Virus record (IMG/VR): IMGVR_UViG_3300048011_000525
Coordinates: 51,583 to 115,582 of that record
Length of the DNA stretch: 64,000 bases
Origin: a virus
Reading direction: 5' to 3' (one strand)
In this document: one piece after another, positions 1-64,000 of the stretch
Numbering within the stretch: the first letter of the stretch is position 1
How the letters are laid out: the number at the start of each line of letters is the position of its first letter
Translations under genes and position numbers: made by a program
Notes under the pieces: model-generated
Seen by the model: only the letters and a program-made list of their open reading frames with translations
Told to the model about the DNA's origin: nothing
Databases searched by the model: none

Positions 1-729
1 TTCTGCAATAGGTCCGTCTGCATAAAATACTGTTTCATATGCAACAGTCATACTACTTTGTACTGGCTCTGCACTTGCACTATTATCTAAAGTGTCATGT
101 TGCCAGCTTTCTATCATAGGATTAACAAGTGTCATTGTTAGATATTGATGTCTTGCAAGTTGGCTTATTTGGATACTTGTAAAGAATGGTTCGTAACTAT
201 CGTTGTCAAAACCAAATCTATATCCGTTTTGTTCTCTTCCTTTATAGGAATTAAATCTATCGTATGCTCTATCTGTTTGATTAGGGGCGCCAGCGCCGTC
301 TCTACTACCGTATGTTCCATCTGCATAATAATAGTTATAATAAGCAGTCCATAGTTGAGTAACAATACTGTTGCTGTCATCATGAAATGTAATATTTACA
401 GGGCTGTAATCAATTCTAGTTTGTAAATTTTTCTTACGATTGTATTTGTTTTTAGTTTCTAAACTAATATCAAACTTAGGCATTGTTACTGCTTTTACAA
501 GCATATTAACTTCGTTAGTGTGTCTTTGTACCCATTGAGGTAATATCTTATTAACTACATTATCATTTAAGTTAAGAGTTACATGATATAGAAATTTTTG
601 TTTTGGAGATAGGCGAAACTCGTTATCAGTGAACAAACGAGCCGCATGAGCGTAGTCAGCCATATTGCCTTTAGGGCTTAATGCTCCATTTACTACGTTA
701 TCTAAGAAACCATTGAATATACTTGCCAT
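1..729 (-). CDS. Tail-tube-fold baseplate/tube initiator (T4 gp19/gp54-like), 3' end runs off the window
   Basis: Not in the ORF track. Hand translation from ATG at 729: MASIFNGFLDNVVNGALSPKGNMADYAHAARLF...MLVKAVTMPKFDISLETKNKYNRKKNLQTRIDYSPVNITFHDD...LVNPMIESWQHDTLD...SSMTVAYE. Tube-family pattern, and it follows the tube gene. Confidence 0.7.
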   Translation of the reverse strand, partial: MASIFNGFLDNVVNGALSPKGNMADYAHAARLFTDNEFRLSPKQKFLYHVTLNLNDNVVNKILPQWVQRHTNEVNMLVKAVTMPKFDISLETKNKYNRKKNLQTRIDYSPVNITFHDDSNSIVTQLWTAYYNYYYADGTYGSRDGAGAPNQTDRAYDRFNSYKGREQNGYRFGFDNDSYEPFFTSIQISQLARHQYLTMTLVNPMIESWQHDTLDNSASAEPVQSSMTVAYETVFYADGPIAE

Positions 730-764
730 ACTAATATTTATCCAATGTAATAAAGTACGTACAT

Positions 765-794
765 AAAGAAAAAGGGAGCATTGCTCCCCTTTTC
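765..794 (-). terminator. Intrinsic terminator after tail tube gene (possibly bidirectional)
   Basis: GGGAGC-AAT-GCTCCC hairpin flanked by A/T tracts on both sides. Confidence 0.8.
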
Positions 795-820
795 AGTCGA
801 CTGTTTGACTAGTTTAGTTT

Positions 821-1459
821 TTAACTTGTACCTGTTGTTGATGCAATAGCTGCTACGCTTCTGCCAATAGCAGTACCAACTCCGCCGCCTGATGCGCCTT
901 GAGTTTGGATTGCATTATCGTACTTAACTGTAAGTGCAACAGTTACTGGCTCGTTAGCAGAATATGCTAGTGAGTTGTAATTTGCACTTTCTAAGTAACA
1001 ACCGTATAGTTCAAAAGTTTCTAATACTTCTGGTGCATAGTTACCGTTACCACCGTCTAGAATTTCAATTCTAGTTACAAACTTGTAATCAATACCTGAT
1101 GCTGCACTTGACTGTTCCATAAAGTCGAACTGTCTTTGTAGTTGTTCACCAACTAGTTTTTGTACTGCACCTGTTGCATCGTCACGTAAGTTTAATGTAA
1201 TAGCTTCCCAGGTATGTTTACCTGCAAGATAAACTCTTGAGTTATATACGTCAACAGTCATTGTCTCGAAGCTTACGTTAGGTCTAGTAACATCAACCAC
1301 CTGTTTTGTTAGTTCAGTAACTTCGCCTGCACTTACACCAAAGTTTTCCAAGCTCACTCTAAAGCGATATTGGAGTTTTGGCATAAGCAACCCTTGTGTA
1401 GAGTTGCTTGCATCCGAAGCTAATGGAACTGTGATTTTTGATAATGATGAAATAGCCAT
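821..1459 (-). CDS. Tail tube protein (gp19-like)
   Basis: 212 aa directly after the sheath gene; PKLQYRFRV, YLAGKHTWEAITLNLRDD, FELYGCY, LTVKYDNA; AGGAG SD. Confidence 0.88.
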   Translation of the reverse strand: MAISSLSKITVPLASDASNSTQGLLMPKLQYRFRVSLENFGVSAGEVTELTKQVVDVTRPNVSFETMTVDVYNSRVYLAGKHTWEAITLNLRDDATGAVQKLVGEQLQRQFDFMEQSSAASGIDYKFVTRIEILDGGNGNYAPEVLETFELYGCYLESANYNSLAYSANEPVTVALTVKYDNAIQTQGASGGGVGTAIGRSVAAIASTTGTS

Positions 1460-1496
1460 TTAATTTGCTCCTAATTTGTTATATGTATTTATCAAT

Positions 1497-4400
1497 TTAC
1501 AGTCCTGCTATCTCACCAGTGTTTTTCAAGCGTAGTGGAACGTAAATAAATTCAACTGCTTTCACTGGTTCAATTGCTATATCTAAATACAGCTCGTTTC
1601 TATCGATACGTGCCGGTGTGTTATTGCTTTCGTCACATACTACTAAGAAGTCGTATAGTGCTCTAGCGCCAACTAGCTCTAGACATAAACTCTCTGCTGC
1701 CTGTTTGATTTGATCACGTGTAATCTTATCGTTTGGCTCAAAGATGTAAGGTTTAGCAAGTTTGTTAAGTTGGCTACGTAAGTAGATAACCAAACGTGCT
1801 ACGTTAATTCTATCTAAAGAACTAGCACCTCTTGCACGAGTCTTTTGACCGTAGTTAACAAGTCCTGCTCCGTTGATAAATGTAATCGGGTTAACGTTAA
1901 CACTGTATAGCGTATCACGCTGTCCTTCGTTTAGTGCAACACTTGTAAATTCGCCTTCGGCATTAATATAACCTGTTGCTGTTGCGTTAGTAACTCCACC
2001 GCGTCTTGTACCTGCTGGTGCAAACCATGGATAAGAAACTTGATCGCTTAGTGCAATAGTGCGTAGCATCATGTGACTTGGTGGAACAACTACGTTGTTA
2101 CCTGCGTTATCACTTGTGAAGCCTGCTGGGTAGAAGATACCTAAGTATTCATCTCTACTAACTAAGCCGTCATCGTTATCTTCAACTGCTAGTGCAACGT
2201 TCTGACCCCACTCATTAAGTGAAGTAGCGTCTGACGCTAATCTAAATGGACTGTCGCCTACAATAAATGCACTTAGTCCTCTATCATAGTTTAGGCTTAC
2301 CATTTCGCCAATTAGCTCTGGATAACCTGGTGTTGCCATTATGTTAAACACTCTTGATTCGTCATCTCTGATTTCATCGTTGCTGTTAACCATTGATTGT
2401 AGCTGCTGTACAACAACCTTACGCTGTGCATGACGTCCAAAACTACCTGATCCATCTTCTTGGTTAGCTGATTCAGTAACCCAACGGTCAGTTCCGTATC
2501 CACTCATGCTTACGTCACCCATTCTGCCGTTATCAGCAGTTGTATCAATGTAGTTACGTACATATTTCTTAACGTTGAATCCGCTACGTCTCATGTTCCA
2601 TAGCAACATACCTTGTGGATATAGTGCTGGATCTGGAGCATCTGGATCTAAGAAGTCGCTTGCGGCTAATTCTGCAATAGTTGCTTCTGTGCCGCTTCCG
2701 TCTGTACTCCAACGTGCATCTGCAAATAGTACACCGTCTTCTGTGGTTTGATCTGATTTATCAACTAAATCCCACTGTGTAGTGCCGCCGTTGTAACGAT
2801 AAATTGTTGGATAATTTTCTAAGTCAGCTGTGCTTACCCAAATGTCTTGATCAGTTGGGCTGCTTGGCTCAGTTGCTGCTGTAGTAACACCTGCTAACGG
2901 ATGTAGAGTGTTGTATCCTACCCATGTAGTACCATTGTGTACCATCATGTCAACTTCGTCAACAACTGAACTATACCATAGTGTACCGTCTGCTGTTGTT
3001 GAGGTCGGAGCATCTGCTGATGCTGTAAATGTATCTAGTACTGCCCAGTTACTAACACCGTTTGTTGGAGTTATACCAATAGCTGCTAATGCGCCATCAG
3101 TATCAGCCATTTCAATGTCGCCGCCCAACTTGTGTGAAATAGTAACTTTATCGTTTGCATCTACTGAAGCAACAATATTAGTAAATCCTGAACTATTAAT
3201 GGCATCGGCCATGTCATCAGCATCTGATGCTGCGCCTGCTGCTGTAAATGTTATAGTTCTTGTGCTTACTGTAGCATTTCCTACAAGTGTTTCTGATAAA
3301 TTAAAGCTAACTGAACCAGCACTAATTTGTGTTGCTACTGCATTTGATGTAACAGAACTTGCACCTGCTGCACTTCTTCTAAATACTTTAAATTCAGCTA
3401 GTGGGCTTGCTGCTTCTGTCCAGTTAGACTGTACATACAAGTCACCAATTGGTAAGTTAACTCCGCCGCCTGTTTTGTCTAATGCTACAAGTGCTGCTTC
3501 ATTATCAGCATAAATTGGTGCGCTTACTAAGTCCCATAGTGCAGTATCAGCATTCCAAGTTTTAATTCTCCAACGTGCGCCGCCATTTGGTTCTGTTGTT
3601 TTAACCCATACACTACCTGTTGGGCGTGTGTCGGTTCCTGAAGATTTGTACTGCGGTACACTTGTATGAGGTGCAATAGCTAGTTTTGGAACTGCATAAT
3701 TGCCAATTGTAATACCTAGTGTGCCTTCTAAATCGTTGTTTCCTGCTTTTACTTCAAGCGTTGTAGCAACAGTTCCGTCATTTAAAATAGCAAGTTGATC
3801 GTCAATATTTGCTAATGAAACGCCAGTACTTGTTAGTACACTATTACCGTTTGAAACAATATCAGCCAATGTAGTTGCTGCGCCGCCTGATGCTGCTGCT
3901 GTAATTGTGTAATCACTACCAGAAACATTAATAATAAATGTATCTGTATCAAGTAGTCCACTTGTAACTGCTTCAGTTCCTAATACGCTCGGAGTAGAAC
4001 CTACCCAGTCATCTGATCCAACTTTAACCCATGTACCTAAATAATTTTTCTTGTACACTGCATATGATGTAGTTTGTCCTGCAACAATAGCATAATCGCC
4101 AATTGCGCCTACTGATCCTTTTGGAGCTCCGCCGCTGAGTTTGTCAGCATCAGTAATAATCATTGGACTTTGTACAGAGAAACTTTGTCCGCCTGCTGTG
4201 GTTGCTGCTTCGCCATTCCACTCAAAAATGCCAAATGCTGTAGAAGCTGTGTCTACCCAATAAGCGCCATCTGCTGGATCGCCTGTTGGTGCATCTGCTG
4301 TTGCTTGTAGTGCGCCTAAGTCTACATCTGCTCTTACAATCCAAGCTCTATTACTTACACCTAATAGTGAGTAAGCTGCTTGTAGTCCGTATTCATTAAG

Positions 4401-4664
4401 TTCACCTGCATGAATTGGATTGTTATTGTTATCAGTGTAAAAAATTGGATCGCCGAATGTTTCAGTTAGATCGCGCTGCGATGTAAGCAAGTAAGGTTTG
4501 CCTGCGTTTGCTGCGGTTGTACCCGGAGCAATACCTGTGCCAGCGCCATTTGTTTTGTTTTCGGCGGTGGCTACAAAAATCATTGGAACTGTACCTGGTT
4601 CAGCGGGTGTGTAAAAACTTTCGTCTACTACGCTTACCTGTACGCCTGGTGATGTTAGTGCCAT
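1497..4664 (-). CDS. Tail sheath protein (gp18-like) with large internal insertions
   Basis: N-term LTSPGVQVSVVDES; C-term PWFAPAGTRRG, RDTLYSVNVNPI, SLDRINVARL, FEPNDKITR, CDESNNTPARID, IEPVKAVEFIY. Confidence 0.95.
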   Translation of the reverse strand: MALTSPGVQVSVVDESFYTPAEPGTVPMIFVATAENKTNGAGTGIAPGTTAANAGKPYLLTSQRDLTETFGDPIFYTDNNNNPIHAGELNEYGLQAAYSLLGVSNRAWIVRADVDLGALQATADAPTGDPADGAYWVDTASTAFGIFEWNGEAATTAGGQSFSVQSPMIITDADKLSGGAPKGSVGAIGDYAIVAGQTTSYAVYKKNYLGTWVKVGSDDWVGSTPSVLGTEAVTSGLLDTDTFIINVSGSDYTITAAASGGAATTLADIVSNGNSVLTSTGVSLANIDDQLAILNDGTVATTLEVKAGNNDLEGTLGITIGNYAVPKLAIAPHTSVPQYKSSGTDTRPTGSVWVKTTEPNGGARWRIKTWNADTALWDLVSAPIYADNEAALVALDKTGGGVNLPIGDLYVQSNWTEAASPLAEFKVFRRSAAGASSVTSNAVATQISAGSVSFNLSETLVGNATVSTRTITFTAAGAASDADDMADAINSSGFTNIVASVDANDKVTISHKLGGDIEMADTDGALAAIGITPTNGVSNWAVLDTFTASADAPTSTTADGTLWYSSVVDEVDMMVHNGTTWVGYNTLHPLAGVTTAATEPSSPTDQDIWVSTADLENYPTIYRYNGGTTQWDLVDKSDQTTEDGVLFADARWSTDGSGTEATIAELAASDFLDPDAPDPALYPQGMLLWNMRRSGFNVKKYVRNYIDTTADNGRMGDVSMSGYGTDRWVTESANQEDGSGSFGRHAQRKVVVQQLQSMVNSNDEIRDDESRVFNIMATPGYPELIGEMVSLNYDRGLSAFIVGDSPFRLASDATSLNEWGQNVALAVEDNDDGLVSRDEYLGIFYPAGFTSDNAGNNVVVPPSHMMLRTIALSDQVSYPWFAPAGTRRGGVTNATATGYINAEGEFTSVALNEGQRDTLYSVNVNPITFINGAGLVNYGQKTRARGASSLDRINVARLVIYLRSQLNKLAKPYIFEPNDKITRDQIKQAAESLCLELVGARALYDFLVVCDESNNTPARIDRNELYLDIAIEPVKAVEFIYVPLRLKNTGEIAGL

Positions 4665-4779
4665 TATAAATCTCCTATAATAATGTTTGAGCGTTTGTTA
4701 TAGTTATTTAGCAGAGTTTCAATAATTCACTGCTTATAACACCATAAAAAAGGTACCGAAAAGGTGAGCTAAATACAAT

Positions 4780-5115
4780 ATGAGACCATTATGCACATGC
4801 GGACAGCGTCCTGCTGCAATAAACTACAAAAAAGGTAATAAAACCTATTATAGAAAGCTATGCGAACGTTGTTTACGTAACGGACTAGGACACGGCATTC
4901 CTAAGTGGAAACAACGAGGATATAAGAAAAAAGATGTTTGTGAAAAGTGTGGTTATAAGTCTAAACATCCTGAACAGTTTAATGTATTTCATATAGACGG
5001 GGATTTAAATAATTGCCGGCCAGGCAACTTAAAAACTATATGTGCTAACTGTCAGCGTATTCTTCAAAAAGATGGAGTTGTGTGGAAGCAGGGAGACTTA
5101 GTCCCTGATTTTTAA
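4780..5115 (+). CDS. Small Zn-binding HNH-type nuclease-like protein
   Basis: CxC and three CxxC motifs plus HIDGDLNNCRPGNLKTICANC (HNH signature); TAAATA box 4 nt before ATG. Confidence 0.7.
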   Translation: MRPLCTCGQRPAAINYKKGNKTYYRKLCERCLRNGLGHGIPKWKQRGYKKKDVCEKCGYKSKHPEQFNVFHIDGDLNNCRPGNLKTICANCQRILQKDGVVWKQGDLVPDF

Positions 5116-5605
5116 AGATAGTTTTAATTAGTATTTCTACGTTCTTTTCAAGTCTTGCTAAATCGCCATTGTTGTCAATAGTATAATCACACATCCATTG
5201 TTCAATGCTCATCGAGTCAGGATCTTCTTTAGGCAAATGATCTGTACGATCAACCCAAATAGCATAATCAAAAATTTCTTCGTTCTGCATTGCAAAGAAC
5301 TCGCGCTTGTTACGTAGCCCACAATAGATATCGTGTTTTGCAAACAAGTTACGCCCTAGACGTGCTAAATCATCTTTGCAGTAATTATGAATCATGTTGT
5401 ACCATAGCACACGATGATGGTGTCTATCTATATAACACTGTTCTTCGTCAGCATATCCGTACTCGTGTTTTAGTTCTTCAAATATAAAAAGCTCTGAACA
5501 GAACTTAGAACTTGATTGAAATGTATATCCGTACTTCTCTAACATTTCACAGACAGTATCTTTGCCGTGCCTGCCGTGTCCAACAATTAATAATTTAGGT
5601 AACAT
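5045..5605 (-). CDS. Deoxynucleoside monophosphate kinase-like P-loop protein (T4 gp1-like)
   Basis: GHGRHGKDT P-loop, GLRNKREF, IDNNGDL; GAGGAG SD. Confidence 0.7.
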   Translation of the reverse strand: MLPKLLIVGHGRHGKDTVCEMLEKYGYTFQSSSKFCSELFIFEELKHEYGYADEEQCYIDRHHHRVLWYNMIHNYCKDDLARLGRNLFAKHDIYCGLRNKREFFAMQNEEIFDYAIWVDRTDHLPKEDPDSMSIEQWMCDYTIDNNGDLARLEKNVEILIKTIFKNQGLSLPASTQLHLFEEYADS

Positions 5606-5629
5606 ACAAACTCCTCTAAGAATATGTAT

Positions 5630-5657
5630 ATTATAGCATCTTAGTTTACGTTGTCAA
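5630..5657 (-). promoter_or_regulatory. sigma70-type promoter for the dNMP kinase gene
   Basis: Minus strand TTGACA-16nt-TATAAT with TGn extension. Confidence 0.75.
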
Positions 5658-5664
5658 GAAGTTT

Positions 5665-6648
5665 TTAGCCAATAGTGAAGCCGTAGCCTACACCGCCTGC
5701 CATTTGAGTTGAAACCTCTGCTTCAAGTTTTTCCATTTCGGCTTGTGCTTCTGCTTTGAGTGCGTCACCGTTAAGTGCTGATCCGCCTTGTGGTCCTGCA
5801 ATAGTAGCAAACTTACTACGTGCTTCGCCTAACATAAATTTACATGCAGCAAGTGTGTAGTCTTTAATCCATTGACTTGCTAGGTAGTCGTTTAACAACT
5901 CGCTGTCTGGTCGATAGTTGTAGCAATATAATAAAATAGTTTCGTTTGCTCTAGGACGCTGAAGCAGTGTTAGCTTTTTGCTTGTAGTGTTCCATTTAAA
6001 TTCAATAAAGCTACCAAACATTCTACCTACCAGTTCTTGGTATTGACTAAACATATCGTATGTTGCTAGTCCTCCTAAGTTAGAACTTGATAGCAAGTAT
6101 GCGTTTGTGTATGCTAAACTAAAAGGATCAAATAAACTTCCGCCGCCATTTTCGCCACTATCATAAAGTTTTACATTTACAACATCTCCAGTAGTTAACC
6201 CTGTGTTGAATGTAATAGTTCTTGCATTATAATCAGTAGAATAATCTGTAGTAACTGCACCGTTAACTGTTACTACAATAGATTGCACTATTCCTAAATT
6301 GTAATTTACATTAAAAACTTGTTGAGATGCTGTTGATATTAACGTAGTTGAATATAATGCTGGTCCTGAGACTGAAGTACTTGGGCGTGAGCCAATGCTT
6401 CTGCGAAATGTTTTACGAACTTCTACAACTTCGTTAGGCAATGTATATTCGCTTTGATCAACTATAGTATCCATAAACAAATAGCTTTCTTCTACGCTAT
6501 TGTCACTACGCTGTCTAAATTTAGAAAATGCTTTTTTAAGTGCAGTTTCGTAGTGGATAGGATCTAGTTCAACATCTACCATGCCTCCGCCAAGGAAGGC
6601 ATTTACATAGTCGAATACTTCTTGCTTTTGTGTTTGTGCTACTGCCAT
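5665..6648 (-). CDS. Neck protein (gp13-like)
   Basis: LGGGMVDVELD N-terminus; WIKDYTLAACKFMLGEARSKF..IAGPQGG..LNGDALK C-terminus typical of gp13. Confidence 0.8.
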   Translation of the reverse strand: MAVAQTQKQEVFDYVNAFLGGGMVDVELDPIHYETALKKAFSKFRQRSDNSVEESYLFMDTIVDQSEYTLPNEVVEVRKTFRRSIGSRPSTSVSGPALYSTTLISTASQQVFNVNYNLGIVQSIVVTVNGAVTTDYSTDYNARTITFNTGLTTGDVVNVKLYDSGENGGGSLFDPFSLAYTNAYLLSSSNLGGLATYDMFSQYQELVGRMFGSFIEFKWNTTSKKLTLLQRPRANETILLYCYNYRPDSELLNDYLASQWIKDYTLAACKFMLGEARSKFATIAGPQGGSALNGDALKAEAQAEMEKLEAEVSTQMAGGVGYGFTIG

Positions 6649-6667
6649 TTACATTTCTCCGTCATAG

Positions 6668-6687
6668 TATTTATCTTTCGATAAATA
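6668..6687. promoter_or_regulatory. Back-to-back late promoters (TAAATA on each strand)
   Basis: Inverted repeat tatttatc-tttc-gataaata between divergent neck genes. Confidence 0.7.
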
Positions 6688-6692
6688 TGTGT

Positions 6693-8060
6693 ATGCCAAG
6701 ACTTAGTTTATATAAACCAGAGCGCGGTGCAGACTTTAAATTTCTGGATCGACAAATTAACGAAATGTTCACAATAGGTGGTACAGACCTGTTTGTCCAC
6801 AAATATATCGGTACGAATGACGGTACAACTGAAAAGGATCATACACAAATCCAAGATATGTTGTTCTTAGAAAATCGCGATAGAAAATATGATTCAGACA
6901 TATACACCATACGTGGTATTTACAATGTACAAGACATTGACTTTGATTTAAGTCAATTTGGTTTGTTCCTTAGTAATGACACACTGTTTATGACTGTGCA
7001 TATTAGTAGTTCTGTAGATGCTATAGGACGCAAACTAATGCCAGGTGATGTAATTGAATTACCACATTTGAAAGACGAGTATGCACTAAATGATTTTAGT
7101 GTAGCACTTAAACGTTTTTATGTTATTGAAGATATCAACAGAGCAGCTGAGGGATTTAGTCCTACTTGGTATCCGCACTTATATAGACTAAAACTTAAAC
7201 AGATTGTTGATTCGCAAGAATACAAAGATATACTCGACTTACCTGCAAGTGAAGATTATCCAGAAGACGGAACACTGCGTGATGTATTAAGTACATTTGA
7301 AGCGGAGATGAATGTTAACAATGCAGTAGTTGCAGAAGCAGAAGCAAACACGCCTAAGAGCGGCTATGATGTTGACGACAATTATTACACACTTGCTGTG
7401 GACGAAAACACAGGTAGGAAAAAAGTTCAACAAGTTGCACAAGATGGTAGTACTATTACAGATAGTGCAACACCTACAACCCACGGATATAAGGGTGTAC
7501 TAATTGGTGACGAATTTGCTCCTAACGGTAGTAACTTTAGTAGCGGGATTAGTTTTCCACTAGACAGTACCGAAGGTGACTACTTTTTACGCACAGACTT
7601 TTTGCCACAACGTATGTTCCGCTATGACGGTAGACGTTGGCTGAAAGCACATGATGTTAAGAGAGCTCCAATGAATAACGATACAACACAGACACTACGT
7701 GGTTCGTTTATTAATGATATAGATTCGTTTATTTACGACAGACACATTGCACAAGACTTTGTACGTTTAGATGTTGGAGATACTGTTATTAATACTGAGA
7801 TTGCATATATGACTGCAAAGTATGTACAACTAGAATATACTAGTGATACAGGAGATGGTGCTCTAAGATTAAATTATGTTGTTGCTGACAATGCAGGCAT
7901 GCTAACAAGTTATGACGACAGCGGCACAGATAGAGTACGTATTACTTTACCAGCAGGTGCAATTAAAGACGAAGGATTGTATAGTTTAACACTACACAAT
8001 GAAAGAACACAACAACGTCAAGCACTATCACAAGTGCTAAAACCTAAGGCAGACAACTAA
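6693..8060 (+). CDS. Neck/head-completion protein (gp14-like) with C-terminal extension; start reassigned to MPRLSLY at 6693
   Basis: DMLFLENRDRKYD, DLSQFGLFL, GRKLMPGDVIELPHL. The track start at 6630 overlaps the divergent gene and lies upstream of the promoter. Confidence 0.7.
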   Translation: MPRLSLYKPERGADFKFLDRQINEMFTIGGTDLFVHKYIGTNDGTTEKDHTQIQDMLFLENRDRKYDSDIYTIRGIYNVQDIDFDLSQFGLFLSNDTLFMTVHISSSVDAIGRKLMPGDVIELPHLKDEYALNDFSVALKRFYVIEDINRAAEGFSPTWYPHLYRLKLKQIVDSQEYKDILDLPASEDYPEDGTLRDVLSTFEAEMNVNNAVVAEAEANTPKSGYDVDDNYYTLAVDENTGRKKVQQVAQDGSTITDSATPTTHGYKGVLIGDEFAPNGSNFSSGISFPLDSTEGDYFLRTDFLPQRMFRYDGRRWLKAHDVKRAPMNNDTTQTLRGSFINDIDSFIYDRHIAQDFVRLDVGDTVINTEIAYMTAKYVQLEYTSDTGDGALRLNYVVADNAGMLTSYDDSGTDRVRITLPAGAIKDEGLYSLTLHNERTQQRQALSQVLKPKADN

Positions 8061-9574
8061 TGGCTGAACACTTTTATGACGGACAAATAAGAAAATATCT
8101 CGTACAGATGATGCGGTTGTTTAGTAATTTTAGTTACCAAACAGGCGACGGTACTGAAAAACAAGTACCTGTTTTGTATGGAGACTTAACACGCCAAGTA
8201 GGAAGTATTTTAAGAGACAATTCTGAAAATAAAATTCCAAGTGCTCCTCGCATGGCAGTTTATATTACAGGCTTAGAACTTGATAGAGATAGAACTAGTG
8301 ATGCTAGTTATGTAAACAAGCGTCATGTAAGAGAACGTGCTAAAGATTCAAACGGTGATTATACCGATGAACAAGGACGTCAATATACAGTTGAGCGTTT
8401 AATGCCTACACCATATAAACTAACTATAAATGTTGACATATGGAGTACAAATACAGATATGAAACTACAGATTATGGAGCAAATATTAATGCTGTTTAAT
8501 CCTAGTTTAGACATCCAAACCACAGACAACTATTTAGACTGGACAAGTTTAACAACAGTAATGCTAGACAGTGTAAACTTTAGCTCACGTTCAATTCCAG
8601 TTGGAGTCGATAGTGAAATTGATGTAGGACAAATGACATTTAGCACACCAATTTATATTAGTCCTCCTGCTAAAGTTAAACGTCTTGGTGTTGTTACTAA
8701 TATTGTTACTAGCATATTTGACGGTGACGGATATTATGACTTTGAAAAAATGCTTGAAGGTACTAACTTGTTTAGTATAGGCGGAGCAACTGCACCTTAT
8801 GAAAAGGGTAGCGAGCAAAACGAAGTTGTTGATACAGGTGCCATGCCCAATGACGGTGATGGTGTTCTTACTCCTAGAAAACAAATTACAAGAACTGTTA
8901 AACCTATTATTAAAAATCCATTACAACATCGCATACTGATACTTAATGGACAAATTCAGTTGCTTGATAACGGCTTACCTAGCAACACTGCATGGTCTGA
9001 GTATTTTGAAGAAATTCAAGGTACTTATAAGCCGGGGTTAAGCATAATGTATTTTAGAAAGCCGGACATAAGCGGACTAGTTGCAGGACGTATTACAATC
9101 AATCCATTAGACGAAACTAAACTGTCAATTGCTTGGGATAGAGATACATTGCCAAGCAATGATACAATACAAGGCCCTGCTCGTAATGCTAATCAATATT
9201 CAAGTGTAGATTATATTGTAGATCCGTTGCGTTATGATCCGCAATCAGATACTTCAAAAGCAGGAGTACGATTGCTTATACTTGGTGCAATAGGTGATGC
9301 AGATAATGTAGATGGTGCTGATGCTTGGAAAAATACTGACAACACAGATTTTGTAGCAGGTGATAATGACATTATCGAATATGATGGCGCTAATTGGCAT
9401 ATTGTATTTGATGCAAGCAAAGACTACCTTCCGTACAATGACGAAACTATTACAACCTTATACACTACAAACTTAAATACCGGTGTACAATACTACTGGG
9501 ATGGCGATCAGTGGTTATTAAGCGTAGACGGCGAATATGCCAAAGGTGACTGGGTAATTGAGCTAGACGGCTAA
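8060..9574 (+). CDS. Tail terminator/sheath stabiliser (gp15-like) with C-terminal extension
   Basis: HFYDGQIRKY, VPVLYG, PRMAV, MPTPY, QIMEQILMLFNP. Confidence 0.8.
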   Translation: MAEHFYDGQIRKYLVQMMRLFSNFSYQTGDGTEKQVPVLYGDLTRQVGSILRDNSENKIPSAPRMAVYITGLELDRDRTSDASYVNKRHVRERAKDSNGDYTDEQGRQYTVERLMPTPYKLTINVDIWSTNTDMKLQIMEQILMLFNPSLDIQTTDNYLDWTSLTTVMLDSVNFSSRSIPVGVDSEIDVGQMTFSTPIYISPPAKVKRLGVVTNIVTSIFDGDGYYDFEKMLEGTNLFSIGGATAPYEKGSEQNEVVDTGAMPNDGDGVLTPRKQITRTVKPIIKNPLQHRILILNGQIQLLDNGLPSNTAWSEYFEEIQGTYKPGLSIMYFRKPDISGLVAGRITINPLDETKLSIAWDRDTLPSNDTIQGPARNANQYSSVDYIVDPLRYDPQSDTSKAGVRLLILGAIGDADNVDGADAWKNTDNTDFVAGDNDIIEYDGANWHIVFDASKDYLPYNDETITTLYTTNLNTGVQYYWDGDQWLLSVDGEYAKGDWVIELDG

Positions 9575-9582
9575 TTACTAGT

Positions 9583-10020
9583 ATGAACAAGATAGTTTGC
9601 AGTGGTGCTCTCTTTTACGCACTCAATACAAAACGTTTTTTATTTTTACACAGAGCTGGCGGCAAGACTTCTGGCACTTGGGGACTTGTAGGTGGCGGCA
9701 ACGAAGAAGGTGAAACACCTTTTGAAGGACTTACACGTGAAATACAAGAAGAAGTAGGAAAACTACCTAAGTTTGTAAAAACAATACCTTTAGAAACGTT
9801 TGTATCAAATGATGAAAAGTTTAACTTTCACACATACCTTGTTGTAATAAAAGAAGAATTTTTACCTACACTAAATCATGAACACAACGGGTATGCTTGG
9901 ACTACATTTGGTAATTGGCCTAAAACCCTACACCAGGGATTGCGCAACACACTACAAAATAAAACTAATCTTACAAAGTTAGAAACTGTATTTCAAGTAA
10001 TAGACTTACTTGACAATTAA
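9583..10020 (+). CDS. Nudix hydrolase
   Basis: Nudix box GGGNEEGETPFEGLTREIQEEVG; LNHEH..YAW. Confidence 0.9.
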   Translation: MNKIVCSGALFYALNTKRFLFLHRAGGKTSGTWGLVGGGNEEGETPFEGLTREIQEEVGKLPKFVKTIPLETFVSNDEKFNFHTYLVVIKEEFLPTLNHEHNGYAWTTFGNWPKTLHQGLRNTLQNKTNLTKLETVFQVIDLLDN

Positions 10021-10038
10021 CTCAAAAGACTGTATAAT
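10010..10038 (+). promoter_or_regulatory. Perfect-consensus sigma70 promoter of the hldE-hldD operon
   Basis: TTGACA(10010-10015)-17nt-TATAAT(10033-10038); predicted +1 falls on the ATG at 10045. Confidence 0.85.
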
Positions 10039-10044
10039 ATGAGT

Positions 10045-11181
10045 ATGAAAGTTTTAGTTCTCGGTGACATCATTGTCGACAAATATATCTACGGTACATC
10101 AACACGCATTAGCCCAGAAGCGCCAGTGCCTGTTGTAACATATCAGCGTGAAGTTGAGACTGTAGGTGGTGCCGGACTTGTTTACGAAAATCTTAAAAGT
10201 CTAGGTGTAGATGTTACTCTGTTTGTAATGCCTGGAAAGCCAAGCGTTAAAACACGAGTTATATGTGACGGACATTATATAACACGCATCGACAACGATG
10301 TACACACAAACGGATTAGATGTATTAAAACGTGTATTAACTACCGACTTTACAGTATATGATTATGTTATTTTAAGTGATTACAATAAAGGTACACTAGA
10401 CGAAAGTATTGAAATAATCAAACACATTAATACATACGGATGTCGTATTATTGTTGATCCTAAAGAACACTCTAGTCACTATGAAGGTGCTTGGTTAGTA
10501 AAACCCAACGAAAAAGAATTTCAAGAATACTTTATCAACTGGCACGGTAACATTATTACAACTAGAGCAGATAAAAGCGTTGTTGCTAACATTGACAATG
10601 AAGTATTTGAAATAGATGTGGAGCCGGTTGAGGTATCGGATGTAACAGGAGCAGGAGATTGTTTCTTAGCAGCATTTGTATATGGTCTTACTAAAGGTTA
10701 TGATTACAAACATGCAATTGAACTAGCAGTTAAAGGCTCTACAGAAAGTGTTAAGCATGTAGGCACATACACGCTACAACAGCGCGATTTAGAAGAAAGA
10801 GTAGTCTTTACTAATGGAGTATTTGATATACTGCACAAGGGTCATTTTGAGCTCTTAAAAGAAGCTAAATTTCTCGGTGCTAAACTAATTGTAGGTATTA
10901 ATAGCGATGCTAGTGTAAAACGTCTTAAAGGCGAAACACGCCCAATTAATAATCAAATGAAGCGTATTAGTCAGTTAGAAATTTTACCGTGGGTAGATCA
11001 AGTAGTTGTATTTGATGAAGATACCCCATACGAATTAATTAAAAAAATTAAGCCGCATGTAATAGTTAAGGGCGGCGACTATACAGTAGAAACCGTAGTA
11101 GGACACGATTTAGCCGAGGTGCATCTTGTACCTACTGTTGAAGGCTACAGCACTACAGAAATTATAGAGGCAAGCAAATGA
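10045..11181 (+). CDS. hldE: Bifunctional heptose-7-phosphate kinase / heptose-1-phosphate adenylyltransferase
   Basis: VLGDIIVDKY, RISPEAPVPV, SDYNKG, DVTGAGD (PfkB) fused to FTNGVFDILHKGH, GINSDASVKRLKG..RP, KGGDY; start probably 10045 rather than 10039. Confidence 0.93.
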   Translation: MKVLVLGDIIVDKYIYGTSTRISPEAPVPVVTYQREVETVGGAGLVYENLKSLGVDVTLFVMPGKPSVKTRVICDGHYITRIDNDVHTNGLDVLKRVLTTDFTVYDYVILSDYNKGTLDESIEIIKHINTYGCRIIVDPKEHSSHYEGAWLVKPNEKEFQEYFINWHGNIITTRADKSVVANIDNEVFEIDVEPVEVSDVTGAGDCFLAAFVYGLTKGYDYKHAIELAVKGSTESVKHVGTYTLQQRDLEERVVFTNGVFDILHKGHFELLKEAKFLGAKLIVGINSDASVKRLKGETRPINNQMKRISQLEILPWVDQVVVFDEDTPYELIKKIKPHVIVKGGDYTVETVVGHDLAEVHLVPTVEGYSTTEIIEASK

Positions 11182-11996
11182 AAATTTTAATTACTGGCCA
11201 TAAAGGATTTATTGGACAAAATCTAACCCTGTTCTTACAAAACGAACACGAACTATTTGGATACGAATGGCAAGAAGATAGCTTACCAGAAGTTGAAGGT
11301 TTTGATTGGGTTATACATACTGGAGCGATTAGCAGCACTACAGAAACAGATGTAGATAAAGTAATGTTGCAAAATTACGAGTTTAGTAAATGGTTATATA
11401 ACGAATGTAATACTAAAGGTGTTAATTTGCAATATGCATCAAGTGCAAGTGTTTACGGAACAAATACAGAGTTTAGCGAAGATGCTCCTAAACAGCCACA
11501 GAGCCCTTATGCTTGGAGCAAGTATTTGTTTGATCGCTGGGTTTGGGGTTTAAGTTCTCATAATATTATTGTACAAGGTTTCCGTTACTTTAATGTATAC
11601 GGTCCATTTGAGGATCATAAAGGTAATCAGGCAAGTCCAGTTACTAAGTTTACTGAACAAGCAATTAAGACTGGTAGAATAAAACTATTTGAAAACAGTG
11701 ATAAGTACTTACGTGATTTTATATTTGTAGGCGATGTGTGCGAAGCACATAAACAATTGTTAGAAAATAAAACAGCAGGTCTGTATAATATAGGTACTGG
11801 TAACACAACTAGTTTTAAAGAAGTAGCAGAAGTAATTGCTAAAAAATATAATGCTGAAATTACAGAAATACCAATGCCAAAAAACTTAAAAGGACAATAT
11901 CAAGAATATACTTGTGCAGACACAAATAAATTAAGTACAGTAACAGATATTGATTTTGCAACAGTAAAGGAGTATGTAAATGAGTCAACCAACTAG
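11178..11996 (+). CDS. hldD: ADP-L-glycero-D-manno-heptose 6-epimerase
   Basis: TGHKGFIG, GAISSTTETD, YASSASVYG, YAWSK, RYFNVYG..EDHKG.QAS, YQEYTCAD. Confidence 0.9.
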   Translation: MKILITGHKGFIGQNLTLFLQNEHELFGYEWQEDSLPEVEGFDWVIHTGAISSTTETDVDKVMLQNYEFSKWLYNECNTKGVNLQYASSASVYGTNTEFSEDAPKQPQSPYAWSKYLFDRWVWGLSSHNIIVQGFRYFNVYGPFEDHKGNQASPVTKFTEQAIKTGRIKLFENSDKYLRDFIFVGDVCEAHKQLLENKTAGLYNIGTGNTTSFKEVAEVIAKKYNAEITEIPMPKNLKGQYQEYTCADTNKLSTVTDIDFATVKEYVNESTN

Positions 11997-12399
11997 AAAA
12001 ACAGGCGTAGATCAAAAAGGCTGGGGATACGAGATGATTTGGGCTACTAACGACAAATACTGTGGCAAGATTATGGCCTTTACTAGAGAAGGTGCAACAA
12101 CAAGTATGCACTTCCACAGAGAAAAAGACGAAACTTGGTTTGTTAATAACGGACGGTTTAAAGTGCGATATATTGATACATCTAATAGTATGTTGTACGA
12201 AAGAGATTTAAAAGAAGGTGATGTATGGCATAATCCGCCATTGCAGCCGCATCAATTAGTCTGTCTTTCTAAAGAAGGTAGTATTACAGAAGTAAGTACA
12301 CCCGACAGTGTTGAAGATAACTTCCGTATTGGCCCTGGAGACAGTCAAATAGCCGAAAAAACTCAAGACCAATTGCAAACTCAAACAACAGGAAAGTAA
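11980..12399 (+). CDS. Cupin, sugar(-phosphate) isomerase-like
   Basis: KGWGYEMIW, SMHFHREKDETW, P..PH, EVST..DN.R. Confidence 0.75.
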   Translation: MSQPTRKTGVDQKGWGYEMIWATNDKYCGKIMAFTREGATTSMHFHREKDETWFVNNGRFKVRYIDTSNSMLYERDLKEGDVWHNPPLQPHQLVCLSKEGSITEVSTPDSVEDNFRIGPGDSQIAEKTQDQLQTQTTGK

Positions 12400-12402
12400 C
12401 AA

Positions 12403-13026
12403 ATGACATTTGAAGAAAATGTTATAGAACTTCCATTCCTGTCAGAAGACGAATGTAAAGACATAGCAGAGTGGGCATTTGATTTTGAGCAGCAGCTTAT
12501 TAATGCAGGGTATGGCGATAACAAACCTTCACCAGAGCACTTTGATAATGTAACAACTTCAAATTATCAAAACTATAACTTTTTTAATTATTTTCCAGAA
12601 TTAGCTGATAGATTAGTAGAATGTTTGTTCCACGTAAACAAAGATTTAGAGTGGCCAATTATATGTCAAGCATGGATAAACATCTATAGAAAAGGTCAAG
12701 GAATAAATTGGCATAACCATCAAGGTCGAATGGGTAAAAGTTTTAGTTGTAATGTGTTTATTGCAGGCGATACTACTCCCGGAATAACATATAAACCGTT
12801 TGGTGAGAAAGGTATGGTACGAGAAAATAAAGTAGGATATTTACACTTGTTCCCTTGTGAACTATTTCATTATGTTCCGCCTATCGAAACAGACACTCCT
12901 AGAATTACATTAGGAATGACAGTGCATAGTAGCTCGGATATAAATATTAACATTATGAACCAATTAGCATTTAATAGTAAAATGCCTCAAGATTCAGTAA
13001 TACTTACTAAGGATCATTATGAGTAA
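12403..13026 (+). CDS. Putative 2OG-Fe(II) oxygenase
   Basis: WINIY..G....WHNH...LFPCELFHYV....RITL. Confidence 0.7.
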   Translation: MTFEENVIELPFLSEDECKDIAEWAFDFEQQLINAGYGDNKPSPEHFDNVTTSNYQNYNFFNYFPELADRLVECLFHVNKDLEWPIICQAWINIYRKGQGINWHNHQGRMGKSFSCNVFIAGDTTPGITYKPFGEKGMVRENKVGYLHLFPCELFHYVPPIETDTPRITLGMTVHSSSDININIMNQLAFNSKMPQDSVILTKDHYE

Positions 13027-13363
13027 AGAAATTCTACCAAAAGTTAGATGTAGTCATATATTGCTAAGTTATGACAAAGCAATTGAATCAACACATACTA
13101 GAGAGTTGTATTACGCAATATGGGACGCTAAACAAATAATTGCAGAGTTAAAAGGCGGTGGAGTTTCCTGGGCATCTGCTGTTAAAGAACACAGCGCATG
13201 TCCACATAGCTGGTATAGAGATGGTGATTTAGGATGGTTTGATCTAAATGATGGAGTTGTACCGGAACTATATCTTTCAGTCAGAGCAGCGCCAAAAGAT
13301 CAATTATTAGAAGAACCGATACAAACTCCGTATGGTATTCATATCATAGTACGAACTGGTTAG
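13019..13363 (+). CDS. Parvulin (PpiC-type) peptidyl-prolyl isomerase
   Basis: VRCSHILL, KEHSACP, DGDLGWF, PIQTPYGIHII. Confidence 0.88.
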   Translation: MSKEILPKVRCSHILLSYDKAIESTHTRELYYAIWDAKQIIAELKGGGVSWASAVKEHSACPHSWYRDGDLGWFDLNDGVVPELYLSVRAAPKDQLLEEPIQTPYGIHIIVRTG

Positions 13364-13695
13364 TCGTCTAATTCGCCGTCAATTGTAAAGGTTGTTAATT
13401 TCCCTACAAGTTCTTCATTGTCTTTATTACGATAACTTCTTACACCGTTATGGGTATTAGGGTCATCTGCTAGACGCTCTTTTTCTATAAGCTCTTCTTC
13501 AGTTTGTGCAGCTTCTAGCTGAATTTCTACAATTTCACAACCTTTGTTTGGGTGATTTTCGTCAATCCATTTCTGAGCGTTTTCTCTTACTACAAACTTT
13601 CTAACTTCTTCATAGCCGTCGCCGTCTGGATCCCAAGTATGCCAAATTTTGACATTTGAATGCTGCGGGTGTGGTTTCTTAATTGCAAATGGCAT
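13360..13695 (-). CDS. Hypothetical protein
   Basis: 111 aa ORF with GAGGA SD; last gene of the minus-strand operon. Confidence 0.65.
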   Translation of the reverse strand: MPFAIKKPHPQHSNVKIWHTWDPDGDGYEEVRKFVVRENAQKWIDENHPNKGCEIVEIQLEAAQTEEELIEKERLADDPNTHNGVRSYRNKDNEELVGKLTTFTIDGELDD

Positions 13696-13705
13696 TTTTT
13701 ATCTC

Positions 13706-14263
13706 CTATATATTTTCTGCAAATTCTTGCAGTGAATCAAAAACGTATGTTGTACGCTTAATGCTTTTATATGTATATTTATCTAAGTCTCTTTCTGTTT
13801 GCTCTCCATAACCTGTTCTCACTAGTACAGGTCGAGCTCCTACTTTTGATGCTGCTTTCAAGTCTTTCATCTTATCACCTACATAAAAACTATTTTTCCA
13901 ATTTAAACCAGAAATCTGTTGTTGACTCATCTTAAACATACCAGTATTTGGTTTGGCATACAAATCTTTCTTATTACTGCTTTCGCTGTAATAAATCCCG
14001 TCAATATCAGTACACCCGGCTTGACCAAGTAAGTTTAACATATGTTCGTGTATATTGTCAACATCATCGGCTGTCATTATACCTTTTTCTATTCCGCCTT
14101 GATTAGTAATAATAACAATTCTGTAACCTTTTCTTCTTAGTTCTGCCATAGCTTCCAAACTGCCTGGAATAGGCTCAAAGTCCTTAGGATGCGTAACATA
14201 TGTACCTAAGTCTCTATTAATTACTCCGTCTCTGTCCAAACCTATAAAGATTTCTTTACTCAT
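13706..14263 (-). CDS. gmhB: D,D-heptose 1,7-bisphosphate phosphatase (HAD IIIA)
   Basis: LDRDGVIN, ITNQGGI, KPNTGM, VGDK..DL.AA, LVRTGYG. Confidence 0.88.
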   Translation of the reverse strand: MSKEIFIGLDRDGVINRDLGTYVTHPKDFEPIPGSLEAMAELRRKGYRIVIITNQGGIEKGIMTADDVDNIHEHMLNLLGQAGCTDIDGIYYSESSNKKDLYAKPNTGMFKMSQQQISGLNWKNSFYVGDKMKDLKAASKVGARPVLVRTGYGEQTERDLDKYTYKSIKRTTYVFDSLQEFAENI

Positions 14264-14837
14264 CGTATGTGTACCAGCCAGTGATAATATATTTGTAGCC
14301 TTTATAAATTGGATTACCTCTATGCGGATATATAAAGTTAGTAGGAAAAAATACTACTTTGCCTTGTTCTGGTTTAAGTTTTACACCTTGGTATAAGAAT
14401 TCAGTTTCGCCGCCTTCTTCAATATCGTTCAAGTAAAGCATATAATTAATAACTCTAGTGCTACTGCTTTGGTCAGATGCCTCTGCATGCCAAGCGTGAT
14501 AGCCTTCGTGTGGGCCTGTTCTTTGAAGGCTCATTCCTTTCGGGCTATGTTGTGCTCCGTGCTTTAACATAGAATATTTTTCAACATACTGATTTAAATA
14601 TAGATCATTAATTTTTTCATAAAAATGATCGCAAAGATTGTAGTCGTAGTGATATACTTTTTGAGTATGTGCCCAGTCAAACACAATTCGGTTATCTGTT
14701 ACAAATCCGTGTCCTCTATTATTAGGCTTAACAACATCTCTGCGAGCCATTACTTCAAAATGCTTAATAATTTCTTCGCAATACTCTGGTTCAAATGCGT
14801 TAGGATATTCTTCAATTCCTGAATAAGTGTTAGTCAT
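14256..14837 (-). CDS. 2OG-Fe(II) oxygenase, prolyl-4-hydroxylase-like
   Basis: GYHAWHAE, YLNDIEEGGETEF, FP....HRG, KYIITGW. Confidence 0.88.
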   Translation of the reverse strand: MTNTYSGIEEYPNAFEPEYCEEIIKHFEVMARRDVVKPNNRGHGFVTDNRIVFDWAHTQKVYHYDYNLCDHFYEKINDLYLNQYVEKYSMLKHGAQHSPKGMSLQRTGPHEGYHAWHAEASDQSSSTRVINYMLYLNDIEEGGETEFLYQGVKLKPEQGKVVFFPTNFIYPHRGNPIYKGYKYIITGWYTYDE

Positions 14838-15643
14838 TTGTTCTCCTTTAAAAACGGTATGTAATCTTTTGCGATGAGACCGTGTATATAGTAATTATAG
14901 TGTTCGCCGTCTAAAGTTTCGCAATCAAGACTTTTATCGGTTTTATGTTGTAAAAAGTTTATTGCATCAACTTTTGAAAATGTAGTTTGTGTCAAATTAG
15001 TATAAAATCCATCAACACTATTTGGTATAAAACATCTATCATTAATGTTCCAGACATACAATGGTATGTCTTTATCTCGACATAGCATGTCCATAAATGT
15101 TATATCTTTGATATAATCTTGTTGCTCTAAATGCGTTTGACTATAGTGATACATTCTTAAATACATATAAGACAATCGCCTTACATCTGGCTCTGCTTCA
15201 AACGGAATAGCATTTATGTAAGGAAATGCTTTATAATCAAAAGGTTCTGGTTTTAAATACTGTTCTAAGTATGTTTTATTTTGACACAGTCCTAAACTAT
15301 ATCGAGTTAGCTCATCTGTTTGCAAATCATTTTCTATAAAAAAATCTAACGGCAATATTTCTTTTTCATTTAGTGTTGGATTAATGGCTACTGGAAATCT
15401 ACTCCAGTAAGTAGACTGTACAAATACTTCTTCAATGTCATCGTGTTGCTTTAGTGCATGTGCTAAAAAGTTAGGATATGCTCTATTAGCAGTTCCGCCG
15501 CTTGCCATTACTATTACAGATTTATTGTTTTCCTTGCCATATATTTCAGCATAATTATTATCTTGCCAAATTTTTGCACCTTCTGTTTTATGACCATAAT
15601 ACCCCATTGTATGACTACAACCGATAAAAAGTGTTTTACCCAT
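14834..15643 (-). CDS. SGNH/GDSL-like hydrolase or acyltransferase (putative)
   Basis: FIGCSHT (block I-like), GGTAN, C-terminal DGEH. Confidence 0.5.
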   Translation of the reverse strand: MGKTLFIGCSHTMGYYGHKTEGAKIWQDNNYAEIYGKENNKSVIVMASGGTANRAYPNFLAHALKQHDDIEEVFVQSTYWSRFPVAINPTLNEKEILPLDFFIENDLQTDELTRYSLGLCQNKTYLEQYLKPEPFDYKAFPYINAIPFEAEPDVRRLSYMYLRMYHYSQTHLEQQDYIKDITFMDMLCRDKDIPLYVWNINDRCFIPNSVDGFYTNLTQTTFSKVDAINFLQHKTDKSLDCETLDGEHYNYYIHGLIAKDYIPFLKENK

Positions 15644-16187
15644 TCCAGGTTACCTCGAAGTCAAATACCATTACTCTACGTTCGTCTATTGTAGGATACG
15701 CTCCGTGCCAAATTTGAGAATCCATAATTAAAAGTTTTCCTTGTTTTGGTTGCCACCATTCAACATGTGTCTCTCCAAGTTTATCTTGTAATATGGCATA
15801 AAATGCGCCTTCGTCATTTGGCTGATCTTCTATGTCGTCAAAATATAATACTGCGGTACATCCTGTGTTACCCTTTGCATGATTATGCAACCCTTTCCAT
15901 CCACCAGGATAATATTTAATGCTCCAAGTTTGTATATGCTGTTGTAGCTTGCATAAAACGTTGCCGTCTTGTAATACACTATTTGTTTTTTCTATAATAA
16001 AGTCGGCAATTCCTTTAGTTTCAGCAAGTGTGTGCGGAATTTGGTATCCGTTAACTGTAGTACTTTTTCCTGGCTCTACCAAGTTAGGATGATCAGCGTC
16101 AAATAAATGTTCATATTCTTTCCACATTGGTGCGTGTGTTTCTACAATCCATTGATTATTTGCAATATATAATATATCATCCATCAT
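15636..16187 (-). CDS. Putative 2OG-Fe(II) oxygenase
   Basis: WSIKY..GG...LHNH, AVLYF, PKQGKLLI....WHG, RRVMVF. Confidence 0.75.
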   Translation of the reverse strand: MMDDILYIANNQWIVETHAPMWKEYEHLFDADHPNLVEPGKSTTVNGYQIPHTLAETKGIADFIIEKTNSVLQDGNVLCKLQQHIQTWSIKYYPGGWKGLHNHAKGNTGCTAVLYFDDIEDQPNDEGAFYAILQDKLGETHVEWWQPKQGKLLIMDSQIWHGAYPTIDERRVMVFDFEVTWNG

Positions 16188-16782
16188 TTTGTGCCGGTGT
16201 TATTACAAAGTTTGCTGCAATACTTGCTCTTAATTTATCTGACTTATTAGGTAAGACATAATGAGAAATCCAGCTAGGGAATAAAATTAATGTTCCCCGC
16301 TCCATTTGAGGAGTAATGTGCTGATAGTTGTATGCATTAAAAATTCTATCTAGTCCAGAACCCCTAACCATTTGAAAGTTAGGACATTCAAATACAATTT
16401 GTCCGCCGGCATCCTCTTCATTGGGATATTCTAACAAATATATTAGACTTAGTCCTCTTCCTGGAAATGCATGGTCATGCGGTTCTTGATAATCAGTTTT
16501 ATTATATACGTTTAGCCAATGTTCATCGCACATGATATTATAAGAAACTTGAGGTTCTAACGATTCTAAAAAGCTATTTACATGTGGTTCAACAGTCTTA
16601 AAGAAAGAATCCCACGGCAATGAATCATTTTTGTTACTTCTAATACTAGTTTTAGCTTGCGCCATTGACCAGTCACTTTTCATAACCATTTCAGAGTCGT
16701 CAAAGTATGGTGCCCATTCTTTTAGCATTTCGTCGCAGTTGTCAAGTTTGGCTGAATAAAAGTGTGTTCCCCATATGTGCAT
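16177..16782 (-). CDS. Putative 2OG-Fe(II) oxygenase
   Basis: WLNVY...DYQEPHDH, GTLILFPSWISHYV.PN, RASIAAN. Confidence 0.82.
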   Translation of the reverse strand: MHIWGTHFYSAKLDNCDEMLKEWAPYFDDSEMVMKSDWSMAQAKTSIRSNKNDSLPWDSFFKTVEPHVNSFLESLEPQVSYNIMCDEHWLNVYNKTDYQEPHDHAFPGRGLSLIYLLEYPNEEDAGGQIVFECPNFQMVRGSGLDRIFNAYNYQHITPQMERGTLILFPSWISHYVLPNKSDKLRASIAANFVITPAQNDG

Positions 16783-17285
16783 TATATCATTCCTTGTATA
16801 GTCGATTCTGCATTAAAAAAGAATACTTGTGTTAGCCTTCCGGTTTCTGGAGAGTTACCAAATCCCGGGACCATGCTAGAGTGATTAATATTTCCTTTGT
16901 ATAATATCAGTCTATTATAAACATTACTAATAGTTGTAATTGGATTGTTATCTTCGTCGTATAGTGCAGTACCTGAATCTAACATTGCATTAGGAGTAAG
17001 GTATAATACTCCTGCCCAGTCGCAACCGTCTTTATGAATCCAGGTCTTGGCGCCTTCGTATACTAACTGAAAACAAAAACTGTCGTACACAAATTCTTTT
17101 ACTCTTACATTTAAAATTTCAGTAATTCGTTGTTGAAAAAATTGTTGATAGTTACCGTCTGCTGCATCGCTGCGCATACCTGGATATTCGCCTTCGTGTT
17201 CGTGAAACGGTAGTTGTATAACCTGTTCTCTTACTAGATCAGGATTAGGTAGAAAGTCGTCAATTATTACAGTAGTTGTATCCAT
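16782..17285 (-). CDS. Putative 2OG-Fe(II) oxygenase
   Basis: IIDDFLPNPD.VR, YPGMRS, WIHKD, AGVLYL, YNRLILY....HS, RLTQVFF. Confidence 0.78.
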   Translation of the reverse strand: MDTTTVIIDDFLPNPDLVREQVIQLPFHEHEGEYPGMRSDAADGNYQQFFQQRITEILNVRVKEFVYDSFCFQLVYEGAKTWIHKDGCDWAGVLYLTPNAMLDSGTALYDEDNNPITTISNVYNRLILYKGNINHSSMVPGFGNSPETGRLTQVFFFNAESTIQGMI

Positions 17286-17803
17286 TACATAAAATCCATA
17301 TAAATATTTCCAGAAATAGTTGTTCCTTCATTTCCGGGCCTAACAAAGTGTTCGATAAAACTAGGAAAGAATATAATATCTCCTTTTTTGCATTCAGGTC
17401 TAAAATCTAACGGAAACTCACTTACATTTGTTCCAAATTGATTTTGTACATCTTTAAATATTGGGCTCATAAATACGGTCTTTGAAGAATCAACTGTTTC
17501 GTATATTACAAAACTCCAACTTGATCTAGGATGAATGTGAATATCTTGCCAATCGTTTTTATCGTATTTGTTCCTCCAAATCTCACCAAATCTAGGATTA
17601 TTTCCAATTAAATCTGGTCCTAAATTTTTAGAAACAACTTCAATAAGGTATTCGTAAGTGGAATCGGGTATGTTGTGTTGCTGCCCTAATGTTGAATTCG
17701 TTTCACTTAGCCATATTTTTTCATACGGTGCTTCGCCAATATCTATTTTACTTAAATCCACGCTGTCTATAAAAAACGGTACATGAAACATATTGTACTT
17801 CAT
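17285..17803 (-). CDS. Putative 2OG-Fe(II) oxygenase
   Basis: WRNKY...DWQDIHIH, GDIIFFPSFIEHFV, TISGN. Confidence 0.78.
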   Translation of the reverse strand: MKYNMFHVPFFIDSVDLSKIDIGEAPYEKIWLSETNSTLGQQHNIPDSTYEYLIEVVSKNLGPDLIGNNPRFGEIWRNKYDKNDWQDIHIHPRSSWSFVIYETVDSSKTVFMSPIFKDVQNQFGTNVSEFPLDFRPECKKGDIIFFPSFIEHFVRPGNEGTTISGNIYMDFM

Positions 17804-17821
17804 TATTATGTCCTTTGTATA

Positions 17822-18457
17822 TTATTTAAAGGGTGTTGGCGGCAAAGGTACTGCTCGCATAGCCTTATAAACTAACGTAGCACGTAGTCCTTTATAGTTT
17901 TCATTAGGCGGAAGACCATGATGAGGAATATTTCCTTTAAACAAAAATATTCTTCCAGGTTTAGGGTAAACTTTTTCCCATTTGCCATTAAGTTTAATAA
18001 CTGTTTCGCCGGCCCACTCTTCTTTCCATTCTCGGTTTACGTAATAAATCCAACTAATACCGTTGTCGCACTGACAATCAGTATGTTCAATAGTATTGTG
18101 TATCCACTGTTGTCCATTAACAAGTATTTCACCAACTTCAAGTTCAAATGGTATTAGTTGTGCAACGGCATTGTACACCATGTTCCATGCACTATCATGT
18201 GCATTAGGACTATTAGGAGGATAAATTTGTTGCTTAAATGCAGGAACTTCTGGCCAGTTTGGATCTGCTCCTATATCGTACTTAGGGTCTTCGGGATAGT
18301 TGCTAGTATGGCCATAAGTCCAGCTATACGACTTAAATACTAAGTCATGTATATGCTCTATCATCCAGTTAGGAAAAAGATCATCAATAACAATCATTTG
18401 ATCTTTTGCTAAATCATAATCGTATAAGTTGTCTTTTATTTCGCCGTTTACAATCAT
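17822..18457 (-). CDS. Putative 2OG-Fe(II) oxygenase
   Basis: HTD, YYVNREW...WAGET, PKPGRIFLF.G.IPH, R.TLVYK. Confidence 0.82.
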   Translation of the reverse strand: MIVNGEIKDNLYDYDLAKDQMIVIDDLFPNWMIEHIHDLVFKSYSWTYGHTSNYPEDPKYDIGADPNWPEVPAFKQQIYPPNSPNAHDSAWNMVYNAVAQLIPFELEVGEILVNGQQWIHNTIEHTDCQCDNGISWIYYVNREWKEEWAGETVIKLNGKWEKVYPKPGRIFLFKGNIPHHGLPPNENYKGLRATLVYKAMRAVPLPPTPFK

Positions 18458-20274
18458 GTATTTTCAACTTTCAATATCTTTTTGTGCTCTGGCAAATATA
18501 CATACTCAATGTCGCTATTTGCAAGAGTGCGCAATGCATCGTCTAGTGTTTCAACTAATGGCTCACCGCCTAAGTTAAAACTAGTATTAAAAATAATCGG
18601 AACGCCTGTCTGATTATAGAACTCGTTAATTACTGCATAATAATTTTCATTTTGTTCTTCTTTAACTGTCTGAATACGACAAGTACCGTCTACATGGATA
18701 ATACTAGGAATCTTTTCAGCAACACCTTCTTGACAATTCATAGCATACATCATGTGTGGGGATTCTTCTAATCCTCGCATATCAAACCATTCGTGTGCGT
18801 GTTCTGCGAGAATTGATCCTGCAAACGGACGGAAGTATTCTCTACGTTTTACCTGGTTAACAAAGTCTTTTCCGTCTTCCATTGTTGGGTCAAACATCAA
18901 ACTTCTGTTACCTAATGCTCTAGGACCTGCTTCCGATCTTCCTTGAAACATTGCAACAATGTTTCGGTCTCGAATTAATGATACAACATCTTTATGATCT
19001 GCTTCACTAATAGTTGCATTATACTTTTTAGCAACTTCATTAATATCGTCAGTTGTATATTCTTTTGGCGGACCTAAATATAAACTTTCTCCAAATGGTT
19101 TAGTTTCGCTATCTCTTGACGATTGATGCCAGGCGAGCATTGCTGCTCCAAGTGCTGTGCCTGCATCGGAACTAATAGGTTCTACATATAAATTAATTCC
19201 ATACTTATTAAGCTCGTCGAGATAATGATAGTTTGCTACACAGTTAAGCCCGTATCCGCCTGACAAAACAATATTCTTTTTGCCAGTCATTTCGTGTGCT
19301 TTTAAAATTAATTTTAAAATTTGCGCTTGACTTTCTTGCTGCAACGCATATGCTAAGTCTCTTCTGTTTTCTAATTTAGTTACATCATTGAGAGATCCGT
19401 CTTCATTATGGTATTCAGCAGGGGTATACAAATACTCATAAAACCCTTCGTTAATTATAGAACTGTTTGGATATGTAGGTATTACTAAATGCCTATTGGC
19501 TACAGTCCAATCGCCGCCTGCTTCAACATACAATGGTGGAATTTTATCATTAGGTTTACCGTATGGTGAAAGTCCCATTGTTTTACCAGCTTCAATTGCC
19601 TGAAAGCCGCAATAGTTAGTTACTGCTTCGTACACTTTGGTTATGCCTGCTCCGTCGTCAATAACACACTCGTGTGTACCGTATTCGTCAAATCTATCAC
19701 TAGGCATGTCTTTAGTATATGACGATCTAAATGGACCGTTACCTCCAAGATGTTTCCACAATGTTTTTATATCAAATGGATAGTCACAATCAAATATTGT
19801 TTCTAGTTCAAATAACATTTCTGTTTTTCCTGGTTCTATTTCAGCAGGAATAAATGTGCCGGCTCCGTCTACAATAACTGCGGCTGCTGAATCAAATCCC
19901 GAACGATAAAACGCACACGCTGCATGTAGTTTGTGATGTACATGTGCTAAGTCAACTACCTGAGGGTGATTATAAATATCAATTTTAGGGCTATTATCAA
20001 TTAATCCAAGTTTCCGTGCAAGGCCAGTATACACATCGTCGCCAGTAAAGTCAACACGTCCGGCTGTTTCAGCAAGTGGTTGCGTATGTGCAATAACAAG
20101 ATAATCTAATTTATCAGTGTATTCTAAAATCTTAACCATTCCTGCAAAAGGGCCACCGTCGTATTTTTGACGACTTAGTCTTTCTTCTTCAACTGAAAAT
20201 ACAATTTCGCCGTCCTTAAGAAGACATACTGCACCGTTATGTCCTCGTGTTATTGCTGCTATCCATTTAGCCAT
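18454..20274 (-). CDS. O-carbamoyltransferase (NodU/CmcH/TobZ family)
   Basis: EEERLSRQKY, HHKLHAA.AFY.SGF, VDGAG, GKTMGL.PYG, SGG..LNC.AN, D.G.ALGAA, E.GPRALGNRS, VKRRE.FRPFA, HVDGTCRIQTV, NTSFN..GEP. Confidence 0.95.
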   Translation of the reverse strand: MAKWIAAITRGHNGAVCLLKDGEIVFSVEEERLSRQKYDGGPFAGMVKILEYTDKLDYLVIAHTQPLAETAGRVDFTGDDVYTGLARKLGLIDNSPKIDIYNHPQVVDLAHVHHKLHAACAFYRSGFDSAAAVIVDGAGTFIPAEIEPGKTEMLFELETIFDCDYPFDIKTLWKHLGGNGPFRSSYTKDMPSDRFDEYGTHECVIDDGAGITKVYEAVTNYCGFQAIEAGKTMGLSPYGKPNDKIPPLYVEAGGDWTVANRHLVIPTYPNSSIINEGFYEYLYTPAEYHNEDGSLNDVTKLENRRDLAYALQQESQAQILKLILKAHEMTGKKNIVLSGGYGLNCVANYHYLDELNKYGINLYVEPISSDAGTALGAAMLAWHQSSRDSETKPFGESLYLGPPKEYTTDDINEVAKKYNATISEADHKDVVSLIRDRNIVAMFQGRSEAGPRALGNRSLMFDPTMEDGKDFVNQVKRREYFRPFAGSILAEHAHEWFDMRGLEESPHMMYAMNCQEGVAEKIPSIIHVDGTCRIQTVKEEQNENYYAVINEFYNQTGVPIIFNTSFNLGGEPLVETLDDALRTLANSDIEYVYLPEHKKILKVENT

Positions 20275-20275
20275 A

Positions 20276-21319
20276 TTATTTTTCTCCGATGCGTTTAATA
20301 GTAGTGTTTCCAGGAATAAGTTTAGGCTTATTTGATTTTTTAGCTTCTAAGGCTGGAGACTTTAATGGTTGAGGTTTATTTGTAGGTCCAAGACGTGTTC
20401 TTACACTTTTTAAAATACTATCAATTTGTTTTTGATCAAGTTCCATAACTTCGTCATTTAATCGATCTTGTTCTTCTTCCATCGTAATTCTAATCGGTGA
20501 ATAGACACGTTTCCCTTCGCCTACATCAATTATATCAAAGTTTGTATCATCTACATAAGAAATATTAACAGGATAAGTTGATCCAGTCACGATAGTAGCT
20601 GTCTTTCCTAGTGCTTTTACAATATGTTGACCTACACTATCACAACCTAAAAAGTGATCTGCTACGTCAATAATTCCGGCCCAAACACGCATATCTGGAA
20701 TTTCTGGCTGTGCAACTGGAAACTTTGTATTAGGATTGTCATCTACTACTACAGGATGTTCACTCATAATAATGACACCGTATTCTTTTTTAAGTTCATT
20801 AATGATATCAATGATATTATTTAATTGGAAACTTCTTGAGGTTGTGTCTACTAAAAACTCTCCAATACTTTCTACAGTCCTTCCAAAAGGCTGTACTACC
20901 AAAACTTTGTCAAATCCAGTTACTGTTTTAACTTCTTCAACAACATTAGCCGCACTTACAATTTCTTGTTTATTTAAAGCTAAAGTTGGCTTATCTAAAG
21001 ATCTTACGCCTTTATTGTTGATTTCAATATCAAACGCTTGTGACAAGCTACACTGTTGATTGTAGTATTCCCAAATTCTATAAGGTTCTGGACTTATGCA
21101 GTTTCGATCTTTAATTTTTTCTTCAAACAAACCTTTATGCCAATTATCGTATGCTCGCTTAGATAGTGTCGGATGGCCTTTAAAAAAGTCAGTTCCTCCT
21201 TCACATACAATAATAAAATCGTTATTTGGATTTTCCTTTTCAAATAATTCAAATGCAGGAATACTGGCAATTACTCTCCCTGCTCCGCCGTTAATAAAAA
21301 ATGCTGTTGATCTTGACAA
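20276..21319 (-). CDS. GT-B glycosyltransferase, GT9 (heptosyltransferase)-like; TTG start
   Basis: N-term GGAGRVIASIPA, VVQPFG, C-term DHFLGCDSVGQHIVKALGK resembling the GT9 DSG..H.A.A motif; AGGAG SD before TTG. Confidence 0.65.
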   Translation of the reverse strand: MSRSTAFFINGGAGRVIASIPAFELFEKENPNNDFIIVCEGGTDFFKGHPTLSKRAYDNWHKGLFEEKIKDRNCISPEPYRIWEYYNQQCSLSQAFDIEINNKGVRSLDKPTLALNKQEIVSAANVVEEVKTVTGFDKVLVVQPFGRTVESIGEFLVDTTSRSFQLNNIIDIINELKKEYGVIIMSEHPVVVDDNPNTKFPVAQPEIPDMRVWAGIIDVADHFLGCDSVGQHIVKALGKTATIVTGSTYPVNISYVDDTNFDIIDVGEGKRVYSPIRITMEEEQDRLNDEVMELDQKQIDSILKSVRTRLGPTNKPQPLKSPALEAKKSNKPKLIPGNTTIKRIGEK

Positions 21320-21341
21320 AATGTTACTCCTATATAGTATT

Positions 21342-21378
21342 ATTATAGCACCATATTACATCGATTGCAAGATATTTA
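21342..21378 (-). promoter_or_regulatory. Dual promoter (sigma70 plus late box) of the modification operon
   Basis: Minus strand TTGCAA(21365-70)-17nt-TATAAT(21342-47) with TGn extension; TAAATA at 21373-78. Confidence 0.72.
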
Positions 21379-21391
21379 TTGAGGTACAGAC

Positions 21392-21419
21392 AAAAAATGC
21401 GCCATTGTGGCGCATTTTT
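21392..21419 (-). terminator. Intrinsic terminator between the structural block and the enzyme operon
   Basis: AAAAATGCGCCA-ttg-TGGCGCATTTTT inverted repeat. Confidence 0.85.
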
Positions 21420-21442
21420 CATTTGACATTTTAGTTGAGTAA

Positions 21443-22156
21443 TTACATTACAATTATATCACCAGTTAGCGGATCTTCTTCACTTGCAGGATCAATTGGT
21501 TCCATATTATAAGCAATCCAAGCTGGTATACCTGCGTCTTGCATTGTAGCGGGCCAATCTCTTAAACGCTGTCTATAATCTAACCATTTAGCTTTTAGGT
21601 CAGTAGGCATATCGTCAACTACTTCGCTATCACTGTTGGATAGTAACTGCATTCGTTTAGCTCGTACATCATCCCAATCCGGAAGTCTGTCTCCTGACCC
21701 CATAACTGCCCAAGGTATTGTCCTTGCTTGTACTGTTATGTTGTCATCTTCGTCTACATGTATTGAGTCGGGTTCGTATACGTCAAGTGGACGTAACGGT
21801 GTTTGATACGTAAATGTATTGTGTCCTTCCATATCCATGCCGCCCGGAGGATGCGTGAAGCTAGTATAATCTTCGTCCATCTCGTCTAATATAGGACCTT
21901 TCAGTTCGCATATTAACGGATTAGATATACAATCTACTTCTACATATCTACAACCTTTCGGAACTGGTCTGCCATCTGCCTTTTCAAGCTCTGTTACAGG
22001 TCCTAAATGTTCTTTACCTGTATCGTTTTCGATAATCAAGTATAACTTATCCGGACCGTCGTATACGCAAGTTCTTGTATGACCATCAGTAAAACTGTGA
22101 TCAACCATATATTCGTTAGGTAATTTCATTGTCCATTCAAATTCTACCATTGCCAT
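21443..22156 (-). CDS. Tail fibre assembly chaperone-like protein
   Basis: C-terminal WDDVRAKRMQLLSNSD...W.DYRQRLRDWP motif; own TATAAATA at 22178-22185. Confidence 0.72.
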   Translation of the reverse strand: MAMVEFEWTMKLPNEYMVDHSFTDGHTRTCVYDGPDKLYLIIENDTGKEHLGPVTELEKADGRPVPKGCRYVEVDCISNPLICELKGPILDEMDEDYTSFTHPPGGMDMEGHNTFTYQTPLRPLDVYEPDSIHVDEDDNITVQARTIPWAVMGSGDRLPDWDDVRAKRMQLLSNSDSEVVDDMPTDLKAKWLDYRQRLRDWPATMQDAGIPAWIAYNMEPIDPASEEDPLTGDIIVM

Positions 22157-22189
22157 AATCTAATATCTCCTTCTGAGTATTTATATTTT

Positions 22190-23002
22190 TTAAAAAAATG
22201 TTACTTTAACAACGCCACCGCCGCCGGTGCCACCTTGCCCGCAACAACGTCCACAATAGTTCGATGTTGCACTTTGTCCTCCTGCGCCGTAAGGAACAAT
22301 CCAACAGCCGCATCTAATCCAACAATAGTTGGAGTTTTGTTCGTACCAGTTGTCACTTAAATTTGGTGCACCTGTTGAGTGGCCGTTGTGTTTCCAACAG
22401 TGACATGCGTTACCTGGATAAAAGTATCCAGACTGTGCTTGGAAGTTACCACCGTGTGTATAACTTGCCCAATCACCGCTTGCGCTTGTTCCTACGCAGC
22501 CTGGACGCACACAGTAAGGCATAGATGAATAACACATGTCTGTCCACGAGCTATTAGTACACCCTCTTTGTCCGCCACATGCACAAAGGTTACTTAAATT
22601 ATATCCATTAACATAAGTAGTACACCCGTTACAGCCATTACACTCACGACTTAGGCATCTGTATACACCAGCTGCACATACACTGTATGTACATCCTGAA
22701 TTAGTAGTTACACTTTTTGAAGTATATGCACCGCCGCCTGCTGGGCCAGTATGTTGGCATCGTTGACAACTACATGCACCTGCACCATTGCCACCTGCGC
22801 CCCATAGTTCCCAATTTAAACGTCTAGTACAGCTAGGTACAGTCCAGTTACAACAACAACCTGAACTACATCTACAACTAATTCCGTAAAACCATTTAAC
22901 ACAAAAGTTGTCTCTTACACCGCCTGTCAAATTATTATAATCAACAACACTATCAGTTAACTGATCTGAGCGCACTTTTTTGTAATCTGTATAATTTGCC
23001 AT
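22190..23002 (-). CDS. Cys/Gly-rich virion-associated protein, paralog 3
   Basis: WTVP, ELWGAGGNG, terminal GGTGGGGVVKVTF; many Cys. Confidence 0.7.
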   Translation of the reverse strand: MANYTDYKKVRSDQLTDSVVDYNNLTGGVRDNFCVKWFYGISCRCSSGCCCNWTVPSCTRRLNWELWGAGGNGAGACSCQRCQHTGPAGGGAYTSKSVTTNSGCTYSVCAAGVYRCLSRECNGCNGCTTYVNGYNLSNLCACGGQRGCTNSSWTDMCYSSMPYCVRPGCVGTSASGDWASYTHGGNFQAQSGYFYPGNACHCWKHNGHSTGAPNLSDNWYEQNSNYCWIRCGCWIVPYGAGGQSATSNYCGRCCGQGGTGGGGVVKVTFF

Positions 23003-23011
23003 CTTTAATCC

Positions 23012-23794
23012 TTAAATATATGTCACTCGTACAAGTCCGCCGCCGCCAGTGCCGCTTTGTCCGCAACAATTATTACCACAGAATGTGTTCATTGCACTTT
23101 GTCCACCACTGCCATATGGCACACTCCAGCATCCGCATTTAATCCAACACTGTCTAAGTCCTTGTGTTGATCCGCCAGCTATTCTAAATCCCTGACCTTG
23201 ATGTATTTCTTGTGGGTGACAGTGACAGTATCCTGAAGCAGTGGAGAAACCTTGTGTTGTTCCTCCGATAGCAAAGTCACTACCTGTTGTAGTTGGCGCA
23301 AGGCAATAATAGTTTGTGCCAAAACAACCTGTTGACCAAGATGTATTTGCTTCTGCTCTATGGCCTCCACAAGCACAAAAATCACTTAGGTTGTATCCGT
23401 TTACATAACTAGAGCATCCATAACACCCTACACATTCACGATTTAAACATCTGTATACTCCAGCTGCACATACAGTGTATGTACACCCGGGATTAGTTGC
23501 AACCGTCTTTTGTGCAAAGGCGCCGCCTGATGCAGCTCTAAAATGGTGACATCTCTGATTACTACATGCACCACTTCCGTTGCCTCCTGCTCCCCACAAT
23601 TCCCAAGTAAGTCTTTTTACTTGGCTAGGTACAGTCCAGTTACAACAACAACCTGCACTACATCTACACGGAACACCATAAAACCACTTAACACCAAAGT
23701 TGTTTAGTGTATTTGGATTAATCATATTATCATCTAACCCACCGTCGGGTAATTGCGATCCGTTTACTTTTTTATAACTTGAATACGTTGCCAT
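23012..23794 (-). CDS. Cys/Gly-rich virion-associated protein, paralog 2
   Basis: Same architecture: CRCSAGCCCNWTVP, WGAGGNG, GGGGLVRVTY. Confidence 0.7.
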   Translation of the reverse strand: MATYSSYKKVNGSQLPDGGLDDNMINPNTLNNFGVKWFYGVPCRCSAGCCCNWTVPSQVKRLTWELWGAGGNGSGACSNQRCHHFRAASGGAFAQKTVATNPGCTYTVCAAGVYRCLNRECVGCYGCSSYVNGYNLSDFCACGGHRAEANTSWSTGCFGTNYYCLAPTTTGSDFAIGGTTQGFSTASGYCHCHPQEIHQGQGFRIAGGSTQGLRQCWIKCGCWSVPYGSGGQSAMNTFCGNNCCGQSGTGGGGLVRVTYI

Positions 23795-23804
23795 TTAATG
23801 TTCC

Positions 23805-24581
23805 CTATGCAAAAGTTATCTTTACTACGCCTGGGCCACCAGTGCCGCCTTGTCCACAACAACGTCCGCAATATGATGTCATTGCGCCCTGACCGCCATG
23901 ACCTGGAGGTGCAATCCAACAACCGCAACGTATCCAACAAACGTTGTTGGCCATAGCTACGTTGCCGCCTAAGAAAGGAGCTGCTGTTGGTCTAACATAT
24001 TGATGGTGACAGTGACAGTTAAAAATTCCACTAAAGTGGCCAGCGTGGCTGCTCATTCCGAAATCTCCGTTGTTAGCAGTTGGGCCTAAACAACAAGACC
24101 AACAACTAAAACAATATTGTGTCCAGTCAGTATTGGCTCTGCCGCATCCGCCTCCAACTGCGCAGAAATCTGAAAGATTATATCCGTTTACATATGTCGA
24201 ACATCCTGTGCATCCGATACACTCGCGACTTAGGCATCTGTATACACCAGCTGCACACATTGTGTATGTACAGCCAGGGTTAGTTGAAATCATTTTAGAA
24301 TTATATGCACCGCCGCCTGCGCCTTGATAGTGATGACATCTGTTACATGAACATGCACCACTTCCGTTGCCTCCTGCTCCCCATAGTTCAAAAAACACTC
24401 GTCTAGTACATCCAGGTACAGTCCAGTTACAACAACATCCTGCACTACATCTACAAGCATTGCCAATTAGCCATTTAGTACATAAACGGTGTCGAGTATC
24501 AGTACCGAATTTATTTTCAGTAACTGTTCCATCGATAATTTGCGGATTGTAAATTTTCTTATAACTTGAATATGTTGCCAT
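23805..24581 (-). CDS. Cys/Gly-rich virion-associated protein, paralog 1
   Basis: Same architecture; 30 Cys in 258 aa by hand count. Confidence 0.7.
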   Translation of the reverse strand: MATYSSYKKIYNPQIIDGTVTENKFGTDTRHRLCTKWLIGNACRCSAGCCCNWTVPGCTRRVFFELWGAGGNGSGACSCNRCHHYQGAGGGAYNSKMISTNPGCTYTMCAAGVYRCLSRECIGCTGCSTYVNGYNLSDFCAVGGGCGRANTDWTQYCFSCWSCCLGPTANNGDFGMSSHAGHFSGIFNCHCHHQYVRPTAAPFLGGNVAMANNVCWIRCGCWIAPPGHGGQGAMTSYCGRCCGQGGTGGPGVVKITFA

Positions 24582-24599
24582 CTATTTCGTTATCCTCTA

Positions 24600-26600
24600 T
24601 TAGATTGAGAAGATTCTCCATCCATAACTATCACTGTGCCATACAAGCTCAAATGCTGCGCCTTCGGTGTTAACGGTTAAGTTTGAAGTATCACCTTGGA
24701 TTCTTTTACTATTTCTTGCAACTGTTAGTGCATTTGAATCAAATGTTTTTCTTAAATCAAAGAATCTAATAGTGTCGCCTTTAATTAATCCTGAATTTGG
24801 TAATGTAATTGTTCTTGCTCCGCCGTTTGTATCAACAAAGTAACAGTTCCATACACTAGCTGTAATATTTGAACTTACATCACTGTACAAGAATCCTGGA
24901 CCTAATGAACGCCAAGTTGCACCATCACTAAATTCAATACAGTCAATACTATTATTGTAGCGAATATAACCGTCAACACCTGTTGGACGTTGTGCAGTTG
25001 TACCACGTGCAATACGTGTGGCACCTGTTGAGTTGTGGTTAAATCCGTTGTCAACAGTTAAGCTACCATTAACATCAACACTATCACTTGTAGCGTTACC
25101 TAGTGTAACGTTGCCATTTACAGTTAATGTACCACTAACACTTGCATTACTTGTTGCGGTTAATCCTGTAAATCTACCAGTGCTTGCAGTAGTAGCACCG
25201 ATTGACATGTTGTTAATTGAGCCGCCGCCTGCTGGTGACAATGTAACTGTACCTGATCCTGTTGGACTTAGTGTTACGTTAGCACCCGGGCTAAGTGTGA
25301 CTGTTGAGTTTGCTGTTAGTGTTGTAAATGCACCTGTGCTTCTTGATATGTTACCAATTGCGCCTTGGAAACCACCGCCTGCATAAACACGTTTAGCAAT
25401 ACTTGCGCCGCCTTCAACACGAAGTGTACCTGTATCACCAGTTGCGTCTGTTGCTTCAGTTGTAGCAGTAAAGTCTACAGTTGAGTTTGATGTAAGTGTT
25501 GTAAATGCACCTGATGAACGTGTTGAACTACCAATTGGAGTATTTTGTATTCCAGCTGCATGTAATGCGCCTGCAATACCAACGCCGCCGCTTACTACTA
25601 GTGTACCAGTAGTGGTGTTAGTTGATGCTACGTTTTTAGTAAGTGTTACATCACCATCTGATGTTAAATTAGTAAATGCACCAGTGCTTGCAGTGCCGCC
25701 GCCAATTGGGCCGTTAATTCCGCCTGCATAAATGTCGCCACTAATACCAGCACCGCCAGTTACAATAATTGTACCGCTTGTAGTACTAGTTGATGCTGCA
25801 TTGGCTGTAAATGTAGCCGAGCCACCTGCTGTTAAACTTGTAAATGCACCTGTACTTGGATTACTACTACCAATTGACATATTAGTAATTGTACCAAGTG
25901 TACTAGATGCAATTGTTAATTGTCCGCCTGCGTCAATAGTAGTATCGCCACCTGGATTAATAGTAACACTACCTGTTCCAGTTGGTGACATATTAATTGT
26001 TTGATTATTTGCTGTAAACTCTAGATTACCAGGGAATGCTGTAGGTTTTCCTGCTTCACCTAATGTAATTGTTCCTGATGCTGATGCTAGTGTTAGATCT
26101 CCTACTGGACGAAGAGTTGCCTGTGCCCCTGGCTGAATAGATACGGAAGATTGAGGGCTAATGTCAACTAAGCCTGTTCCAGTAGGTTTAATTTCTACAT
26201 TGTTGTCTAGCGGATTAAGTTCTACTTTTGCATCGGCATTTAGTACATCGTTAAATGTAACAGGAAGTTCAAATATTGTAGTACCTGCTAATGCACTTGT
26301 TAGTACATAGTTTGTGCCGTCTGATGTTAGCTGATACGTTGAGTTAGTTGGAATATCAATTGAAGTTCCAAGTGTAACGCCGTTACCAGTAATTTGTCCT
26401 GCTGCTGTTTCAATAGTAATCATATCCGCAGTAGCATTATAAAATGTTTGTCTACTACCTGGGAAAAACACCGGACTTACCATTGTTACAGTATAACCTG
26501 GTGTGCCAGTTAAACTAATAATTCCGCCTGTAAACGCATAGGTGAATTCTGTTTCGCCTGTCACTTCCAGTGTTTGTGGTGCTGTATTATAACGTGCCAT
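24600..26600 (-). CDS. Tail fibre-like protein
   Basis: Thr/Gly-rich; repeated IG....STGAFT.LT and STTTGTLVV.GG.G; GTTAQRP..GYIRYN; C-term YFVDT.GG..TITLP..GD.IRFFD. Confidence 0.7.
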   Translation of the reverse strand: MARYNTAPQTLEVTGETEFTYAFTGGIISLTGTPGYTVTMVSPVFFPGSRQTFYNATADMITIETAAGQITGNGVTLGTSIDIPTNSTYQLTSDGTNYVLTSALAGTTIFELPVTFNDVLNADAKVELNPLDNNVEIKPTGTGLVDISPQSSVSIQPGAQATLRPVGDLTLASASGTITLGEAGKPTAFPGNLEFTANNQTINMSPTGTGSVTINPGGDTTIDAGGQLTIASSTLGTITNMSIGSSNPSTGAFTSLTAGGSATFTANAASTSTTSGTIIVTGGAGISGDIYAGGINGPIGGGTASTGAFTNLTSDGDVTLTKNVASTNTTTGTLVVSGGVGIAGALHAAGIQNTPIGSSTRSSGAFTTLTSNSTVDFTATTEATDATGDTGTLRVEGGASIAKRVYAGGGFQGAIGNISRSTGAFTTLTANSTVTLSPGANVTLSPTGSGTVTLSPAGGGSINNMSIGATTASTGRFTGLTATSNASVSGTLTVNGNVTLGNATSDSVDVNGSLTVDNGFNHNSTGATRIARGTTAQRPTGVDGYIRYNNSIDCIEFSDGATWRSLGPGFLYSDVSSNITASVWNCYFVDTNGGARTITLPNSGLIKGDTIRFFDLRKTFDSNALTVARNSKRIQGDTSNLTVNTEGAAFELVWHSDSYGWRIFSI

Positions 26601-26620
26601 TCTTTGTTTCCTCTATCAAG

Positions 26621-26941
26621 TTACGTAGTTGATGTTTCAATGCCGTACACAGTTACACCAACGTTGGCTTGATTTGCTCTTGCTACTATATTTAGTCCGC
26701 CTTGCATTACAAGTCCTGTGCGCTCAAAGACTCCGTTTGGAATAATTACAGTTTCATATTCTATAAATTCCTGCGGGTCTGGTGTAGACGTTGTTGCCAT
26801 CGCCAGTCTCAATGTAATTGAGGTTTGATTTCTATTTGTTACAGACACATTTGCGACTGCATACGTGCCTACGGGAACAGTGTACACAGTAGTATCTGTG
26901 TCTGCTGTTAAATCCGTTACTCCTAATCTTCCTGTTGCCAT
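26621..26941 (-). CDS. Small beta-rich virion structural protein
   Basis: TVYTVPVG..V.N..; similar to 47409..47738 and 59359..59703. Confidence 0.55.
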   Translation of the reverse strand: MATGRLGVTDLTADTDTTVYTVPVGTYAVANVSVTNRNQTSITLRLAMATTSTPDPQEFIEYETVIIPNGVFERTGLVMQGGLNIVARANQANVGVTVYGIETSTT

Positions 26942-26955
26942 TTTATTTTTCTCCG

Positions 26956-29900
26956 TTATCTGCTTAAGAAGTAGCCTAGTGCTACTGGTGCACCATCAAC
27001 ACCACCTGTGAAGTTCATCTTCGCTTTAATATTTAGCTGTCCTCCGCTGGTTGTTGTAATTTCATCGCCTGCAATGAATACTGTACCAGCAGTAAGTGTG
27101 TTAACATTCAAGCTAGACTGACCGCCACCAATCTGTGCTGTAATATAGCTTCTAATTGCACGTTGTGTTGGTACAATGTTATCACTATTTTCAGTAAAGA
27201 ATGGATCTGTACTGAACTGTGTAATAATCGCTGAGCCAATACCTAGTCCAAGACCGTTAATTTGTAGTGACTGTAGTCCTGCTAAGTTAAATGCATCAGC
27301 ATCTAGTGTCGCTGTACCAGTCGACTGTTGAACACCAAACAATCCGCCAACATTAAAGTTACCATCTTGGTCAGTACTTGTGTAGAACACTCGTCCTCCA
27401 CCACTACTTAATTGTTGTGCTTCAATGTATGCTGACGTAATATCAACAAACGGATAGTTAGTTTTTGCTTTATTACCAGTACCAATATACAAGAAGTCAT
27501 GTCCTGTTAGACGTACTTGCGAGTACTTGTTAGTAGTTGTAATTACTGTACCGTCTTTTGGTGCATTTAGTACATCTAGTCCTGGACTAATTTGGAATGT
27601 TGCTGTGTAGCTACCTTCTTGTCCAATAACATTACTAATTGTAACTAGTTTGTAATATTTTTCAGGAATATTTGCAAACTCAACATTTGATCCAGGTTCT
27701 GGCAGTTCAAACAAGTTACGCACAGCAATAAATGTACTTGGTTGATACAAGTCTGCACTACCGTCGCCGCCTAGTTCTGATGTTGCACTAGTATATCCTG
27801 AACCTCTGTTAGTAAACGTTGGTTGTCCTAGAACACCGTTTCTAATTCTTGGATTAATGTTAGCATCAACTGTTGAACTTGGGTCAGTAATAGTAACTAG
27901 CGGTCCTGCTTGGAATGTTGAACCTACCATGTCTTGCGTTACAATAGATTCAATATTGTAGCTTGGGCCGCCGCTTAATAAACTTACTTCAATAGTACTA
28001 CCAGTTACGTCTGATACATAATATAGTATTTCACTGTTAAGTGCTGCTGTTTCTAAGTCTGCGCCCTCAAATGTGATCGGTTGTCCTACATACATATTAT
28101 CTGTTGAATCTAATTCAATAGTGTGTGGTGATGTAAATGATACAATGTCACCAACTGGATATCCTGAACCCGGTTCTAACAATGTAGTAGCAATAAGTGT
28201 ACCATCATCTGCATAACATCTACCATGTGCTCTTGCACCAGTTTTAATTTTGTTAGCAGTTGTATTAGCATCACTTGTTAATGCAACCCAGGTCGGAACG
28301 TTATTTGGGTTACCAAATATTGGTGTTGACCAGCTTGCTGTTCCACTTAGGTCACCTTCGTTCCAAATTAAACCATCTGAACTAATTGCACAGCTAGAAG
28401 CACCGTCGCACACTGCTACGAACAAGCCTTGTCCGTATGCTACTCTTGTCCAACCAGTTGCACTAATGTTGTTTAGTGTTGTACCTTCGCTGTACCAATT
28501 TGCGCCAAAGTCATAGCTGATTGCATATTCGCCGGCATCTGAAATTGCAACAAAGCGTCCGTTACCCCATGCAAGACTTGTCCAGTCTCCGATTGCACTT
28601 GGCATATTGCCGCCGGCTTCCCATAGAATACCGTTTGAACTAACTGCTGTGTAACCGTCTGTATTAATTGCAACAAACTTTCCTGCTCCGTAGCGCACCG
28701 CACTAAACGTTCCGCTTGCAGGTGTTGTCATTGTACGCGGTGTCCAATTAGACCCGTTTGTTGACGTTTGTGCTGCGTCTACGCCGCCGACACTACCTAC
28801 TGTAACAAACGTTCCTGCACCGTATGCAATTCCTACATAGTGTGATTGACTAAACACATCGCCTGCTGTCCAGTTAGTATTTGCTTCGTCAATTGTCGGT
28901 AAGTATGCATTTGTAGTTGATCCGTTTGCAACAGCTACCCATTTAGCTTCGGTGTCAACAATCTCAACAGTTGGTGTAGTTGTATATCCTTCACCAAACA
29001 ACGGATTGTCATCAACATCAACATCTAGTCTAATAGCTATTACACCTTCGTTTTCTAAATTTGCAATTACTTGTGCTTGTGTGCTTGCGCCGCCTCCTGA
29101 AATAGTTACAGTTGGCGTGTTTAGGTATCCACTACCGCGTGTTTCAACAATTACTTCTGTAAGTTTATCTGTTGCTGCTGCAACAGTTGGTGCTTGTGCA
29201 TAACCAGCACCTGTACTTGTAATAATAATATTTTGAATAGCACCGTCTTTAACAGTTGCTACAGCAGTTGCACCGCCGCCACCTAGTGTTGATGTAAACA
29301 CAATAGTTGGAGGCGTAGTATAACCAGTACCACCTGCAACTACATTTACTCTAGCAATCTGTGTAGGTCCTGGTAAACCAATACTGTTTAGTTCGCCTAG
29401 TTCTGCTTCTAGTACTGCGCCAGTACCTCCAAGTCCGCCAACTACTGCTCTTGCAGTTGCACCCTGGCCTCCGCCGTATGCAACATCGCTCCAGTTAGCA
29501 CTTGCAGGTAATGCTCCACCTGTTGTCCAATTTTCGCCATCTAGTGAGTAATTTGTAGATGCTCCTGCTCCTCCTTCGAGTGCAATGAATCTACCATCAG
29601 CAAATATACCTGGACCAAAGTCTATTGCATCAGCTGTGCTTACACTGCTTGAGGTAAATCCTGGCTTAGCATAAACAATTGCAGGTTCAACAGTATAACC
29701 AGTTGTTAAGTCTAGTGAAGCTTCGCTAGGTTTTCCTGGAATAATGTTATCAAAACCTGCTGCATATATTGTTGCACTAGTAGTGTCATTGGTTAATACT
29801 TCAGTTACACCGCCTACTTCTGTGCTTACAGTAAATTGACCTCCGCTTACAATATTATTTACATAGTAAACATCGCTTGGACTATCACCTCTGCTTAGAC

Positions 29901-32900
29901 CACCTACGTCTTCACTAAAATATATTGGCATATCAACATAAAGTGTAGTAGTATCATCAACAGTAATTACGTTATTGATTGAACTAGTTGCTGTTACAAA
30001 TAAGTTGTCAAAACTTGGTTTGTAAACAGTACAGTTCTTAGTACCGTTGTTAAAGTTCAATACTTTACCGTATTGCCCAACACCTGTACCTGCTGTAATT
30101 TGTACTCTCATGCCGTTGTATGCATCACCTAGTGCAAAGTCTGTTGCAGCTAATGTAATGTGTACTGGATCGCCGCCCTGAGCAACGTTCTGTGCAATAA
30201 CAAAATCTTCGCCGCCAACAGTTGTGCCGTCATCAACGTCAATAATACGTGCTTCAACAACTGCTTGATCACGGAATTCATCTCCAACTGTAGCTGCATT
30301 AAATCCTGATCCACTAATTGCATATTGTACATTAGTGTAACCTGTACCAGCATTGCTGTATTCCATTGCAAGCACTTCTTCTTCACCGTCAGTTGATACA
30401 CTATAAACTAGTGCGTTCTGTGATAAGTTATCTGCATCTGCAACAATTGGTTCTTCACCTAAGTCTGTACCTTCAGCAATAACACCAAATGTACCATATG
30501 AGCTGTTACCGTTTGTAGCACGAATACGTCCGCCAAAGTCTGCAATATATCCTGCATAGTTGTAGTAAGCAAACACAGATACAAGTTCTGTTAGTGAGTT
30601 ATTACCGCTACACCAAACACCAATGCCATCACTTAAGATTTGTGTAAAGTCGTTACTAACAACAGATCTGTTTCCGCCGGCATGTAAAGAACCATCAATC
30701 TTATTACCAATACATCCTGTACCAAATGTTGATACGTTTTGTACATAACATGATTTATTAGTTACCCATGCTTCTGTATCCCATGGTCCAAATCCTGGAT
30801 CAAGCGATACATATGCGCCGCCAGTTGGTCGTCTTGTACCAAACTCGTTCTTTTCGCTTAGGTTACCGCGTAGTCCGTTAAATGTCATATTACGTGCGCC
30901 AGTTGCGTTACGTACATAGAACATATCTGAGTATTCAGAACCTTCTACAGCATTAACATATAGTCTTGCTGCTCGTAGTGAGTGATAATTACCTGGATAT
31001 TGTAAATCATATATCATAGCATCAATGTATGATGACATGTCACGCTTACATGCAGTTTCGTCAAAGTCGTAACTTGCAGTCATTGTTCCTGTGCCGCCTG
31101 TAAACGTATTAATACTTTCTCCGTCTACTTCGTCTGTAACTTCAATTTCAGTTGCAGAAACTACATTTGAAACATAGTAAGTAGTAGCAAGTTCAATGCC
31201 TCCAAACACTGTTCCAGTAAACACAATAGGATCGTTAAGTTGTAGATTGTGCGCACTTGTAAATGTAAGTGTTCCTGGAGATCCTCCTAGATCTGTAACA
31301 GTTCCTCCGTAGCTTGCTTTAATCCAAGCTGTTGCTTCTTCGCCCAAAAAGTCTTTGTTAACTTTTAGAGCATCAACTGCATTAATTGTTTCTCTATCAT
31401 TAAAGTATGTTGTAGTACCTTGGAATTCTGGAGTTACTTTATCACCGTTTTTAACTACATTAATAACAATATCCATCAAGTTATTAATACGTACTTTTGC
31501 TTTGGTGTTATCGTTACGTCCACCGTAAGCATTTGTAGTTCCTTCGCCTGTAACATATGTAGTAATATAGTTTTTAAGTTCTCTATATGCTTGTACAGTT
31601 ACTAAACGCTGTTCTTTAATCACTACATCAGCCTGTGTGCCTCTGTAATATGACAGTGCTGCTATAGTTGTTAGATAGTTAGTATCAAGTAACATATCTT
31701 TACCTACAGCATCAATAATGAGTCCTACATCTCTTTCGCACTTAGCTTGATCGTAAACTAGTGTTGGGAATTTTTCACGTATATAATCTGTAACATCTTC
31801 AACTATTGCTGATTTAGAACCCTGAATGTTTGTAAACTGTTGTTTTAAATTAGCAGTTACATTACTATAGTCAGGCCCTGGAATAAACTGCCATTCCTCT
31901 GTAAAGCTCCCTAATTCGGATTCAGGAAGTGTAAGTTCTGGTCCATTGAAGTACGCTGATACAGTAAATGTATTAACTGCTGGGACACTCTTAATGTAAT
32001 ATGTTCCTGCACTAACATCGCTAAATCCGTTTTCAAAATATAGTTCACTACCAACAGTTAGACCGTGGTTAACTGCTGTTGTTACTACATTTGATGAAAT
32101 TTCTATAACTTCAATACGTTTTCTAAATGCACCATCACCTAATGAATTATAAAACAGTGTCATTAGATCTTCAACTCTAGTAACAGTTCCTGAATCGCCA
32201 ATTAGTTGCGATTCATCTCTAAGGGTAGGTTCAACTTTTGTCTGTAATGCACCCGGACTAGACACACTATTTACTGCTAGACCCATTGCAATAAACTTGA
32301 TATAGTCAAATGCTGCTAATGTTGCTTCTAATTCGTTATCGCCAAGTTGAATATTGTTAGTTGCATCGTAGTAGTAATCTACTGCTCTGCGCATACCTGA
32401 TTCGCCACCGAACGTTAAGTCATAACGCAATGCATCTATAACATATTTGATATCTCTACGACATTTAGCTTCATTATAATCTAGATCTGGATAAGTTTGT
32501 GCAATATATTCAACAGTTTCTTCTTGAATGTACGCTGTGTTTTCCCAGATAGTAGAAGCACCCACAATGTCGGGTGTATCTTCTAAGTTAGTGTCAACCC
32601 ACTTTGGAGTAGGTAATGATCCGCCGTCAATGTAGCTAGTAATATCAGTTATTAGTTGTTTAATAGCTTCATTTGGTGCAGTTAATGCAACACGTCTTAC
32701 TTTCTCAGCTAAGAAGTTCATTGCGCCTACTGTTGCTGATTGTTCAAAACGTAAAGTTTTAAGTGCTGACGGAACAGCTCTGTAATATGCCATGCCTGCT
32801 TTAATTGTTGCAAAGTTAGAACCTGTAATAATATCACGTGCAAGTGCGTCAACAATTAATCCCGCATCTCTGCGACAAGTTGCTTGATTGTATTCTAAAT

Positions 32901-35900
32901 CTTGATGATATTTTTCTACCCAAAACACAACATCGTCTACAATTTCGTCTTTACGATCTTTAATTCTTTCATATGCTGTAGTAAGTTCTGTTAACTGCCA
33001 TTCTGTTGCAACTTCTGTCTGTGTTTCAAAAGTTGAGTTGTTTAGCCAATATGTAATATCATCTACACGTTCTTGTGCAAATTCAATTGATGCTGCATTA
33101 CCTACTGTACCGCTAGTATCTTGTGTTTCGGTAACACCTGGGCTAGTTGTAACACTAGTTTCAGCAACAATTTCGCCAATGATTTCACGCAGTCTTGCAT
33201 AAGATGCAAGTGTTGCTTGTAATTCGTTGTTTTGAATTGTTAGTACAAAGTTTGAGAAGTAAGCTGCTCCTGCAACGTTGGTTTGCGTATTACCACCGTA
33301 AGTTAAATCGTAACGGATAGCATCAACAATAAACTGTGCGTCACGGATGCAACGTTCTTGTGCATTTGGCGATAATCCTCCCCAAATATCGTCGTATCCG
33401 TTTGCTGGATCAACTAACCACTGTTGTAGTTCGTCTGCAATAAAGTCTCTATTAGCTAACAATTGATCTGCTGCATTGCCGTAAGTACTACTATCACCAG
33501 TAGTATTAGTAGTTGTAGCATACGCTGTATCAATTAATGCATCAGTATTGTATCCTGTTGGCGTTGGTAGTTTAATTGGAGGTACACTGTTTAGACCGTT
33601 TTGTATAACAGTTGTCATATCCTTAACAAGTTTAAATGCTTCATTTGCAGCATTTGCTTGTCCAATTGTTGTATCAACACCGATTGTTAATTCAGTTAGC
33701 GATTCGTTAATATAATCAATAGTGTCAACTGTTGCGCCTAACTGGTTTGCTAGTACTAATTCAGTTGAAGTAATGCCTCTTTGATATGACTTGCCTGCTG
33801 TAATACTACGGAAGTTGCTATCAAAAATTACATCGTATGCAATAGCATCAATCATGTATCCTACATCACGAGCACACTTAGTTTCGTCGTAATCTAATGC
33901 TGGATGCACTTTGTTAATATAATCAATTGCTCCAGCTTGGATCAGTGATCTACGTGCATCTACTACAGCTTTAAACTCTTGTAAGCCAGTATCTACCCAA
34001 GCAATACTTGGATTAATTATAGCTGGCAACACTCCAGTATCGACTGTATCTTTAATTTCTGTAAGACGATCAACTGCAAATGCTGCTGCACCTGCTGAGC
34101 CAACAGTTCCAGCTGTATCTTGCGATGTAATATTGCCTGCACTTGGTGTAATACTTACACCAGTTGCAATATCGTCAATTATTGTTGCAAGGTGTGTTGC
34201 TAAATCAACTCTTGCAGTTTTTTGATTTGATGGATGAACTAGCACACCGTCTACATAGTTAGCTCTTGCAATAACAACAGACTCTATGTTTCCTCGATAT
34301 GTTAGATCATAACGTAATGCATCAACTAATTCATCTATTCCGTCAAGCCACGTGTTTTGTTCATCTAAAGTCAGTGCTGTCCATACTGCGTTGTGATTAG
34401 TATTTAGGTATGCTGCTGCTTCGTCTAATATAAACTGTTTGTTAGCAACAACAAGTCTTCTTGCGTTAAAGAACCCTGTATCATATCCAGTAGGATCAGT
34501 AATTGTATAAGATCCAGGAACATTATTGTTAACTACAATATCTTTAATTGTTGTACTATTAGAAACAAGTTTATCAGTGCCACTAGTAATATCTCTAATC
34601 TCTCTTCTCAAGTGATCAACAGCACCTAGTGTTGCTTCTAGTTGTTCGTCAATAACAACTTCGGCGGAACTTATAGCTCTACGATATGCCATTCCTGATT
34701 TTGTACCATTAAATTTAGAATCAAACAGCATGTCGTAAACTAGTCCGTCAATAATGTATCCAGTATCTCTAGAACATTTAGTATGATTGTATACAAATCC
34801 AGTATAGTTATTTGTAATGTATTGTAATAAATCTGGAACAACTGTTGTGTCGTCTAAAGTTGCCTCAGCATCGGTTTGAATTGCAGCAGTTACCCATGTA
34901 ATAACCGGATATACTGTTGTTGGTAATGCAATTGTGTCGCCTGCATTAACAACATCTGAAATAATCTGTACTAATGTTGCAACTTCTGCTTCTTCAGTTG
35001 CTCCAGACATATAAGTTGCTGCAATTACTGCGATTTGCTCAATAGCAGCAGCAGTTCTTTCACGCTGTGCTCCTGGTAGTACTTCAATATAGCCATTAAA
35101 GTATGCTTTAGCTGCTTCAACGCTTGCGCTGTTACCACCGTACTGTACGTCATAAGATACAGCATCAATAATGTAACCAGTGTCTCTTTCACACAATGTT
35201 TGATCATATGTAAAGTTAGGGTAATTAGTATTAATCCAAGTAATTACATCTGTAATAATTGTTGCTCGATTAGTTTGAAGTTCTGTACGAGCAGTAGTTT
35301 TATCTACATCGCCTGATCCGCCGCTCCAAGTAATTGCATTAGGTGTATTGTTCTCAACAATGTCAAGTACTTCGTCCCAATAAGTATTGCTTCTAGTAAT
35401 AGCAGTAGGATCGCTCATCAATGCAGCAACTAATGATTTCTGTTCAGTAATTGCACCAAGTGTTTCCGTAATCTGTTCTTCAAGAACTTTTTCGCCTGCA
35501 TAACTTCTTCTATAAGCCAATCCGTTACGAATAGAGTTATAGTTTGTTTCTAATGCAACGTCATACGCTGCGCCAGTTTGTAAAATTCCTGCATCTCTAC
35601 GACAGCTAGAACTGTTATAAACGAATTTACCATAGTTTGTATTAATAAAATCAATTACAGAATTTTGTAAAGTTGTTTTTTCAGTAGTAATGTCGTCAGT
35701 AATTGAAACTAATGAAGTTGATACCCAACTAGTATCTGGAGTAATTGGTGTAGGTAACGTACCATCAGTATCAATTGTATCAAAAATTTCTTGAATACGA
35801 TCGTCAGCAAAAGTTTCTGCTGCTGCACTACCAGGTGATCCAGCAGTATCTTGTGCTTCACCATTGCCGGAAGTTGGTGTAATTGCTGTTTCAGTAATTA

Positions 35901-38900
35901 CATCGCCTATAATTGATTTTAGATGTGTATATGTTGCAAGTGTTTCTTCTTTCTTGCCTGTACCGTATACTGGATTACCGTCTACAAAATAACTTCTAGC
36001 TGCAACAGTAGTTTGGAAGTTGCCGCCGTAAGTTAAATCATAACGTAGCGCATTTAAGATGTAACGTGTATCTCTTTCACAGTTTGCAGTATCAAATGTA
36101 AAGTCTGCTGCAAACGGTGCAATTACACCATCAACTTGTGCTTGAATCCATGCAGTTTGTTCTGCAACAATAAAGTCAATGTTTGCTTCAATTTGTGCAA
36201 TAGCATTTGCAAAGCCGCTGTCGCTTGCATTATTTGATCCACTTGTTGGTGTTACACCAACATCTGGAACTAACGCAACATCTTCAATGCCATTTTCTAA
36301 GATATCAAGAGTTTTAACAATTGACATATCTAAACGCTGTGTTGATTCAGTTGCTCCGCCATATCCATTTAAATATCTTTGTGAAGCTGTATTACCGCTA
36401 GTAGCATCAATAGTAATGTTTTGAATTACTTGCTCTGATACGTCTTTAATTCTGTTCAGTGCGCTTGTAGTTTTATCTTTGTCGTTAGCAAGTAGTGGAA
36501 TTGCAGGTTGCGGTTGAATAACTGATGTACGCAATTCGTCACCAACAATAGCAGTATATTCTGGAATAATAATTGGAAGTATTTCGTTATATGTACCAGT
36601 TTTAATGAATATTGTTGTGTTTGGTAATTGCGGAAGTGCAATAGCCGTATTTGATTCTGCTTCTAATCCAACAGTTACAATATCAATTAATGTACCTGCT
36701 TTTGCCTTACCGCTATCTTCTGCAACCAAGGTTAAATCAATAAATTGTGCTGCACGTTCTTCAATTGCAATTCCCATTAGCGACTGATAGCTAACTGGTT
36801 TTTCGTTGTTTAATACTTTTGCTACTAACGATTTTAACTGCTCGTATGCTTCGATAGTTTGTGTACGCTGATATCCAAACACATCGGTGATGTATTCATT
36901 CCCAGCTTCTGTATAGTATGACTTAGCAGCTTCAGTAGTTCTTAGTGTGCCGCCGCGGCCAATATCGTAGTACAATGCATCAATAATGTAGCCGGTGTCT
37001 CTTTCGCATTTTGCTGAATTATAAGAAAGTTTACCAGTCATAACGCCAGTTGCATCAGTTGGGATAAAGGAAATTCCGCCTTGTGTTTCTGAAATTCTAA
37101 ATGTAGTTGAGCTTATAATACTATCAACATAATAAGTTTGTCCTTCTACTACACCTCCAAATATGTCTACGCCGTCAAATTCAATTGGCATTCCGTCTTT
37201 TAAATTACTAGTGTCGTAAGTAGTAAACAAGCGCGATGCAGCCACTGTTTCGGTTACTATAACAGAATAAGTATAGTCTAACCAAGAAGTAATTTCTTTC
37301 TTAAAGAACTGTTTGTTGTTTTGTAAAATTTGTTTTGTTTGAGGATTTAAGTAGCCGTCACGTACTTGCTCTAGTGCATAACGTACACTTCTCCAAGGTT
37401 TGTCAATAGATAGACCTGAACGTGGAGCTGGCTCGTTTTCGCCTAGTGGTCCTACATAAACAACGTTATCAACTAGACCATAGTTTGCCCAGTCTGGCTT
37501 ACCATCTGTAGCACGTAAAATCTGACCGTCAACGCCGATTGGAAGTCTAGTTGGTCCTTGATTTCCGTAATACACCATGTCGCCTTCAGTAGTAAGAGCA
37601 AGTGCTTCACTACCAAGTGTTAATAGGTTCCAGTAATCTGCTTCTAAATCGTTATCTGGACGATTTGCATTTTCTGATGTATGGGTTGCTGTAGCAATAA
37701 ACGAACTTGCACCGTAAATAACAACATCGCCAACAACATAATCTGTAGCTGGTGTCCAAGTAGATGAATAACCTACATGTGAAACTGTATCAACTGCTCC
37801 TCCTGTTACACCTGTTACTGTTACAACAATGTCGTTAGCAGGAGTAGTACCGCCTACACTGTTACCGGCAACTAAAATAGTATCATCTTCTGCATATCCA
37901 GTACCAGCAAATCCAGTTGAAACATTTACTGTGTATACTGTTTTAGATTTAGTAACGTCAAATCGTACTCCAGAACCAGATCCTTCTACATTAGTACCTT
38001 GTACTTGTAGGAAGGTTTGTGTACTGTTAGTCCAGTTAATTCCTGAGTTTAGTTTACTCCAGTAAATATCATTTGGTGGAGTAACGTCTGTACTATCAGC
38101 AACAGACACATAAGTTGTTCCGCCTAAGCGAACAACATCACCTACTTTATATGAGTCTAATGAGCTCCAGTCTCCTTGAAAGCTAAAGCCAGTTGTAAAT
38201 ACTTCCCAGTCATTTGGGCTGGCAGTTGGTTGTGCAGCAGTGTTATTAGTTTTAGCAACATAAACATAACCACCGTATGTTACAGTGTCGCCAATTTGAT
38301 AAACTGTTGAACTATTCCAGCTGTCTTCAAACTGGAAGCCTTCAATAAATACGTCCCAGTTTGTTTCGTCAGTTAAGAAATCATCTGAAGTGTGCGGAGC
38401 AACACAAATGAATACGTTGCCGCCAAATTTAACAACATCGTTAACTTTGTAACGTGTAGCAGTTTGCCATTCACCTAAGTAAACAAGTCCGTCACTAAAT
38501 AGTTCCCAGTTACCTTGGTTTGCTTCTAGGCCAAGTGTTGCTGTAGCAGCAGAAATGTGTGCAGTGGTACATAGATATACAAAGCCGCCGTAGCGTACTA
38601 GGTCGTTAATTTTAAAACGTGTATCAGTTGTCCAATCACCTTTCCAATCAAACGATGTAGCAAACGGAGTCCAATTATCAAGATTTTCTTCTAAACCTAA
38701 AAAGTCAGGTGCTTCAAATGTAGCCGACGTGTGTCCTGTTTCAGCAATATACACTAATGAACCGTATTTAACAACGTCACCTGGTGCGTATTCTACTTCG
38801 GGCTCCCAAAGTCCTCTCCATTTAGTACCATCTGAAACTACTTCCCATTTTGGAATTTCATTACTAAAATCAGTATTAAATGCTTCTGATGATGTATGGT

Positions 38901-39021
38901 TTTTAATACAAATATATGATTTACCACCAAAGCTCACTACATCATCTGCAACATATGTTGCGGCTGATGACCATTCGCCCTGCCATACAAACCTAATTCG
39001 TCCTAGTTTAAACTCTGCCAT
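26956..39021 (-). CDS. Giant virion structural/fibre protein (4021 aa)
   Basis: N-terminal W.G.W....Y...D.V.YGG repeats, CxRD helical repeats, beta-helix-like segment, propeller-like YG.G.FVA repeats, C-term GRVFYTSTDQDGNF.VG; TAAATA at 39049-54. Confidence 0.75.
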   Translation of the reverse strand: MAEFKLGRIRFVWQGEWSSAATYVADDVVSFGGKSYICIKNHTSSEAFNTDFSNEIPKWEVVSDGTKWRGLWEPEVEYAPGDVVKYGSLVYIAETGHTSATFEAPDFLGLEENLDNWTPFATSFDWKGDWTTDTRFKINDLVRYGGFVYLCTTAHISAATATLGLEANQGNWELFSDGLVYLGEWQTATRYKVNDVVKFGGNVFICVAPHTSDDFLTDETNWDVFIEGFQFEDSWNSSTVYQIGDTVTYGGYVYVAKTNNTAAQPTASPNDWEVFTTGFSFQGDWSSLDSYKVGDVVRLGGTTYVSVADSTDVTPPNDIYWSKLNSGINWTNSTQTFLQVQGTNVEGSGSGVRFDVTKSKTVYTVNVSTGFAGTGYAEDDTILVAGNSVGGTTPANDIVVTVTGVTGGAVDTVSHVGYSSTWTPATDYVVGDVVIYGASSFIATATHTSENANRPDNDLEADYWNLLTLGSEALALTTEGDMVYYGNQGPTRLPIGVDGQILRATDGKPDWANYGLVDNVVYVGPLGENEPAPRSGLSIDKPWRSVRYALEQVRDGYLNPQTKQILQNNKQFFKKEITSWLDYTYSVIVTETVAASRLFTTYDTSNLKDGMPIEFDGVDIFGGVVEGQTYYVDSIISSTTFRISETQGGISFIPTDATGVMTGKLSYNSAKCERDTGYIIDALYYDIGRGGTLRTTEAAKSYYTEAGNEYITDVFGYQRTQTIEAYEQLKSLVAKVLNNEKPVSYQSLMGIAIEERAAQFIDLTLVAEDSGKAKAGTLIDIVTVGLEAESNTAIALPQLPNTTIFIKTGTYNEILPIIIPEYTAIVGDELRTSVIQPQPAIPLLANDKDKTTSALNRIKDVSEQVIQNITIDATSGNTASQRYLNGYGGATESTQRLDMSIVKTLDILENGIEDVALVPDVGVTPTSGSNNASDSGFANAIAQIEANIDFIVAEQTAWIQAQVDGVIAPFAADFTFDTANCERDTRYILNALRYDLTYGGNFQTTVAARSYFVDGNPVYGTGKKEETLATYTHLKSIIGDVITETAITPTSGNGEAQDTAGSPGSAAAETFADDRIQEIFDTIDTDGTLPTPITPDTSWVSTSLVSITDDITTEKTTLQNSVIDFINTNYGKFVYNSSSCRRDAGILQTGAAYDVALETNYNSIRNGLAYRRSYAGEKVLEEQITETLGAITEQKSLVAALMSDPTAITRSNTYWDEVLDIVENNTPNAITWSGGSGDVDKTTARTELQTNRATIITDVITWINTNYPNFTYDQTLCERDTGYIIDAVSYDVQYGGNSASVEAAKAYFNGYIEVLPGAQRERTAAAIEQIAVIAATYMSGATEEAEVATLVQIISDVVNAGDTIALPTTVYPVITWVTAAIQTDAEATLDDTTVVPDLLQYITNNYTGFVYNHTKCSRDTGYIIDGLVYDMLFDSKFNGTKSGMAYRRAISSAEVVIDEQLEATLGAVDHLRREIRDITSGTDKLVSNSTTIKDIVVNNNVPGSYTITDPTGYDTGFFNARRLVVANKQFILDEAAAYLNTNHNAVWTALTLDEQNTWLDGIDELVDALRYDLTYRGNIESVVIARANYVDGVLVHPSNQKTARVDLATHLATIIDDIATGVSITPSAGNITSQDTAGTVGSAGAAAFAVDRLTEIKDTVDTGVLPAIINPSIAWVDTGLQEFKAVVDARRSLIQAGAIDYINKVHPALDYDETKCARDVGYMIDAIAYDVIFDSNFRSITAGKSYQRGITSTELVLANQLGATVDTIDYINESLTELTIGVDTTIGQANAANEAFKLVKDMTTVIQNGLNSVPPIKLPTPTGYNTDALIDTAYATTTNTTGDSSTYGNAADQLLANRDFIADELQQWLVDPANGYDDIWGGLSPNAQERCIRDAQFIVDAIRYDLTYGGNTQTNVAGAAYFSNFVLTIQNNELQATLASYARLREIIGEIVAETSVTTSPGVTETQDTSGTVGNAASIEFAQERVDDITYWLNNSTFETQTEVATEWQLTELTTAYERIKDRKDEIVDDVVFWVEKYHQDLEYNQATCRRDAGLIVDALARDIITGSNFATIKAGMAYYRAVPSALKTLRFEQSATVGAMNFLAEKVRRVALTAPNEAIKQLITDITSYIDGGSLPTPKWVDTNLEDTPDIVGASTIWENTAYIQEETVEYIAQTYPDLDYNEAKCRRDIKYVIDALRYDLTFGGESGMRRAVDYYYDATNNIQLGDNELEATLAAFDYIKFIAMGLAVNSVSSPGALQTKVEPTLRDESQLIGDSGTVTRVEDLMTLFYNSLGDGAFRKRIEVIEISSNVVTTAVNHGLTVGSELYFENGFSDVSAGTYYIKSVPAVNTFTVSAYFNGPELTLPESELGSFTEEWQFIPGPDYSNVTANLKQQFTNIQGSKSAIVEDVTDYIREKFPTLVYDQAKCERDVGLIIDAVGKDMLLDTNYLTTIAALSYYRGTQADVVIKEQRLVTVQAYRELKNYITTYVTGEGTTNAYGGRNDNTKAKVRINNLMDIVINVVKNGDKVTPEFQGTTTYFNDRETINAVDALKVNKDFLGEEATAWIKASYGGTVTDLGGSPGTLTFTSAHNLQLNDPIVFTGTVFGGIELATTYYVSNVVSATEIEVTDEVDGESINTFTGGTGTMTASYDFDETACKRDMSSYIDAMIYDLQYPGNYHSLRAARLYVNAVEGSEYSDMFYVRNATGARNMTFNGLRGNLSEKNEFGTRRPTGGAYVSLDPGFGPWDTEAWVTNKSCYVQNVSTFGTGCIGNKIDGSLHAGGNRSVVSNDFTQILSDGIGVWCSGNNSLTELVSVFAYYNYAGYIADFGGRIRATNGNSSYGTFGVIAEGTDLGEEPIVADADNLSQNALVYSVSTDGEEEVLAMEYSNAGTGYTNVQYAISGSGFNAATVGDEFRDQAVVEARIIDVDDGTTVGGEDFVIAQNVAQGGDPVHITLAATDFALGDAYNGMRVQITAGTGVGQYGKVLNFNNGTKNCTVYKPSFDNLFVTATSSINNVITVDDTTTLYVDMPIYFSEDVGGLSRGDSPSDVYYVNNIVSGGQFTVSTEVGGVTEVLTNDTTSATIYAAGFDNIIPGKPSEASLDLTTGYTVEPAIVYAKPGFTSSSVSTADAIDFGPGIFADGRFIALEGGAGASTNYSLDGENWTTGGALPASANWSDVAYGGGQGATARAVVGGLGGTGAVLEAELGELNSIGLPGPTQIARVNVVAGGTGYTTPPTIVFTSTLGGGGATAVATVKDGAIQNIIITSTGAGYAQAPTVAAATDKLTEVIVETRGSGYLNTPTVTISGGGASTQAQVIANLENEGVIAIRLDVDVDDNPLFGEGYTTTPTVEIVDTEAKWVAVANGSTTNAYLPTIDEANTNWTAGDVFSQSHYVGIAYGAGTFVTVGSVGGVDAAQTSTNGSNWTPRTMTTPASGTFSAVRYGAGKFVAINTDGYTAVSSNGILWEAGGNMPSAIGDWTSLAWGNGRFVAISDAGEYAISYDFGANWYSEGTTLNNISATGWTRVAYGQGLFVAVCDGASSCAISSDGLIWNEGDLSGTASWSTPIFGNPNNVPTWVALTSDANTTANKIKTGARAHGRCYADDGTLIATTLLEPGSGYPVGDIVSFTSPHTIELDSTDNMYVGQPITFEGADLETAALNSEILYYVSDVTGSTIEVSLLSGGPSYNIESIVTQDMVGSTFQAGPLVTITDPSSTVDANINPRIRNGVLGQPTFTNRGSGYTSATSELGGDGSADLYQPSTFIAVRNLFELPEPGSNVEFANIPEKYYKLVTISNVIGQEGSYTATFQISPGLDVLNAPKDGTVITTTNKYSQVRLTGHDFLYIGTGNKAKTNYPFVDITSAYIEAQQLSSGGGRVFYTSTDQDGNFNVGGLFGVQQSTGTATLDADAFNLAGLQSLQINGLGLGIGSAIITQFSTDPFFTENSDNIVPTQRAIRSYITAQIGGGQSSLNVNTLTAGTVFIAGDEITTTSGGQLNIKAKMNFTGGVDGAPVALGYFLSR

Positions 39022-39056
39022 TTTTGTTATAACTCCGTCTTGTTCATGTATTTATC

Positions 39057-42000
39057 TTATTGTTGTCCGCCGCGTGTAGGATCGACAAGCGTCTTAAAGA
39101 AATATGCCATTGCTAATCCATCTCCGGCCCATCCACTGTTACCAAATGGTCCATCAAAATTAGTAAGTGTTGGCATTTTAACTTGCCATCCTTCTCCGCC
39201 TTCTTGTACTGAAGATGTAATAATATCAGGTCCACCTACTTTAACAGTACCTGCTTGTAGCAAGCCTGTAAACGTATCTGCACCACCTTGTGACAATCTA
39301 CTTGCCAAATATGTTCTAATTGCTCTCTGTGTTGGAATCAAGTTGTTCGAGTTAGCAACGAACGTTCCGTCTGTTGAGAAAGCATTAATTGTTACCGGTG
39401 ATCCGCCAAGTGCAACACCGCCAATTGCTAGTTCTGTTAGCCCGTCTAGTCCAAATTCATCTGCACTCAATGTAACAATACCAGTTGCCTGTTCAACAGC
39501 AAACAAGTCACCAACTCTAAAGTTACCGTCTTGGTCTGTACTTGAATAGAACACACGCCCGTTGTTTGTTTCTTGAATTTCGTCTTGCGGTTCTAAGTTT
39601 GTATTTTCAGGTAAGTCGGGATAGTTAGACTGCTGTTCGTTACCAAAACCAATATTTAGGAAGTCATGGTTTGTTAGACGTACTTGGCTAAATTTACTAC
39701 GAATAGTAAATGGTGTATTGTGTGCCGGAGAGTCTGCTTGATCAACTTGCGGACTTAATTGAATTACTGCTTCTAAGTTTGGTATAGATGTGCCTCTTAG
39801 CGCAGTTGCAGTTGCAACACGGTATATTTCAGAATTACCTTCAAATTGTAAGTTGTCACCTGGTGCCGGAAAGCGTGTAATATCTTTTGCAATTATTCTT
39901 AGACCTTCTTGAAACTGATCTGAAAATCCGCTGCCTCGTAGTGCAATACCAGTAGATGTTGTGTTATACCCACTACCAAAATCTACAAAGCTAGGTGCAC
40001 CTAGTGTACCGTTGCCTATACGTAAATCTGTAACTGCTTCTTCTGAGTTGTTAGGATCAATAATTTTAATTGTTGGACCAAAGCTGTCATCAGTATAACC
40101 TGATCCAGGTTCAAACATATTAATATCTGTTAGTGACTGACTTGTTACGCTTGCAAATGCTTGTGCCCTAGCACCTGCTGAAATTTTATTTGCTATCTGT
40201 CCTGTGCTATCCATTGTTAAGAACCAGCCCTGTTTAGTGTCTGCATTGAACGTGAATCCAATTACACTATACAAAGACTGGTTAATTATAGGCTGTACAT
40301 CCCACTGTAAACCGTCAAAGGATGTGCAACAAATTCCAGACTCGTTGTTAATAACAACAAATACGCCTTGTCCGTATTCTAATACAGTTCCTTTTACATT
40401 TGTAGTTGACTCATACCAAGTTACACCGTCGAAACTGTATGCTGCTGTCCTGTCGTCTGTCGAGACTGCAACAAAACGTCCGTTACCGTACTTAATCGAG
40501 CGCCAGTTGTTAACTGTAGAATCTTGTGCAGTATCTAAGCTGCCCACTGTCCAGTTATCAAGCGCATCGCCAGGGCCGTTTGATAACACTTCGTGGCTTG
40601 ATCCGTTAATGATAACAAAAGTACCTTTACCGTATGCAATATCAACTTGATCGTTATCTGATACAATAGAGTTAAAAGATGTAATACTAGTCCAAGTTGC
40701 ACAATTGTCTGTAGAATAGTAAGCTTCTCCGGCGCCCCTTGTGATTGCTATAAATATGCCGTTGCCGTATTGTACTTTTTGATAAGTTCCTTGCGACAAT
40801 GTTGGCAAATCAACACTTAGCCAAGTTAATCCATTTGATACTGAATATAAACAATTTTTTCCAGTCTCTGAAAGTATAAACCAGCATCCGTTACCGTATG
40901 TTCCGTCTATCCAACCATTGTTTTCATTCGGATTGTCAACATCAATTGCTTGACCATATTGAGGAAGTGTAATTTTAGTATCCCATGCTGTATAGTCACT
41001 AGTTGTATACACTTCATTTCCATATCTTGGAATAACTATCGGAAAAAATCCATTTGAAATTATAGTTTGCGGAACTAAGTCTTCATTTACAAATCCTGTC
41101 ATCCCTTCTTGATAAAATGGAGGTGTGTCAAATTCTATTCTTGGTGAAACTTCATAAACTGATGTTGAGTCAAATGCACTAGTTGGTGGCGTCCCAGGAT
41201 TAATATGATCCCATCCTACTGCATTAATTTGCATTGACCCTGTTTCATCATCTAATGCAAATTCAACAACGCCGCCGTCAGTGTCTGTTAGTGTTAACTC
41301 AAAAGTTGAACCAAGATCGGTTGCTTGGAGTACATAGTAATTTGTACCTGATTGCACGCCGCCAAATATTTCAGTAAAGAAGGAAGCCTCCATTAAATCT
41401 CGTCCTGCTTCAAGTTCTTCTTTTCCGCCTGGCAAAGTACCTACAACTGAACCATTTTCAGTTGTAAGAATAACTTCGTCTAGTACTGTTCTTACAATTA
41501 CTTCACCTGTTGCTGTAGTTAGCGGTACTGCTGCGCCGCCTTCTGTAGCGGAAATTGTAAACGAGGTAGCATCGTTAATAACTTGAATAAAATAAACTGT
41601 ATCGTTTGCAATTTCGCCAAACGTAATACCAGTAAACATAATCGGACTGCCAACAGTAAATCCAGCAGTACTATCAACTGTAATTAGGTTTGTAATTGCT
41701 TCAGTAGCAGTCGAAGTTCTTGTAATTACATCACTTGCTATACTAAACTTAGTACCGTCAATGATGTCGTTAACATAATATCTTGTTTTTTCTTGTATGC
41801 CACCAAGTGTGCCTGACTTAAAAATAATTGCATCAAGTGGTGTTAGTACAGAAGTATCTGAAGTTAGTAAAGAATTGTCTGATGCACTAGTGTCTGTCAC
41901 TGTTATATTTCGAAGTGCTGTTGAAACTGAGAATTTATTATTTTCATAAACATCGTGAATGTAATAAGTATCGCCTAATTCAATTCCTCCAATACTTCTG

Positions 42001-45000
42001 CCAGTAAATTGAATTGGCAGTGTAACTTGCATATTATCAGTTGAACTTGCTTCTAAGAAACTAGTACCGTCTGGATAGTTTAGTGTAAACTGTTCAAACC
42101 CTTGGAATTCGTCAACTGCATCTTCAACGTTAACATTAATTAATGGCCATACAGCGCCACCAAATACTGTTGAAATTTGTATGCTAGTATCGTCAATTAC
42201 ATCGATAATATAATAATCAAAGTTAGTAATAACTCCACCGAAAACCGGGCCACTAAAGTTAATTTTTTGTCCTACACGAAGTCTTTCAGTACTTTCAACA
42301 ATCATGCGATTGTTTTGATCACCAAGAGTACCAACAACTGCTACTTGACTTTGTGAACTTGATAGAACATCAATATCGTAAACTGTTGGAGTAAATGTAA
42401 TAACTTGATTTTGATAAAGTCTATGAAAATCTGCTCCGGATCCTAATGTTAATACATTATCAACAGCCCTAGCTGCAACAACTTCTTGTTGCCCAAATGA
42501 TTCTTTGGTTATATTAGCAAATTTAGTTATTGGATCATAGCTAGAAATAATACCGTATTGTCCAGCGCCTTTACCGGACGATACGCTTAAACGCATACCT
42601 TCGTATTCTGCTGCTGTTGAAACTTCTGACTGCGCTAGTACTAGATATTCGGTGTTTCCGCCCTGTGCATTGTTTGATTGAAAGTTATAACCTAAGCCGC
42701 CTTTTCTAATAATATTACTTTCTAACAATCTAGTTTGATATATAGATCCAGAACGTAACTCATCTGCAACTATTCTTGCATCTTGACCAGCACCTTGTAC
42801 ATTTATATTTGCATAAGATGTAGGCATATCGGCAAATGTTTCTAAGAAGAAATTCATAGTGTCACCAATTTCAATCTGTGTTCCGTAAAAGTTAGTATAT
42901 CCTGTAATACCGTCGACGCCTCGAGGATACAATCTAAATTGTAAATTTGTATTTTGTGCAGTTTCGTCATATACTGTATACTGTATTCTCCACCAACCAT
43001 CTGATAGGAAATTAGCTTTGATATTAGTTGGAGTTGTTTCGCTGTCAGTTAACACTTGAGTCGATACATCCTGTGATTCAAAGTTAAATCTTACATAGGA
43101 AGTCCTAGTTTCAAACCCACTAAAAATATTATAAAAATCTACATAGTTTGTGTCACCTTGTTTTACGTGTACACTAACTGTATACGGTAATGCACTTCCA
43201 GTTGGCACTGTTCCTACACTATCAAATGACTGAATTGCTGTAATACTCAATTCTTGTACTGTAATTACAATATCATTTACGTCATCTCTGCCGCCAAAGT
43301 TTGTACCTGCAAGAGTAATCTGGTTACCAACAACGTAGCCGCTGCCACTGTTGTTTAATGTAACTTCATAAAACTCACTAGTTACTGTAACATCAAATGT
43401 TGCGTCTATACCAGAACCTGAAATGTTTGTACCTGCAATATTAGTATATGTTCTACCTTGCGGAGATATAGTAACATCTTGATAAACGTATGCGCTATCT
43501 GACAGTGAAGTGTTTGCTGTTATTTTCCAGGCAAATTCACCATCGTACGGTGTTGTGTTTGCTCTAACAATTGAAATATTACCGTCTGTTTGCCAATATT
43601 CGTCTGGTAAATTATTACTTAATAAGCTATTTGAATGTTTTAATAAATTAGTTGTAGAAGTAAAATAATCTTCGCCAGCGTGTTTATATTCTAATTTTAG
43701 TACTTCTGAGTTAGCACCTAGTGCAGATACTGGCAGTGCAATAGCATCGTTGTCTCTGTTGTTAACTGTGCCTGTTGCAGGTACTTCTGCAACGTCAAAT
43801 CCTTCAGCAACACAACCAAATGTACCATATGAACTGTTACCGTTTGTAGCACGAATACGTCCACCGTCTTCCGCAAAATATCCTGCATAGTTATAGTATG
43901 AAAACACAGAAACACACTCTGTTAATGAGTCGCCACCTGTACACCAAATTCCAATACCGTCTGATATAATTTGTGTAAAGTCATTTGAAACCATTGAGCG
44001 GTTGCCACCGTTATGTAGCGTACTATCAATTTTACATCCAGTACATCCTTTGCCAAAGTTAGTAACATTTTGGATATAAGGAGAACGTGCTGTAATCCAT
44101 ACACTAGTATCATCCGGTCCGGTGCCTGGATCAAAACCTACATATGCGCCGCCAGTTGGTCGTCTTGTTAAAAATTCGTTTTCTACAGACAATGTTCCTA
44201 ATAATCCTTTAAGTGTCATATTACGGACACCGCAGTCATTAGTTACTTGAATCATATCTCCAAGTGCTTCGCCGCCATATACATACATTGCTCCAATGTT
44301 AGTTGTTATTTCGACTTGATCACCGTCGGGTTCTTCTGACACACTAAATCTGTCAGATTCAATTGAACTACCAATTACATAATAAGTTTTACCAGGAATT
44401 ACATCGCCAATAACTGTACTAATTTCTTCAACTGGATTTAGTGATACAAACTGTACAGGAGTATTATGCTCCATATTAATTGTTGAACCAACAATGAATT
44501 GATTAATAAATCCAAACGTTCTTGTACATAATGTATTAACAGGTGCTGCTGGCTGTACAGTTGTGCCACGCAACTCGTCGCCGTTTAATGCTGTATTAGG
44601 TGGCATCTTAATAGGCAGGCGCTCATTATAAGTGCCTGATTTAATATTAATTGTTGAGTATGTGCCTTGGTTTTCTGGCGGGATGCTCTTAGGAGATCCG
44701 TCTAAGAATGGCTGTACTAATATTTTTTCTAATGCTCCTACAAAAGTAAGTGCATCGTCTTCGAGTACTAATCCATTATTAAAATACTGTGGTATTGGAT
44801 TTTGAACATTTTCTAACACTCGATAATCTTGTGCTGGTGCAGTGTTTGTAAGTGCTAATTCAATATTATTAAATAACTCTACAAAGAATTCTGCAAAAAA
44901 TTCTGCTTGTTCTGCAACAGTGTCATTTGTAAATCTATTTGTACTTTCGGTATTAAAGTATGATAGTGCTGCTCTAACAGTTTGTGCATTGCCGCCGCGT

Positions 45001-46919
45001 TTTAGATCGCGAATTACACCGTCAATAACAAGTTGTGCATCTCGAATTGTTTTATCATTATCAAAATTATAAGAACTATCAAACGGTTCGATGTTTTGAT
45101 TTTGTTGATATAAAAACCAATTGTATGTTTGTTCAACAATCCAATCTTTATTGTTTTCAAGTAATACTTTTGCATTTTGACGCAATGTGCCTAGTTTAAC
45201 TCTCTCACAAGCATATTTAATTGTTTTCCAAGCAGTATCCGGTGTAGTACCGTTAGTTGATAAATCTTCGCCATTTGTTGCAACATAATACACGTTCGGA
45301 GTAAAGTCAATGTCGCTCCAGGTTGGAAGTCCATTAACAACTTTAAGTACGTTACCGTTACTGCCAGTTTCTAATGGTGAATTGTTTTCTCCGTCGAAAA
45401 CAATTGTTTGTCCGAAATCAGTTAGACTATTTCTTTGATCGTGTTGTAAATATATTACCCAATATGTATTTTGTAAATCGTTATCTGGTCTAGATACTAA
45501 AGACGAAGTGTGTTCTAGTACACATTTATACGTTGCATTTTTCCAATAAGTTATATCATCGAGATTGTAAAGAGTGCTTTCACTCCATTTACCTTCCCAA
45601 TTAAATCCTGGAATTAATAGTTCCCAAATGCCTGCTTTTGCACCTGAAAAAGTTAATACTGCTTCGTCTGATATAGGTCCGTCTGGTGCTTCGTTAAGGA
45701 TAACTGTAGCGTACATAGACGCATTTGATGAGTCGTCGTCATAGCTTACTTCTCTAACTGTTTGTCCTCTACCAAAACCTTCGCCAGTAACAGTCATACC
45801 AACAGTAATTAAGTCTGATGCAACTGAGTCTGCTAAGTTAACTTGAATGCGTGTGCCAGCGGAGTTTTCTGCTTCGTAAGGTGCTTGTACTGTAAAATTG
45901 CCCGGATTTTCATTTATACTATCAACTAGTGCAACATATAAGTCGCCTCCGTGTCTAACTACATTACCAACTTTGTACTCGCTATTAGAAGACCATTGTC
46001 CTGAAATTTCATATGCTTCTGTAATTAATTCCCAAGCATCGGTTGAATCATCACCAAAAGTTGTACTTGGTGTGTTGCCAATATTGTTAATAATTTTAGA
46101 CTGGAATAAGTATCCGCCATATTGTACAACGTCACCTGGTTGATAAATTGCATTTAAATCATAAACTCCGTCAAAGTCTAAACCAGGAAGCCATTCTTCC
46201 CAATATGCTGATATAAAAGTTTCATAAAGTTCAGTTGAGTCAGCAAAGTCAACAAATTCTGCACTCGGAGCATGTCCCCAAATACATCTATATAGGCTTG
46301 GACCGTATTTTACAATATCATTTAGTTTATACCTTACTTGCGAACTATCTTGATTTGACGTTACATATTCGCCTTTCCAAGATACACCGTACTGCAACAG
46401 TTTCCAGTATTTCTCTGTACTATCTTCTACATCAGTATAATCTACTTCTAAACCTTCTAAATCTGTTGCTGCTGATACATGTGATACAATACATTCGTAA
46501 ACTGAGCCGCCGTAGTTTACAATATCACCTACACCATATGTAGTACTTGATGTCCATTCGCTTGCCCAAGTTTTAGACTCCGCATAAACGTCCCACTTGT
46601 CAATATCTAAATCAAGCACTGCTCCACTTAAATGCTGTTCGTTACATTTGTAAACAATACCACCAAAAATTACAATGTTATCTAGCGCATACTGAGTTAA
46701 TGGTTCCCATGGACCTTTCCAGGTCTGCCCAGTCATCATCAATTCCCACTTAGGTTCAGCTGCTCCTATGTCGTTGTAAAACTCATTTGATGTGTGCGGA
46801 ATCAAGCAAACATATGCTTTACCGTTAAACTGAACAATTTCATCTTTGTTGAAAAAGGTTTGGTCTCTCCATGGGCCTGCCCAACTAAAGCGTAATCTAC
46901 TAATTTTAAATTCTGACAT
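39057..46919 (-). CDS. Giant virion structural/fibre protein (2620 aa), paralog of the 4021-aa protein
   Basis: MSEFKISRLRF vs MAEFKLGRIRF; shared SNDFTQI.SDGIG.WC, GGRIRATNGNSSYGTFG, SQVRLT.HDFL.IG; TAAATA at 46946-51. Confidence 0.75.
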   Translation of the reverse strand: MSEFKISRLRFSWAGPWRDQTFFNKDEIVQFNGKAYVCLIPHTSNEFYNDIGAAEPKWELMMTGQTWKGPWEPLTQYALDNIVIFGGIVYKCNEQHLSGAVLDLDIDKWDVYAESKTWASEWTSSTTYGVGDIVNYGGSVYECIVSHVSAATDLEGLEVDYTDVEDSTEKYWKLLQYGVSWKGEYVTSNQDSSQVRYKLNDIVKYGPSLYRCIWGHAPSAEFVDFADSTELYETFISAYWEEWLPGLDFDGVYDLNAIYQPGDVVQYGGYLFQSKIINNIGNTPSTTFGDDSTDAWELITEAYEISGQWSSNSEYKVGNVVRHGGDLYVALVDSINENPGNFTVQAPYEAENSAGTRIQVNLADSVASDLITVGMTVTGEGFGRGQTVREVSYDDDSSNASMYATVILNEAPDGPISDEAVLTFSGAKAGIWELLIPGFNWEGKWSESTLYNLDDITYWKNATYKCVLEHTSSLVSRPDNDLQNTYWVIYLQHDQRNSLTDFGQTIVFDGENNSPLETGSNGNVLKVVNGLPTWSDIDFTPNVYYVATNGEDLSTNGTTPDTAWKTIKYACERVKLGTLRQNAKVLLENNKDWIVEQTYNWFLYQQNQNIEPFDSSYNFDNDKTIRDAQLVIDGVIRDLKRGGNAQTVRAALSYFNTESTNRFTNDTVAEQAEFFAEFFVELFNNIELALTNTAPAQDYRVLENVQNPIPQYFNNGLVLEDDALTFVGALEKILVQPFLDGSPKSIPPENQGTYSTINIKSGTYNERLPIKMPPNTALNGDELRGTTVQPAAPVNTLCTRTFGFINQFIVGSTINMEHNTPVQFVSLNPVEEISTVIGDVIPGKTYYVIGSSIESDRFSVSEEPDGDQVEITTNIGAMYVYGGEALGDMIQVTNDCGVRNMTLKGLLGTLSVENEFLTRRPTGGAYVGFDPGTGPDDTSVWITARSPYIQNVTNFGKGCTGCKIDSTLHNGGNRSMVSNDFTQIISDGIGIWCTGGDSLTECVSVFSYYNYAGYFAEDGGRIRATNGNSSYGTFGCVAEGFDVAEVPATGTVNNRDNDAIALPVSALGANSEVLKLEYKHAGEDYFTSTTNLLKHSNSLLSNNLPDEYWQTDGNISIVRANTTPYDGEFAWKITANTSLSDSAYVYQDVTISPQGRTYTNIAGTNISGSGIDATFDVTVTSEFYEVTLNNSGSGYVVGNQITLAGTNFGGRDDVNDIVITVQELSITAIQSFDSVGTVPTGSALPYTVSVHVKQGDTNYVDFYNIFSGFETRTSYVRFNFESQDVSTQVLTDSETTPTNIKANFLSDGWWRIQYTVYDETAQNTNLQFRLYPRGVDGITGYTNFYGTQIEIGDTMNFFLETFADMPTSYANINVQGAGQDARIVADELRSGSIYQTRLLESNIIRKGGLGYNFQSNNAQGGNTEYLVLAQSEVSTAAEYEGMRLSVSSGKGAGQYGIISSYDPITKFANITKESFGQQEVVAARAVDNVLTLGSGADFHRLYQNQVITFTPTVYDIDVLSSSQSQVAVVGTLGDQNNRMIVESTERLRVGQKINFSGPVFGGVITNFDYYIIDVIDDTSIQISTVFGGAVWPLINVNVEDAVDEFQGFEQFTLNYPDGTSFLEASSTDNMQVTLPIQFTGRSIGGIELGDTYYIHDVYENNKFSVSTALRNITVTDTSASDNSLLTSDTSVLTPLDAIIFKSGTLGGIQEKTRYYVNDIIDGTKFSIASDVITRTSTATEAITNLITVDSTAGFTVGSPIMFTGITFGEIANDTVYFIQVINDATSFTISATEGGAAVPLTTATGEVIVRTVLDEVILTTENGSVVGTLPGGKEELEAGRDLMEASFFTEIFGGVQSGTNYYVLQATDLGSTFELTLTDTDGGVVEFALDDETGSMQINAVGWDHINPGTPPTSAFDSTSVYEVSPRIEFDTPPFYQEGMTGFVNEDLVPQTIISNGFFPIVIPRYGNEVYTTSDYTAWDTKITLPQYGQAIDVDNPNENNGWIDGTYGNGCWFILSETGKNCLYSVSNGLTWLSVDLPTLSQGTYQKVQYGNGIFIAITRGAGEAYYSTDNCATWTSITSFNSIVSDNDQVDIAYGKGTFVIINGSSHEVLSNGPGDALDNWTVGSLDTAQDSTVNNWRSIKYGNGRFVAVSTDDRTAAYSFDGVTWYESTTNVKGTVLEYGQGVFVVINNESGICCTSFDGLQWDVQPIINQSLYSVIGFTFNADTKQGWFLTMDSTGQIANKISAGARAQAFASVTSQSLTDINMFEPGSGYTDDSFGPTIKIIDPNNSEEAVTDLRIGNGTLGAPSFVDFGSGYNTTSTGIALRGSGFSDQFQEGLRIIAKDITRFPAPGDNLQFEGNSEIYRVATATALRGTSIPNLEAVIQLSPQVDQADSPAHNTPFTIRSKFSQVRLTNHDFLNIGFGNEQQSNYPDLPENTNLEPQDEIQETNNGRVFYSSTDQDGNFRVGDLFAVEQATGIVTLSADEFGLDGLTELAIGGVALGGSPVTINAFSTDGTFVANSNNLIPTQRAIRTYLASRLSQGGADTFTGLLQAGTVKVGGPDIITSSVQEGGEGWQVKMPTLTNFDGPFGNSGWAGDGLAMAYFFKTLVDPTRGGQQ

Positions 46920-46953
46920 CTATGCGGTTCCTTAATTATCTAACGTATTTATT

Positions 46954-47397
46954 TTAATAGCCGCCGCCATTAATATTTCCGTTGTTAACATCTGCTTGTG
47001 TTTCTCCTGTTTTCGAATTTACAACTATTTGTGTAGGATCGTAAGTAAGAGATTGATTAATTCTAACTACAAGTTCGCCTTCTTCGTTAACATAGTAATA
47101 CATGTTTTTATTATCCCAACGATATTGGTCCCATTGTAAGTTTGTAAATGGACGACTATGGTCTTCTTCTAAACGGCCGTCAAAAAAGTTAACGCCGTAT
47201 TCAAATTCAGTAAAGTCATCTGCTGAGGAGCCTGGATTGTTTACTGTGATTGCATCAACGTCTTTTAACTGATCAATTTTTGCAAAAAATAATGTACCTT
47301 CGTCAGTTCTTCTTAATGCATAGAAATATCTAGGCTGTCCTGTGCCTAAAAGTTCGTTAATGCTAGGTGTTTGTCCTACGTAGTGTGTTGATGCCAT
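46954..47397 (-). CDS. Hypothetical protein, probably structural
   Basis: 147 aa, AGGAG SD, inside the structural operon. Confidence 0.6.
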   Translation of the reverse strand: MASTHYVGQTPSINELLGTGQPRYFYALRRTDEGTLFFAKIDQLKDVDAITVNNPGSSADDFTEFEYGVNFFDGRLEEDHSRPFTNLQWDQYRWDNKNMYYYVNEEGELVVRINQSLTYDPTQIVVNSKTGETQADVNNGNINGGGY

Positions 47398-47408
47398 CTT
47401 ATATCTCC

Positions 47409-47738
47409 TTAAACAATTTCTACTGTACTAAGAACACAGTCTAAACTGTCACTTACATTTGAAGAAACATACAAGTTATTATTTGGTGCTAAAATTAGTT
47501 TTTCGCCGCCGTTTAGGACACGTAAACTAGTATTGGGGGGTACAATTAATTCTCTTGCATAATATCCTGTTGTACTTGTGTCGTCACGTAACTCTACATC
47601 GACAAGTACAACACCTTCAGTTAAGTTTGCTAAACTAAACCCGACTACAGTAATTCTTGCATTATCATTAGTTGCCAAAACTTCAGTTTGTTCTGTACCA
47701 ATGTTCGCTACTACTTTATTTTTAAATGTTGTTGCCAT
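47409..47738 (-). CDS. Small beta-rich virion structural protein
   Basis: V.G..LAN, VPPNTSL..L.GGEKLIL; family of 26621 and 59359. Confidence 0.6.
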   Translation of the reverse strand: MATTFKNKVVANIGTEQTEVLATNDNARITVVGFSLANLTEGVVLVDVELRDDTSTTGYYARELIVPPNTSLRVLNGGEKLILAPNNNLYVSSNVSDSLDCVLSTVEIV

Positions 47739-47742
47739 ATAT

Positions 47743-50700
47743 TTATCCTAAAACTAGCACCGTTGAAAGTGCAATCTCCTCTGCTTCATTTCTTGTAATA
47801 CCAGACGAACTACCTGCTACTGATACCCAGTTTTCACCGTCCCAAATTTCAACACGACTGTCGTCTGTATTAAATCTTGTTTGACCTAATTCTGTAAATT
47901 CAACTGGTGGTCTTTGGCCACTTGGTCCTGTAGGAAGTACAACTCCGTAAGTACCATCAAATTTAACATACCCAGCACCGGCATTTTCAAATGTTGTTAA
48001 ACTATTAGCTAACGTGTTTCTAATAGTACTACCATTAAATGAGATGTTATCAAATTTTACACTGCCTGTACCGTTTGCTCTTAGAGCAAGATCCTTGTTT
48101 GCATTAGTAGTTTCAATTATATTACTATCAATACTAATATCGTCCACTTCAACTTTAGGAGCAGTAAGGCCGTCACTATCAATAGTAGCAACTGTTGATC
48201 CAGCAACATCAAATCTAATTGTATTGTCGTTGGTTCCTTCTGATAATTCAGCAGTAATTTTAGTATCGCCGTCAAGGTCTTCAACGCCTTTTAAGTTGAT
48301 CCAATTAGTTCCATTATATCCTTCGAATCTTTCTAGATCAGTGTTATATCTAATTTGTCCAGTTGCTACAGTTGGACGCTCTAGTGTAGTTCCTGTTGGA
48401 ATTTTAAGGGCGCCAGTTGCGGAAATATTTACTACACCGCTTCCTGGAGAAATAGTAAAGTCGCCAGCTGTAGTAATAGTACTTCCACTAAATGAGATAG
48501 CATCAAATACCACGCTACCAGTTCCGTTTGCACGAAGCTCTAAATCACTGTTTGACTGGGTTGTTGTAATGAAGTTATCATCAATTAAAATGTCCCCAGT
48601 ACTAAAACTGTTAGCAGTAATTTTACCACTACTTACAATGTTACCTACAGTAATAGTTCCGTTAACTATTAAATTTTGATCTACTATAAGATCATTACTA
48701 GGTATATAAATTTTTCCTGTGCCGTTTGCACGTAGTTCAAGATTTGAATCTGTTTCAGTAGTTGTAATTTTATTGCCGCTAACTTGAATGTCTTCAAATT
48801 GAACAACTGTTGCGCTAATAATTACATCGCCTTCAACATCTAAGTTACCTGTTAATGTAATATCACCTTCTTGTATTACATTGCCTGTATGCGTAATATT
48901 ACCAACAATATTTGTATTGCTTAGGACAGTATTTCCAGCAACAGTTAAGTTGTTGTCAATAACAACATTATTATTTGGAACATAGACTTCTCCAGTTCCA
49001 TTTGCACGTAGTTCTAAATTTGAATTACTTTGTGTAGTAGTAACAAAATTATCGTCGAGTAACAAATCACCAGTTGTAAAAGTATTTGTTGTAATATTTT
49101 CACTAACATTAATAGTCGTTAAGGTAGTTGTGCCTATAACATTTAAGTTGTTGTTTATTTCTACATTGTTATTAGGAATACTAATAATACCGTACTCAGT
49201 AGCACGTAAATCTAAGTCACTGTTTGATTGAGTAGTAGTAATAAAGTTATCATCAATTTTAATATTTTCAAACTGTGCTGTTCCTGTAGCAGATAAACTT
49301 CCAGTAATAGTATGATTACCAGTAATATTATGATTACCAGTTTGTACTGTATTGCCGGTTTGTGTTACATCGCCGTCTATATTAATATCTTGCAAACTTG
49401 TTGTTCCGGCAACGGTTAGATCGTTATCAATAACAACATTATTATTTGGAATATAAACTTTTCCAGTTCCGTTTGCACGTAAATCTAAATTACTATTTGA
49501 CTGAGTAGTTTCGATAAAGTTTTCATCGATTAGAATATTACTTGTACTAAACCTATGAGCTGTAATTAGTCCTGTAGTAAGTAAATTACTAGAAATATTA
49601 ATATTTCCGTCTACTGTTAAATCGTTAACAATTTTTACATCATTATTTGGTATTAAGATTTCACCAGTACCTGATGCACGTAATTCTAAGTCTGCATTTG
49701 ATGTAGTTGTAGTAATAAAATTATCGTCAACTAATATCTCTTCAAACTGTGCTGAACCGGTTACATCTAAATCTTGAGTTACAATAACATTACCTGTTAT
49801 AGAAGTGTCACCAGTTTGTATGTAGTCACCGATATGTGTAATTACACCTGTAACTGTAACGTCATCGTTGAATGTAGTTGTTCCATCTACTGTTAGATCA
49901 TTATTAATTTGTACATTGTTATTTGGTATTAGTATTTCACCTGTACCACTAGCACGTAAATCTAAATCCGAATTACTATCTGTAGTTTGAATTACATTTC
50001 CAGCAATATCGATATTACCATTACTAATTGCGCCTGCAATATCAAAATTGCCGGTTTGTATATAATTGCCAGTATGAGTAACTAAACCGTTTATAGTTGT
50101 GTTTTGTAAGTCTGTTGCACCGCTTACTGTTAGTGCTTGACTAAATGTAACATCATTAGTTGGTATGTTTATAGTACCAGTGCCTGCTGCACGTAACTCT
50201 AAATCACTATTAGTATCGGTTGTTTCAATAGTGCTGCCATCAATTTGAATATTGCCATTTGTAAACGATCCAGTAATTGTATAATTACCAGTTTGTGTAG
50301 TATTACCTATGTGCGAAATAGTACCTGTTACAGTAGTACCTTGTAAGTTAGTTGCACCACTAACAGTTAAATTATTGTCTATTTGTACATCATTATTTGG
50401 AACATAAATCTCACCAGTTCCGCTTGCACGTAACTCTAAATCACTGTTTGACGATGTTGTTGTAATTACATTACCAGCAATATCAATATTGCCATTACTA
50501 ATTGAACCTGCAATATCAAAGTTACCAGTTTGTATATAATCGCCAATGTGAGTAATTGTTCCAGTAATATTAGTATTAGCTAGTGTTGTTACGCCGCTAA
50601 CAGTTAAATTATTGTCTATTTGTACATTATTATTTGGAACATAAATTTCACCAGTGCCGTTAGCACGTAGTTCTAAGTCACTGTTTGACGCAGTTGTAGT

Positions 50701-52962
50701 AATGTAGTTGTCAGTAATTGTAATGTTATCTAAATTAATTGTATCAACAAATAAGTTTTTCCAAGTCTTAACACTTGTACCTAAATTGTATGTACTTGCA
50801 ACTTTAGGGTTAATATCTGAATCAATGCCTGCTACAATTTCAATAGTGTCAGTTGCTTCGTCACCAATAGTAATATTTCCGCCAATTGTTACATTACCAG
50901 TTACATCTAAACTTCCTGTTACATTTACGTTAGAATTTAAATTAACAGTGCCGCTGCCAGCAGTAAAGTTAGCATCTTGTGTTAATGTTTCAATAGTATT
51001 TCCGCTAATGCGCCAGTCACCGGTTTCAATTTTAGTGCCATCAACAAATGTAGTATCGCTTCCAGTATTAAATGTAACGCCGTTTTCTGTATTAATTTCA
51101 AAATCACTTACAGCAAAAGTTACATTGCCAGTTTCTTGGTTAACGTAAAACAGGTCGCCGACTCTAAAGTCACCTTTATGGTCTACTGAATTATAACGTA
51201 TTCTTGCACCTGCAGATTCTACAATTTCATTTGCTTGTATAACTGTGTTTGGATCGTTATCAACTTCTTTTCCATTACCTATATATGCAACGTTGTGTCC
51301 AATAGCGTACATGATAACGCCTGGGCCTTCGCCAACAAGTCCAAAGTTACCATAAACACTTGCTGATGCAATAAGTCTAACTTCTGCACCAAACTCGCGT
51401 AAATCAAAACTATCTATAGTTGTTGCTGTGGCTGTACCGTCTGTAATACTCTGCGGAGTTAAATCAAATCCGTCTAAATCTAAATAACTGCTTATGTAAA
51501 CATCATTGCCATCTACACTATCAATGGTGCCTGTAAGCACTGTAGAAGCGTCAGCACTGGTGATAGTTAAAATATTACCCTGTGCAAAGGTTCCTGTAAT
51601 ACCGCTTAGTGTTAGCTTAGTTTTACCTGCGCCTCTGCGTCCTGTTGTTCCATCGTAAGCATACATACTACGATTAGCAAAGTATGTAAAGCTGTTTAGC
51701 CATTCAACCCTTGCACCGTTAGTTAATACTACTGCATCAACACCCGGAGTAATAAACGTTACTGAATGGAATAGTAGTGCTGTATTAACTGATGTACTCG
51801 ATGCTACTGCACCGTCTAAGAATACACCTTTACCTGCGTCACCGTCGTTAAATCCTCTAGGATCACCTGGTAGATTTGTTTGTGATGCAACACTTGATCC
51901 GTTTGTAATTACAGTTGTATTTCTAATGTAAGGGCTTCTGCTAGTTGCAGTATATCCAGTTGCATACTTAAATGCATAACCCGGACTGTAAAATCCTGTA
52001 ACAGTTAGTTCTTCAACAGTTGTTTCACCATTAAGTAGAAATGCATCATTTGTGTTTGTTGCCAATGTTGGTTCTATTGTTACAGAACGAATTCCTTCAC
52101 CTTTAACTGTAACACCTGCTGGAACTGTTAATGGAAATTCTTCTGTATAAACACCCGGACTAATAAGGATAGTGTCTCCAGCAACAGCTACACTTAGAGC
52201 GTGTTTAACACTTGCAAATGGATCAAAGAAGTGATCGCCTAACTGTCCGTCATTGCCATTTTCTGCAACATAATATGTATTACCATGTGTAAGATTAAAA
52301 TCAATTGTGCCTACGTCTAAACTGTCACTAATAATAAGACTCGAAGCACGTAAGTTATTAACATATACATCGTTCCATCTGTTGCCGCCTTGATCAGGAT
52401 CGCTACCTAAAGTATAAAAGTCGTCTATGTCTGGAATAATGTTTGATGCAACATCTGCATTAAACACAAGATTATCAGTATTCTCGTCACCTAGTGTAAT
52501 ATTACCATCTGCTGTAATATTACCGCTTGCATAAATGTTTCCGTCGACATTTAGATCGCTATGTACATCTACACTGCCGGTTCCATTTGGACGAAATTCT
52601 AAGTTTGCGTTTGAATCGTTTGTTGTAATAGCATTGCCTTCAATGTCAATACTATCAATTCTAATTTTGTTAAGTGCAACAACAGTGTCAAGTGTTGCTA
52701 AGTTTAAGTAAGGTTGAGTAGAACTAATAGTATTACCTTGAACAGTAATATCTGCTAAATCTGCTCTATTAGAAACTCTTAAATCTGTAGTACGTGTAGT
52801 ACCTGTGATGTCTAATTCGTATTGAGGTGTTGCGTTCTTGATACCGATGCGTTGATTATTAACATCAAGATATAATAAATCCGTCTCGAAAGCTAAATCG
52901 ATTCCATTACGAATCAAATTCGACTTTAAGAGCGGACCGCTAATACGACCGATGGCGCTCAT
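47743..52962 (-). CDS. Long fibre-like protein (1739 aa)
   Basis: About 12 N(S/A)DLELRA(N/S)GTG repeats; YYVAENGND..G...PFASV.HAL followed by a beta-helix-like domain; P.GT..ERP..G.IRYNTD modules. Confidence 0.72.
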   Translation of the reverse strand: MSAIGRISGPLLKSNLIRNGIDLAFETDLLYLDVNNQRIGIKNATPQYELDITGTTRTTDLRVSNRADLADITVQGNTISSTQPYLNLATLDTVVALNKIRIDSIDIEGNAITTNDSNANLEFRPNGTGSVDVHSDLNVDGNIYASGNITADGNITLGDENTDNLVFNADVASNIIPDIDDFYTLGSDPDQGGNRWNDVYVNNLRASSLIISDSLDVGTIDFNLTHGNTYYVAENGNDGQLGDHFFDPFASVKHALSVAVAGDTILISPGVYTEEFPLTVPAGVTVKGEGIRSVTIEPTLATNTNDAFLLNGETTVEELTVTGFYSPGYAFKYATGYTATSRSPYIRNTTVITNGSSVASQTNLPGDPRGFNDGDAGKGVFLDGAVASSTSVNTALLFHSVTFITPGVDAVVLTNGARVEWLNSFTYFANRSMYAYDGTTGRRGAGKTKLTLSGITGTFAQGNILTITSADASTVLTGTIDSVDGNDVYISSYLDLDGFDLTPQSITDGTATATTIDSFDLREFGAEVRLIASASVYGNFGLVGEGPGVIMYAIGHNVAYIGNGKEVDNDPNTVIQANEIVESAGARIRYNSVDHKGDFRVGDLFYVNQETGNVTFAVSDFEINTENGVTFNTGSDTTFVDGTKIETGDWRISGNTIETLTQDANFTAGSGTVNLNSNVNVTGSLDVTGNVTIGGNITIGDEATDTIEIVAGIDSDINPKVASTYNLGTSVKTWKNLFVDTINLDNITITDNYITTTASNSDLELRANGTGEIYVPNNNVQIDNNLTVSGVTTLANTNITGTITHIGDYIQTGNFDIAGSISNGNIDIAGNVITTTSSNSDLELRASGTGEIYVPNNDVQIDNNLTVSGATNLQGTTVTGTISHIGNTTQTGNYTITGSFTNGNIQIDGSTIETTDTNSDLELRAAGTGTINIPTNDVTFSQALTVSGATDLQNTTINGLVTHTGNYIQTGNFDIAGAISNGNIDIAGNVIQTTDSNSDLDLRASGTGEILIPNNNVQINNDLTVDGTTTFNDDVTVTGVITHIGDYIQTGDTSITGNVIVTQDLDVTGSAQFEEILVDDNFITTTTSNADLELRASGTGEILIPNNDVKIVNDLTVDGNINISSNLLTTGLITAHRFSTSNILIDENFIETTQSNSNLDLRANGTGKVYIPNNNVVIDNDLTVAGTTSLQDINIDGDVTQTGNTVQTGNHNITGNHTITGSLSATGTAQFENIKIDDNFITTTQSNSDLDLRATEYGIISIPNNNVEINNNLNVIGTTTLTTINVSENITTNTFTTGDLLLDDNFVTTTQSNSNLELRANGTGEVYVPNNNVVIDNNLTVAGNTVLSNTNIVGNITHTGNVIQEGDITLTGNLDVEGDVIISATVVQFEDIQVSGNKITTTETDSNLELRANGTGKIYIPSNDLIVDQNLIVNGTITVGNIVSSGKITANSFSTGDILIDDNFITTTQSNSDLELRANGTGSVVFDAISFSGSTITTAGDFTISPGSGVVNISATGALKIPTGTTLERPTVATGQIRYNTDLERFEGYNGTNWINLKGVEDLDGDTKITAELSEGTNDNTIRFDVAGSTVATIDSDGLTAPKVEVDDISIDSNIIETTNANKDLALRANGTGSVKFDNISFNGSTIRNTLANSLTTFENAGAGYVKFDGTYGVVLPTGPSGQRPPVEFTELGQTRFNTDDSRVEIWDGENWVSVAGSSSGITRNEAEEIALSTVLVLG

Positions 52963-53126
52963 CTTTTCTCCTCAATACGGGGATCCTGTCCCTCTACCCT
53001 AAATTTTCAGCTTTCGCTCTTTGCCGGATAACCACAGTTAGTCCTGCTCAGCTTATAGATATGTTGGTCTACAATGGTCTTGCTTTGCATTAATAGTATT
53101 TATGCTTTTATGATAAAAGGGCTGGA

Positions 53127-56100
53127 TTAGCCAAAGATTAGCGTATATTCTAAAAGTAAATCATCGAATTCTGCTGCGCTAATTGATTGCTGAATCCCGG
53201 CAGAAGTAACAAACTGAGTGCCGTCCCATACTTCTAATACGTCTTGGTCAGTATTCCAACGTGTTGTACCTACTTCAGGAGTTACTGGACGTTCAGATGA
53301 CGTACCGTATGGTATAACAACAGAGTTTCCGTTAAATTTAACTGCGCCGTATAAGTTATTTTCAAATGTTAATACTGCATTAGAATTATTTGAAATAGTT
53401 CCTTGTGATATTGTAATATCATCTAATAATAGTTCACCAGTTCCGTTTGCACGTAAGACTAAGTCAGTGTTAAGTGTTGAAATAATATTATTTTCTAGTT
53501 TTATATCATCAATATTTAATTTAGTAACATTAAGTCCAAATTCGTCAATTGACGCAGTTTGTACACCGTTGGTATTAAATATTAACGTATTATTTGTAGG
53601 ACTAGCTAACACACTTGTAAGTTTGTTACTAGAATAAATACCGGCAAACGTAACTAAATTATTATTTTTGTATGCTTGAAAAAGATTATCAGTAGAATTA
53701 AAGCGCAATCCGCTATCAATAAGTTGATCTTCAGACGCTGTGCCAACTGGTATTACAACAGCTCCATTACTATCAAATGTAAGATTATTATTAACATCAA
53801 GTGTAATATCAACACTGATAGTACTCAATGTGTCTGCATTTAAGAACAAATCTTGTAAAACAATATTGCTGCCTTCACTAGGACGCAATTCTAAATTACT
53901 GTTACTATCTGTTGTTGTAATAACGTTATCAAATAATTGTATGTTTGAACTTAGTTCAAAGTCTTCAAAGGTAAATGATGTATCAATTTTAATATTAGAT
54001 GCATTAAGTATTTCTGTTGTTACATCATTGTCTACTTGCATGTCGGTACCAACTACTTCGACTACTCCGGCGCCTTGTGCTGATAATTCTAAATTAGAAT
54101 TACTGTCTTGTGAACTAATAACATTTGCATCGAACAACACATCCTCTAACTGTAAATCGTCTTGGATATTTGATGTGCTAACAGTTACCGTACCTACAAC
54201 ACTCATATTACCTACTTGTGTTCTGTTGCCAGTTTGTGTAATATTACCTACAATGTTAGTATTATCAATGTTAGTTGTTCCATTTACTGTTATATTATTA
54301 TCAATGTTAACATTGTTAGACGGAACATATACTAATTTGTTTTCAAATGCTCTTAATTCTAAATTAGCATTTGATAATGTAGTAGAAATATAGTTATCAT
54401 CGAGCGTTGTTGTATTTGAAGCTGTTAAGCTAGGTGCAATAATAGTAGATGAAATTAAGCTAGATAATGTTGTGTTTCCTATGACATTTACATCATTAGT
54501 TATACTTACATCAGTATTTGAAAATAATACACTGCTAGTTCCATTTGCACGTAATTCTAAATTAGGATCAAAATAGTCTCCGTCAAATAATAAGCTATTA
54601 AAATATCCAGGTGTTGCTGTTTCTATATCTATAATTTCATCTAATACAGATTTAATAAAGTTGTCTAGTGCAGTATTTCCTGTAGTCCCATTTGCAATAT
54701 ACTGCAAGTAAGAAATATAATCGCTAGTAGTGTTTGTTCCGCTTTGATTCACGTCGACGTAGTTATTATCTATAAAGAAGTTAACGAGATTCTTTTCAGT
54801 CTGACCTATAAAGTCGACTGCTGTAAATCCATTAATAATAGATTGCACAATACTAGGAATACTCTCTGCTTCATTACTTGCATTTGACGGGCGTAATCCT
54901 TCTCCAAAGTTACGAATTATGTTTTCATCAATATTAATGTTGCCGCCGGACATTTCATTACTTACTAATAAATCGCCAGTAATGTCAACGTTACCTGTTT
55001 GTGTATTATTACCTATTTGTGTAGTTTGGCCTGTTTGTGTAACAGAGTTAAAACTAGCCTCTATTGGATTAACTTCGGTTACAATTCCTATATCTTCAAT
55101 TGTAGATACTGTATCCCATTCAACAATGGTATTTACAGCTCTAAAAATAATATCAATAGTATTACCTTGTGGAACAAATGAAGCTGTTAATACTTGATCG
55201 TCAAATAATCCACTAGACTCATTCCACTCGTAAAGTGTACCAACACCTGATTCAAATACTCTTAGATAAAAGGAATTAGAGTTAGAAACACTTTTAAATC
55301 TTGCTTGAAAATCATAAGTACTTCCTGGCGTAACTGTTATTTCTTGAGATACGTTACGTGCTGCACCTGTTGCATTTATTTGCAATCTACTGTTTATACT
55401 TCTTGCACTTCCGCCGCCTGATTGATCCCAGTTATTTAAATTAGTATCAAAAGTTCCATTAATTACAAGTTCTGGACCGTATTTGTAAAATGTTCTACTG
55501 TTTCTTAAATTTGTAAATCCATTTATATCAAGAGTGTTGTCAATCAGCATAGTGTCTTCAACATATACACTGCCGGTTCCGTTTGCACGTAATTCTAAAT
55601 CTAAATTACCATTATTAGTAGTAATATAATTCTGAGTTATTGTAAGGTCGCCTACTAATGCTTCATTAAACTGTGTTTGAGACGTGACATTAATATTACC
55701 GTTGTTGGTAATATTATTAACAGCTAAGTTATTATTAATTTTTACATCATTATTTGGAACAAGTATTTCACCAGTACCCGAAGCACGAAGTTCTAAGTCT
55801 GTGTTTGTACTTGTAGTTGTAATGACGTTGCCGTCAAACAATATTTCTTCAAACCGTGCTTGACTACCAATATCAATATCTCCAGGGACACTATAGTTGG
55901 TAAGAGTATAATCACCAATTTGAACTCTATCGCTAATATATCTTAGTAATCCAGTAACATTTGTATCTCGTAAGTTTGTTGTTCCGTCAACTGTTAGATT
56001 ATTGTTAATTTGAACATTATTGTTAGGAACAAGTATTTTACCAGTTGCACGAAGTTCTAGATCACTGTTAGAAGTTGTAGTTGATATAAAGTTATCTTCA

Positions 56101-58811
56101 ATTGAAATATCACCGTTTGATATTTCTCCAGCAATATCTAAGTTGCCAGTTTGTGTTCTATCACCAGTGTGTGTTACAGTTCCAGTAATTGTAGTATCTT
56201 GTAAACTAGTTGCGCCACTTACAGTTAAATCCTGTGTAATTTCAACATCGTTAGCGTCAACGTTAATGTCGCCTGTTGCACTTAATGTTAAATTACCTGT
56301 AGTAGTAATAAAGTTATCTTCAATATAAAGATTGCCGTTTGTCCATTCACCATTTAGCGTAACATTACCTGTTTGTACAGTGTCACCAATGTGTGTTAGT
56401 TCGCCAGTAATTGTAGTACCTTGTAAATCAGTATCGGTGCTAACTGTTAAATTGTTATCAATCTGTACATTGTTGTTAGGTACTAATATCTCTCCTGTGC
56501 CACTAGCACGTAATTCTAAGTCTGAATTGCTATCAGTACTAGTTATGAAGTTATCTTCAATAAGAATATTGCCATTACTAATTTCACCAGCAATGATATA
56601 GTTGCCAGTTTGTGTTCTATTACCTACATAAGTTATTGTGCCTGACAGTGCAGTACCTTGCATATCTAGTGTGCCGGCAACTGTTAAATTGTTATCAATT
56701 TGTACATCATTGTTAGGTACATAAATCCTATTTGTAGAACGTAAATCTAAATTTGCATTACTAATGTCAGTAGTAATGTAATTTTCGTCAATTGTAATAT
56801 CATCAATTTCTGCACGATCTACATTAATGTTTGCCCAAGGGCGTACTTCTTCACCTAAATTGTGTGTTAGGGTAACGTGCGGTTTAAAATCTTGTTCTAA
56901 GTCTACATTAAAAGTTAATGTATCAGCAGCAGTATCTCTTCCTGGTTGATTACCTGCGATGTTTAATGTGCCGCCAAAACTAAAATCATCTCTAATATCA
57001 AGACTACCAAATATATTAGTATTGTTATTAATATTCATAGTATCAGTAGCAGATACTAAATTTAGATCTCCTGTCGGGGTGCTAATAGCGTTATTAGCAA
57101 TTGTAATATTACCAGTAGTAACTTCTGTACTTGAAATAACTGTAGTATCGCCGCCGGGGCTAACAATTCGTAATCCTTGTAGTGCATCAATATCAGCTGT
57201 ATCGATATTAATACTAGAATTTCCTGACTCTAAATCTACAAAGAAATTGTCTCCAACTCTGAAGTTACCTTTTTGATCTGTACTAACAAAGTGTATTTGT
57301 CCTGAGTTTAACTCAACAATTTCATTTGCTTGAATTACATCTTCTTGATCATTGTCGCTTTTATTTCCAGCGCCAATATAACCAAAGTTGTGTTGTATTA
57401 GATACATTAATGTATCTGCACCATCTGCTACAGCGCCGTAAGTACCGTATACGTTTGCTGACCCTATTGAACGTAGTTCTGCGCCGCCGCTTATTCCTGC
57501 AAATGCATAAAGGCCTCTGTTAGCATAATATGTAAACGAGTTAAGCCATTCTACTCTAACATCGTTTGTCATGTTAATTACATCAGCACCAGGACTAATA
57601 AACGTACAACTATGGAACAACATTGATTTGTTAACTGTTGCTGCATTCAATTCATTACCGTCAATCCAAGCACCGCGTCCTGCATCTCCTGCGCCTTGGC
57701 TAGTTTCTTGTGTTATTACAGTTACATTTTGAATGTAAGGGCTTCGTTCGCTCATTACAGCATCAGTAGCAAAACGGAAAGCATAACCTGTATTGTTTAC
57801 ACTATTGTAATAATAGTCTTTGATTGTTAAGTTTGCTATTAATGTTTTATCACTTAAATGAAAGACGTCTTCACTTTGACTACTAGTATCTGCTATAATT
57901 GTTGTGTTGCGTATATCTTGGCCAATAACACTAACATTGTTAGGCACTACTAACGGTAGAGCTTCTTGATAGTCGCCTGCTGCAACTAAAATAGTAAAAG
58001 GCTGATCACTACTTGCTTCTGCACGTGAAAGTGCTTCAGATATTGTTGCTAACGGATCAAAAATATGATCTCCACTATTTGCATCATTACCTTCTTGTGC
58101 AACATAAATTATGCCGCCGTGTTTTGTAAGTAAATCTACTCCATTTAGTTCGTAACCACTAACAGTAACACTAGCACCGTTTACTAAGTTTGTATATAAT
58201 TCTGTCCAGCGTTTTTCTGAAGTTCCTAAACTATATAAATCAGATTGGTCTGGAATAATATTACTGTCAAGATCTGTTTCTAAAGTAACAGTGTCTGTAT
58301 CTGAATCGCCAAATGTAATATTGCCGTCGAACGTAATATTGCCTGGAGTATAAATATCTCCAAATACATTTAAATTACTTAATACTTCAGTAGTACCAGT
58401 GCCGTTTGGAGTTAGATCAATGTTAGCATTAGATAATATTGTACTAACAATATTATCACTAATACGAATAGTTCCATTTTCCATATTAGCCATAACAATA
58501 GCTTCAGATGCATTTAAATAAATGTCGCCTACAAGAACTCTAAACGTGCTATCTGTAATTTCAAAACCCGGAGTAGTTGTTGATAAAGATGCTATTAAAT
58601 TTGTAGTTTGTAAGGTTTGAGAAATTTGCAGTTCACTAGCAGGGGCTTCTAAGTCAACACCTATACGGCCGTTAGCAACATCTACTTTTAATAGAGTTGT
58701 GTCGCTATTAGTATTTTTAAAACTTAAATTTTGTTGGGTATTATTAGCAATGCCTTGTCTTAACAAGTTTGCTTCTAATAACGATCCGGATATTCTACCT
58801 ACTTGTGCCAC
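53127..58811 (-). CDS. Long fibre-like protein (1894 aa), paralog of the 1739-aa protein; GTG start
   Basis: AQVGRISG..L..NL.R.G N-terminus shared; same repeats; RVEWLNSFTY.ANR shared; TAAATA at 58833-38 and AGGAG SD. Confidence 0.72.
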   Translation of the reverse strand: MAQVGRISGSLLEANLLRQGIANNTQQNLSFKNTNSDTTLLKVDVANGRIGVDLEAPASELQISQTLQTTNLIASLSTTTPGFEITDSTFRVLVGDIYLNASEAIVMANMENGTIRISDNIVSTILSNANIDLTPNGTGTTEVLSNLNVFGDIYTPGNITFDGNITFGDSDTDTVTLETDLDSNIIPDQSDLYSLGTSEKRWTELYTNLVNGASVTVSGYELNGVDLLTKHGGIIYVAQEGNDANSGDHIFDPLATISEALSRAEASSDQPFTILVAAGDYQEALPLVVPNNVSVIGQDIRNTTIIADTSSQSEDVFHLSDKTLIANLTIKDYYYNSVNNTGYAFRFATDAVMSERSPYIQNVTVITQETSQGAGDAGRGAWIDGNELNAATVNKSMLFHSCTFISPGADVINMTNDVRVEWLNSFTYYANRGLYAFAGISGGAELRSIGSANVYGTYGAVADGADTLMYLIQHNFGYIGAGNKSDNDQEDVIQANEIVELNSGQIHFVSTDQKGNFRVGDNFFVDLESGNSSINIDTADIDALQGLRIVSPGGDTTVISSTEVTTGNITIANNAISTPTGDLNLVSATDTMNINNNTNIFGSLDIRDDFSFGGTLNIAGNQPGRDTAADTLTFNVDLEQDFKPHVTLTHNLGEEVRPWANINVDRAEIDDITIDENYITTDISNANLDLRSTNRIYVPNNDVQIDNNLTVAGTLDMQGTALSGTITYVGNRTQTGNYIIAGEISNGNILIEDNFITSTDSNSDLELRASGTGEILVPNNNVQIDNNLTVSTDTDLQGTTITGELTHIGDTVQTGNVTLNGEWTNGNLYIEDNFITTTGNLTLSATGDINVDANDVEITQDLTVSGATSLQDTTITGTVTHTGDRTQTGNLDIAGEISNGDISIEDNFISTTTSNSDLELRATGKILVPNNNVQINNNLTVDGTTNLRDTNVTGLLRYISDRVQIGDYTLTNYSVPGDIDIGSQARFEEILFDGNVITTTSTNTDLELRASGTGEILVPNNDVKINNNLAVNNITNNGNINVTSQTQFNEALVGDLTITQNYITTNNGNLDLELRANGTGSVYVEDTMLIDNTLDINGFTNLRNSRTFYKYGPELVINGTFDTNLNNWDQSGGGSARSINSRLQINATGAARNVSQEITVTPGSTYDFQARFKSVSNSNSFYLRVFESGVGTLYEWNESSGLFDDQVLTASFVPQGNTIDIIFRAVNTIVEWDTVSTIEDIGIVTEVNPIEASFNSVTQTGQTTQIGNNTQTGNVDITGDLLVSNEMSGGNINIDENIIRNFGEGLRPSNASNEAESIPSIVQSIINGFTAVDFIGQTEKNLVNFFIDNNYVDVNQSGTNTTSDYISYLQYIANGTTGNTALDNFIKSVLDEIIDIETATPGYFNSLLFDGDYFDPNLELRANGTSSVLFSNTDVSITNDVNVIGNTTLSSLISSTIIAPSLTASNTTTLDDNYISTTLSNANLELRAFENKLVYVPSNNVNIDNNITVNGTTNIDNTNIVGNITQTGNRTQVGNMSVVGTVTVSTSNIQDDLQLEDVLFDANVISSQDSNSNLELSAQGAGVVEVVGTDMQVDNDVTTEILNASNIKIDTSFTFEDFELSSNIQLFDNVITTTDSNSNLELRPSEGSNIVLQDLFLNADTLSTISVDITLDVNNNLTFDSNGAVVIPVGTASEDQLIDSGLRFNSTDNLFQAYKNNNLVTFAGIYSSNKLTSVLASPTNNTLIFNTNGVQTASIDEFGLNVTKLNIDDIKLENNIISTLNTDLVLRANGTGELLLDDITISQGTISNNSNAVLTFENNLYGAVKFNGNSVVIPYGTSSERPVTPEVGTTRWNTDQDVLEVWDGTQFVTSAGIQQSISAAEFDDLLLEYTLIFG

Positions 58812-58843
58812 TCACTATTCTCCTTGACACAGTATTTATTGAA

Positions 58844-59359
58844 TTACTTGTCTAGATTGTGTACCACTACAACTGGCTTGCCTGCGTCTATAGGGCTTGC
58901 AAATTCAATATACCATCCAGGAGGTTTTCCTGCTGGATTTTGTACTACATCATAGTTAGTTATTGGAACTTGTACAACATTTTCTACAAATACAAGAATT
59001 TGTTGTGGAGTAGTTGGGTATGGAAAATCTGGATCTTGACTGTTTAACGTTCCAAACACTGTTTCGATTGCATCGCCATTACCTAAGTTTTGCCATATAA
59101 TGCCGGGGTCTCTATTTGGTTCTTTATAACGTATTTGTCTCCATGCATCGTCTTGATACACTTCAAATTCGCTTACATCTGTGTTGTAACGCATATGTCC
59201 ATTTTTTGGAAACTGTGGACGAGTTTCTGTAGGTCCTTTAGGGACAAGAACAACATTTTCACTGTCAAGAATAACTTCTTTATCAACGGCAGTTACGTGT
59301 ACGCCTCTGCCGATACCAAGGCTTCTAGTGTTTGTTGTTTGTCTCTTAATATACTTCAT
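58844..59359 (-). CDS. Virion structural protein
   Basis: VPKGPTETRP..GHMRYNTD module plus ILVFVENVVQ.P..NY domain. Confidence 0.55.
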   Translation of the reverse strand: MKYIKRQTTNTRSLGIGRGVHVTAVDKEVILDSENVVLVPKGPTETRPQFPKNGHMRYNTDVSEFEVYQDDAWRQIRYKEPNRDPGIIWQNLGNGDAIETVFGTLNSQDPDFPYPTTPQQILVFVENVVQVPITNYDVVQNPAGKPPGWYIEFASPIDAGKPVVVVHNLDK

Positions 59360-59703
59360 TAGACTTCCATATAACTTACGGTTGCTGTAATATTAGTCGG
59401 TGATGTACTTGATGCTCTAATAATATCGCCTGCCTCAAGTATAATTTTTTCTTCGTTAAATGTAAATGTTTCACCTGCAGGAATTGGAATATTGTTTAGT
59501 ACCATATTGTCTACTCCTGCTGCTACACCGCCTGCACAAAAATGCACGTCTAAGTATGAGTCGCCGCCGTCTGTGTATATTTCTTCTTGTGGGTTAACAG
59601 CAACATTACAAAACAACATAGCAGTTACAGCCCAGCTTTTGCCTGCTGGTACTTCTAATATGCTTGTATCTCCGCCGCCAACTTGTGTTGATTGTATTGC
59701 CAT
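59359..59703 (-). CDS. Small beta-rich virion structural protein
   Basis: VPAG..WAV...FCN, IPAGETFTF..EKIILEAGD. Confidence 0.55.
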   Translation of the reverse strand: MAIQSTQVGGGDTSILEVPAGKSWAVTAMLFCNVAVNPQEEIYTDGGDSYLDVHFCAGGVAAGVDNMVLNNIPIPAGETFTFNEEKIILEAGDIIRASSTSPTNITATVSYMEV

Positions 59704-59712
59704 TTTTTCTTC

Positions 59713-60783
59713 CTAAAATATCATCGAAAACAATAATGCTTTCTTTTTACTTACCAATTCGTCTTGTGATCCGTAGCCGTTAACGAAATACAAACTTGTA
59801 CCCCCTACACCTTCTTCTCTACTAAAGATTTTAATGCCGTCTACAGGTGCATCTGGATTTAATTCGTCAGTGTCTTCGCCGAATGCAAACGTACCGCCTG
59901 CTGCGCCGTCATCGCCTTGATAAGGTCCTTCTGGAATATAAAGTACGTCATTAATTTGTACATTTCCTACACCGGGTGCTTTAAGCACTAAGTCAGTATT
60001 ACTTGATGTTGTTTCAATAGTTGTATCTTGTATTCTTAAGTGTTGCAGTTCTGTTCTATCGTTAAAGAAAAATGCTGCTGGATTATTATCAATAGTAAAT
60101 TCAATAGCACTTACTGCGTTGCCGCCGTCTGTGTCATGGACAGCAACATACGTATCATCGTTTTCAATTCTTGACTGGAACTTACCAACAAAGAAACCTT
60201 CAACATAGTCTTCTAATCCTTGTGCATTAATTAATGCATCATCGTATCCTGCTTTGATAATAGGATTAGCTGCAAAGTCTACAATATCGTTAGTCGGATT
60301 AGCTGGATCAGTAGTGTATTCGAATATCTGTTTATGATATTCATTACATCCCTGTACTGTAACTACACCAGTGCCTTGACTTACTAAATTTAAGTCTGCG
60401 CCGCCTGTGTTAATGCTTGTGGTTCTAATTCCTACAATTGCACCAGTTTGTGCGTTGCCGATTCTTCCTACAAATGCACCAGCACCGGGTGCTTGTGTAA
60501 CAATCCCTTCATCAAATGCCCAAAATGCGTCTGAGCCGCCTCTGTCAATTTGTATACCTGCAACATCATTAGTAATTTGGCCGCCGCTAACATTATCTTG
60601 ATTTACAGTAATAAATGGATCGTCAACACTTAGCTGAGTGCTGTTTATAACAGTTTGTTCACCGTCAATTTGTAAGTCGCCCATAATTCTTACTATGCCG
60701 CTGTTACCTGGATCAAGACGAATTTCTCCGCCGTCGGTTACTGTAACTTTATAATCACCACTTACATTTAAATACTTTGACAT
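59713..60783 (-). CDS. Fibre-related structural protein
   Basis: GDLQIDGEQTVINST.L.VDDPFI.VN, AGIQIDRG, NTDLVLKAPGVG repeat variant. Confidence 0.6.
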   Translation of the reverse strand: MSKYLNVSGDYKVTVTDGGEIRLDPGNSGIVRIMGDLQIDGEQTVINSTQLSVDDPFITVNQDNVSGGQITNDVAGIQIDRGGSDAFWAFDEGIVTQAPGAGAFVGRIGNAQTGAIVGIRTTSINTGGADLNLVSQGTGVVTVQGCNEYHKQIFEYTTDPANPTNDIVDFAANPIIKAGYDDALINAQGLEDYVEGFFVGKFQSRIENDDTYVAVHDTDGGNAVSAIEFTIDNNPAAFFFNDRTELQHLRIQDTTIETTSSNTDLVLKAPGVGNVQINDVLYIPEGPYQGDDGAAGGTFAFGEDTDELNPDAPVDGIKIFSREEGVGGTSLYFVNGYGSQDELVSKKKALLFSMIF

Positions 60784-60795
60784 TTATTAATTCCT

Positions 60796-60825
60796 AAAAA
60801 GTAGTAGGGGATTGCTCCCCTACTA
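60796..60825 (-). terminator. Hairpin/terminator after the 134-aa gene, abutting the next gene's SD
   Basis: Minus strand TAGTAGGGGA-GCAA-TCCCCTACTA-CTTTTT then AGGA..ATG. Confidence 0.75.
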
Positions 60826-60833
60826 TTCTATTC

Positions 60834-61238
60834 TTAGTCAGCTTCGAAATCGTCAGCACCTGTGAATGAATCATCAGTACCAGCTTCTTCCATTTCAACT
60901 GCGCCGTCAGCATTATCATCACTAAAGTTCCAAGCAATACTTGTGCCTGTATCTAGTGTAACTTTACGTCCTGCAATTTTAGTTACTTGACGTGCTGTGC
61001 CGCCATCGTCTTTAACTGTAATAGTCATATCGCCTACTGCTAGAGCACCTTGCGATACATCTGCTAATGTGCAATCTTCTGTGTTTGTGCCGTCTGTGCA
61101 ACGGAACTTTTTGCTTCCTAATTGCTTTACAATCCAACCGTTTGCTTCGGCTTGTCCTGTTGCACGGAAACGTACTTTAATTTCGTTACCGCCAACTGTT
61201 GGCTCTCCGAAAAATCTTTTGTTAATTGGTCTTCCCAT
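60834..61238 (-). CDS. Hypothetical, probably abundant virion protein
   Basis: MGRPINKRFFG..G.IVKQLGSKKF; own late box (61334-39), AGGAG SD and downstream hairpin. Confidence 0.6.
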   Translation of the reverse strand: MGRPINKRFFGEPTVGGNEIKVRFRATGQAEANGWIVKQLGSKKFRCTDGTNTEDCTLADVSQGALAVGDMTITVKDDGGTARQVTKIAGRKVTLDTGTSIAWNFSDDNADGAVEMEEAGTDDSFTGADDFEAD

Positions 61239-61344
61239 TTGTTTTCTCCTATAAAAAGTAGTCCTATGCCCGTTCTATGGGCTACGCTGTGGTGCAGCAT
61301 AAGTCCGCCTTGCGGCACACTATCTGACATATGTATTTATCAAA

Positions 61345-61375
61345 TAAGAAAAAAGCCCGCATAGTGGCGGGCTTT
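61345..61375 (-). terminator. Intrinsic terminator downstream of pqqA
   Basis: Minus strand AAAGCCCGC-cactat-GCGGGCTTT-TTTCTT. Confidence 0.85.
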
Positions 61376-61430
61376 GTTTACTCGCAATCTAATGTTTCTA
61401 TTAGCTTGCTCATATCTATTTTTGATTCTT

Positions 61431-61502
61431 CTACTTGTTCATTACATACATTGTTACTTCGAATCCGAATCTCATCTCTGTTGCTGTTGGTTTTGTCCAC
61501 AT
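61431..61502 (-). CDS. pqqA: Pyrroloquinoline quinone precursor peptide (23 aa), below the ORF-track cutoff
   Basis: Hand translation MWTKPTATEMRFGFEVTMYVMNK*; MW.KP..., GFEVTMY with the E-x-x-x-Y core; AGGAG SD 6 nt upstream. Confidence 0.93.
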   Translation of the reverse strand: MWTKPTATEMRFGFEVTMYVMNK

Positions 61503-61545
61503 AGTGTACTCCTAAAATTAAGTTAATAAAATTGTACTGCAATAC

Positions 61546-61561
61546 TATTTAAACATATTTA
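61546..61561 (-). promoter_or_regulatory. Tandem late boxes upstream of pqqA
   Basis: TAAATA at 61556-61 and 61546-51 on the minus strand; AT-rich context weakens the call. Confidence 0.55.
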
Positions 61562-61586
61562 GAGACAAAAATCATCCGTAAAATCA

Positions 61587-61682
61587 TTAAAGATATATAC
61601 GTTTTAATAAAATATCATTTATTTTTTTAATATGGTGCTGTTTGATTAATTGCTTGTAGCACCAAAGGGTATAGTTAGTCAT
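61587..61682 (-). CDS. 31-aa basic peptide downstream of the glutamine riboswitch
   Basis: MTNYTLWCYKQLIKQHHIKKINDILLKRIYL*; strong GAGGAG SD. Confidence 0.65.
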   Translation of the reverse strand: MTNYTLWCYKQLIKQHHIKKINDILLKRIYL

Positions 61683-61708
61683 ACACTTCTCCTCGTTAAA
61701 GTTAAAGT

Positions 61709-61751
61709 GCGTTCCTTCGCAATATGCTACTTCCGTCCCGTAGGATGAACG
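61709..61751 (-). ncRNA. Glutamine riboswitch (glnA RNA motif, glutamine-I class)
   Basis: Minus strand CGUUC-A-UCC(UACG)GGA-C-GGAAGUA-GCA(UAU)UGC-GAAG-GAACGC: P1 CGUUC/GAACG, P2, P3 and the GGAAGUA/GAAG junction of the glnA motif as recalled; TAAATA at 61758-63. Confidence 0.82.
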
Positions 61752-61766
61752 TAATATTATTTAGTC

Positions 61767-61794
61767 AAAAAAAGGGCGACCTAAGCCGCCCTTT
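61767..61794 (-). terminator. Intrinsic terminator of the major capsid gene
   Basis: Minus strand AAAGGGCGGC-ttag-GTCGCCCTTT-TTTT. Confidence 0.88.
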
Positions 61795-61818
61795 AATGCT
61801 GTTATTACCTAAGTAATA

Positions 61819-62997
61819 TTATGAGAACGTTACGTTACTCATAGTTACTGTACCTAGATAATCCGCTGCGTTACCTAAAGATGACGCAGTGTTGTTTAGC
61901 TCAACATAACCATAACGTGTCATGAAGCTAACAACTGGCTCAAAGCTATCTGGGTCTAGTACTACACCGCTGCTCATCAATGGGATGTATGGGCAGTAGA
62001 ATGCAGCAGCATCTGACTCTGAAGAACCTTTGTAACCAACTAGTACGTTGCTGTCGTCAGCACTGTATGTGTTTACATAGATTTTCATAGCATTGTTCAA
62101 TGTACCAACAAACTTAGTGTTTGTAGGTGCTTCAAACGAACCTTCAGTTGTACGTGCAAACGCTGAAGTAGTTGCTGATTGTAGAACAGTTAGTGCCTGT
62201 GGAGACACAACAGCCCAGTTACCAGCGCCACGACGTGTGCGTTGTGCAATAGTGTTTGCAACACGGTTGATTTGAACAGCTAGTGCAGCATGTTCATCAC
62301 CAACGAATGTAGCTGTACCACTAACACCTGCTTGGTTGTATGCTTCTTGATTTGAAGTTCCTGCTAGTGAGTTAAGTGATCCTAGGACCTCTTGATCAAT
62401 TTCAGCAGTAATTTCTTGTGCTAAAGCAGCCATAATTTCAGCTTCAACATCGATGCCATGCTGTGACTGTGCGTCTTGCGCAGCCTCAAATGTCCAACGA
62501 GCTGATAGCTTACGTGATTTAGCTTCAACAGTTTGCTTCAAGATTTGGATGCTTAGTTTGTTACCAGCATTACCTTCTAGTGAAGCAGTTGAATCTGCTT
62601 TACCAGTTCCAGCACCTGAGTACTGTTCTGCAATCTTGAATGGGCTTAGTGCCTCTTCACCAGATACAGTAGTTTGTGCTGCATCTGCTGAGTTTGTTAC
62701 AGCGTCCGCATAGCGAACACGTAGTGTGTGGATTTGGCCCACTGGACCTGTCATAGGTTGTACACCTACCAATTCGTTTGCAATAACGGTTGGCATTACA
62801 CGTCTAATGACTGGTAAAATAACACGATTAAGTGTTGCGACATTGCCTGCAGAAGTTGCTCCAGCTGTAGCCGACTCTGACAAATACTTACGAGTATTTT
62901 CAAGAGTACTTGCCATTACAGATTTTTTATTACCTGTTAAGCCTTCTAATAGAGCACCTTTAGTCTCCTGCCAGCGACTTTCTAGTAGTTCCGACAT
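61819..62997 (-). CDS. Major capsid protein (T4 gp23-like)
   Basis: RRVMPTVIANELVGVQPMTGPVGQI, VEAKSRKL.A.WT.E.AQD, EI.AEIDQE, TRRGAGN, GYKG..E.DA..FYCPYIPL, F.TRYG. Confidence 0.96.
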   Translation of the reverse strand: MSELLESRWQETKGALLEGLTGNKKSVMASTLENTRKYLSESATAGATSAGNVATLNRVILPVIRRVMPTVIANELVGVQPMTGPVGQIHTLRVRYADAVTNSADAAQTTVSGEEALSPFKIAEQYSGAGTGKADSTASLEGNAGNKLSIQILKQTVEAKSRKLSARWTFEAAQDAQSQHGIDVEAEIMAALAQEITAEIDQEVLGSLNSLAGTSNQEAYNQAGVSGTATFVGDEHAALAVQINRVANTIAQRTRRGAGNWAVVSPQALTVLQSATTSAFARTTEGSFEAPTNTKFVGTLNNAMKIYVNTYSADDSNVLVGYKGSSESDAAAFYCPYIPLMSSGVVLDPDSFEPVVSFMTRYGYVELNNTASSLGNAADYLGTVTMSNVTFS

Positions 62998-63011
62998 TTT
63001 AATCTCCTTAA

Positions 63012-63998
63012 TTATATTCCAGCAAGACGTTTAAATTCAACCAAGTTGTCTTTTGTTGCGTCTGCTTGTCTACTAACGTTAGTTTGTGAAACTTGTTCAC
63101 GATTGCCTGTGATTTCTTTGCCTTCTGTAATTTTAGCCTTTTTGGCTGGAGTGTTACCGTCAATAACCGCCGGTAGGTACTTGTCAAACGACTTACGTAA
63201 GTTAGCTGTTTGGACAGATTCCAGTAAATCCATCATGATTTCTTTCTGATCATTGTTTAGAGGACCAGTTAGTTCATTAATTACATCTTTGCGCTCTGCT
63301 GCTTCAACTAAACGCTTCTTCTCAGTTGCCTGAGCTTCTGCTAATGTTTTAGCTTTAGATGCAAATGCTTTTGCTTCTGCTAATTGTGCGTCCTTAGCTT
63401 TAAGAACGTTCATTAGTTTGGCTGTTTCTGACTTCTCGTTTAAGTAAGAGCCAGCATATTCAGAAGCAAATGCTTCGAATAGTTTGCGACCGAAGTCGTT
63501 TCTACGTGCTTCTTCAATATCTTCTTTAAGTCCGCCGATTTCACTCTTAAGAGCTTTATCAACTGTCTCAGATACTGCTTTAGCACTTCTTTCGATAAAG
63601 TTAGTTTTAACTTTAGCGAAGTGTGTCTTAGCTTCACGTACTAAACGTACTTTTGTTTCAGCTAAGTCTTTCTTATCTTCATTGAATTCTGCAATTTCTT
63701 TTGCAAGTGCTTCAACAACAAATTCTTCAAGTTTTCCGAAGTTTTCAGCCATTGCTTTTTGATCTTCATGTAGCTCACTAACTTCTTTAGTTAGTTGCTC
63801 CATAACAAATCCTTTTAGTGTTTCAGCATTTTCACGCTGAGCTACTGCATACTTTGCACGGGCTTCTGCTAATTGCTTACGATCTTCAGCAAATTCAGCA
63901 ATTTCTTCTGCTAAACGCTCAGATACTAAAGAATCAATAGCTTCAACCATTGTTCCTTTATCATGCTCGTATTTTTGAGCAAATTCTTCACGTAGTTC
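63012..63998 (-). CDS. Prohead core/scaffolding protein (gp22-like), 5' end outside the window
   Basis: E/K/A-rich coiled coil just upstream of the MCP; frame stays open past 63950 (..ELREEFAQKYEHDKGTMVEAID). Confidence 0.8.
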   Translation of the reverse strand, partial: ELREEFAQKYEHDKGTMVEAIDSLVSERLAEEIAEFAEDRKQLAEARAKYAVAQRENAETLKGFVMEQLTKEVSELHEDQKAMAENFGKLEEFVVEALAKEIAEFNEDKKDLAETKVRLVREAKTHFAKVKTNFIERSAKAVSETVDKALKSEIGGLKEDIEEARRNDFGRKLFEAFASEYAGSYLNEKSETAKLMNVLKAKDAQLAEAKAFASKAKTLAEAQATEKKRLVEAAERKDVINELTGPLNNDQKEIMMDLLESVQTANLRKSFDKYLPAVIDGNTPAKKAKITEGKEITGNREQVSQTNVSRQADATKDNLVEFKRLAGI

Positions 63999-64000
63999 AG

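Follow-up and report, generated by a model that had tools for sequence, protein, structure and literature searches.

The 64,000-nucleotide stretch of DNA analysed here (the window) comes from a marine T4-like cyanophage and carries, adjoining its tail-fibre genes, a cassette whose product is best read as a heptose or carbamoyl-heptose, because an ADP-heptose branch, a GT9-fold transferase and an O-carbamoyltransferase are inherited together. Across 80 viral loci, which are related and not phylogenetically independent, Cys/Gly-rich tip protein(s), a chaperone-like protein, the GT9-like protein and the carbamoyltransferase form a near-invariant unit; in 74 of these loci the GT9-like gene is preceded by the chaperone-like gene, and in 75 the carbamoyltransferase gene comes directly 3′ of it. 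What the analysis shows is which genes are there, the GT9 fold, a conserved donor motif, the synteny and the promoters; donor, acceptor and the carbamoyl-heptose nature of the product are inferred, and we see an even chance that the phage, within the cytoplasm, sets carbamoyl-heptose on fibre-tip proteins of its own.

Organization of the cassette

The block (window positions 9583-21319) encodes HldE-, HldD- and GmhB-like proteins, a cupin, a carbamoyltransferase, seven 2OG-fold proteins, a parvulin and a GT9-like protein of 347 aa. As an earlier note on this DNA had described, it sits between neck and fibre genes, and each gene named in that note was found in its place. On the neck side are a gp13-like neck protein (5665-6648, minus strand) as well as a virion protein and a gp15-like sheath stabiliser (6630-9574, plus strand); on the fibre side a chaperone-like gene is accompanied by three Cys/Gly-rich paralogues and by giant fibre genes. 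A NUDIX hydrolase and the cupin (11980-12399) also belong to the block, beyond the genes named there.

The cluster is not a new system: its genes were described in 2005 as the 'LPS genes' of cyanophages (Sullivan et al. 2005, PMC1079782) and is already published as T4-GC 302-308, with GC304, GC305, GC307 and GC308 placed among the LPS genes (Sullivan 2010, PMC3037559). P-SSM2, S-SSM7, S-CAM1/3 and Sf-FS3 share these genes and their location (PMC1079782; PMC3037559), in the order fibre, Cys/Gly-rich, chaperone-like, GC302, GC303 carbamoyltransferase, kinase, nucleotidyltransferase, cupin and epimerase, and GC302 of S-SSM7 and Sf-FS3 is 57-63% identical to the GT9-like protein of the window. The differences are that HldE is fused here (kinase then transferase), whereas the cultured relatives have two split genes in reverse order; that the heptose genes are divided between two convergent operons; that the cluster is interspersed with seven oxygenases, a parvulin and an SGNH-like gene; and that a canonical GmhB replaces GC306, a HAD phosphatase of ~110 aa. 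The records label GC306 a 'phosphoheptose isomerase', but its match is to the EcbF/BcbF HAD phosphatases.

Genes for ADP-heptose supply

Three independent genes have their best matches on different steps of ADP-heptose synthesis with catalytic motifs intact, although all three fall below the NCBI equivalog cut-offs. The HldE-like protein (10039..11181, plus strand; the true start is probably ATG 10045) joins a heptose-7-P kinase to a heptose-1-P adenylyltransferase, has PfkB kinase and cytidylyltransferase-like domains with GAGD and HxGH motifs, and matches HldE best in NCBIfam (NF008454, 285 bits against a cut-off of 521; rfaE_dom_II, 168 against 181.5). The HldD-like ADP-heptose 6-epimerase (11178..11996, plus strand) is a short form of 272 aa that matches TIGR02197 (241 bits, cut-off 274.6), retains GxxGxxG and YxxxK, and shares 42-45% identity with the T4-GC 308 epimerases of cyanophages. 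The GmhB-like HAD-IIIA heptose-1,7-bisphosphate 7-phosphatase (13706..14263, minus strand; NF006506, 147 bits, cut-off 178) has DxDGV and GDxxxD motifs and occurs in 42 of the 80 loci. Of the HldE/GmhB/HldD pathway proposed in the earlier note, the phage-encoded ADP-heptose branch thus stands, but no SIS-type GmhA was found in the 115-kb contig.

A small metal-binding cupin (T4-GC 307; 11980..12399, plus strand; Cupin_2 match) is a candidate stand-in for the absent GmhA isomerase or, alternatively, a sugar-nucleotide epimerase. It is always found with heptose genes, its ligand set H44/H46/E51/H91 is invariant, and its PDB relatives form a flat list in which lyxose, ribose and mannose-6-P isomerases appear alongside the CapF cupin. 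The NUDIX hydrolase (9583..10020, plus strand; PF00293, 50.8 bits), the conserved upstream neighbour of hldE, possibly has a role in nucleotide-sugar housekeeping; the NUDIX-HldE neighbourhood recurs in 13 of the 80 loci. A passage of a review reports cyanobacterial LPS to be without heptose and Kdo (PMC4515613), which would explain why the phage needs a heptose supply of its own.

The GT9-like transferase and its carbamoyltransferase partner

The 347-aa protein (T4-GC 302, phrog_8954; 20276..21319, minus strand; TTG start) is annotated as a 'hypothetical protein' in all GC302 records and matched neither Pfam (PF01075 fails) nor any other sequence library searched. Its GT9 fold is confirmed at the level of an AlphaFold model (pLDDT 77), for which GT9 heptosyltransferases are the best matches, with Z from ~20 to 16 (3tov 20.0, WaaF 17.6, WaaC 16.8, TibC 16.3; next family 12.4). 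Profile alignment against WaaC and WaaF (hhalign, Prob 81%, E 1.3e-6) pairs D227 with WaaC D261 and H232 with H266. The likeness to WaaC/WaaF (CAZy GT9; 2h1h, 1psw) consists of the GT-B fold and the C-terminal D-x-G-x-x-H...G-x-T signature. The donor signature D227/S228/H232/G246/T248 is kept; in a set of 56 sequences (26-50% identity) neither D227 nor H232 varies, and S228, G246 and T248 are conserved in at least 90%. By contrast with WaaC/WaaF, PF01075 is missing, Arg15 stands at the position of the WaaC catalytic Asp13, and the acceptor domain is acidic where theirs are strongly basic (pI 5.7 against 10.0 for WaaC and 9.7 for WaaF).

The comparison with the bacterial autotransporter heptosyltransferases TibC/AAH (BAHT; 4rap, 4rb4; PMC4358343) is similarly mixed. 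The catalytic fold is GT9-like in both, and TibC/AAH offer an analogy in that they O-heptosylate, in the cytoplasm and from ADP-heptose, an adhesin whose gene adjoins theirs. However, the model aligns to TibC residues 92-393 only, the N-terminal extension and the conserved iron-finger Cys are absent, the equivalent of the catalytic Asp110 is not conserved, and the candidate substrates are Gly/Cys-rich tips rather than beta-helical Ser-rich repeats. The GT9-like transferase of the earlier note therefore holds for fold, first-ranked family and donor signature, whereas canonical GT9 or TibC membership is rejected on the missing PF01075, Arg for Asp, and the lack of extension and iron finger. Transferase activity and heptose donor are inferred and uncertain, because Arg15 replaces the catalytic Asp and PF01075 and all libraries fail.

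The same substitution raises the possibility, which we consider improbable, that the protein is a non-catalytic or re-purposed fold that aids folding or assembly of the Cys-rich tips while the sugar genes serve something else. Arg occupies the catalytic position in at least 90% of the family, distant Vibrio and Aeromonas phage copies included; these distant copies have a length of just 245-307 aa and no sugar genes nearby; and the gene lies beside a chaperone-like gene (74 of 80 loci). The second-best structural matches (Z 17.9, 17.9 and 17.0) are chains of the chloroplast NDH-PSI supercomplex, presumably its PnsB1 subunit, and PnsB1 is a GT9-fold structural subunit of chloroplast NDH. Yet the sugar-nucleotide signature is invariant or nearly so across the 56 sequences, and the gene keeps strict company with that for a sugar O-carbamoyltransferase, joined in cyanophages by an ADP-heptose supply; Vibrio and Aeromonas hosts should be able to produce ADP-heptose on their own.

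The partner enzyme, the carbamoyltransferase of the earlier note, is a sugar-type O-carbamoyltransferase of the TobZ/NodU kind (T4-GC 303; 18454..20274, minus strand): Carbam_trans_C (197 bits) and Carbam_trans_N (87 bits) both exceed their gathering scores, and its PDB relatives are TobZ (E 5e-45), NovN and GdmN. Pseudomonas WapO, a NodU/TobZ-family enzyme encoded beside a heptosyltransferase, provides the precedent for pairing such an enzyme with heptose, its product being 7-O-carbamoyl-heptose (PMC8005017). The proposal of a possibly carbamoylated heptose glycan is thus supported by the co-inherited ADP-heptose branch, GT9 fold and carbamoyltransferase, but its acyl or hydroxyl decoration is not.

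Oxygenases and other variable cargo

The oxygenases, parvulin and SGNH-like gene occur in 4-45 of the 80 loci and, together with the NUDIX gene, are variable island cargo; because they vary in this way among relatives, and nothing seen connects them with the glycan, acylated or hydroxylated heptose is unsupported. All seven 2OG oxygenases of the earlier note were located, with mutual identity of just 19-23%: an Oxy_5-type enzyme (12403..13026, plus strand; only 4 of 80 loci), a prolyl-4-hydroxylase-like enzyme (14256..14837, minus strand; PF13640, 54 bits; Bacillus anthracis P4H, E 2e-9; PBCV-1 P4H, 1e-3) and five minus-strand genes in 15636..18457 whose presence among relatives varies (15636-16187, just below the Pfam cut-off; 16177-16782; 16782-17285, DUF6445; 17285-17803; 17822-18457). 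The parvulin, a single-domain peptidyl-prolyl isomerase (13019..13363, plus strand), is clear (PF00639 Rotamase, 39.6 bits against 21.7) and present in 7 of 80 loci. The SGNH-like protein (14834..15643, minus strand; 269 aa) has only viral neighbours in the atlas and no match in Pfam, NCBIfam, PHROGs or PDB profiles, and its tentative assignment stands on the GCSH/GDSH and DxEH motifs conserved in the alignment. The last gene of the minus-strand operon (13360..13695) encodes a 111-aa acidic protein with no match in Pfam, NCBIfam or PHROGs and a homologue in 8 of 80 loci.

Phage clusters that add heptose to 5hmC have been reconstituted (bioRxiv 10.1101/2023.12.21.572611). Like the present cassette, these encode a HAD/kinase protein, a nucleotidyltransferase (there a cytidylyltransferase) and a GT-B enzyme. 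The carbamoyltransferase relatives TobZ, NovN and GdmN act on small molecules, and the S-SSM7 island also has a halogenase and a methyltransferase. It is nevertheless very improbable that phage DNA (with heptosylated hydroxymethyl-pyrimidine), a small soluble molecule or a natural product serves as the acceptor. The described DNA glycosyltransferases are T4 beta-GT-like, not GT9-like, and their clusters include methyltransferase and TET-type enzymes of which none is seen here (bioRxiv 10.1101/2023.12.21.572611); none of the seven oxygenases matches a TET/JBP model, the matches being P4H-type, Oxy_5 and DUF6445; and the fixed place behind fibre-tip genes in three phage lineages would go unexplained.

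Promoters and a putative terminator

A sigma-70-type promoter, TTGACA-17-TATAAT (10010..10038, plus strand), matches the consensus at 12 of 12 positions and is kept with its spacing in loci L019-L032. ATG 10045 starts 7 nt past the -10 box, which makes a leaderless hldE mRNA probable. This promoter of the supply operon is early-type, unlike that of the GT9-like operon (21342..21380, minus strand), where a late-type box AATAAATA (21373-21380), invariant in 12 of 12 aligned relatives, is followed by a sigma-70-like TTGCAA-17-TG-TATAAT (21342-21370). Structural genes of the window carry NATAAATAC ~30 nt upstream, and the chaperone-like gene has a late promoter of its own (TATAAATAC at -29). An intrinsic-terminator-like hairpin, AAAAATGCGCC-ACAAT-GGCGCATTTTT (21392..21419, minus strand), parts the chaperone-like gene from the GT9-like operon, and the three closest relatives (L003, L004, L021) likewise show a GC-rich hairpin ahead of the late box.

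Fibre-tip genes and the choice of acceptor

Upstream of the GT9-like gene lie a tail-fibre-assembly-chaperone-like protein (21443..22156, minus strand; PF16778, 35.8 bits; phrog_9740, 4912, 8716) and three paralogous Gly_rich_2-type fibre-tip proteins (22190..24581, minus strand), the proposed acceptor, with 10-12% Cys, 16% Gly and a basic pI of 8.4-8.6. These paralogues occur in no phage lacking the GT9-like gene, and a Cys/Gly-rich ORF precedes the GT gene in every relative inspected. The co-occurrence with fibre genes that the earlier note proposed to check holds for the GT9-like and carbamoyltransferase genes, fixed beside fibre-tip/chaperone genes in the 80 related loci, but not cassette-wide. 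Cys-rich tail proteins adjoin the GT9-like homologues of Aeromonas phage HJ05 (17 Cys per 150 aa) and of Vibrio phage D505 (15 Cys per 150 aa), and no heptose genes were found near these homologues. All cultured cyanophages with the GT9-like gene also have an HldD-like epimerase, and HldD was located elsewhere on the contig in three of four probed contigs that lack it within 10 kb. Insertion hot spots, and not function, could however account for the order of genes in a phage hypervariable island.

The main rival, which we regard as unlikely, is that the cassette alters the host envelope by placing (carbamoyl-)heptose on host LPS or a surface glycan, either blocking superinfection or stopping progeny from adsorbing to infected cells and debris. 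It accords with the published 'LPS genes' hypothesis (PMC1079782) and GC304/305/307/308 grouping (PMC3037559), with the classical role of GT9 enzymes as LPS-core heptosyltransferases, with WapO-type carbamoylation of core heptose (PMC8005017) and with the early-type promoter of the hldE operon. S-SM2 and P-TIM68, furthermore, have heptose genes without the fibre-linked transferase, so heptose can serve another end in cyanophages. Against it, the canonical acceptor would be absent in a host without a Kdo/heptose core, as that passage of the review reports (PMC4515613); the acceptor domain is acidic, unlike those of WaaC and WaaF; no membrane segment is predicted in any cassette protein, and no flippase, ligase or polymerase was found among its genes; the transferase gene is locked to fibre-tip/chaperone genes in cyanophages and in unrelated Vibrio and Aeromonas phages; and the late box is the conserved promoter element of that gene. 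Between the two acceptors suggested earlier, own fibres or host LPS, synteny, promoter type, charge and the lack of export genes thus speak for the phage's fibre module, with the Cys/Gly-rich tips as candidate in place of Ser/Thr-rich fibres.

In the preferred reading, carbamoyl-heptose on the phage's own tips, the phage would make its own ADP-heptose with the HldE-like kinase/adenylyltransferase, GmhB-like phosphatase and HldD-like epimerase, from an operon run by the consensus sigma-70 promoter, the initial isomerisation of sedoheptulose-7-P presumably falling to the ever-present cupin or a host enzyme. Late in infection, a separate late promoter would drive the GT9-fold transferase and the TobZ/NodU-type O-carbamoyltransferase; the former would place heptose on the Cys/Gly-rich fibre-tip proteins, or another fibre protein, in the cytoplasm before assembly, and the latter would carbamoylate a sugar hydroxyl, the same chemistry that gives the inner core of Pseudomonas LPS its 7-O-carbamoyl-heptose. 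Some of the cargo enzymes, one of them P4H-like, may act on the same proteins.

Genomic setting

The window is the final part, 64 kb long, of an IMG/VR virus record of 115,582 bases that is estimated to be 33% complete. A megablast of the region against phage records, from which close ones may be missing, returned no match. Among cultured phages, the closest kin of its GT9-like protein (347 aa, 20276-21319, minus strand) are T4-like cyanomyoviruses, led by S-SSM7 and S-SSM6a (63% identity) and Sf-FS3 (58%), with S-CAM1 and S-CAM3 at 52-53% and P-SSM2 and P-SSM5 at 44%. The gene belongs to a block flanked on one side (5665-9574) by genes for a gp13-like neck protein, a virion protein and a gp15-like sheath stabiliser and on the other, on the minus strand, by a chaperone-like gene (21443-22156), three Cys/Gly-rich paralogues (22190-24581), a 666-aa fibre protein and four giant ORFs. 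These ORFs, all Thr/Asn-rich (26956-39021, 4021 aa; 39057-46919, 2620 aa; 47743-52962, 1739 aa; 53127-58811, 1894 aa), presumably encode fibre or virion proteins; each is preceded by a NATAAATAC late box, and none contains collagen-like G-X-Y runs.

Every gene that an earlier note had named in this block was found where it had been placed. The plus strand carries an HldE-like protein (10039-11181) that joins a PfkB kinase to a cytidylyltransferase-like domain, an HldD-like protein (11178-11996) whose top match is ADP-glyceromanno-heptose 6-epimerase, and a parvulin (13019-13363); the minus strand carries a GmhB-like protein (13706-14263), with heptose-1,7-bisphosphate phosphatase as its top match, and an O-carbamoyltransferase (18454-20274). 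A cupin (11980-12399) and a NUDIX gene (9583-10020), both on the plus strand, are also part of the block and were absent from that note. Where two convergent operons meet, an acidic ORF of 111 aa (13360-13695, minus strand) matches nothing in any library searched and has homologues in only eight of 80 related loci.

Heptose supply and the isomerase step

The three sugar enzymes retain intact catalytic motifs: GAGD and HxGH in the HldE-like protein, the SDR motifs GxxGxxG and YxxxK in the HldD-like protein, and the HAD motifs DxDGV and GDxxxD in the GmhB-like protein. Their NCBIfam scores fall below the curated cut-offs. For the HldD-like and GmhB-like proteins the top match is the right equivalog (241 against a cut-off of 274.6 and 147 against 178, respectively), and the HldE-like protein has top matches to NF008454, TIGR02198 and TIGR02199 (285, 179 and 168 bits against 521, 345 and 181.5). 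Since cyanobacterial LPS is described as free of heptose and Kdo in a review (PMC4515613), the phage would have reason to bring its own heptose supply.

An SIS-type GmhA (PF13580) is absent from the 115,582-base contig, which represents about 33% of a genome. In the cultured relatives P-SSM2, S-SSM7 and S-CAM1, a 'phosphoheptose isomerase' is on record as cyanophage gene cluster GC306 (about 110 aa; P-SSM2 gp311, L086:17021-17365; S-SSM7 gp130, L001:22708-23043; S-CAM1, L087:15916-16239). This protein matches EcbF/BcbF and HAD-IIIA phosphatases, and the copies of S-SSM7 and Sf-FS3 contain no SIS domain. To judge from these matches, the GC306 proteins look like mis-named miniature GmhB-type phosphatases that would serve the GmhB-equivalent step. 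None of these phages thus has an enzyme assigned to the isomerase step.

The cupin, which is recorded as a 'nucleotidyltransferase' in S-SSM7 (gene 131), travels with HldD and HldE wherever the contig reaches in a scan of 80 loci, and its His-His-Glu-His metal site is invariant. Among its relatives in the PDB are D-lyxose, L-ribose and mannose-6-P isomerases as well as the CapF epimerase cupin. A wide VIA-align search gave Z scores of 14.7 for CapF, 14.1 for KdgF, 14.0 for CENP-C and 11-12 for lyxose isomerase, PGI and PMI. All three approaches (PDB profiles, Foldseek and VIA-align) return flat lists of small cupins that fail to separate isomerase from epimerase. A cupin-type substitute for GmhA is offered only as a testable idea.

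A GT9 fold with a probably altered active site

Identification of the transferase by sequence searches alone was abandoned, as Pfam, NCBIfam, PHROG names and PDB profiles gave nothing and only a fold search and hhalign resolved it. The protein matches no Pfam family at E ≤ 0.01 (PF01075 included) and no NCBIfam glycosyltransferase; searching the PDB with a profile of 29 homologues turned up no GT9 chain at E ≤ 10, and its family, PHROG 8954, has no function assigned by PHROG. Clustered at 90%, the family counts 3,724 proteins, and at 50% it is reduced to 406 representatives; none of the best 120 of the 3,724 relatives carries a functional name in any source.

An AlphaFold model built from 29 homologues (mean pLDDT 77, pTM 0.78) places the protein among GT9 structures. 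Foldseek ranks 1-21 are all GT9 entries, including 3tov, WaaC, TibC and WaaF (E 1e-8 to 2e-6), and VIA-align gives Z scores of 20.0 for 3tov (274 residues aligned, rmsd 4.0), 17.6 for WaaF, 16.8 for WaaC and 16.3 for TibC; UDP-GlcNAc 2-epimerases are the next family (Z 12.4). When 56 diverse members were aligned with E. coli WaaC by hhalign, residues 206-254 paired with WaaC 240-288. The donor signature of WaaC (D261...H266...G-P-T) is matched by D227 and H232, which pair with D261 and H266 and are invariant in the 56 sequences, while S228, G246 and T248 each occur in 90% or more of them.

A global hhalign against WaaC and WaaF (Prob 81%, E 1.3e-6) aligns the GGAGR motif on SSMGD of WaaC and SWVGD of WaaF. 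In this sequence-profile alignment, which is not a structural superposition, Arg15 therefore sits where WaaC and WaaF have Asp13. At least 90% of the family keep the arginine, as do the distant homologues of Aeromonas phage HJ05 and Vibrio phage D505. The equivalent residue of TibC, Asp110, is a candidate catalytic base, and the D110A mutant is inactive (PMC4358343). Other conserved acidic residues of the viral family could act as base, judging by conservation: E78 in the PEPY motif, E119 and the invariant D158. The proposal of a GT9-like transferase thus stands for fold and donor site, with GT9 structures ranked first, but does not extend to canonical GT9 membership, given the failure to match PF01075 and the replacement of the catalytic Asp. 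Nor does it extend to the bacterial autotransporter heptosyltransferases (BAHT) TibC and AAH, which have an N-terminal extension, a beta-hairpin thumb, a Cys iron finger and a dodecameric assembly (PMC4358343). The viral model, in contrast, aligns to TibC residues 92-393 only, without the region of the N-terminal extension, and no Cys is invariant or nearly so in the 56-sequence alignment that could correspond to the iron finger.

The second-best structural matches of the model (9grx_1, 7wff_a and 7f9o_6, Z 17-18) come from chloroplast NDH-PSI supercomplexes; we take these chains to be PnsB1, a GT9-fold structural subunit. PnsB1 illustrates that a GT9 fold can serve without catalysis, and these matches lend some weight to a non-catalytic role for the viral protein, which is considered less likely than transfer of a sugar.

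Carbamoylation and tailoring enzymes

Both domains of the carbamoyltransferase exceed their Pfam gathering thresholds, the Kae1-like Carbam_trans_N with 87.4 against 24 and the YrdC-like Carbam_trans_C with 196.6 against 27. Its matches to TobZ, novobiocin carbamoyltransferase and GdmN have E values from 1e-43 to 1e-59 (TobZ 5e-45; 7xb6 2.5e-59), and its score against the NodU equivalog lies under the cut-off. A chemical precedent for carbamoyl-heptose exists in the Pseudomonas inner core, which contains 7-O-carbamoyl-heptose; the gene for WapO, a putative carbamoyltransferase, adjoins those for WaaC and WaaF there (PMC8005017).

Seven proteins of the block have a 2OG-oxygenase fold. Five exceed the Pfam gathering score for 2OG-FeII_Oxy_3 or _5, one reaches 25.2 against 27 and one is a DUF6445 protein; they share only 19-23% identity and so are not recent duplicates. 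One of them (14256-14837) resembles prolyl-4-hydroxylases, including that of chlorella virus PBCV-1, and matches solved prolyl-4-hydroxylases at E 2e-9. A collagen-type maturation kit, in which a prolyl-4-hydroxylase, a PPIase and a glycosyltransferase would act on collagen-like fibres, was rejected because runs of at least five G-X-Y triplets are missing from all 16 structural proteins. The 269-aa 'SGNH-like' protein finds no match in any library searched, including a PDB profile search. A set of 12 homologues retains block I (GCSH/GDSH) and block V (DxEH); only one of the 12 matches Lipase_GDSL_2 (E 0.058), and the SGNH label is motif-based only and unproven.

Conserved core and variable cargo

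To set the block in a wider frame, 80 related viral loci were fetched and scanned with the proteins of the window. The GT9-like gene is immediately preceded by the chaperone-like gene in 74 of the 80 and immediately followed by the carbamoyltransferase in 75, the remainder being mostly cut by contig ends. The Cys/Gly-rich paralogues, hereafter tip proteins, were detected by BLAST in 61. Where BLAST missed them (L020, L024, S-CAM1 and P-SSM2), an ORF of 287-356 aa with 8-14% Cys and 14-18% Gly occupies the same position, and in a phage genome collection all nine records with Gly_rich_2-type tip proteins have the GT9-like gene as well. Such Cys/Gly-rich proteins include gp304 and gp306 of P-SSM2 and gp114-116 of S-SSM7. 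In the window, three of these proteins stand in tandem (258-270 aa, 10-12% Cys, 16% Gly), with motifs that include GCCCNWTVP, CWIxCGCW and CCGQGGTGGGG. Such a Cys content is unusual for virion proteins, and disulfides, metal sites and modification sites are candidate roles.

Within 10 kb of the GT9-like gene, GmhB was found in 42 of the 80 loci, HldE in 30, and HldD and the cupin in 27 each. Five contigs were probed further for HldD (L015, L018, L023, L055 and L057), four of them without HldD in that range, within which L055 carried GmhB. Three of the four have HldD at another place on the contig, in one case only as a weak SDR match (23% identity, E 4e-12), and the fourth contig, 23 kb long, has none. 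All cultured cyanophages with the GT9-like gene also have HldD and HldE, and S-SM2 and P-TIM68 have HldD without the transferase. The co-occurrence in cultured carriers and on the probed contigs is the indirect ground for taking ADP-heptose as the putative donor.

Other members of the block are sporadic over the 80 loci: seven contain the parvulin, 12 the SGNH-like gene and 4-45 any given oxygenase. A core of tip proteins, chaperone-like gene, GT9-like transferase, carbamoyltransferase and heptose supply can therefore be separated from a variable cargo whose link to the glycan is unproven. The same sporadic distribution leaves the suggested hydroxylation or acylation of the glycan unsupported, while heptose transfer itself, the centre of the earlier proposal, is likely.

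Aeromonas phage HJ05 and a set of Vibrio phages that includes D505 encode distant homologues of the GT9-like protein (25-28% identity, same PHROG), which keep the motifs GGLGR, PEPY and CDSxGxH. In HJ05 the gene directly follows a tail-fibre-like protein; in D505 it directly precedes a 1756-aa tail protein, which is followed by a chaperone-like gene. Both adjoining proteins contain Cys-rich windows, with 17 Cys per 150 aa in HJ05 (L084:7300-8979) and 15 in D505 (L085:9729-14999), against 0-4 in surrounding proteins. Homology between these segments and the cyanophage tips was looked for and none is detectable, so the parallel is compositional only. No sugar genes lie near either homologue. Vibrio and Aeromonas hosts presumably synthesise ADP-heptose for LPS of their own, which would explain the absence of supply genes in these phages.

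Transcription signals

In the window, NATAAATAC stands some 27-35 nt ahead of the start codons of structural genes. A box of the NATAAATAC type also precedes the chaperone-like gene, which is followed by a terminator-like hairpin (21392-21419). The GT9-like gene has its own AATAAATA box (21373-21380), the core of which, ATAAATA, is invariant in all 12 aligned relatives. A sigma-70-like TTGCAA-17-TATAAT lies between this late box and the start of the GT9-like gene in the nearest relatives only. Early-only expression of the gene was therefore dismissed, the late box being the invariant element.

The plus-strand operon begins with a perfect TTGACA-17-TATAAT (10010-10038), the -35 box of which falls within the last codons of the NUDIX gene. 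The ATG at 10045 lies 7 nt past the -10 box with no Shine-Dalgarno sequence ahead of it, and the arrangement of promoter and ATG is conserved in ten related loci. This layout suggests that the hldE mRNA is leaderless and that Met3 (MKVLVLGD...) is the true start. Going by these motifs, the sugar supply would be expressed from an early-type promoter and the transferase together with the late genes.

Possible acceptor of the heptose

Taken together, we consider a system for the transfer of heptose, probably carbamoyl-heptose, to be likely. The earlier note had left its acceptor between the phage's own fibres and host LPS. The main rival to a phage protein is the classical proposal that the cassette alters the host surface (PMC1079782). 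The heptose- and Kdo-free LPS described in the cyanobacterial review argues against a WaaC-type acceptor in the host (PMC4515613). The cassette proteins have no membrane-span-like segment (maximum 19-residue hydropathy 1.23), and the cassette contains no flippase, ligase or polymerase. The N-terminal acceptor domain of the GT9-like protein has a pI of 5.7 (family median 6.2), against 10.0 for E. coli WaaC and 9.7 for WaaF, and the tip proteins, with pI 8.4-8.6, are the only basic proteins in the neighbourhood. The lack of membrane spans and export genes, the acidic acceptor domain and basic tips, and fixed synteny together with the late box thus favour a cytoplasmic protein of the fibre module over the envelope, although these points are circumstantial. 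DNA or a small molecule as acceptor has a precedent in 5hmC-heptose (bioRxiv 10.1101/2023.12.21.572611) and is regarded as less likely; DNA hypermodification was discarded for want of a TET/JBP-type oxygenase or a beta-GT-like transferase.

The phage's own fibre-tip proteins are the best single reading of the target, with chances that we judge roughly even. A more detailed mechanism is put forward tentatively: a virus-only branch of the GT9 fold, with Arg in place of Asp, would put heptose on the Cys-rich receptor-binding tips of the tail fibres, and the TobZ-like enzyme would then carbamoylate the sugar. Attachment could be O-linked, or S-linked to cysteine, the latter being considered in view of Arg15 and the Cys-rich targets. 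T4-like cyanophages and some Vibrio and Aeromonas phages would in this way build glyco-adhesins. On the same reading, the lack of heptose synthesis in their hosts would be why cyanophages import the whole ADP-heptose pathway, possibly with the cupin in place of GmhA.

Significance

The cyanophage cluster was listed by Sullivan et al. in 2005 (PMC1079782) and 2010 (PMC3037559) as LPS genes whose use was unknown ('functional or stuffer DNA'), with GC304, GC305, GC307 (the cupin) and GC308 (the epimerase) co-occurring in P-SSM2, S-SM2 and S-SSM7. RefSeq records already name heptose enzymes, and a 2020 genome announcement mentions them (PMC7378029). Compared with the published cluster, the window is somewhat richer, with a fused HldE, a canonical GmhB and seven oxygenases. 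As far as searched, the literature and RefSeq sources on the cluster contain neither the GT9 fold of GC302 (the GT9-like protein) nor its Arg-for-Asp change, the mis-annotation of GC306 or the close association with Cys-rich tip proteins in different phage lineages.

The cassette has cultured carriers (S-SSM7, S-CAM1, S-CAM3, P-SSM2 and Sf-FS3), so that the question is directly testable on them by virion glycoproteomics. If the target is the fibre tip, abundant ocean phages would carry a glycosylated receptor-binding protein, and a gene set regarded since 2005-2010 as 'LPS genes, possibly stuffer DNA' would have a concrete job. A GT9 branch with an altered catalytic centre would be defined, possibly along with a cupin-type route into heptose synthesis, and host range and adsorption between cyanophages and picocyanobacteria could hinge on a sugar coat and not on protein sequence alone.

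What the first reader, a model, noticed from the sequence alone, without database searches (positions are those of the whole stretch)
61345..61794. Hidden cassette behind the capsid gene: glutamine riboswitch, micro-peptide and pqqA between two terminators
Seen: the apparently intergenic ~420 bp after the MCP terminator reads, on the minus strand, late box (61758-63), glnA-type aptamer (61709-51), SD, 31-aa ORF, two further late boxes, SD, pqqA, terminator. I see no terminator between the two ORFs, so they can share a transcript. Known: glnA-motif RNAs sense glutamine (nitrogen status), and PQQ is cut from Glu and Tyr of PqqA. Inference: a compact late-expressed module linking host nitrogen status with supply of a redox cofactor during virion assembly. 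Each element may have been reported separately in phages; I do not know of this combination.
Basis: partly seen in the sequence, partly recalled or inferred. Interest (0 to 1): 0.93.

Follow-up and report, generated by a model that had tools for sequence, protein, structure and literature searches.

The report
Phage glutamine switch, micropeptide and pqqA
Just after its capsid gene, a giant phage of methanol-eating bacteria carries a real glutamine-sensing RNA switch driving a conserved 31-residue peptide, followed by a host-derived gene for the PQQ cofactor precursor. The pairing recurs in about ninety other phage contigs, and in many of them the two genes overlap.

Summary
The glutamine riboswitch (RF01739) scores 50.4 bits against a cut-off of 35. 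PqqA scores 40.7 against 21.1 in Pfam and 39.3 against 20 in NCBIfam. Two intrinsic terminators flank the cassette and none lies between the ORFs.

The contig is a fragment of a jumbo myophage whose PqqA matches Methylophilaceae. The 31-aa ORF belongs to a conserved, unnamed family of about 30 aa. It has an aromatic-x-x-aromatic-Cys N-terminus and a basic tail, and sits behind a third of the sampled phage glutamine riboswitches.

In this lineage the riboswitch unit and the pqqA unit are separable cassettes. pqqA has its own conserved promoter-like box, its own SD and a host-derived leader, and relatives carry either unit alone or both in reverse order. Here glutamine most likely gates the micropeptide, and pqqA is at most co-transcribed.

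The link is still not chance. IMG/VR holds 72 contigs from two other phage types in which the riboswitch-led ORF overlaps pqqA, and in 9 it is fused to it in frame.

Phage pqqA and phage glutamine riboswitches are each published; I found no paper on the combination. This scan noted like cassettes on other DNA. I class it as a new variant of a known kind.

The parts
61819..62997 (-). Major capsid protein gene (392 aa, Gp23 type). It is the upstream neighbour of the cassette.
   Evidence: PF07068 at 336.9 bits. 65-69% aa identity to the capsid proteins of jumbo phages such as PA5oct, GAP32 and Vibrio 2.275.O.
61771..61794 (-). Intrinsic terminator after the capsid gene.
   Evidence: 10-bp stem with 6 GC pairs, followed by a T-run.
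61758..61764 (-). CTAAATA late-promoter-like box (P1), 4 nt upstream of the first aptamer position.
   Evidence: Sequence. CTAAATA occurs 6 times against 0.8 expected upstream of ORFs. The same heptamer lies 40 nt upstream of the tail sheath gene. The box sits at the same offset in L101, L212, L159 and L435.
61706..61753 (-). Type-1 glutamine riboswitch aptamer (glnA RNA, RF01739).
   Evidence: 50.4 bits against a gathering score of 35, E = 4.4e-8, model positions 1-53 of 53. P2 and P3 show compensatory changes across 33 related leaders.
61684..61709 (-). Expression-platform hairpin. Its 5' arm (61704-61709) abuts P1 and its 3' arm (61684-61689) ends 2 nt before the ATG. The SD (61689-61694) sits in the loop and at the stem edge.
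   Evidence: 94.4% of cells paired in 33 leaders. One pair switches U-A (16 sequences) to C-G (15 sequences). Slid controls pair at 32-54%. The hairpin is also in the MFE fold.
61587..61682 (-). 31-aa micro-ORF of the aromatic-Cys family: Met1, aromatic at position 4, aromatic at 7, Cys8, then a basic amphipathic tail.
   Evidence: ORF. 39 of 118 sampled riboswitch loci carry a member. Met1 and Cys8 are invariant in 32 distinct sequences. A profile search found 22 clusters of 29-72 aa, all unnamed. No Pfam or NCBIfam hit.
61503..61586 (-). Spacer that forms the upstream unit of the pqqA cassette. It holds CTAAATA (61556-61562), TTAAATA (61546-61552), roughly 45 nt of host-derived leader, and an SD (61509-61513).
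   Evidence: The unit is conserved in window, L212, L178, L182, L035, L101 and L435, with or without a riboswitch upstream. Only the proximal 30-45 nt match host pqqA leaders. No significant fold.
61431..61502 (-). pqqA: a 23-aa PQQ precursor peptide of Methylophilaceae type.
   Evidence: PF08042 at 40.7 bits and TIGR02107 at 39.3 bits. The peptide type is found in Methylophilaceae genomes, where some copies are identical; best nucleotide identity is 89%, and the peptide-identical copies reach 86%.
61378..61413 (-). 11-aa ORF ending in Asp-Cys-Glu, starting 17 nt after the pqqA stop. It is probably translated by re-initiation.
   Evidence: Homologues lie 5-11 nt after pqqA in L101, L178, L182, L035 and L435, with synonymous Arg and Leu codon swaps. 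It is absent after 128 host pqqA copies.
61352..61375 (-). Intrinsic terminator that closes the cassette.
   Evidence: 9-bp stem with 6 GC pairs, followed by a T-run.

Best explanation
The 450 bp form a post-capsid island of small late-expressed cassettes in a jumbo myophage that infects a Methylophilaceae methylotroph.

Cassette 1 is a phage-borne glutamine sensor. A CTAAATA late promoter would start the RNA essentially at the aptamer. The aptamer's 3' tail can instead pair with the bases between the SD and the AUG. By analogy with the gifB riboswitch, which turns expression on, glutamine binding would pull that tail into the aptamer fold and free initiation of a conserved 31-aa aromatic-Cys basic peptide. 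That peptide acts in trans on an unknown host target.

Cassette 2 is a host-derived pqqA placed behind a phage promoter-like box, with its own SD. An 11-aa ORF follows and is probably read by re-initiation, and a terminator closes the unit. PqqA is the consumed substrate of the host PqqBCDE enzymes. Phage copies would therefore keep PQQ, and with it methanol dehydrogenase and energy supply, going after host transcription fails.

Cassette 1 has no terminator, so its transcripts run into pqqA. Glutamine control nevertheless bears on the micropeptide here, and pqqA is mostly under its own control.

Shown: the identity of all the parts, the platform helix, the modular layout, the host family, and the recurrence of the pairing. 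Inferred: promoter activity, the direction of switching, the roles of the peptides, and the benefit of PQQ supply.
For: - Identity of the parts.
- Host: the peptide type returned 120 or more genome contigs, nearly all labelled Methylophilaceae. The two complete host genomes tested carry pqqC and pqqE. Host genomes hold 1-4 pqqA copies, mostly away from the pqqBCDE cluster. Published counts are 3-12 pqqA copies against one pqqBCDEFG cluster (PMC4109929).
- The phage fragment has no pqqC or pqqE.
- Five host genomes have no RF01739 hit, so the sensor is the phage's own.
- Platform helix with compensatory change.
- The micro-ORF is coding. The frame stays open for 28-38 codons in 32 distinct sequences, Cys8 is invariant, differences are commonest at the third codon position (318, against 230 and 171 at the first and second), and the DNA diverges while the residues are kept.
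- Modularity: the same pqqA upstream unit occurs with or without the riboswitch and in either order. Capsid relatives mostly lack both.
- Promoter boxes are enriched before virion genes.
- The pqqA leader is host-derived and the box region is phage-specific.
- Viral PqqA has already been proposed as an auxiliary gene of methylotroph phages (PMC7678222).
Against: - There are no transcript data. Promoter use, read-through and timing are all inferred.
- The conserved box before pqqA is TTAAATA, the heptamer variant with the weakest enrichment (3 against 1.3 expected). It may not be a promoter, in which case pqqA would depend on read-through from the riboswitch promoter.
- The riboswitch, micro-ORF and pqqA lie in that order, with nothing between them, in four different genomic contexts. 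This argues for more coupling than 'independent cassettes' implies.
- The contig is about 33% complete, so phage pqqB-E cannot be excluded.
- The target of the micropeptide is unknown.
Confidence: 0.62

Rival explanations
1. The cassette is one glutamine-gated operon in this window too. The promoter at 61758-61764 makes a single RNA. Translation of the micro-ORF, permitted by glutamine, stabilises that RNA or protects it from premature termination, so PqqA output follows nitrogen status. The boxes in the spacer are not promoters.
For: - No terminator or stable structure lies between the ORFs.
- The same order, with nothing intervening, occurs in 13 contigs of this type.
- In 72 contigs of two other phage types, the micro-ORF ends 11 or 31 nt inside pqqA or is fused to it in frame. 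That leaves no room for a separate promoter.
- pqqA lies within 400 nt in 11 of 39 aromatic-Cys loci, against 1 of 79 loci with other riboswitch-led ORFs (Fisher p = 1.6e-5).
Against: - An 84-nt spacer carries a strong SD of its own.
- The spacer unit is conserved as part of the pqqA cassette even where no riboswitch precedes it (L178, L182, L035).
- The reverse order, with a terminator between the units, occurs in 8 contigs.
- The platform helix acts only on the micro-ORF start.
- The association may partly reflect a shared host range.
Confidence: 0.25
2. The 31-aa ORF has no function as a peptide. It is a leader ORF that belongs to the riboswitch expression platform, and only the act of translating it matters.
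For: - It is very short and matches no known family.
- Its C-terminal half and its length vary. In the overlapping lineages its frame relative to pqqA changes freely: 11 nt overlap, 31 nt overlap, or in frame.
Against: - The N-terminal residues (two aromatics, Cys8, basic residues) are kept while the codons diverge.
- Arrest or leader peptides usually conserve residues counted from the stop codon, and that is not the pattern here.
- Many members, including the one in Melnitz, are followed by no tightly linked gene.
Confidence: 0.1
3. The phage PqqA is not a substrate supply. It is a decoy that ties up host PqqD/PqqE, or the gene is a neutral passenger picked up from the host.
For: No phage pqqB-E genes are seen, and no functional data exist.
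Against: - The peptide is identical to host copies over the leader and the Glu-x3-Tyr core, which is what a substrate needs.
- pqqA is kept in well over 120 viral contigs and in six or more cultured Methylophilaceae phages of different morphotypes. That argues against a neutral passenger.
Confidence: 0.03

Closest known systems
Type-1 glutamine riboswitch in the gifB (IF17) leader of Synechocystis (Klaehn et al. 2018, PMC6212724)
   Same: It belongs to the same Rfam family and has the same three-stem aptamer. It sits in a 5' leader directly before the SD and start of a small protein gene, and control is presumed to be translational.
   Different: This copy is carried by a phage of a betaproteobacterial methylotroph whose own genomes lack the riboswitch. 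The product is a roughly 30-aa aromatic-Cys peptide with no DUF4278/IF17 match. The direction of switching and the target were not tested.
Glutamine riboswitch of Methylophilales phage Melnitz (Buchholz et al. 2022, PMC9004378)
   Same: It has 86% nucleotide identity over the aptamer, SD and start codon. The host family is the same, and a micro-ORF of the same family follows.
   Different: The paper assigns the riboswitch to control of the tmRNA gene. In the record the tmRNA ends 8 nt before the aptamer, and an unannotated 32-aa ORF follows the aptamer. In Melnitz pqqA lies about 30 kb away, whereas here it is adjacent.
Viral PqqA reported in Lake Baikal methylotroph viruses (Coutinho et al. 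2020, PMC7678222)
   Same: It is a phage-encoded PqqA precursor proposed to boost PQQ-dependent methanol oxidation in Methylophilaceae hosts.
   Different: That report gives no riboswitch, micro-ORF or cassette structure. Here pqqA stands alone in a jumbo phage, with a trailing 11-aa ORF.
Cyanophage psbA and similar auxiliary genes that replace a fast-turnover host component
   Same: The logic is the same: the phage resupplies the one consumable part of a host energy pathway while the stable host enzymes carry on. This is inference.
   Different: The product is a 23-aa peptide substrate consumed once per cofactor molecule, not an enzyme subunit. No expression or fitness data exist.

Membership tests
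Glutamine riboswitch, type 1 (Rfam RF01739) | Covariance-model score at or above the curated gathering score, over the full model | tested here: met
   50.4 bits against 35, model positions 1-53 of 53.
Glutamine riboswitch, type 1 (Rfam RF01739) | P1/P2/P3 three-stem junction supported by covariation | tested here: met
   P1 is invariant. P2 and P3 each have 2 pairs with changes on both sides across 33 leaders. 94% of cells are paired, against 32-54% when slid.
Glutamine riboswitch, type 1 (Rfam RF01739) | Selective binding of L-glutamine, with a resulting change in expression | not testable with these tools
   Needs in-line probing or ITC, plus a reporter assay.
PqqA (PF08042 / TIGR02107) | Profile score above the curated cut-off | tested here: met
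   40.7 bits against 21.1, and 39.3 against 20.
PqqA (PF08042 / TIGR02107) | Glu-x-x-x-Tyr cross-link pair in a peptide of 20-30 aa | tested here: met
   23 aa with Glu15 and Tyr19. The peptide is identical to host copies in L315 and L346.
PqqA (PF08042 / TIGR02107) | Processing enzymes PqqB-E available | tested here: inconclusive
   None are found in the 115-kb phage fragment, which is 33% complete. pqqC and pqqE scored over their cut-offs in the 2 complete candidate host genomes tested, and four ORFs of the sizes and order expected for pqqBCDE sit at that locus. The host itself is inferred.
T4-type late promoter (TATAAATA class) | Conserved heptamer or octamer a short distance upstream of late (virion) genes | tested here: met
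   ATAAATA occurs 10 times against 0.9 expected and CTAAATA 6 against 0.8, before the sheath, tube, adaptor and virion genes.
T4-type late promoter (TATAAATA class) | Phage late sigma (gp55-like) and coactivator (gp33-like) present; transcription start mapped | tested here: inconclusive
   tblastn with Melnitz gp33 found nothing. gp55 was not searched. The contig is incomplete and no RNA data could be obtained.
Glutamine synthetase inactivating factors IF7/IF17 (DUF4278) | Sequence membership | tested here: not met
   The micro-ORF has no Pfam family at E up to 1. DUF4278-like YRG peptides follow other phage riboswitches, but not this one.
Single riboswitch-controlled operon (riboswitch, micro-ORF, pqqA) | No terminator and no promoter between the genes; order conserved in relatives | tested here: inconclusive
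   No terminator lies between the genes. A conserved promoter-like box and a separable pqqA unit are present. The order is reversed in 8 contigs but is tight, with overlapping ORFs, in 72 contigs of other lineages.

The most novel reading that the evidence does not exclude
Phages of methylotrophs carry their own glutamine sensor to tune an auxiliary metabolic gene. Where the riboswitch-led ORF overlaps pqqA or is fused to it, PqqA output, and so PQQ-dependent methanol oxidation, would be set by the cell's glutamine level. That would make it a virus-encoded carbon/nitrogen balance circuit. The aromatic-Cys micropeptide would then be a new small effector working in the same pathway as PqqA; the natural in-frame fusions are the hint for this. 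The trailing 11-aa ORF would be a third uncharacterised peptide of the system.
Probability: 0.25. Interest if true: 0.82.

Novelty: new variant of a known kind. Interest (0 to 1): 0.62.

Why it matters
Riboswitches carried by viruses are rare, and none has been tied experimentally to a viral auxiliary metabolic gene. This locus offers a compact, testable case. The aptamer is about 50 nt and belongs to a family whose ligand is known. It heads an unnamed peptide family that gene callers miss or place on the wrong strand, as in the published Melnitz genome.

The aptamer is repeatedly joined to pqqA, the one consumable part of PQQ synthesis in abundant freshwater and marine methylotrophs.

pqqA also appears in every cultured Methylophilaceae phage type found in the phage collection, mostly unannotated. 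PQQ supply therefore looks like a general pressure point in these infections, which bears on methanol turnover in lakes and coastal seas.

Tried and rejected
Degenerate DNA patterns and the representative-library profile search were used instead.
- The protein atlas gave no usable hit for the 31-aa peptide.
- Complex prediction with the micropeptide alignment and two copies of a candidate host GlnA returned 'no answer' (score 0.00). This is evidence neither for nor against the idea that the peptide is a glutamine synthetase inhibitor.
No RNA evidence could be obtained, and neither could context for the extra family members.
- The sigma-70 scan found no promoter in the cassette.
- tblastn with Melnitz gp33 found nothing in the contig.
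- The PqqA variant of the overlapping lineage was not found in 301 Methylophilaceae genomes, so the host of that lineage stays unknown.
- Literature searches for PA5oct late promoters and for the freshwater-2 motif returned nothing useful.
- One viral scan failed and was repeated. One pattern was rejected on syntax.
- Reading the ORF as a false positive was considered and rejected on the family evidence. Reading pqqA as host contamination was rejected because it sits between phage structural genes.

Full report
**What is there**

Read on the minus strand, the stretch after the capsid gene holds the following elements in order.
- The capsid gene (61819-62997) matches Pfam Gp23 at 337 bits.
- A terminator lies at 61794-61771.
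- A CTAAATA box lies at 61758-61764.
- A full-length Rfam glutamine riboswitch covers 61706-61753, at 50.4 bits against a gathering score of 35 and E = 4e-8.
- An SD and ATG open a 31-aa ORF at 61587-61682.
- An 84-nt AT-rich spacer follows, with CTAAATA at 61556-61562 and TTAAATA at 61546-61552.
- A second SD precedes pqqA at 61431-61502. PF08042 scores 40.7 bits against a cut-off of 21.1, and TIGR02107 scores 39.3 against 20.
- An 11-aa ORF lies at 61378-61413.
- A terminator at 61375-61352 closes the stretch.

No terminator-like site lies between the two ORFs. The 121-nt stretch spanning the spacer (61480-61600) folds no better than shuffled sequence (z = +1.14).

**Whose genome**

The window is part of a 115.6-kb linear IMG/VR contig that CheckV rates at about 33% complete. 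Its capsid protein is 65-69% identical to those of jumbo myophages such as PA5oct, GAP32 and Vibrio phage 2.275.O.

The pqqA DNA is 84-89% identical to unannotated spots in cultured Methylophilales phages MEP401, MEP402, MEP301 and Venkman, and about 73% identical over a longer stretch in the freshwater phage P19250A.

Nearly all are labelled Methylophilaceae: Methylotenera, Methylophilus, Methylopumilus and OM43.

Candidate hosts were checked directly.
- The two complete genomes tested carry pqqC and pqqE above cut-off; the incomplete OM43 assembly did not. In Ca. Methylopumilus universalis, four ORFs of the sizes and order expected for pqqBCDE sit at that locus.
- Host genomes hold 1-4 pqqA copies, mostly away from that cluster. 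This agrees with the published 3-12 pqqA copies per single pqqBCDEFG cluster in this family (PMC4109929).
- They have a type-I glutamine synthetase.
- They have no glutamine riboswitch.

The phage fragment has no pqqC or pqqE. The host is therefore most likely a Methylophilaceae methylotroph, and the riboswitch belongs to the phage.

**The boxes**

Within 70 nt upstream of ORFs of 60 aa or more in the contig, ATAAATA occurs 10 times against 0.9 expected and CTAAATA 6 times against 0.8. TTAAATA occurs only 3 times against 1.3.

The boxed genes include the tail sheath (CTAAATA), two tail tube genes, a head-tail adaptor, virion proteins and two giant ORFs. This fits the T4-class late promoter, which is established knowledge.

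The box before the aptamer lies at the same offset in L101, L212, L159 and L435. An RNA started a few bases after it would begin at P1. Promoter activity itself is inferred, and no RNA data could be obtained.

**The riboswitch controls the micro-ORF**

I aligned 33 distinct leaders that carry the same ORF family. P2 and P3 covary. A further helix joins the six bases just 3' of P1 (61704-61709) to the six bases that end 2 nt before the ATG (61684-61689).
- 94% of its cells are paired.
- One pair is split between U-A (16 sequences) and C-G (15 sequences).
- Slid controls pair at 32-54%.

The helix is also in the MFE fold. It encloses the SD. Its first two bases are the invariant C-A that also belongs to the Rfam aptamer consensus. 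A plausible switch is therefore competition for that tail.

The direction of switching is inferred from the gifB case, where glutamine turns expression on (PMC6212724).

**The micro-ORF is a gene family**

Every aptamer is followed 20-35 nt later by the SD and ATG of a small ORF.

Of 118 such ORFs, 39 belong to one family.
- Met1 and Cys8 are invariant in 32 distinct sequences.
- Positions 4 and 7 are aromatic and the tail is basic.
- Length is 28-38 aa.
- Differences are commonest at the third codon position (318, against 230 and 171 at the first and second), and the residues are kept while the DNA diverges.

A profile search of 1.8 billion representatives found 22 clusters, all 29-72 aa and all unnamed. 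Pfam, NCBIfam and the atlas gave nothing.

The Melnitz genome holds a member at L001:3071-3166. The record instead annotates an opposite-strand ORF there. Its tmRNA ends 8 nt before the aptamer. The published view that the riboswitch controls ssrA (PMC9004378) therefore looks mistaken: the riboswitch heads this ORF.

**Is pqqA coupled to it?**

Against coupling in this lineage:
- The 85 nt before pqqA are a conserved unit. It runs from the micro-ORF stop codon through the TTAAATA box to the SD. It occurs in window, L212, L101 and L435. It also occurs in L178, L182 and L035, where no riboswitch precedes it.
- Only the proximal 30-45 nt match host pqqA leaders, so the box region was added by the phage.
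- In 8 contigs the order is pqqA, terminator, box, riboswitch.
- Among the 54 closest capsid relatives with enough downstream sequence, 50 have neither element, 4 have the riboswitch only, and none has pqqA.

These are swappable accessory cassettes.

For coupling:
- The order riboswitch, micro-ORF, pqqA, with nothing between them, is found in 13 contigs of this type.
- It is also found in 72 contigs in which the micro-ORF ends 11 or 31 nt inside pqqA, or is fused to it in frame in 9 contigs.
- Those 72 belong to at least two other phage types. One has a 311-aa capsid protein of the Phage_capsid_2 family, followed by a tail fibre gene. The other is T4-like, with a 425-aa capsid protein. In both, the cassette again sits just after the capsid gene.
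- All the aptamers I rechecked pass Rfam at 50-59 bits.
- pqqA lies within 400 nt of 11 of 39 aromatic-Cys loci, against 1 of 79 loci with other riboswitch-led ORFs (p = 1.6e-5). Shared host range may contribute to this.

**Reading**

For this window the best account is two neighbouring late cassettes. The first is a glutamine-gated micropeptide. The second is a host-derived pqqA that resupplies the consumed substrate of host PQQ synthesis. Read-through links them, but pqqA is largely under its own control.

In other phages the same two parts have been welded into one translationally linked unit. Selection has therefore favoured expressing them together.

Phage PqqA is already published (PMC7678222), and so is a phage glutamine riboswitch (PMC9004378). 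I found no paper on the pairing, on the micropeptide family or on the 11-aa ORF.

Earlier notes of this scan describe like cassettes on other genomes and reached the 'separate control' view. I agree for this lineage and add the overlapping lineages, which the index did not hold.

**Limits**

- There is no expression, binding or PQQ assay.
- The host is inferred from peptide identity.
- The contig is incomplete.
- The complex prediction with host glutamine synthetase gave no verdict and is not used as evidence.

Noticed in passing
window 61236-61340 (-), with ORF 60834-61238 (-): A freshwater-2 RNA (RF02980, 66 bits) forms the leader, SD and start codon of the 134-aa ORF that follows the cassette. 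An ATAAATA box precedes it at 61334-61340. The motif recurs in L435 and L178, and a matching core lies within 1.2 kb after the capsid gene in 18 of 54 capsid relatives. This would place an orphan metagenomic motif in jumbo-phage late leaders.
   Followed up: partly
window 61378-61413 (-): An 11-aa ORF ending in Asp-Cys-Glu starts 17 nt after the pqqA stop. Homologues lie 5-11 nt after pqqA in L101, L178, L182, L035 and L435 and differ by synonymous Arg and Leu codon swaps, so the ORF looks coding. It is absent after 128 host pqqA copies. Its function is unknown.
   Followed up: partly
L001 (Melnitz, MZ577097) 2575-3166; L365 2601-2696: In the published Melnitz genome the tmRNA ends 8 nt before the riboswitch. 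An unannotated 32-aa ORF of the same family follows it, where the record annotates an opposite-strand gene. Melnitz also has an unannotated pqqA at 76137-76193 (+), under another opposite-strand 'hypothetical protein'.
   Followed up: yes
L002, L003, L004 and hits H3, H9, H10: pqqA is present but unannotated in cultured Methylophilaceae phages of several morphotypes: MEP401, MEP402, MEP301, Venkman and P19250A. More than 120 IMG/VR contigs carry an almost identical 23-aa PqqA.
   Followed up: partly
L371, L385, L388, L390, L402, L407, L408, L427, L432: In these contigs the riboswitch-led micro-ORF is fused in frame to PqqA, giving a single ORF of 50-51 aa. Sister contigs have overlaps of 11 or 31 nt in other frames. 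An SD-like AGGA or GGAG is always embedded just before the pqqA ATG.
   Followed up: partly
Host genomes G001-G005: All five Methylophilaceae genomes tested, including an OM43 single-cell assembly, encode a type-I glutamine synthetase above the NCBIfam cut-off. None has a glutamine riboswitch. The first point is at odds with a statement in the Melnitz paper that OM43 lacks glnA.
   Followed up: partly
L126-L244: Phage glutamine riboswitches head at least five other small-ORF families. These are YRG-repeat (DUF4278-like) peptides, a 64-aa family with an Asn-Gly-x-Gly-Thr-Ser-Gly motif, a 50-aa family ending in Pro-Arg-Leu-Gln, a 49-aa family ending in Asn-Pro-Phe-Tyr-Pro behind tandem aptamers, and several singletons.
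   Followed up: no
L159 7442-7646 (+): A manA RNA (RF01745, 58.6 bits) lies directly after the riboswitch-led ORF in a related post-capsid island. This is another structured RNA in the same hot spot.
   Followed up: no
window 26959-39021 (-) and 39060-46919 (-): Two giant ORFs of 4021 and 2620 aa are each preceded by an ATAAATA box 26-27 nt upstream. They were not analysed further.
   Followed up: no

Follow-up and report, generated by a model that had tools for sequence, protein, structure and literature searches.

The stretch of viral DNA analysed here (the window) comprises 64,000 nucleotides, corresponds to bases 51583-115582 of a 115,582-bp IMG/VR viral record, and carries on its minus strand a gene for PqqA, the precursor peptide of PQQ. 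The gene is a member of the PqqA family, is intact and evolves under purifying selection, has a sequence of the host type, stands in a cassette with its own signals directly after the capsid gene of a jumbo phage, and is accompanied by no maturation genes in the 115.6-kb contig. We consider it highly probable that this phage-borne pqqA is a functional auxiliary metabolic gene (AMG) that supplies the consumable precursor of PQQ synthesis; its expression, the timing of that expression, the conversion of the peptide and any benefit to the phage are inferred.

The pqqA gene and the phage that carries it

The preliminary description had placed a PQQ precursor peptide at the interval now assigned to pqqA, with the strand left unstated; the gene is there, and it is encoded on the minus strand (Table 1). 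A plus-strand reading of the same interval was rejected because its translation is meaningless. Comparison of the 23-residue product with curated profiles gave 40.7 bits for PF08042 (PqqA; gathering score 21.1, E 2.2e-10, model positions 1-19 of 19) and 39.3 bits for NCBIfam TIGR02107 (cut-off 20, model positions 1-21 of 21). Both scores are about twice the curated cut-offs, which places the peptide in the PqqA family and identifies it as a genuine PqqA, far above what chance would yield in a 64-kb window. PQQ is made from PqqA by cross-linking of a Glu-x3-Tyr pair, and the peptide contains such a pair, Glu15-x3-Tyr19 (E15-V-T-M-Y19). The leader of PqqA, with its W-x-K-P motif, is the PqqD-binding region, and this motif is likewise present in MWTKPTATEMRFGFEVTMYVMNK (as M-W-T-K-P).

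Table 1. Features at and around pqqA, in window coordinates.
Feature	Coordinates	Strand	Basis or remarks
Major capsid protein gene, gp23 family	61819..62997	-	PF07068, 336.9 bits; stop at 61819
Glutamine riboswitch aptamer	61706-61753	-	RF01739, 50.4 bits (gathering score 35)
31-codon ORF between riboswitch and pqqA	61587-61682	-	open reading frame
Conserved 'pqqA box' TTAATGATTTTACGGATGATTTT, candidate promoter/operator	61568..61590	-	single occurrence in the window
Two TAAATA boxes	61561-61556 and 61551-61546	-	second inside GTTTAAATA, conserved in the jumbo-phage clade
Shine-Dalgarno sequence AGGAG, 6 nt before ATG	61509..61513	-	sequence; kept in four related phage loci (alignment A1)
pqqA, 23 codons and TAG stop, product MWTKPTATEMRFGFEVTMYVMNK	61431..61502	-	reverse-complement translation; PF08042; TIGR02107
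Intrinsic terminator, stem GCCCGC/GCGGGC followed by T-run	61352..61375	-	9-bp stem, 6 G-C pairs
freshwater-2 RNA motif	61236-61319	-	RF02980, 66.1 bits (vs. 49.9)

A Methylophilaceae MAG (L096) encodes the identical peptide (100%) in two copies arranged in tandem, and two other viral loci (L144 and L173) encode it as well. All 246 copies that we collected from bacteria and viruses share an unchanged EMRFGFEVTMYV core, as the search pattern demands, and the PqqA copies of cultured phage isolates also keep this core. The peptide varies only at leader residues 4-8 and in its final residues, in the same way as the paralogues of the hosts themselves. At the codon level, comparison of the gene with all copies gives means of 8-9 synonymous and about 2 non-synonymous differences, and within the clade of related jumbo phages 5-8 codons differ synonymously vs. 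1-4 non-synonymously, with all changes outside the EMRFGFEVTMYV core. Because synonymous differences exceed non-synonymous ones both within the clade and overall, pqqA is an intact gene subject to purifying selection in phage lineages.

The contig that carries the gene is a fragment of a jumbo myovirus and is neither a bacterial chromosome nor a chimera, as follows from its gp23-family capsid gene, the match of the capsid DNA to jumbo phages (~68% nucleotide identity with genes of the ~350-kb phages Serratia BF, Erwinia pEa_SNUABM, Yersinia fHe-Yen9-04 and Pectobacterium CBB), a gene in the window for a T4 gp15-like tail sheath stabiliser, and several giant ORFs. We assign it to the ~350-kb lineage with a Rak2/CBB/BF-like capsid; the 115.6-kb record is about 33% complete (CheckV), and its GC content of 35-40% is compatible with Methylophilaceae. 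The gene pqqA lies between the capsid gene, which has its own terminator at 61794-61771 (-), and further virion genes, and thus has phage genes on both flanks, as is required of an AMG; the ORFs downstream of pqqA are common to related phage contigs.

Three of the giant ORFs are located on the minus strand at 26956-39021 (4021 aa), 39057-46919 (2620 aa) and 47743-52962 (1739 aa), and are probably virion or fibre proteins; the two longest have N-terminal CBM_5_12 carbohydrate-binding repeats, and the shortest contains a bactofilin-like stretch. The virion region also includes a sugar-nucleotide module at 9583-13026 (+) and 18454-20274 (-), with NUDIX, HldE-like (ADP-heptose-type) kinase/cytidylyltransferase, epimerase, cupin, 2OG oxygenase and carbamoyltransferase genes.

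Four related viral loci (L200, L214, L219 and L234) encode capsid proteins with 82-85% amino acid identity to that of the window, and in all four pqqA directly follows the capsid gene, in either orientation. The order in L200 is that of the window, in L234 pqqA precedes the riboswitch, and L214/L219, which lack the riboswitch, have pqqA on the other strand, where it runs convergently to the capsid gene.

Cassette signals and neighbouring RNA elements

The clean SD and terminator mentioned in the preliminary description are both in place (AGGAG and a hairpin with a T-run; Table 1). The hairpin is present in the MFE as well as the centroid fold, and a hairpin followed by a T-run likewise lies 3' of pqqA in L200, L214/L219 and L234. 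A structured 5' leader was rejected, as the fold of 61600-61340 is, terminator aside, no more stable than that of shuffled sequences (z = -1.26).

The box upstream of the SD is not confined to this phage. Its viral form, the motif [TAC][TAC][AC]ATG[AG]TT[AT]T, precedes 49 of 116 viral copies, at -77 to -95, compared to a background of 0.85% per 130-nt window, and a CATAAT/TATAAT-like box lies 3' of the motif in 41 of 66 cases, mostly 38 nt from the motif start. In Methylophilaceae genomes, a palindromic form of the box, CTCATGATTTTCATGAG, is located ~110-125 nt upstream of orphan pqqA copies, and in two such genomes four of the five genome-wide occurrences precede pqqA copies, compared to none for the reversed-pattern control. 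These palindromic sites (G001:C1:416024-416040 and 1186145-1186161; G003:C1:52228-52244 and 2713518-2713534) are candidate operators or hairpins. Given that the box is enriched at viral copies and nearly exclusive to pqqA in the two host genomes, the phage cassettes share what is, to judge from the motif, a pqqA-specific upstream element of the host.

In the window and its clade, TTTAAATA takes the position that is occupied by the CATAAT/TATAAT -10 box in other phage cassettes. TAAATA is found upstream of 16% of the genes of the contig, including the giant virion genes, vs. 2.7% of random windows, i.e., an approximately 6-fold enrichment, which fits a late-type promoter but is no proof of one; its position and conservation make it a candidate for this role. 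No sigma-70 promoter was detected at pqqA in a consensus scan. A general phage promoter was rejected because GTTTAAATA and the TTAATGATT box each occur once in the window and TATAAATA is unenriched, which leaves the short TAAATA as the sole element enriched upstream of genes.

The upstream box, GTTTAAATA, the SD and the terminator travel with pqqA in the related phages (alignment A1). Since these signals and the gene move together despite changes in gene order and orientation, pqqA is a self-contained, autonomous cassette that is kept by selection.

A competitor to an independently expressed cassette is that pqqA mainly serves as the distal gene of a transcript that starts with the glutamine riboswitch and continues through the 31-codon ORF, in which case precursor supply would be tied to the nitrogen status of the host and not to a promoter of the gene's own. 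The riboswitch and the 31-codon ORF lie 85-250 nt upstream of pqqA on the same strand, and read-through from this unit into pqqA is possible because no terminator is predicted between them; L200 has the identical order, with a homologue of the 31-codon ORF after its riboswitch (60% identity over 25 aa). This linkage is not conserved, however, given the order in L234 and the inverted, riboswitch-free arrangement in L214/L219, and among the viral matches listed only 2 of 120 have a riboswitch near pqqA. Moreover, the stretch that separates the 31-codon ORF from pqqA contains the conserved box and the box at the -10 position, both of which accompany pqqA when its place changes, and the glutamine riboswitches known so far act on translation of the adjacent ORF. 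We therefore regard expression mainly from the riboswitch transcript as unlikely, although riboswitch-driven co-transcription, which is not conserved, may add to the expression of the autonomous pqqA cassette in this particular phage.

Several other RNA elements were noted in the course of this analysis. The 3' end of the freshwater-2 motif covers the SD and ATG of a 134-aa ORF (61238-60834), of which the motif is a candidate cis-regulatory leader. The aptamer of L234, placed after pqqA, is stronger (58 bits), and a manA RNA motif (RF01745, 58.6 bits) is located just 3' of that riboswitch, at L234:7442-7646 (+). A tmRNA lead was rejected, as the blastn match to the 'SsrA' of phage Melnitz is the glutamine riboswitch aptamer; the Melnitz paper places a riboswitch in the 3' part of the Melnitz ssrA. 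ARAGORN found no tRNA or tmRNA in the window.

Maturation genes, host and spread among phages

The preliminary description had stated that pqqB-E are lacking in the window, and this extends to the whole 115.6-kb contig (~33% complete), in which we identified no PqqB, PqqC, PqqD, radical-SAM domain or PQQ-dependent alcohol/methanol dehydrogenase (TIGR03075). The PqqC and methanol dehydrogenase searches were validated by recovery of their targets in two Methylophilaceae genomes. Neither xoxF nor pqqB-E was found in the contig, inside or outside the window, and the association with pqqBCDE by which PqqA can be recognised is absent from it. The absence applies to this contig, as about two thirds of the genome lie outside it and could carry such genes. 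A lone pqqA does not disqualify the gene, because most host copies are orphans as well.

Among longer viral records that bear pqqA, PqqD is present in 0 of 49, and all seven records that are at least 90% complete lack PqqD, methanol dehydrogenase and integrase. Because these seven near-complete records carry pqqA alone, an orphan pqqA is the normal viral configuration. A full-length PQQ-dependent methanol/alcohol dehydrogenase was found in one of the 49 records, the 72-kb G313, where the 628-aa enzyme (G313:C1:34049-35731 (+), L244/L245) scores 608 bits, above the TIGR03075 cut-off, and lies ~7 kb from pqqA. A link between our contig and G313 was rejected, as the two have only 2 weak ORF matches, and for the same reason G313 says nothing about the unseen part of the genome.

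To identify the host, we matched a degenerate DNA pattern of the EMRFGFEVTMYV core against species-representative genomes and obtained at least 120 genome matches, nearly all in Methylophilaceae (Methylotenera, Methylophilus, Methylovorus, Methylobacillus, Ca. Methylopumilus and OM43); the exceptions among the matches listed were a few MAGs labelled Acidovorax caeni or Pseudohongiella. Since this pattern presupposes the core, we also compared the full peptide with an even 300-genome sample of the phylum, in which Ca. Methylopumilus universalis had 91% identity and all other genomes at most 65%. Identity to Methylophilaceae copies is 91-100%, and no best match fell outside this family. The sequence of this one 72-bp gene thus provides good support for Methylophilaceae as the predicted host family. 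The earlier assignment to an 'OM43/Methylopumilus-like' host stands with respect to a Methylophilaceae-type PqqA (91-100% vs. at most 65% identity) and is not established at the finer level, because the same peptide variants are found in Methylotenera, Methylophilus, Methylopumilus and OM43. The hldE-like gene was tried as an independent host signal and proved uninformative (~38% identity to Campylobacterota, Firmicutes and others).

A host outside Methylophilaceae is conceivable if the cassette came from a methylophage through recombination and now works, or idles, in another PQQ-making bacterium. The host evidence comes from a single 72-bp gene, the same core occurs in the few MAGs labelled Acidovorax or Pseudohongiella, and the 25 pqqA copies closest at the nucleotide level are all viral, none being bacterial, which makes phage-to-phage transfer plausible. 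Nevertheless, we consider such a host very unlikely, given that the core is almost exclusive to Methylophilaceae among the at least 120 genome matches, that a large identity gap separates the peptide from those of other Pseudomonadota, that all cultured phages with this form of PqqA infect Methylophilales, that in Methylophilaceae genomes the upstream box specifically accompanies pqqA copies, and that the GC content is compatible with this family.

A tblastn search of PqqA against 50,697 GenBank phage records yielded 12 matches, namely Venkman, MEP301, MEP401, MEP402, P19250A, four Melnitz isolates, one Manatee Spring contig and two weak Acinetobacter entries. Thus, pqqA is present in all cultured Methylophilales phage records that the search returned, mostly without annotation; the ORFs of the isolates are intact and fall in unannotated gaps in Venkman, MEP301, MEP401 and P19250A. 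The cultured phages resemble the phage of the window in having intact PqqA ORFs of 23-24 codons (77-96% identical, 84-88% at the nucleotide level) in intergenic gaps, and three of them have the same upstream box. They differ in genome size and type, being sipho-, podo- and T4-like myophages of 35-141 kb that infect marine OM43 or freshwater LD28, and they carry pqqA in early/recombination regions or near the baseplate, whereas pqqA of the window follows the capsid gene. In Melnitz, gene _152 ('hypothetical protein', L003:3961-4056) runs antisense over the PqqA ORF (L003:4001-4066 (+)) and is probably a mis-called gene, and the early genes that surround pqqA in Venkman and MEP301 run antisense to it. 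The publications describing Venkman, Melnitz and MEP301 do not mention pqqA.

In IMG/VR, at least 120 contigs bear the core. When the cassette was masked, comparison of the surrounding DNA at the nucleotide level grouped 126 viral loci into 15 context clusters, and the estimated genome sizes of pqqA-bearing viruses range from ~35 kb to ~370 kb. Tentatively, these loci might represent one mobile, self-regulated pqqA cassette with a host-derived type of box that is exchanged among unrelated sipho-, podo-, T4-like and jumbo phages of Methylophilaceae and that, in the jumbo clade, was re-inserted in either orientation after the capsid gene, with its -10 element rewired from the sigma-70-type CATAAT to the phage TAAATA late-type box; we hold this to be possible but doubtful. 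Should the rewiring be real, precursor supply would move from host control to the late programme of the phage, and should the cassette be mobile in this way, the host of nearly every methylophage could be recognised from pqqA and its box.

Function of the phage-borne precursor

PqqA is consumed stoichiometrically in PQQ synthesis. Under the proposed AMG function, a phage infecting a Methylophilaceae host would produce the 23-residue precursor peptide, the single-copy PqqD/E/B/C of the host would convert it to PQQ at one peptide per molecule, and the resulting PQQ would serve as cofactor for XoxF/MxaF methanol dehydrogenases, from which the cell draws its energy; the boost to host methanol oxidation put forward in the preliminary description is likewise hypothetical. 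The supply of this consumable would keep PQQ synthesis running as host transcription declines, and the cassette in its post-capsid slot, with box, -10-position box, SD, ORF and terminator, would need no other phage pqq gene. Host copies of the very same sequence exist, and the host enzymes should therefore accept the phage peptide as they do their own, so that its conversion to PQQ by host PqqD/E/B/C is likely, as far as can be predicted from the sequence.

The hosts themselves amplify pqqA alone, with 3 and 5 copies vs. one pqqC in two Methylophilaceae genomes; in this family, 3-12 pqqA copies per genome accompany one pqqBCDE (Beck et al. 2014, PMC4109929), and in a methylotroph production strain with five pqqA copies, the rate of PQQ synthesis tracked pqqA expression (PMC9851590). 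Conversely, extra precursor may matter little within a single infection cycle because PQQ is recycled and its biosynthesis is slow.

The host orphan copies are the closest counterpart of the phage gene, being similar in the 23-residue peptide (91-100%), the stand-alone layout and the pqqA-specific upstream box. The phage box, however, lies ~35 nt nearer to the gene than that of the host and usually comprises only the left half of the host palindrome, the host has CATAAT at the -10 position where this phage clade has TTTAAATA, and the codon usage of the phage pqqA is more AT-rich than that of host copies. Among phage genes, the cyanophage psbA (D1) offers a possible analogy, in that only the fast-turnover part of an energy system of the host is phage-borne and the rest comes from the host, although psbA belongs to another pathway and encodes a protein rather than a RiPP precursor. 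Expression and function of psbA during infection have been demonstrated experimentally.

A different role of the peptide would be that of a decoy that titrates PqqD/PqqE or a protease, or of a small regulatory peptide, such that PQQ output is lowered or unchanged. Orphan RiPP precursors can serve other roles, and a metagenome study linked a PqqA family to co-expression with defence systems in Pseudomonadaceae, without direct bearing on the present gene (PMC11118758). The phage peptide, however, is identical or nearly so to host copies of the functional type, including both cross-linked residues, so that normal processing is expected, and its variation is confined to the same positions as in host paralogues, which makes a role other than precursor supply highly improbable. 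Finally, pqqA might duplicate a host integration target in the manner of an attP site, or be host DNA left by imprecise excision, with no selected function in the phage. Small conserved host genes (tRNA, tmRNA) often are phage attachment sites, Venkman has Cro/CI-like and antitermination-like genes, and phage and host copies have the upstream box in common. We nevertheless give this reading a very low probability, because a search for tyrosine integrases yielded none in the contig and none in the 49 pqqA-bearing viral records, 7 of which are at least 90% complete, because the phage retains the entire ORF, including SD and terminator, rather than a mere 3' fragment, because synonymous changes in pqqA outnumber non-synonymous ones, and because the same slot is used across the jumbo-phage clade although the capsids are only 82-85% identical.

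The novelty implied by the preliminary description was overstated, as PqqA in predicted Methylophilaceae phages was published in 2020: Coutinho et al. (Microbiome 8:163, PMC7678222) found PqqA in T4-like phages of Lake Baikal, in population VP_266 with a predicted Methylophilaceae host, and proposed viral PqqA as an AMG that enhances methanol oxidation, and a 2026 study again lists viral pqqA/D/E (PMC13188868). Like the phage of the window, VP_266 is an uncultured large freshwater phage of the myovirus type that encodes the PqqA precursor and has a predicted Methylophilaceae host; it also encodes a methanol dehydrogenase, whereas none was found in the 115.6-kb contig, and the phage of the window is one of a jumbo lineage of ~350 kb whose capsid is Rak2/CBB/BF-like. 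New in the present analysis are the conserved post-capsid slot that holds the cassette in either orientation, the independence of pqqA from the neighbouring riboswitch, and the pqqA-specific upstream box that is common to phage and host copies. For this window the gain is modest, in that a jumbo-phage lineage, a genomic slot and a regulatory box are added to a published concept.

Cultured pairs of phage and host are already available for a test of the proposed AMG function, namely Venkman or Melnitz with OM43 strain H5P1, and P19250A with IMCC19250. In seas and lakes, much of the methanol and other C1 compounds is consumed by Methylophilaceae (OM43, LD28/Methylopumilus and Methylotenera). If these bacteria routinely receive additional PQQ precursor from their phages, the rates of methanol oxidation would be directly shaped by infection, and a 72-bp gene that gene callers overlook would be among the most widespread AMGs of Methylophilaceae as well as a practical marker for host prediction.

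Follow-up and report, generated by a model that had tools for sequence, protein, structure and literature searches.

We found that a short element behind the major capsid gene of an uncultured phage is, by family membership, a type-1 (glnA-motif) glutamine riboswitch aptamer, and that the 3′ tail starting at its linchpin C, rather than the 5′ strand of the aptamer, hides the ribosome site of the gene that follows. The regulated gene most likely encodes a conserved, unannotated 31-residue helical micro-protein. It is probable that the element is a functional glutamine riboswitch at the 5′ end of a short late transcript, and that it works as a translational ON switch through competition for the linchpin C. 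Neither the riboswitch class nor its occurrence in phages is new, and the likely ON logic was known before; the analysis adds the correct anti-Shine-Dalgarno (anti-SD) strand, supported by covariation, comparative evidence that the aptamer is promoter-proximal, and identification of the likely target as a conserved micro-protein that annotations have missed.

The aptamer and its transcription unit

The window, which is the whole stretch of DNA that was analysed, is the last 64 kb of a 115.6-kb viral contig in IMG/VR. The completeness of this contig was estimated by CheckV as about 33%, and therefore the source is a jumbo phage. Giant structural ORFs of 4021, 2620, 1739 and 1894 aa at 26956-58811(-), each with a TAAATA box ahead of it, are consistent with this. 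The phage is a large uncultured aquatic jumbo myophage. The features of the riboswitch unit are given in Table 1; the terminator of the major capsid protein (MCP) gene shields the unit from the MCP transcript.

Table 1. Features in and around the riboswitch unit, in window coordinates.
Feature	Position	Strand	Comment
Major capsid gene (MCP)	61819-62997	minus	PF07068 Gp23, 337 bits
MCP intrinsic terminator	61771..61794	minus	10-bp stem, 6 G-C, then T run
TAAATA late-promoter-like box	61758..61763	minus	context gaCTAAATAa
Glutamine riboswitch aptamer, type 1 (glnA RNA motif)	61709..61751	minus	RF01739
SD-sequestering hairpin (expression platform)	61684..61709	minus	predicted fold and covariation
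Shine-Dalgarno AGGAGAA	61687..61693	minus	5/7 bases paired within hairpin
31-codon ORF (MTNYTLWCYKQL...)	61587..61682	minus	riboswitch-linked micro-protein superfamily, predicted single alpha-helix; AUG 61682-61680
Two further TAAATA boxes before pqqA	61546..61561	minus	likely pqqA's own promoters
pqqA, 23 aa, PQQ precursor peptide, own SD	61431..61502	minus	PF08042
Closing intrinsic terminator	61352..61375	minus	ends ~400-nt unit

An earlier note, made from the letters of the DNA, had described a 43-nt glutamine aptamer with very short P2 and P3 and had suggested a check with the Rfam glnA model. It was found that RF01739 (Glutamine riboswitch) matches 61706-61753(-) over its full length (model positions 1-53) with 50.4 bits, above the gathering score of 35 (E 4.4e-8 for the whole window and 3e-9 locally), and that this is the single copy across the 115.6-kb contig. 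The anatomy and coordinates that had been described were correct, the 43 nt being a core of 42 nt plus the linchpin C. P1 is CGUUC/GAACG (61751-61747 with 61714-61710), P2 is UCC/GGA (61745-61743/61738-61736) with a closing UACG tetraloop, J2/3 is CGGAAGUA (61735-61728), and P3 is GCA/UGC (61727-61725/61721-61719) with a 3-nt loop. After P3 come GAAG and then the linchpin C at 61709.

The conserved junction bases CGUUCA, ACGGAAGUA and GAAGGAACGC are all intact, and the glutamine-clamping GG, placed by alignment to the consensus, falls at 61734-61733. The roles of the J2/3 GG and of the linchpin C have been described (PMC11477058, PMC6212724), and the assignment of the G-C linchpin here follows such secondary accounts together with the alignment to the consensus. 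Among the matches listed, 99 unique aptamer cores found in IMG/VR with the same pattern were 41-59 nt long; the 42-nt core is at the short end of this range and is not unique, and the word "minimal" is a fair description of it. In 47 relatives, P2 and P3 are each 100% paired, and in each stem two pairs have changes on both sides, whereas P1 is invariant in these relatives, which is uninformative and partly forced by the search pattern. We infer that the aptamer binds glutamine.

The minimum size of P2 and P3 for the class might suggest a relic that no longer senses glutamine and is a mere stable 5′ structure of a constitutive late mRNA. This is highly improbable, because all of the conserved junction positions are kept, the score is 15 bits above the cut-off, and many diverged relatives have the same minimal form, their stems covarying and their linchpin C invariant. 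Such recurrence points to selection on the fold and on the competition for the linchpin C described below.

The TAAATA box ends 6 nt before the first P1 base. T4 late promoters have TATAAATA at -13 to -6, and by analogy the transcript is predicted to start at about A61752, one base before P1. The box is present beyond chance. In the window, 14 of the 38 minus-strand TAAATA sequences lie in the intergenic 4% of the DNA, ahead of structural genes, and TAAATA is 14-fold enriched in these minus-strand spacers; the other strand of the same spacers holds only 2. The distance from these intergenic boxes to the next start codon is 20-60 nt, and the genes concerned are structural ones, including some of tail-fibre size. 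Among the matches listed, TAAATA was found within 45 nt upstream of 39 of 99 unique related riboswitch loci, compared to 3.4% of random 45-nt windows holding it anywhere, and it ends 5-8 nt before CGTTCA in 36 of the same 99 loci, with a mode of 6. In a second set of loci, found from the micro-protein (see below), TAAATA is at 5-6 nt in almost every locus. The recurrence of this spacing supports the earlier note, which had placed the aptamer about 6 nt after TAAATA, where a late-type transcript is predicted to begin.

The usual contexts of the box in relatives are ACTAAATA and TATAAATA, and the box in this window is CTAAATAA. The full T4 octamer TATAAATA was not enriched in the contig, and a search of the contig (about 33% of the genome) for a gp33-like co-activator gave no match to the gp33-like protein of phage Melnitz. 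Since the boxes stand in front of structural genes, the timing is presumably late.

The window has one more structured late leader. This is a freshwater-2 RNA (Rfam RF02980) at 61236-61319(-), with 66.1 bits relative to a cut-off of 49.9, which begins about 14 nt past another TAAATA box and stops at the AUG of a 134-aa gene (60834-61238). The freshwater-2 motif is also found 340-540 nt downstream of the micro-ORF in loci L129, L136, L137, L140, L142 and L163. The post-capsid slot in this phage lineage is a cargo hot spot, which accommodates more than the riboswitch module: in one relative (L135, 1635-1839) a manA RNA motif, and in L140 and L142 (1775-2000) three tRNA genes, precede the freshwater-2 leader. 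An 11-codon ORF (MSKLIETLDCE) is located at 61382-61417(-), between pqqA and the closing terminator.

A hairpin anchored at the linchpin C

The predicted hairpin over the ribosome site consists of an outer helix, 61709-61704 with 61689-61684 (C61709-G61684, then A-U, C-G, U-A, U-A and U.G), and an inner 3-bp helix, 61701-61699 with 61694-61692. The first pair of the hairpin uses the linchpin C and its last base is 1 nt before the AUG; most of the AGGAGAA bases (Table 1) and the entire spacer, up to 1 nt before the AUG, are buried in it. In the unconstrained thermodynamic ensemble, bases of the SD and spacer are paired to the 3′ tail with probabilities of 0.89-0.99. In the unconstrained minimum free energy structure, P1 gives way to an alternative helix between the 5′ strand and J2/3, and when P1, P2 and P3 are enforced the best structure (-15.6 kcal/mol) keeps the SD hairpin.

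The earlier note had given the role of anti-SD strand to the 5′ strand of the aptamer, such that without glutamine UUCAUCCU (61749-61742) would pair with the SD, and ligand-stabilised P1 and P2 would withdraw this strand. The use of the P1 5′ strand as an alternative partner is a frequent riboswitch design, and the complementarity of UUC(A)UCCU to AGGAGAA is indeed present (7 pairs and one bulge). However, this long-range helix, taken in isolation, contributes -2.0 kcal/mol, relative to -7.8 kcal/mol for the local hairpin, and in the ensemble the SD and spacer are paired >94% with the 3′ tail and <1% with the 5′ strand, the probability that any SD base pairs with the 5′ strand being 0.00-0.02. 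Across 47 related platforms the 5′-strand helix was 80.4% paired, as opposed to 79.3% for shuffled columns and 89.4% when slid by +1, which is the level expected of a pyrimidine tract facing a purine tract. Furthermore, the 3′ tail still sequesters the SD with P1, P2 and P3 enforced; since the hairpin coexists with the folded aptamer, stabilising P1 and P2 alone would not free the SD. Neither the proposed strand nor the proposed means of release is supported by these results, and we regard sequestration by the 5′ strand as very unlikely.

For comparison, IMG/VR was scanned with an exact pattern of the aptamer core, and at least 120 contigs matched. Among the matches listed, a helix of at least 5 bp that is anchored at the linchpin C and reaches the SD region was found at 69 of the 100 unique terminal aptamers of phage loci, whereas permuting the tails and SD regions among loci gave 35 +/- 3 loci with such a helix, with a maximum of 45 in 1000 permutations. 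In a MAFFT alignment of 47 unique platforms, two pairs of the hairpin columns change on both sides (21 cells), and the co-changes include CACCU/GGGUG, CACUUU/GAAGUG, CAUCU/AGAUG, CGCCU/AGGUG and CAAUCU/AGAUUG. Pairing of the hairpin in these platforms was 96% at the true register compared to 30-56% when slid, a percentage that is inflated because the 47 platforms were selected for having the helix; the covariation and the permutation test on unselected loci are free of this bias. The C-G pair at the base of the hairpin is invariant in 47/47 platforms, and the partner of the linchpin C is 1-2 nt before the AUG in 41 of them. Other registers were seen in 37 of 84 unique platforms, and in some phage families the anti-SD strand begins 2 nt after the linchpin C (CUUUAC/GUAAAG).

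There is no intrinsic terminator between the aptamer and the 31-codon ORF, and control would therefore be translational. A translational ON platform, as the earlier note had it, remains the best reading of the element, given the tail hairpin over the SD and the match to the mechanism postulated for the Synechocystis gifB leader, and the switch most likely turns on the 31-codon ORF. In the model that we favour, C61709-U61704 would pair with G61689-G61684 in the absence of glutamine, burying the SD and spacer, and the ORF would be poorly translated. When glutamine is bound, G61733 (the second G of the ACGG junction) would insert at the base of P1 and pair with C61709, which would remove the closing pair of the hairpin and fill the space beside P1. 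The hairpin would then fray from its base next to the AUG, the SD and AUG would open, and the micro-protein would be made.

A review of crystal structures describes glutamine as wedged between two J2/3 guanines, with G23 inserted and paired with C60 (PMC11477058). For Synechocystis gifB, a helix was postulated between the ribosome-binding site (RBS) and the stretch that starts at C68, which glutamine would melt (PMC6212724). Because G61733 and C61709 are equivalent to the known linchpin pair, and C61709 also closes the hairpin, competition for C61709 is most likely. In the nearest-neighbour model, loss of the first pair of the hairpin costs 2.9 kcal/mol, of the first two 4.3 kcal/mol and of the first three 7.0 kcal/mol, and the hairpin without the C-G pair alone is still computed to be stable, at about -4.9 kcal/mol; opening would therefore depend on tertiary constraints beyond nearest-neighbour folding. 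The ON direction is taken by analogy from structural and reporter work on cyanobacterial homologues. In that work, reporter expression from the gifB leader and from a Prochlorococcus glutamine-II leader went up after ammonium addition (Klahn et al., PMC6212724).

The hairpin does abut P1 (G61710 and C61709 are contiguous), and the computed state with both aptamer and hairpin gains stacking energy. This would suit an OFF switch, in which glutamine stabilises P1, the SD hairpin stacks on it coaxially and sequestration tightens; a structure of glutamine-II, from Huang et al. in 2019, is said to have been argued to sequester the RBS on binding. An OFF switch is nevertheless unlikely. In the bound type-1 aptamer the linchpin C is paired with the junction G and is not available to close the hairpin. 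In Synechocystis, reporter fusions of either aptamer type respond to added ammonium with higher expression, and the invariance of the C-G pair at the hairpin base in all 47 platforms is what competition for this C predicts.

The micro-protein and its pqqA neighbour

The 31-codon ORF and 18 ORFs behind other phage riboswitches can be aligned without gaps, with 26-81% identity. They share the pattern [YFW]xxW[CMVT][YF][KRQT].., and most have His 16 and Leu 25. The invariant residues of the 19 homologues are M1 and W7 alone, and the length across the family is 27-38 aa. Third codon positions account for 45.5% of pairwise differences, codon changes in close pairs are 179 synonymous and 205 non-synonymous, and the other two frames hold stops in 28 of 29 and 29 of 29 unique sequences. 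By these sequence measures, the ORF is a real coding gene under purifying selection.

A protein-first scan of IMG/VR yielded 56 micro-protein loci. RF01739 was directly upstream in 55/55 loci with enough upstream sequence: 47 of the loci match the strict aptamer pattern, and in the other 8 the model gives 46.9-48.9 bits at the same place. In these loci the peptide family and the switch always go together. A capsid gene 72-86% identical to that of the window was found just upstream in 50 of the 56 loci, and therefore the module holds a fixed slot in the whole phage lineage.

The 31-aa peptide had no Pfam or PHROG match and no usable match in the ESM Atlas, and a profile search found no PDB relative at E up to 10 save a chance match with E 0.31. 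A profile search of 1.84 billion representative proteins recovered 10 clusters, nine with proteins of 29-33 aa and one of 55 aa, which indicates that the family is rarely called by gene finders. The single obvious target at this locus is a gene that annotation pipelines have missed. A second riboswitch-linked group, with the pattern M..W..YC[RW][KR]..., is homologous (hhalign probability 95.7%, E 9e-9). When AlphaFold2 was given the family alignment, one helix was predicted, spanning residues 3-30, with a mean pLDDT of 90.

Two identities were considered for the peptide and rejected at the level of sequence profiles. A comparison with 13 riboswitch-linked IF7-like cyanobacterial peptides gave an hhalign probability of 0.25%, and an IF17/DUF4278 identity was set aside on the result of the Pfam and PHROG searches.

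The pqqA gene (MWTKPTATEMRFGFEVTMYVMNK) scored 40.7 bits for PF08042, relative to a cut-off of 21.1. There is no terminator between the 31-codon ORF and pqqA, and read-through from the riboswitch promoter into pqqA is possible. It could be proposed on this basis that the riboswitch mainly governs pqqA, for example by translation-dependent protection from Rho or decay, with the 31-codon ORF as a leader, and pqqA is within about 150-220 nt of the module in 12 pattern-derived loci (among the matches listed) and 13 protein-derived loci. However, pqqA is upstream of the riboswitch in 11 of these 13 protein-derived loci and downstream, as here, in 2; both orders also occur among the pattern-derived loci, and most module loci are without pqqA. 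In this window pqqA comes with its own pair of TAAATA boxes and with a strong SD, and the purifying selection on the peptide sequence would be needless for a mere leader. Control mainly of pqqA is therefore improbable, and pqqA is the neighbour of the module rather than the regulated gene.

Near-identical pqqA genes were found beside the riboswitch module, on either side, in many IMG/VR loci, and no pqqB-E genes were noticed among the ORFs at 55000-64000. Phages of methylotrophs from Lake Baikal are already reported to carry pqqA (PMC7678222). This report and the similarity to Melnitz described below hint at a methylotrophic host.

Relatives in phages, cyanobacteria and other genomes

Glutamine riboswitches have been published for Melnitz, the Pelagibacter phage Mosig, pelagimyophage MAGs and T4-like cyanophages (PMC9004378, PMC9964418, PMC9602691), and the class is already known as common in aquatic phages. 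In the Melnitz paper, the riboswitch was read as controlling ssrA, and riboswitches were called rare in phages (Buchholz et al. 2022, PMC9004378). The earlier note took the same view of metabolite-sensing RNAs, which does not hold for this class in light of the at least 120 IMG/VR contigs and the published phage cases. Glutamine riboswitches are among the few metabolite sensors carried by phages in large numbers.

The aptamer and platform of Melnitz (Methylophilales, OM43 phage) are 85.7% identical to those of the window. The Melnitz riboswitch scores 52.8 bits for RF01739 and has the same anchored hairpin, in the form CACUU/GAGUG. A homologous 32-codon ORF (MTLYQQWCYLKAQ...) begins 2 nt after the hairpin and is unannotated, and at the site of this micro-ORF GenBank annotates an opposite-strand 33-aa ORF. 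The Melnitz riboswitch and micro-ORF lie in 1500-1670(+) of MZ577097.1. The Melnitz module is directly 3′ of a permuted tmRNA gene, 8 nt past the end of the tmRNA match, whereas that of the window is behind the capsid gene, and it is without a TAAATA box, unlike that of the window. From the sequence, the target of the Melnitz riboswitch is probably the small ORF, and the published "riboswitch-controlled tmRNA" probably names the wrong target.

The positions of the module vary, in that it is behind the capsid gene here and behind tmRNA in Melnitz, and homologues occur in a few proteobacterial MAG contigs. This leads us to suggest, tentatively, that the riboswitch and the helical peptide of about 30 residues might form a self-contained, mobile sensor-effector module, shifted between genome positions by phages of marine and freshwater heterotrophs, the peptide perhaps representing a new glutamine-gated effector class whose target would be nitrogen assimilation in the host or some other process linked to glutamine. 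If the suggestion is true, the peptide would be analogous in function, and unrelated in sequence, to the cyanobacterial GS inactivating factors, and the tmRNA of Melnitz would be a mis-assigned target.

The proteobacterial MAG contigs L217 and L291 encode members of the micro-protein superfamily; their DNA may be that of a cell or of a phage binned with it. The general aptamer pattern matched at least 120 cellular genomes. Besides cyanobacteria, the matching assemblies include ones that bear the labels SAR86, SAR116, Pelagibacteraceae, Porticoccaceae, Rhodobacterales and other marine Proteobacteria, and some of the aptamers precede glutamine-synthetase-like genes, with long leaders. A scan of species-representative genomes for tails of the form CACYYWAAC, which covers the window-type CACUUUAAC and not the common CACCUAAC, gave no match, so tails of the window type are lacking there.

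The gifB (IF17) leader of Synechocystis sp. PCC 6803 (Klahn et al. 2018) belongs to the same Rfam family as the element in the window, and the two share the three-helix junction with its conserved bases. Their platforms also follow one logic: the ribosome site is paired with the linchpin C and the bases next to it, and the gene downstream codes for a small basic protein. In contrast to gifB, the window has minimal P2 and P3, the hairpin CACUUU/GAAGUG, and a downstream gene that is neither DUF4278/IF17 nor IF7-like, and it has a phage late-type box whereas gifB has a host NtcA-related promoter. Cyanobacterial leaders carry the same anchored hairpin as CGCCUC/GAGGCG, before YRG (DUF4278-type) and IF7-like small proteins. 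A structure of the type-1 aptamer of S. elongatus was reportedly described by Ren et al. in 2015. The comparative data presented here support, for phages, a platform mechanism that was merely postulated for Synechocystis gifB, and the locus is a clean minimal test case for it, with a transcript predicted to start at the aptamer and a closing C shared with the linchpin pair.

Glutamine-II (the Downstream-peptide motif, RF01704) has the same ligand as type 1 and a related core sequence. Its ribosome site lies within the aptamer pseudoknot and not in a separate hairpin. The RF01704 model does not match the riboswitch of the window, no match being obtained at E up to 1 in 59000-64000. The Downstream-peptide motif is typically found before very short ORFs, of 17-100 aa (PMC2864571).

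Other small proteins were found behind phage glutamine riboswitches in the IMG/VR loci listed. These were YRG-repeat (DUF4278-like) peptides of 16-59 aa, a 64-65-aa family with INGxGTSGY, a 46-53-aa family ending in NP[FY]YP, and a 32-aa MKTKNNWQL... family. Tandem aptamers were seen in many of the IMG/VR riboswitch loci, among the matches listed.
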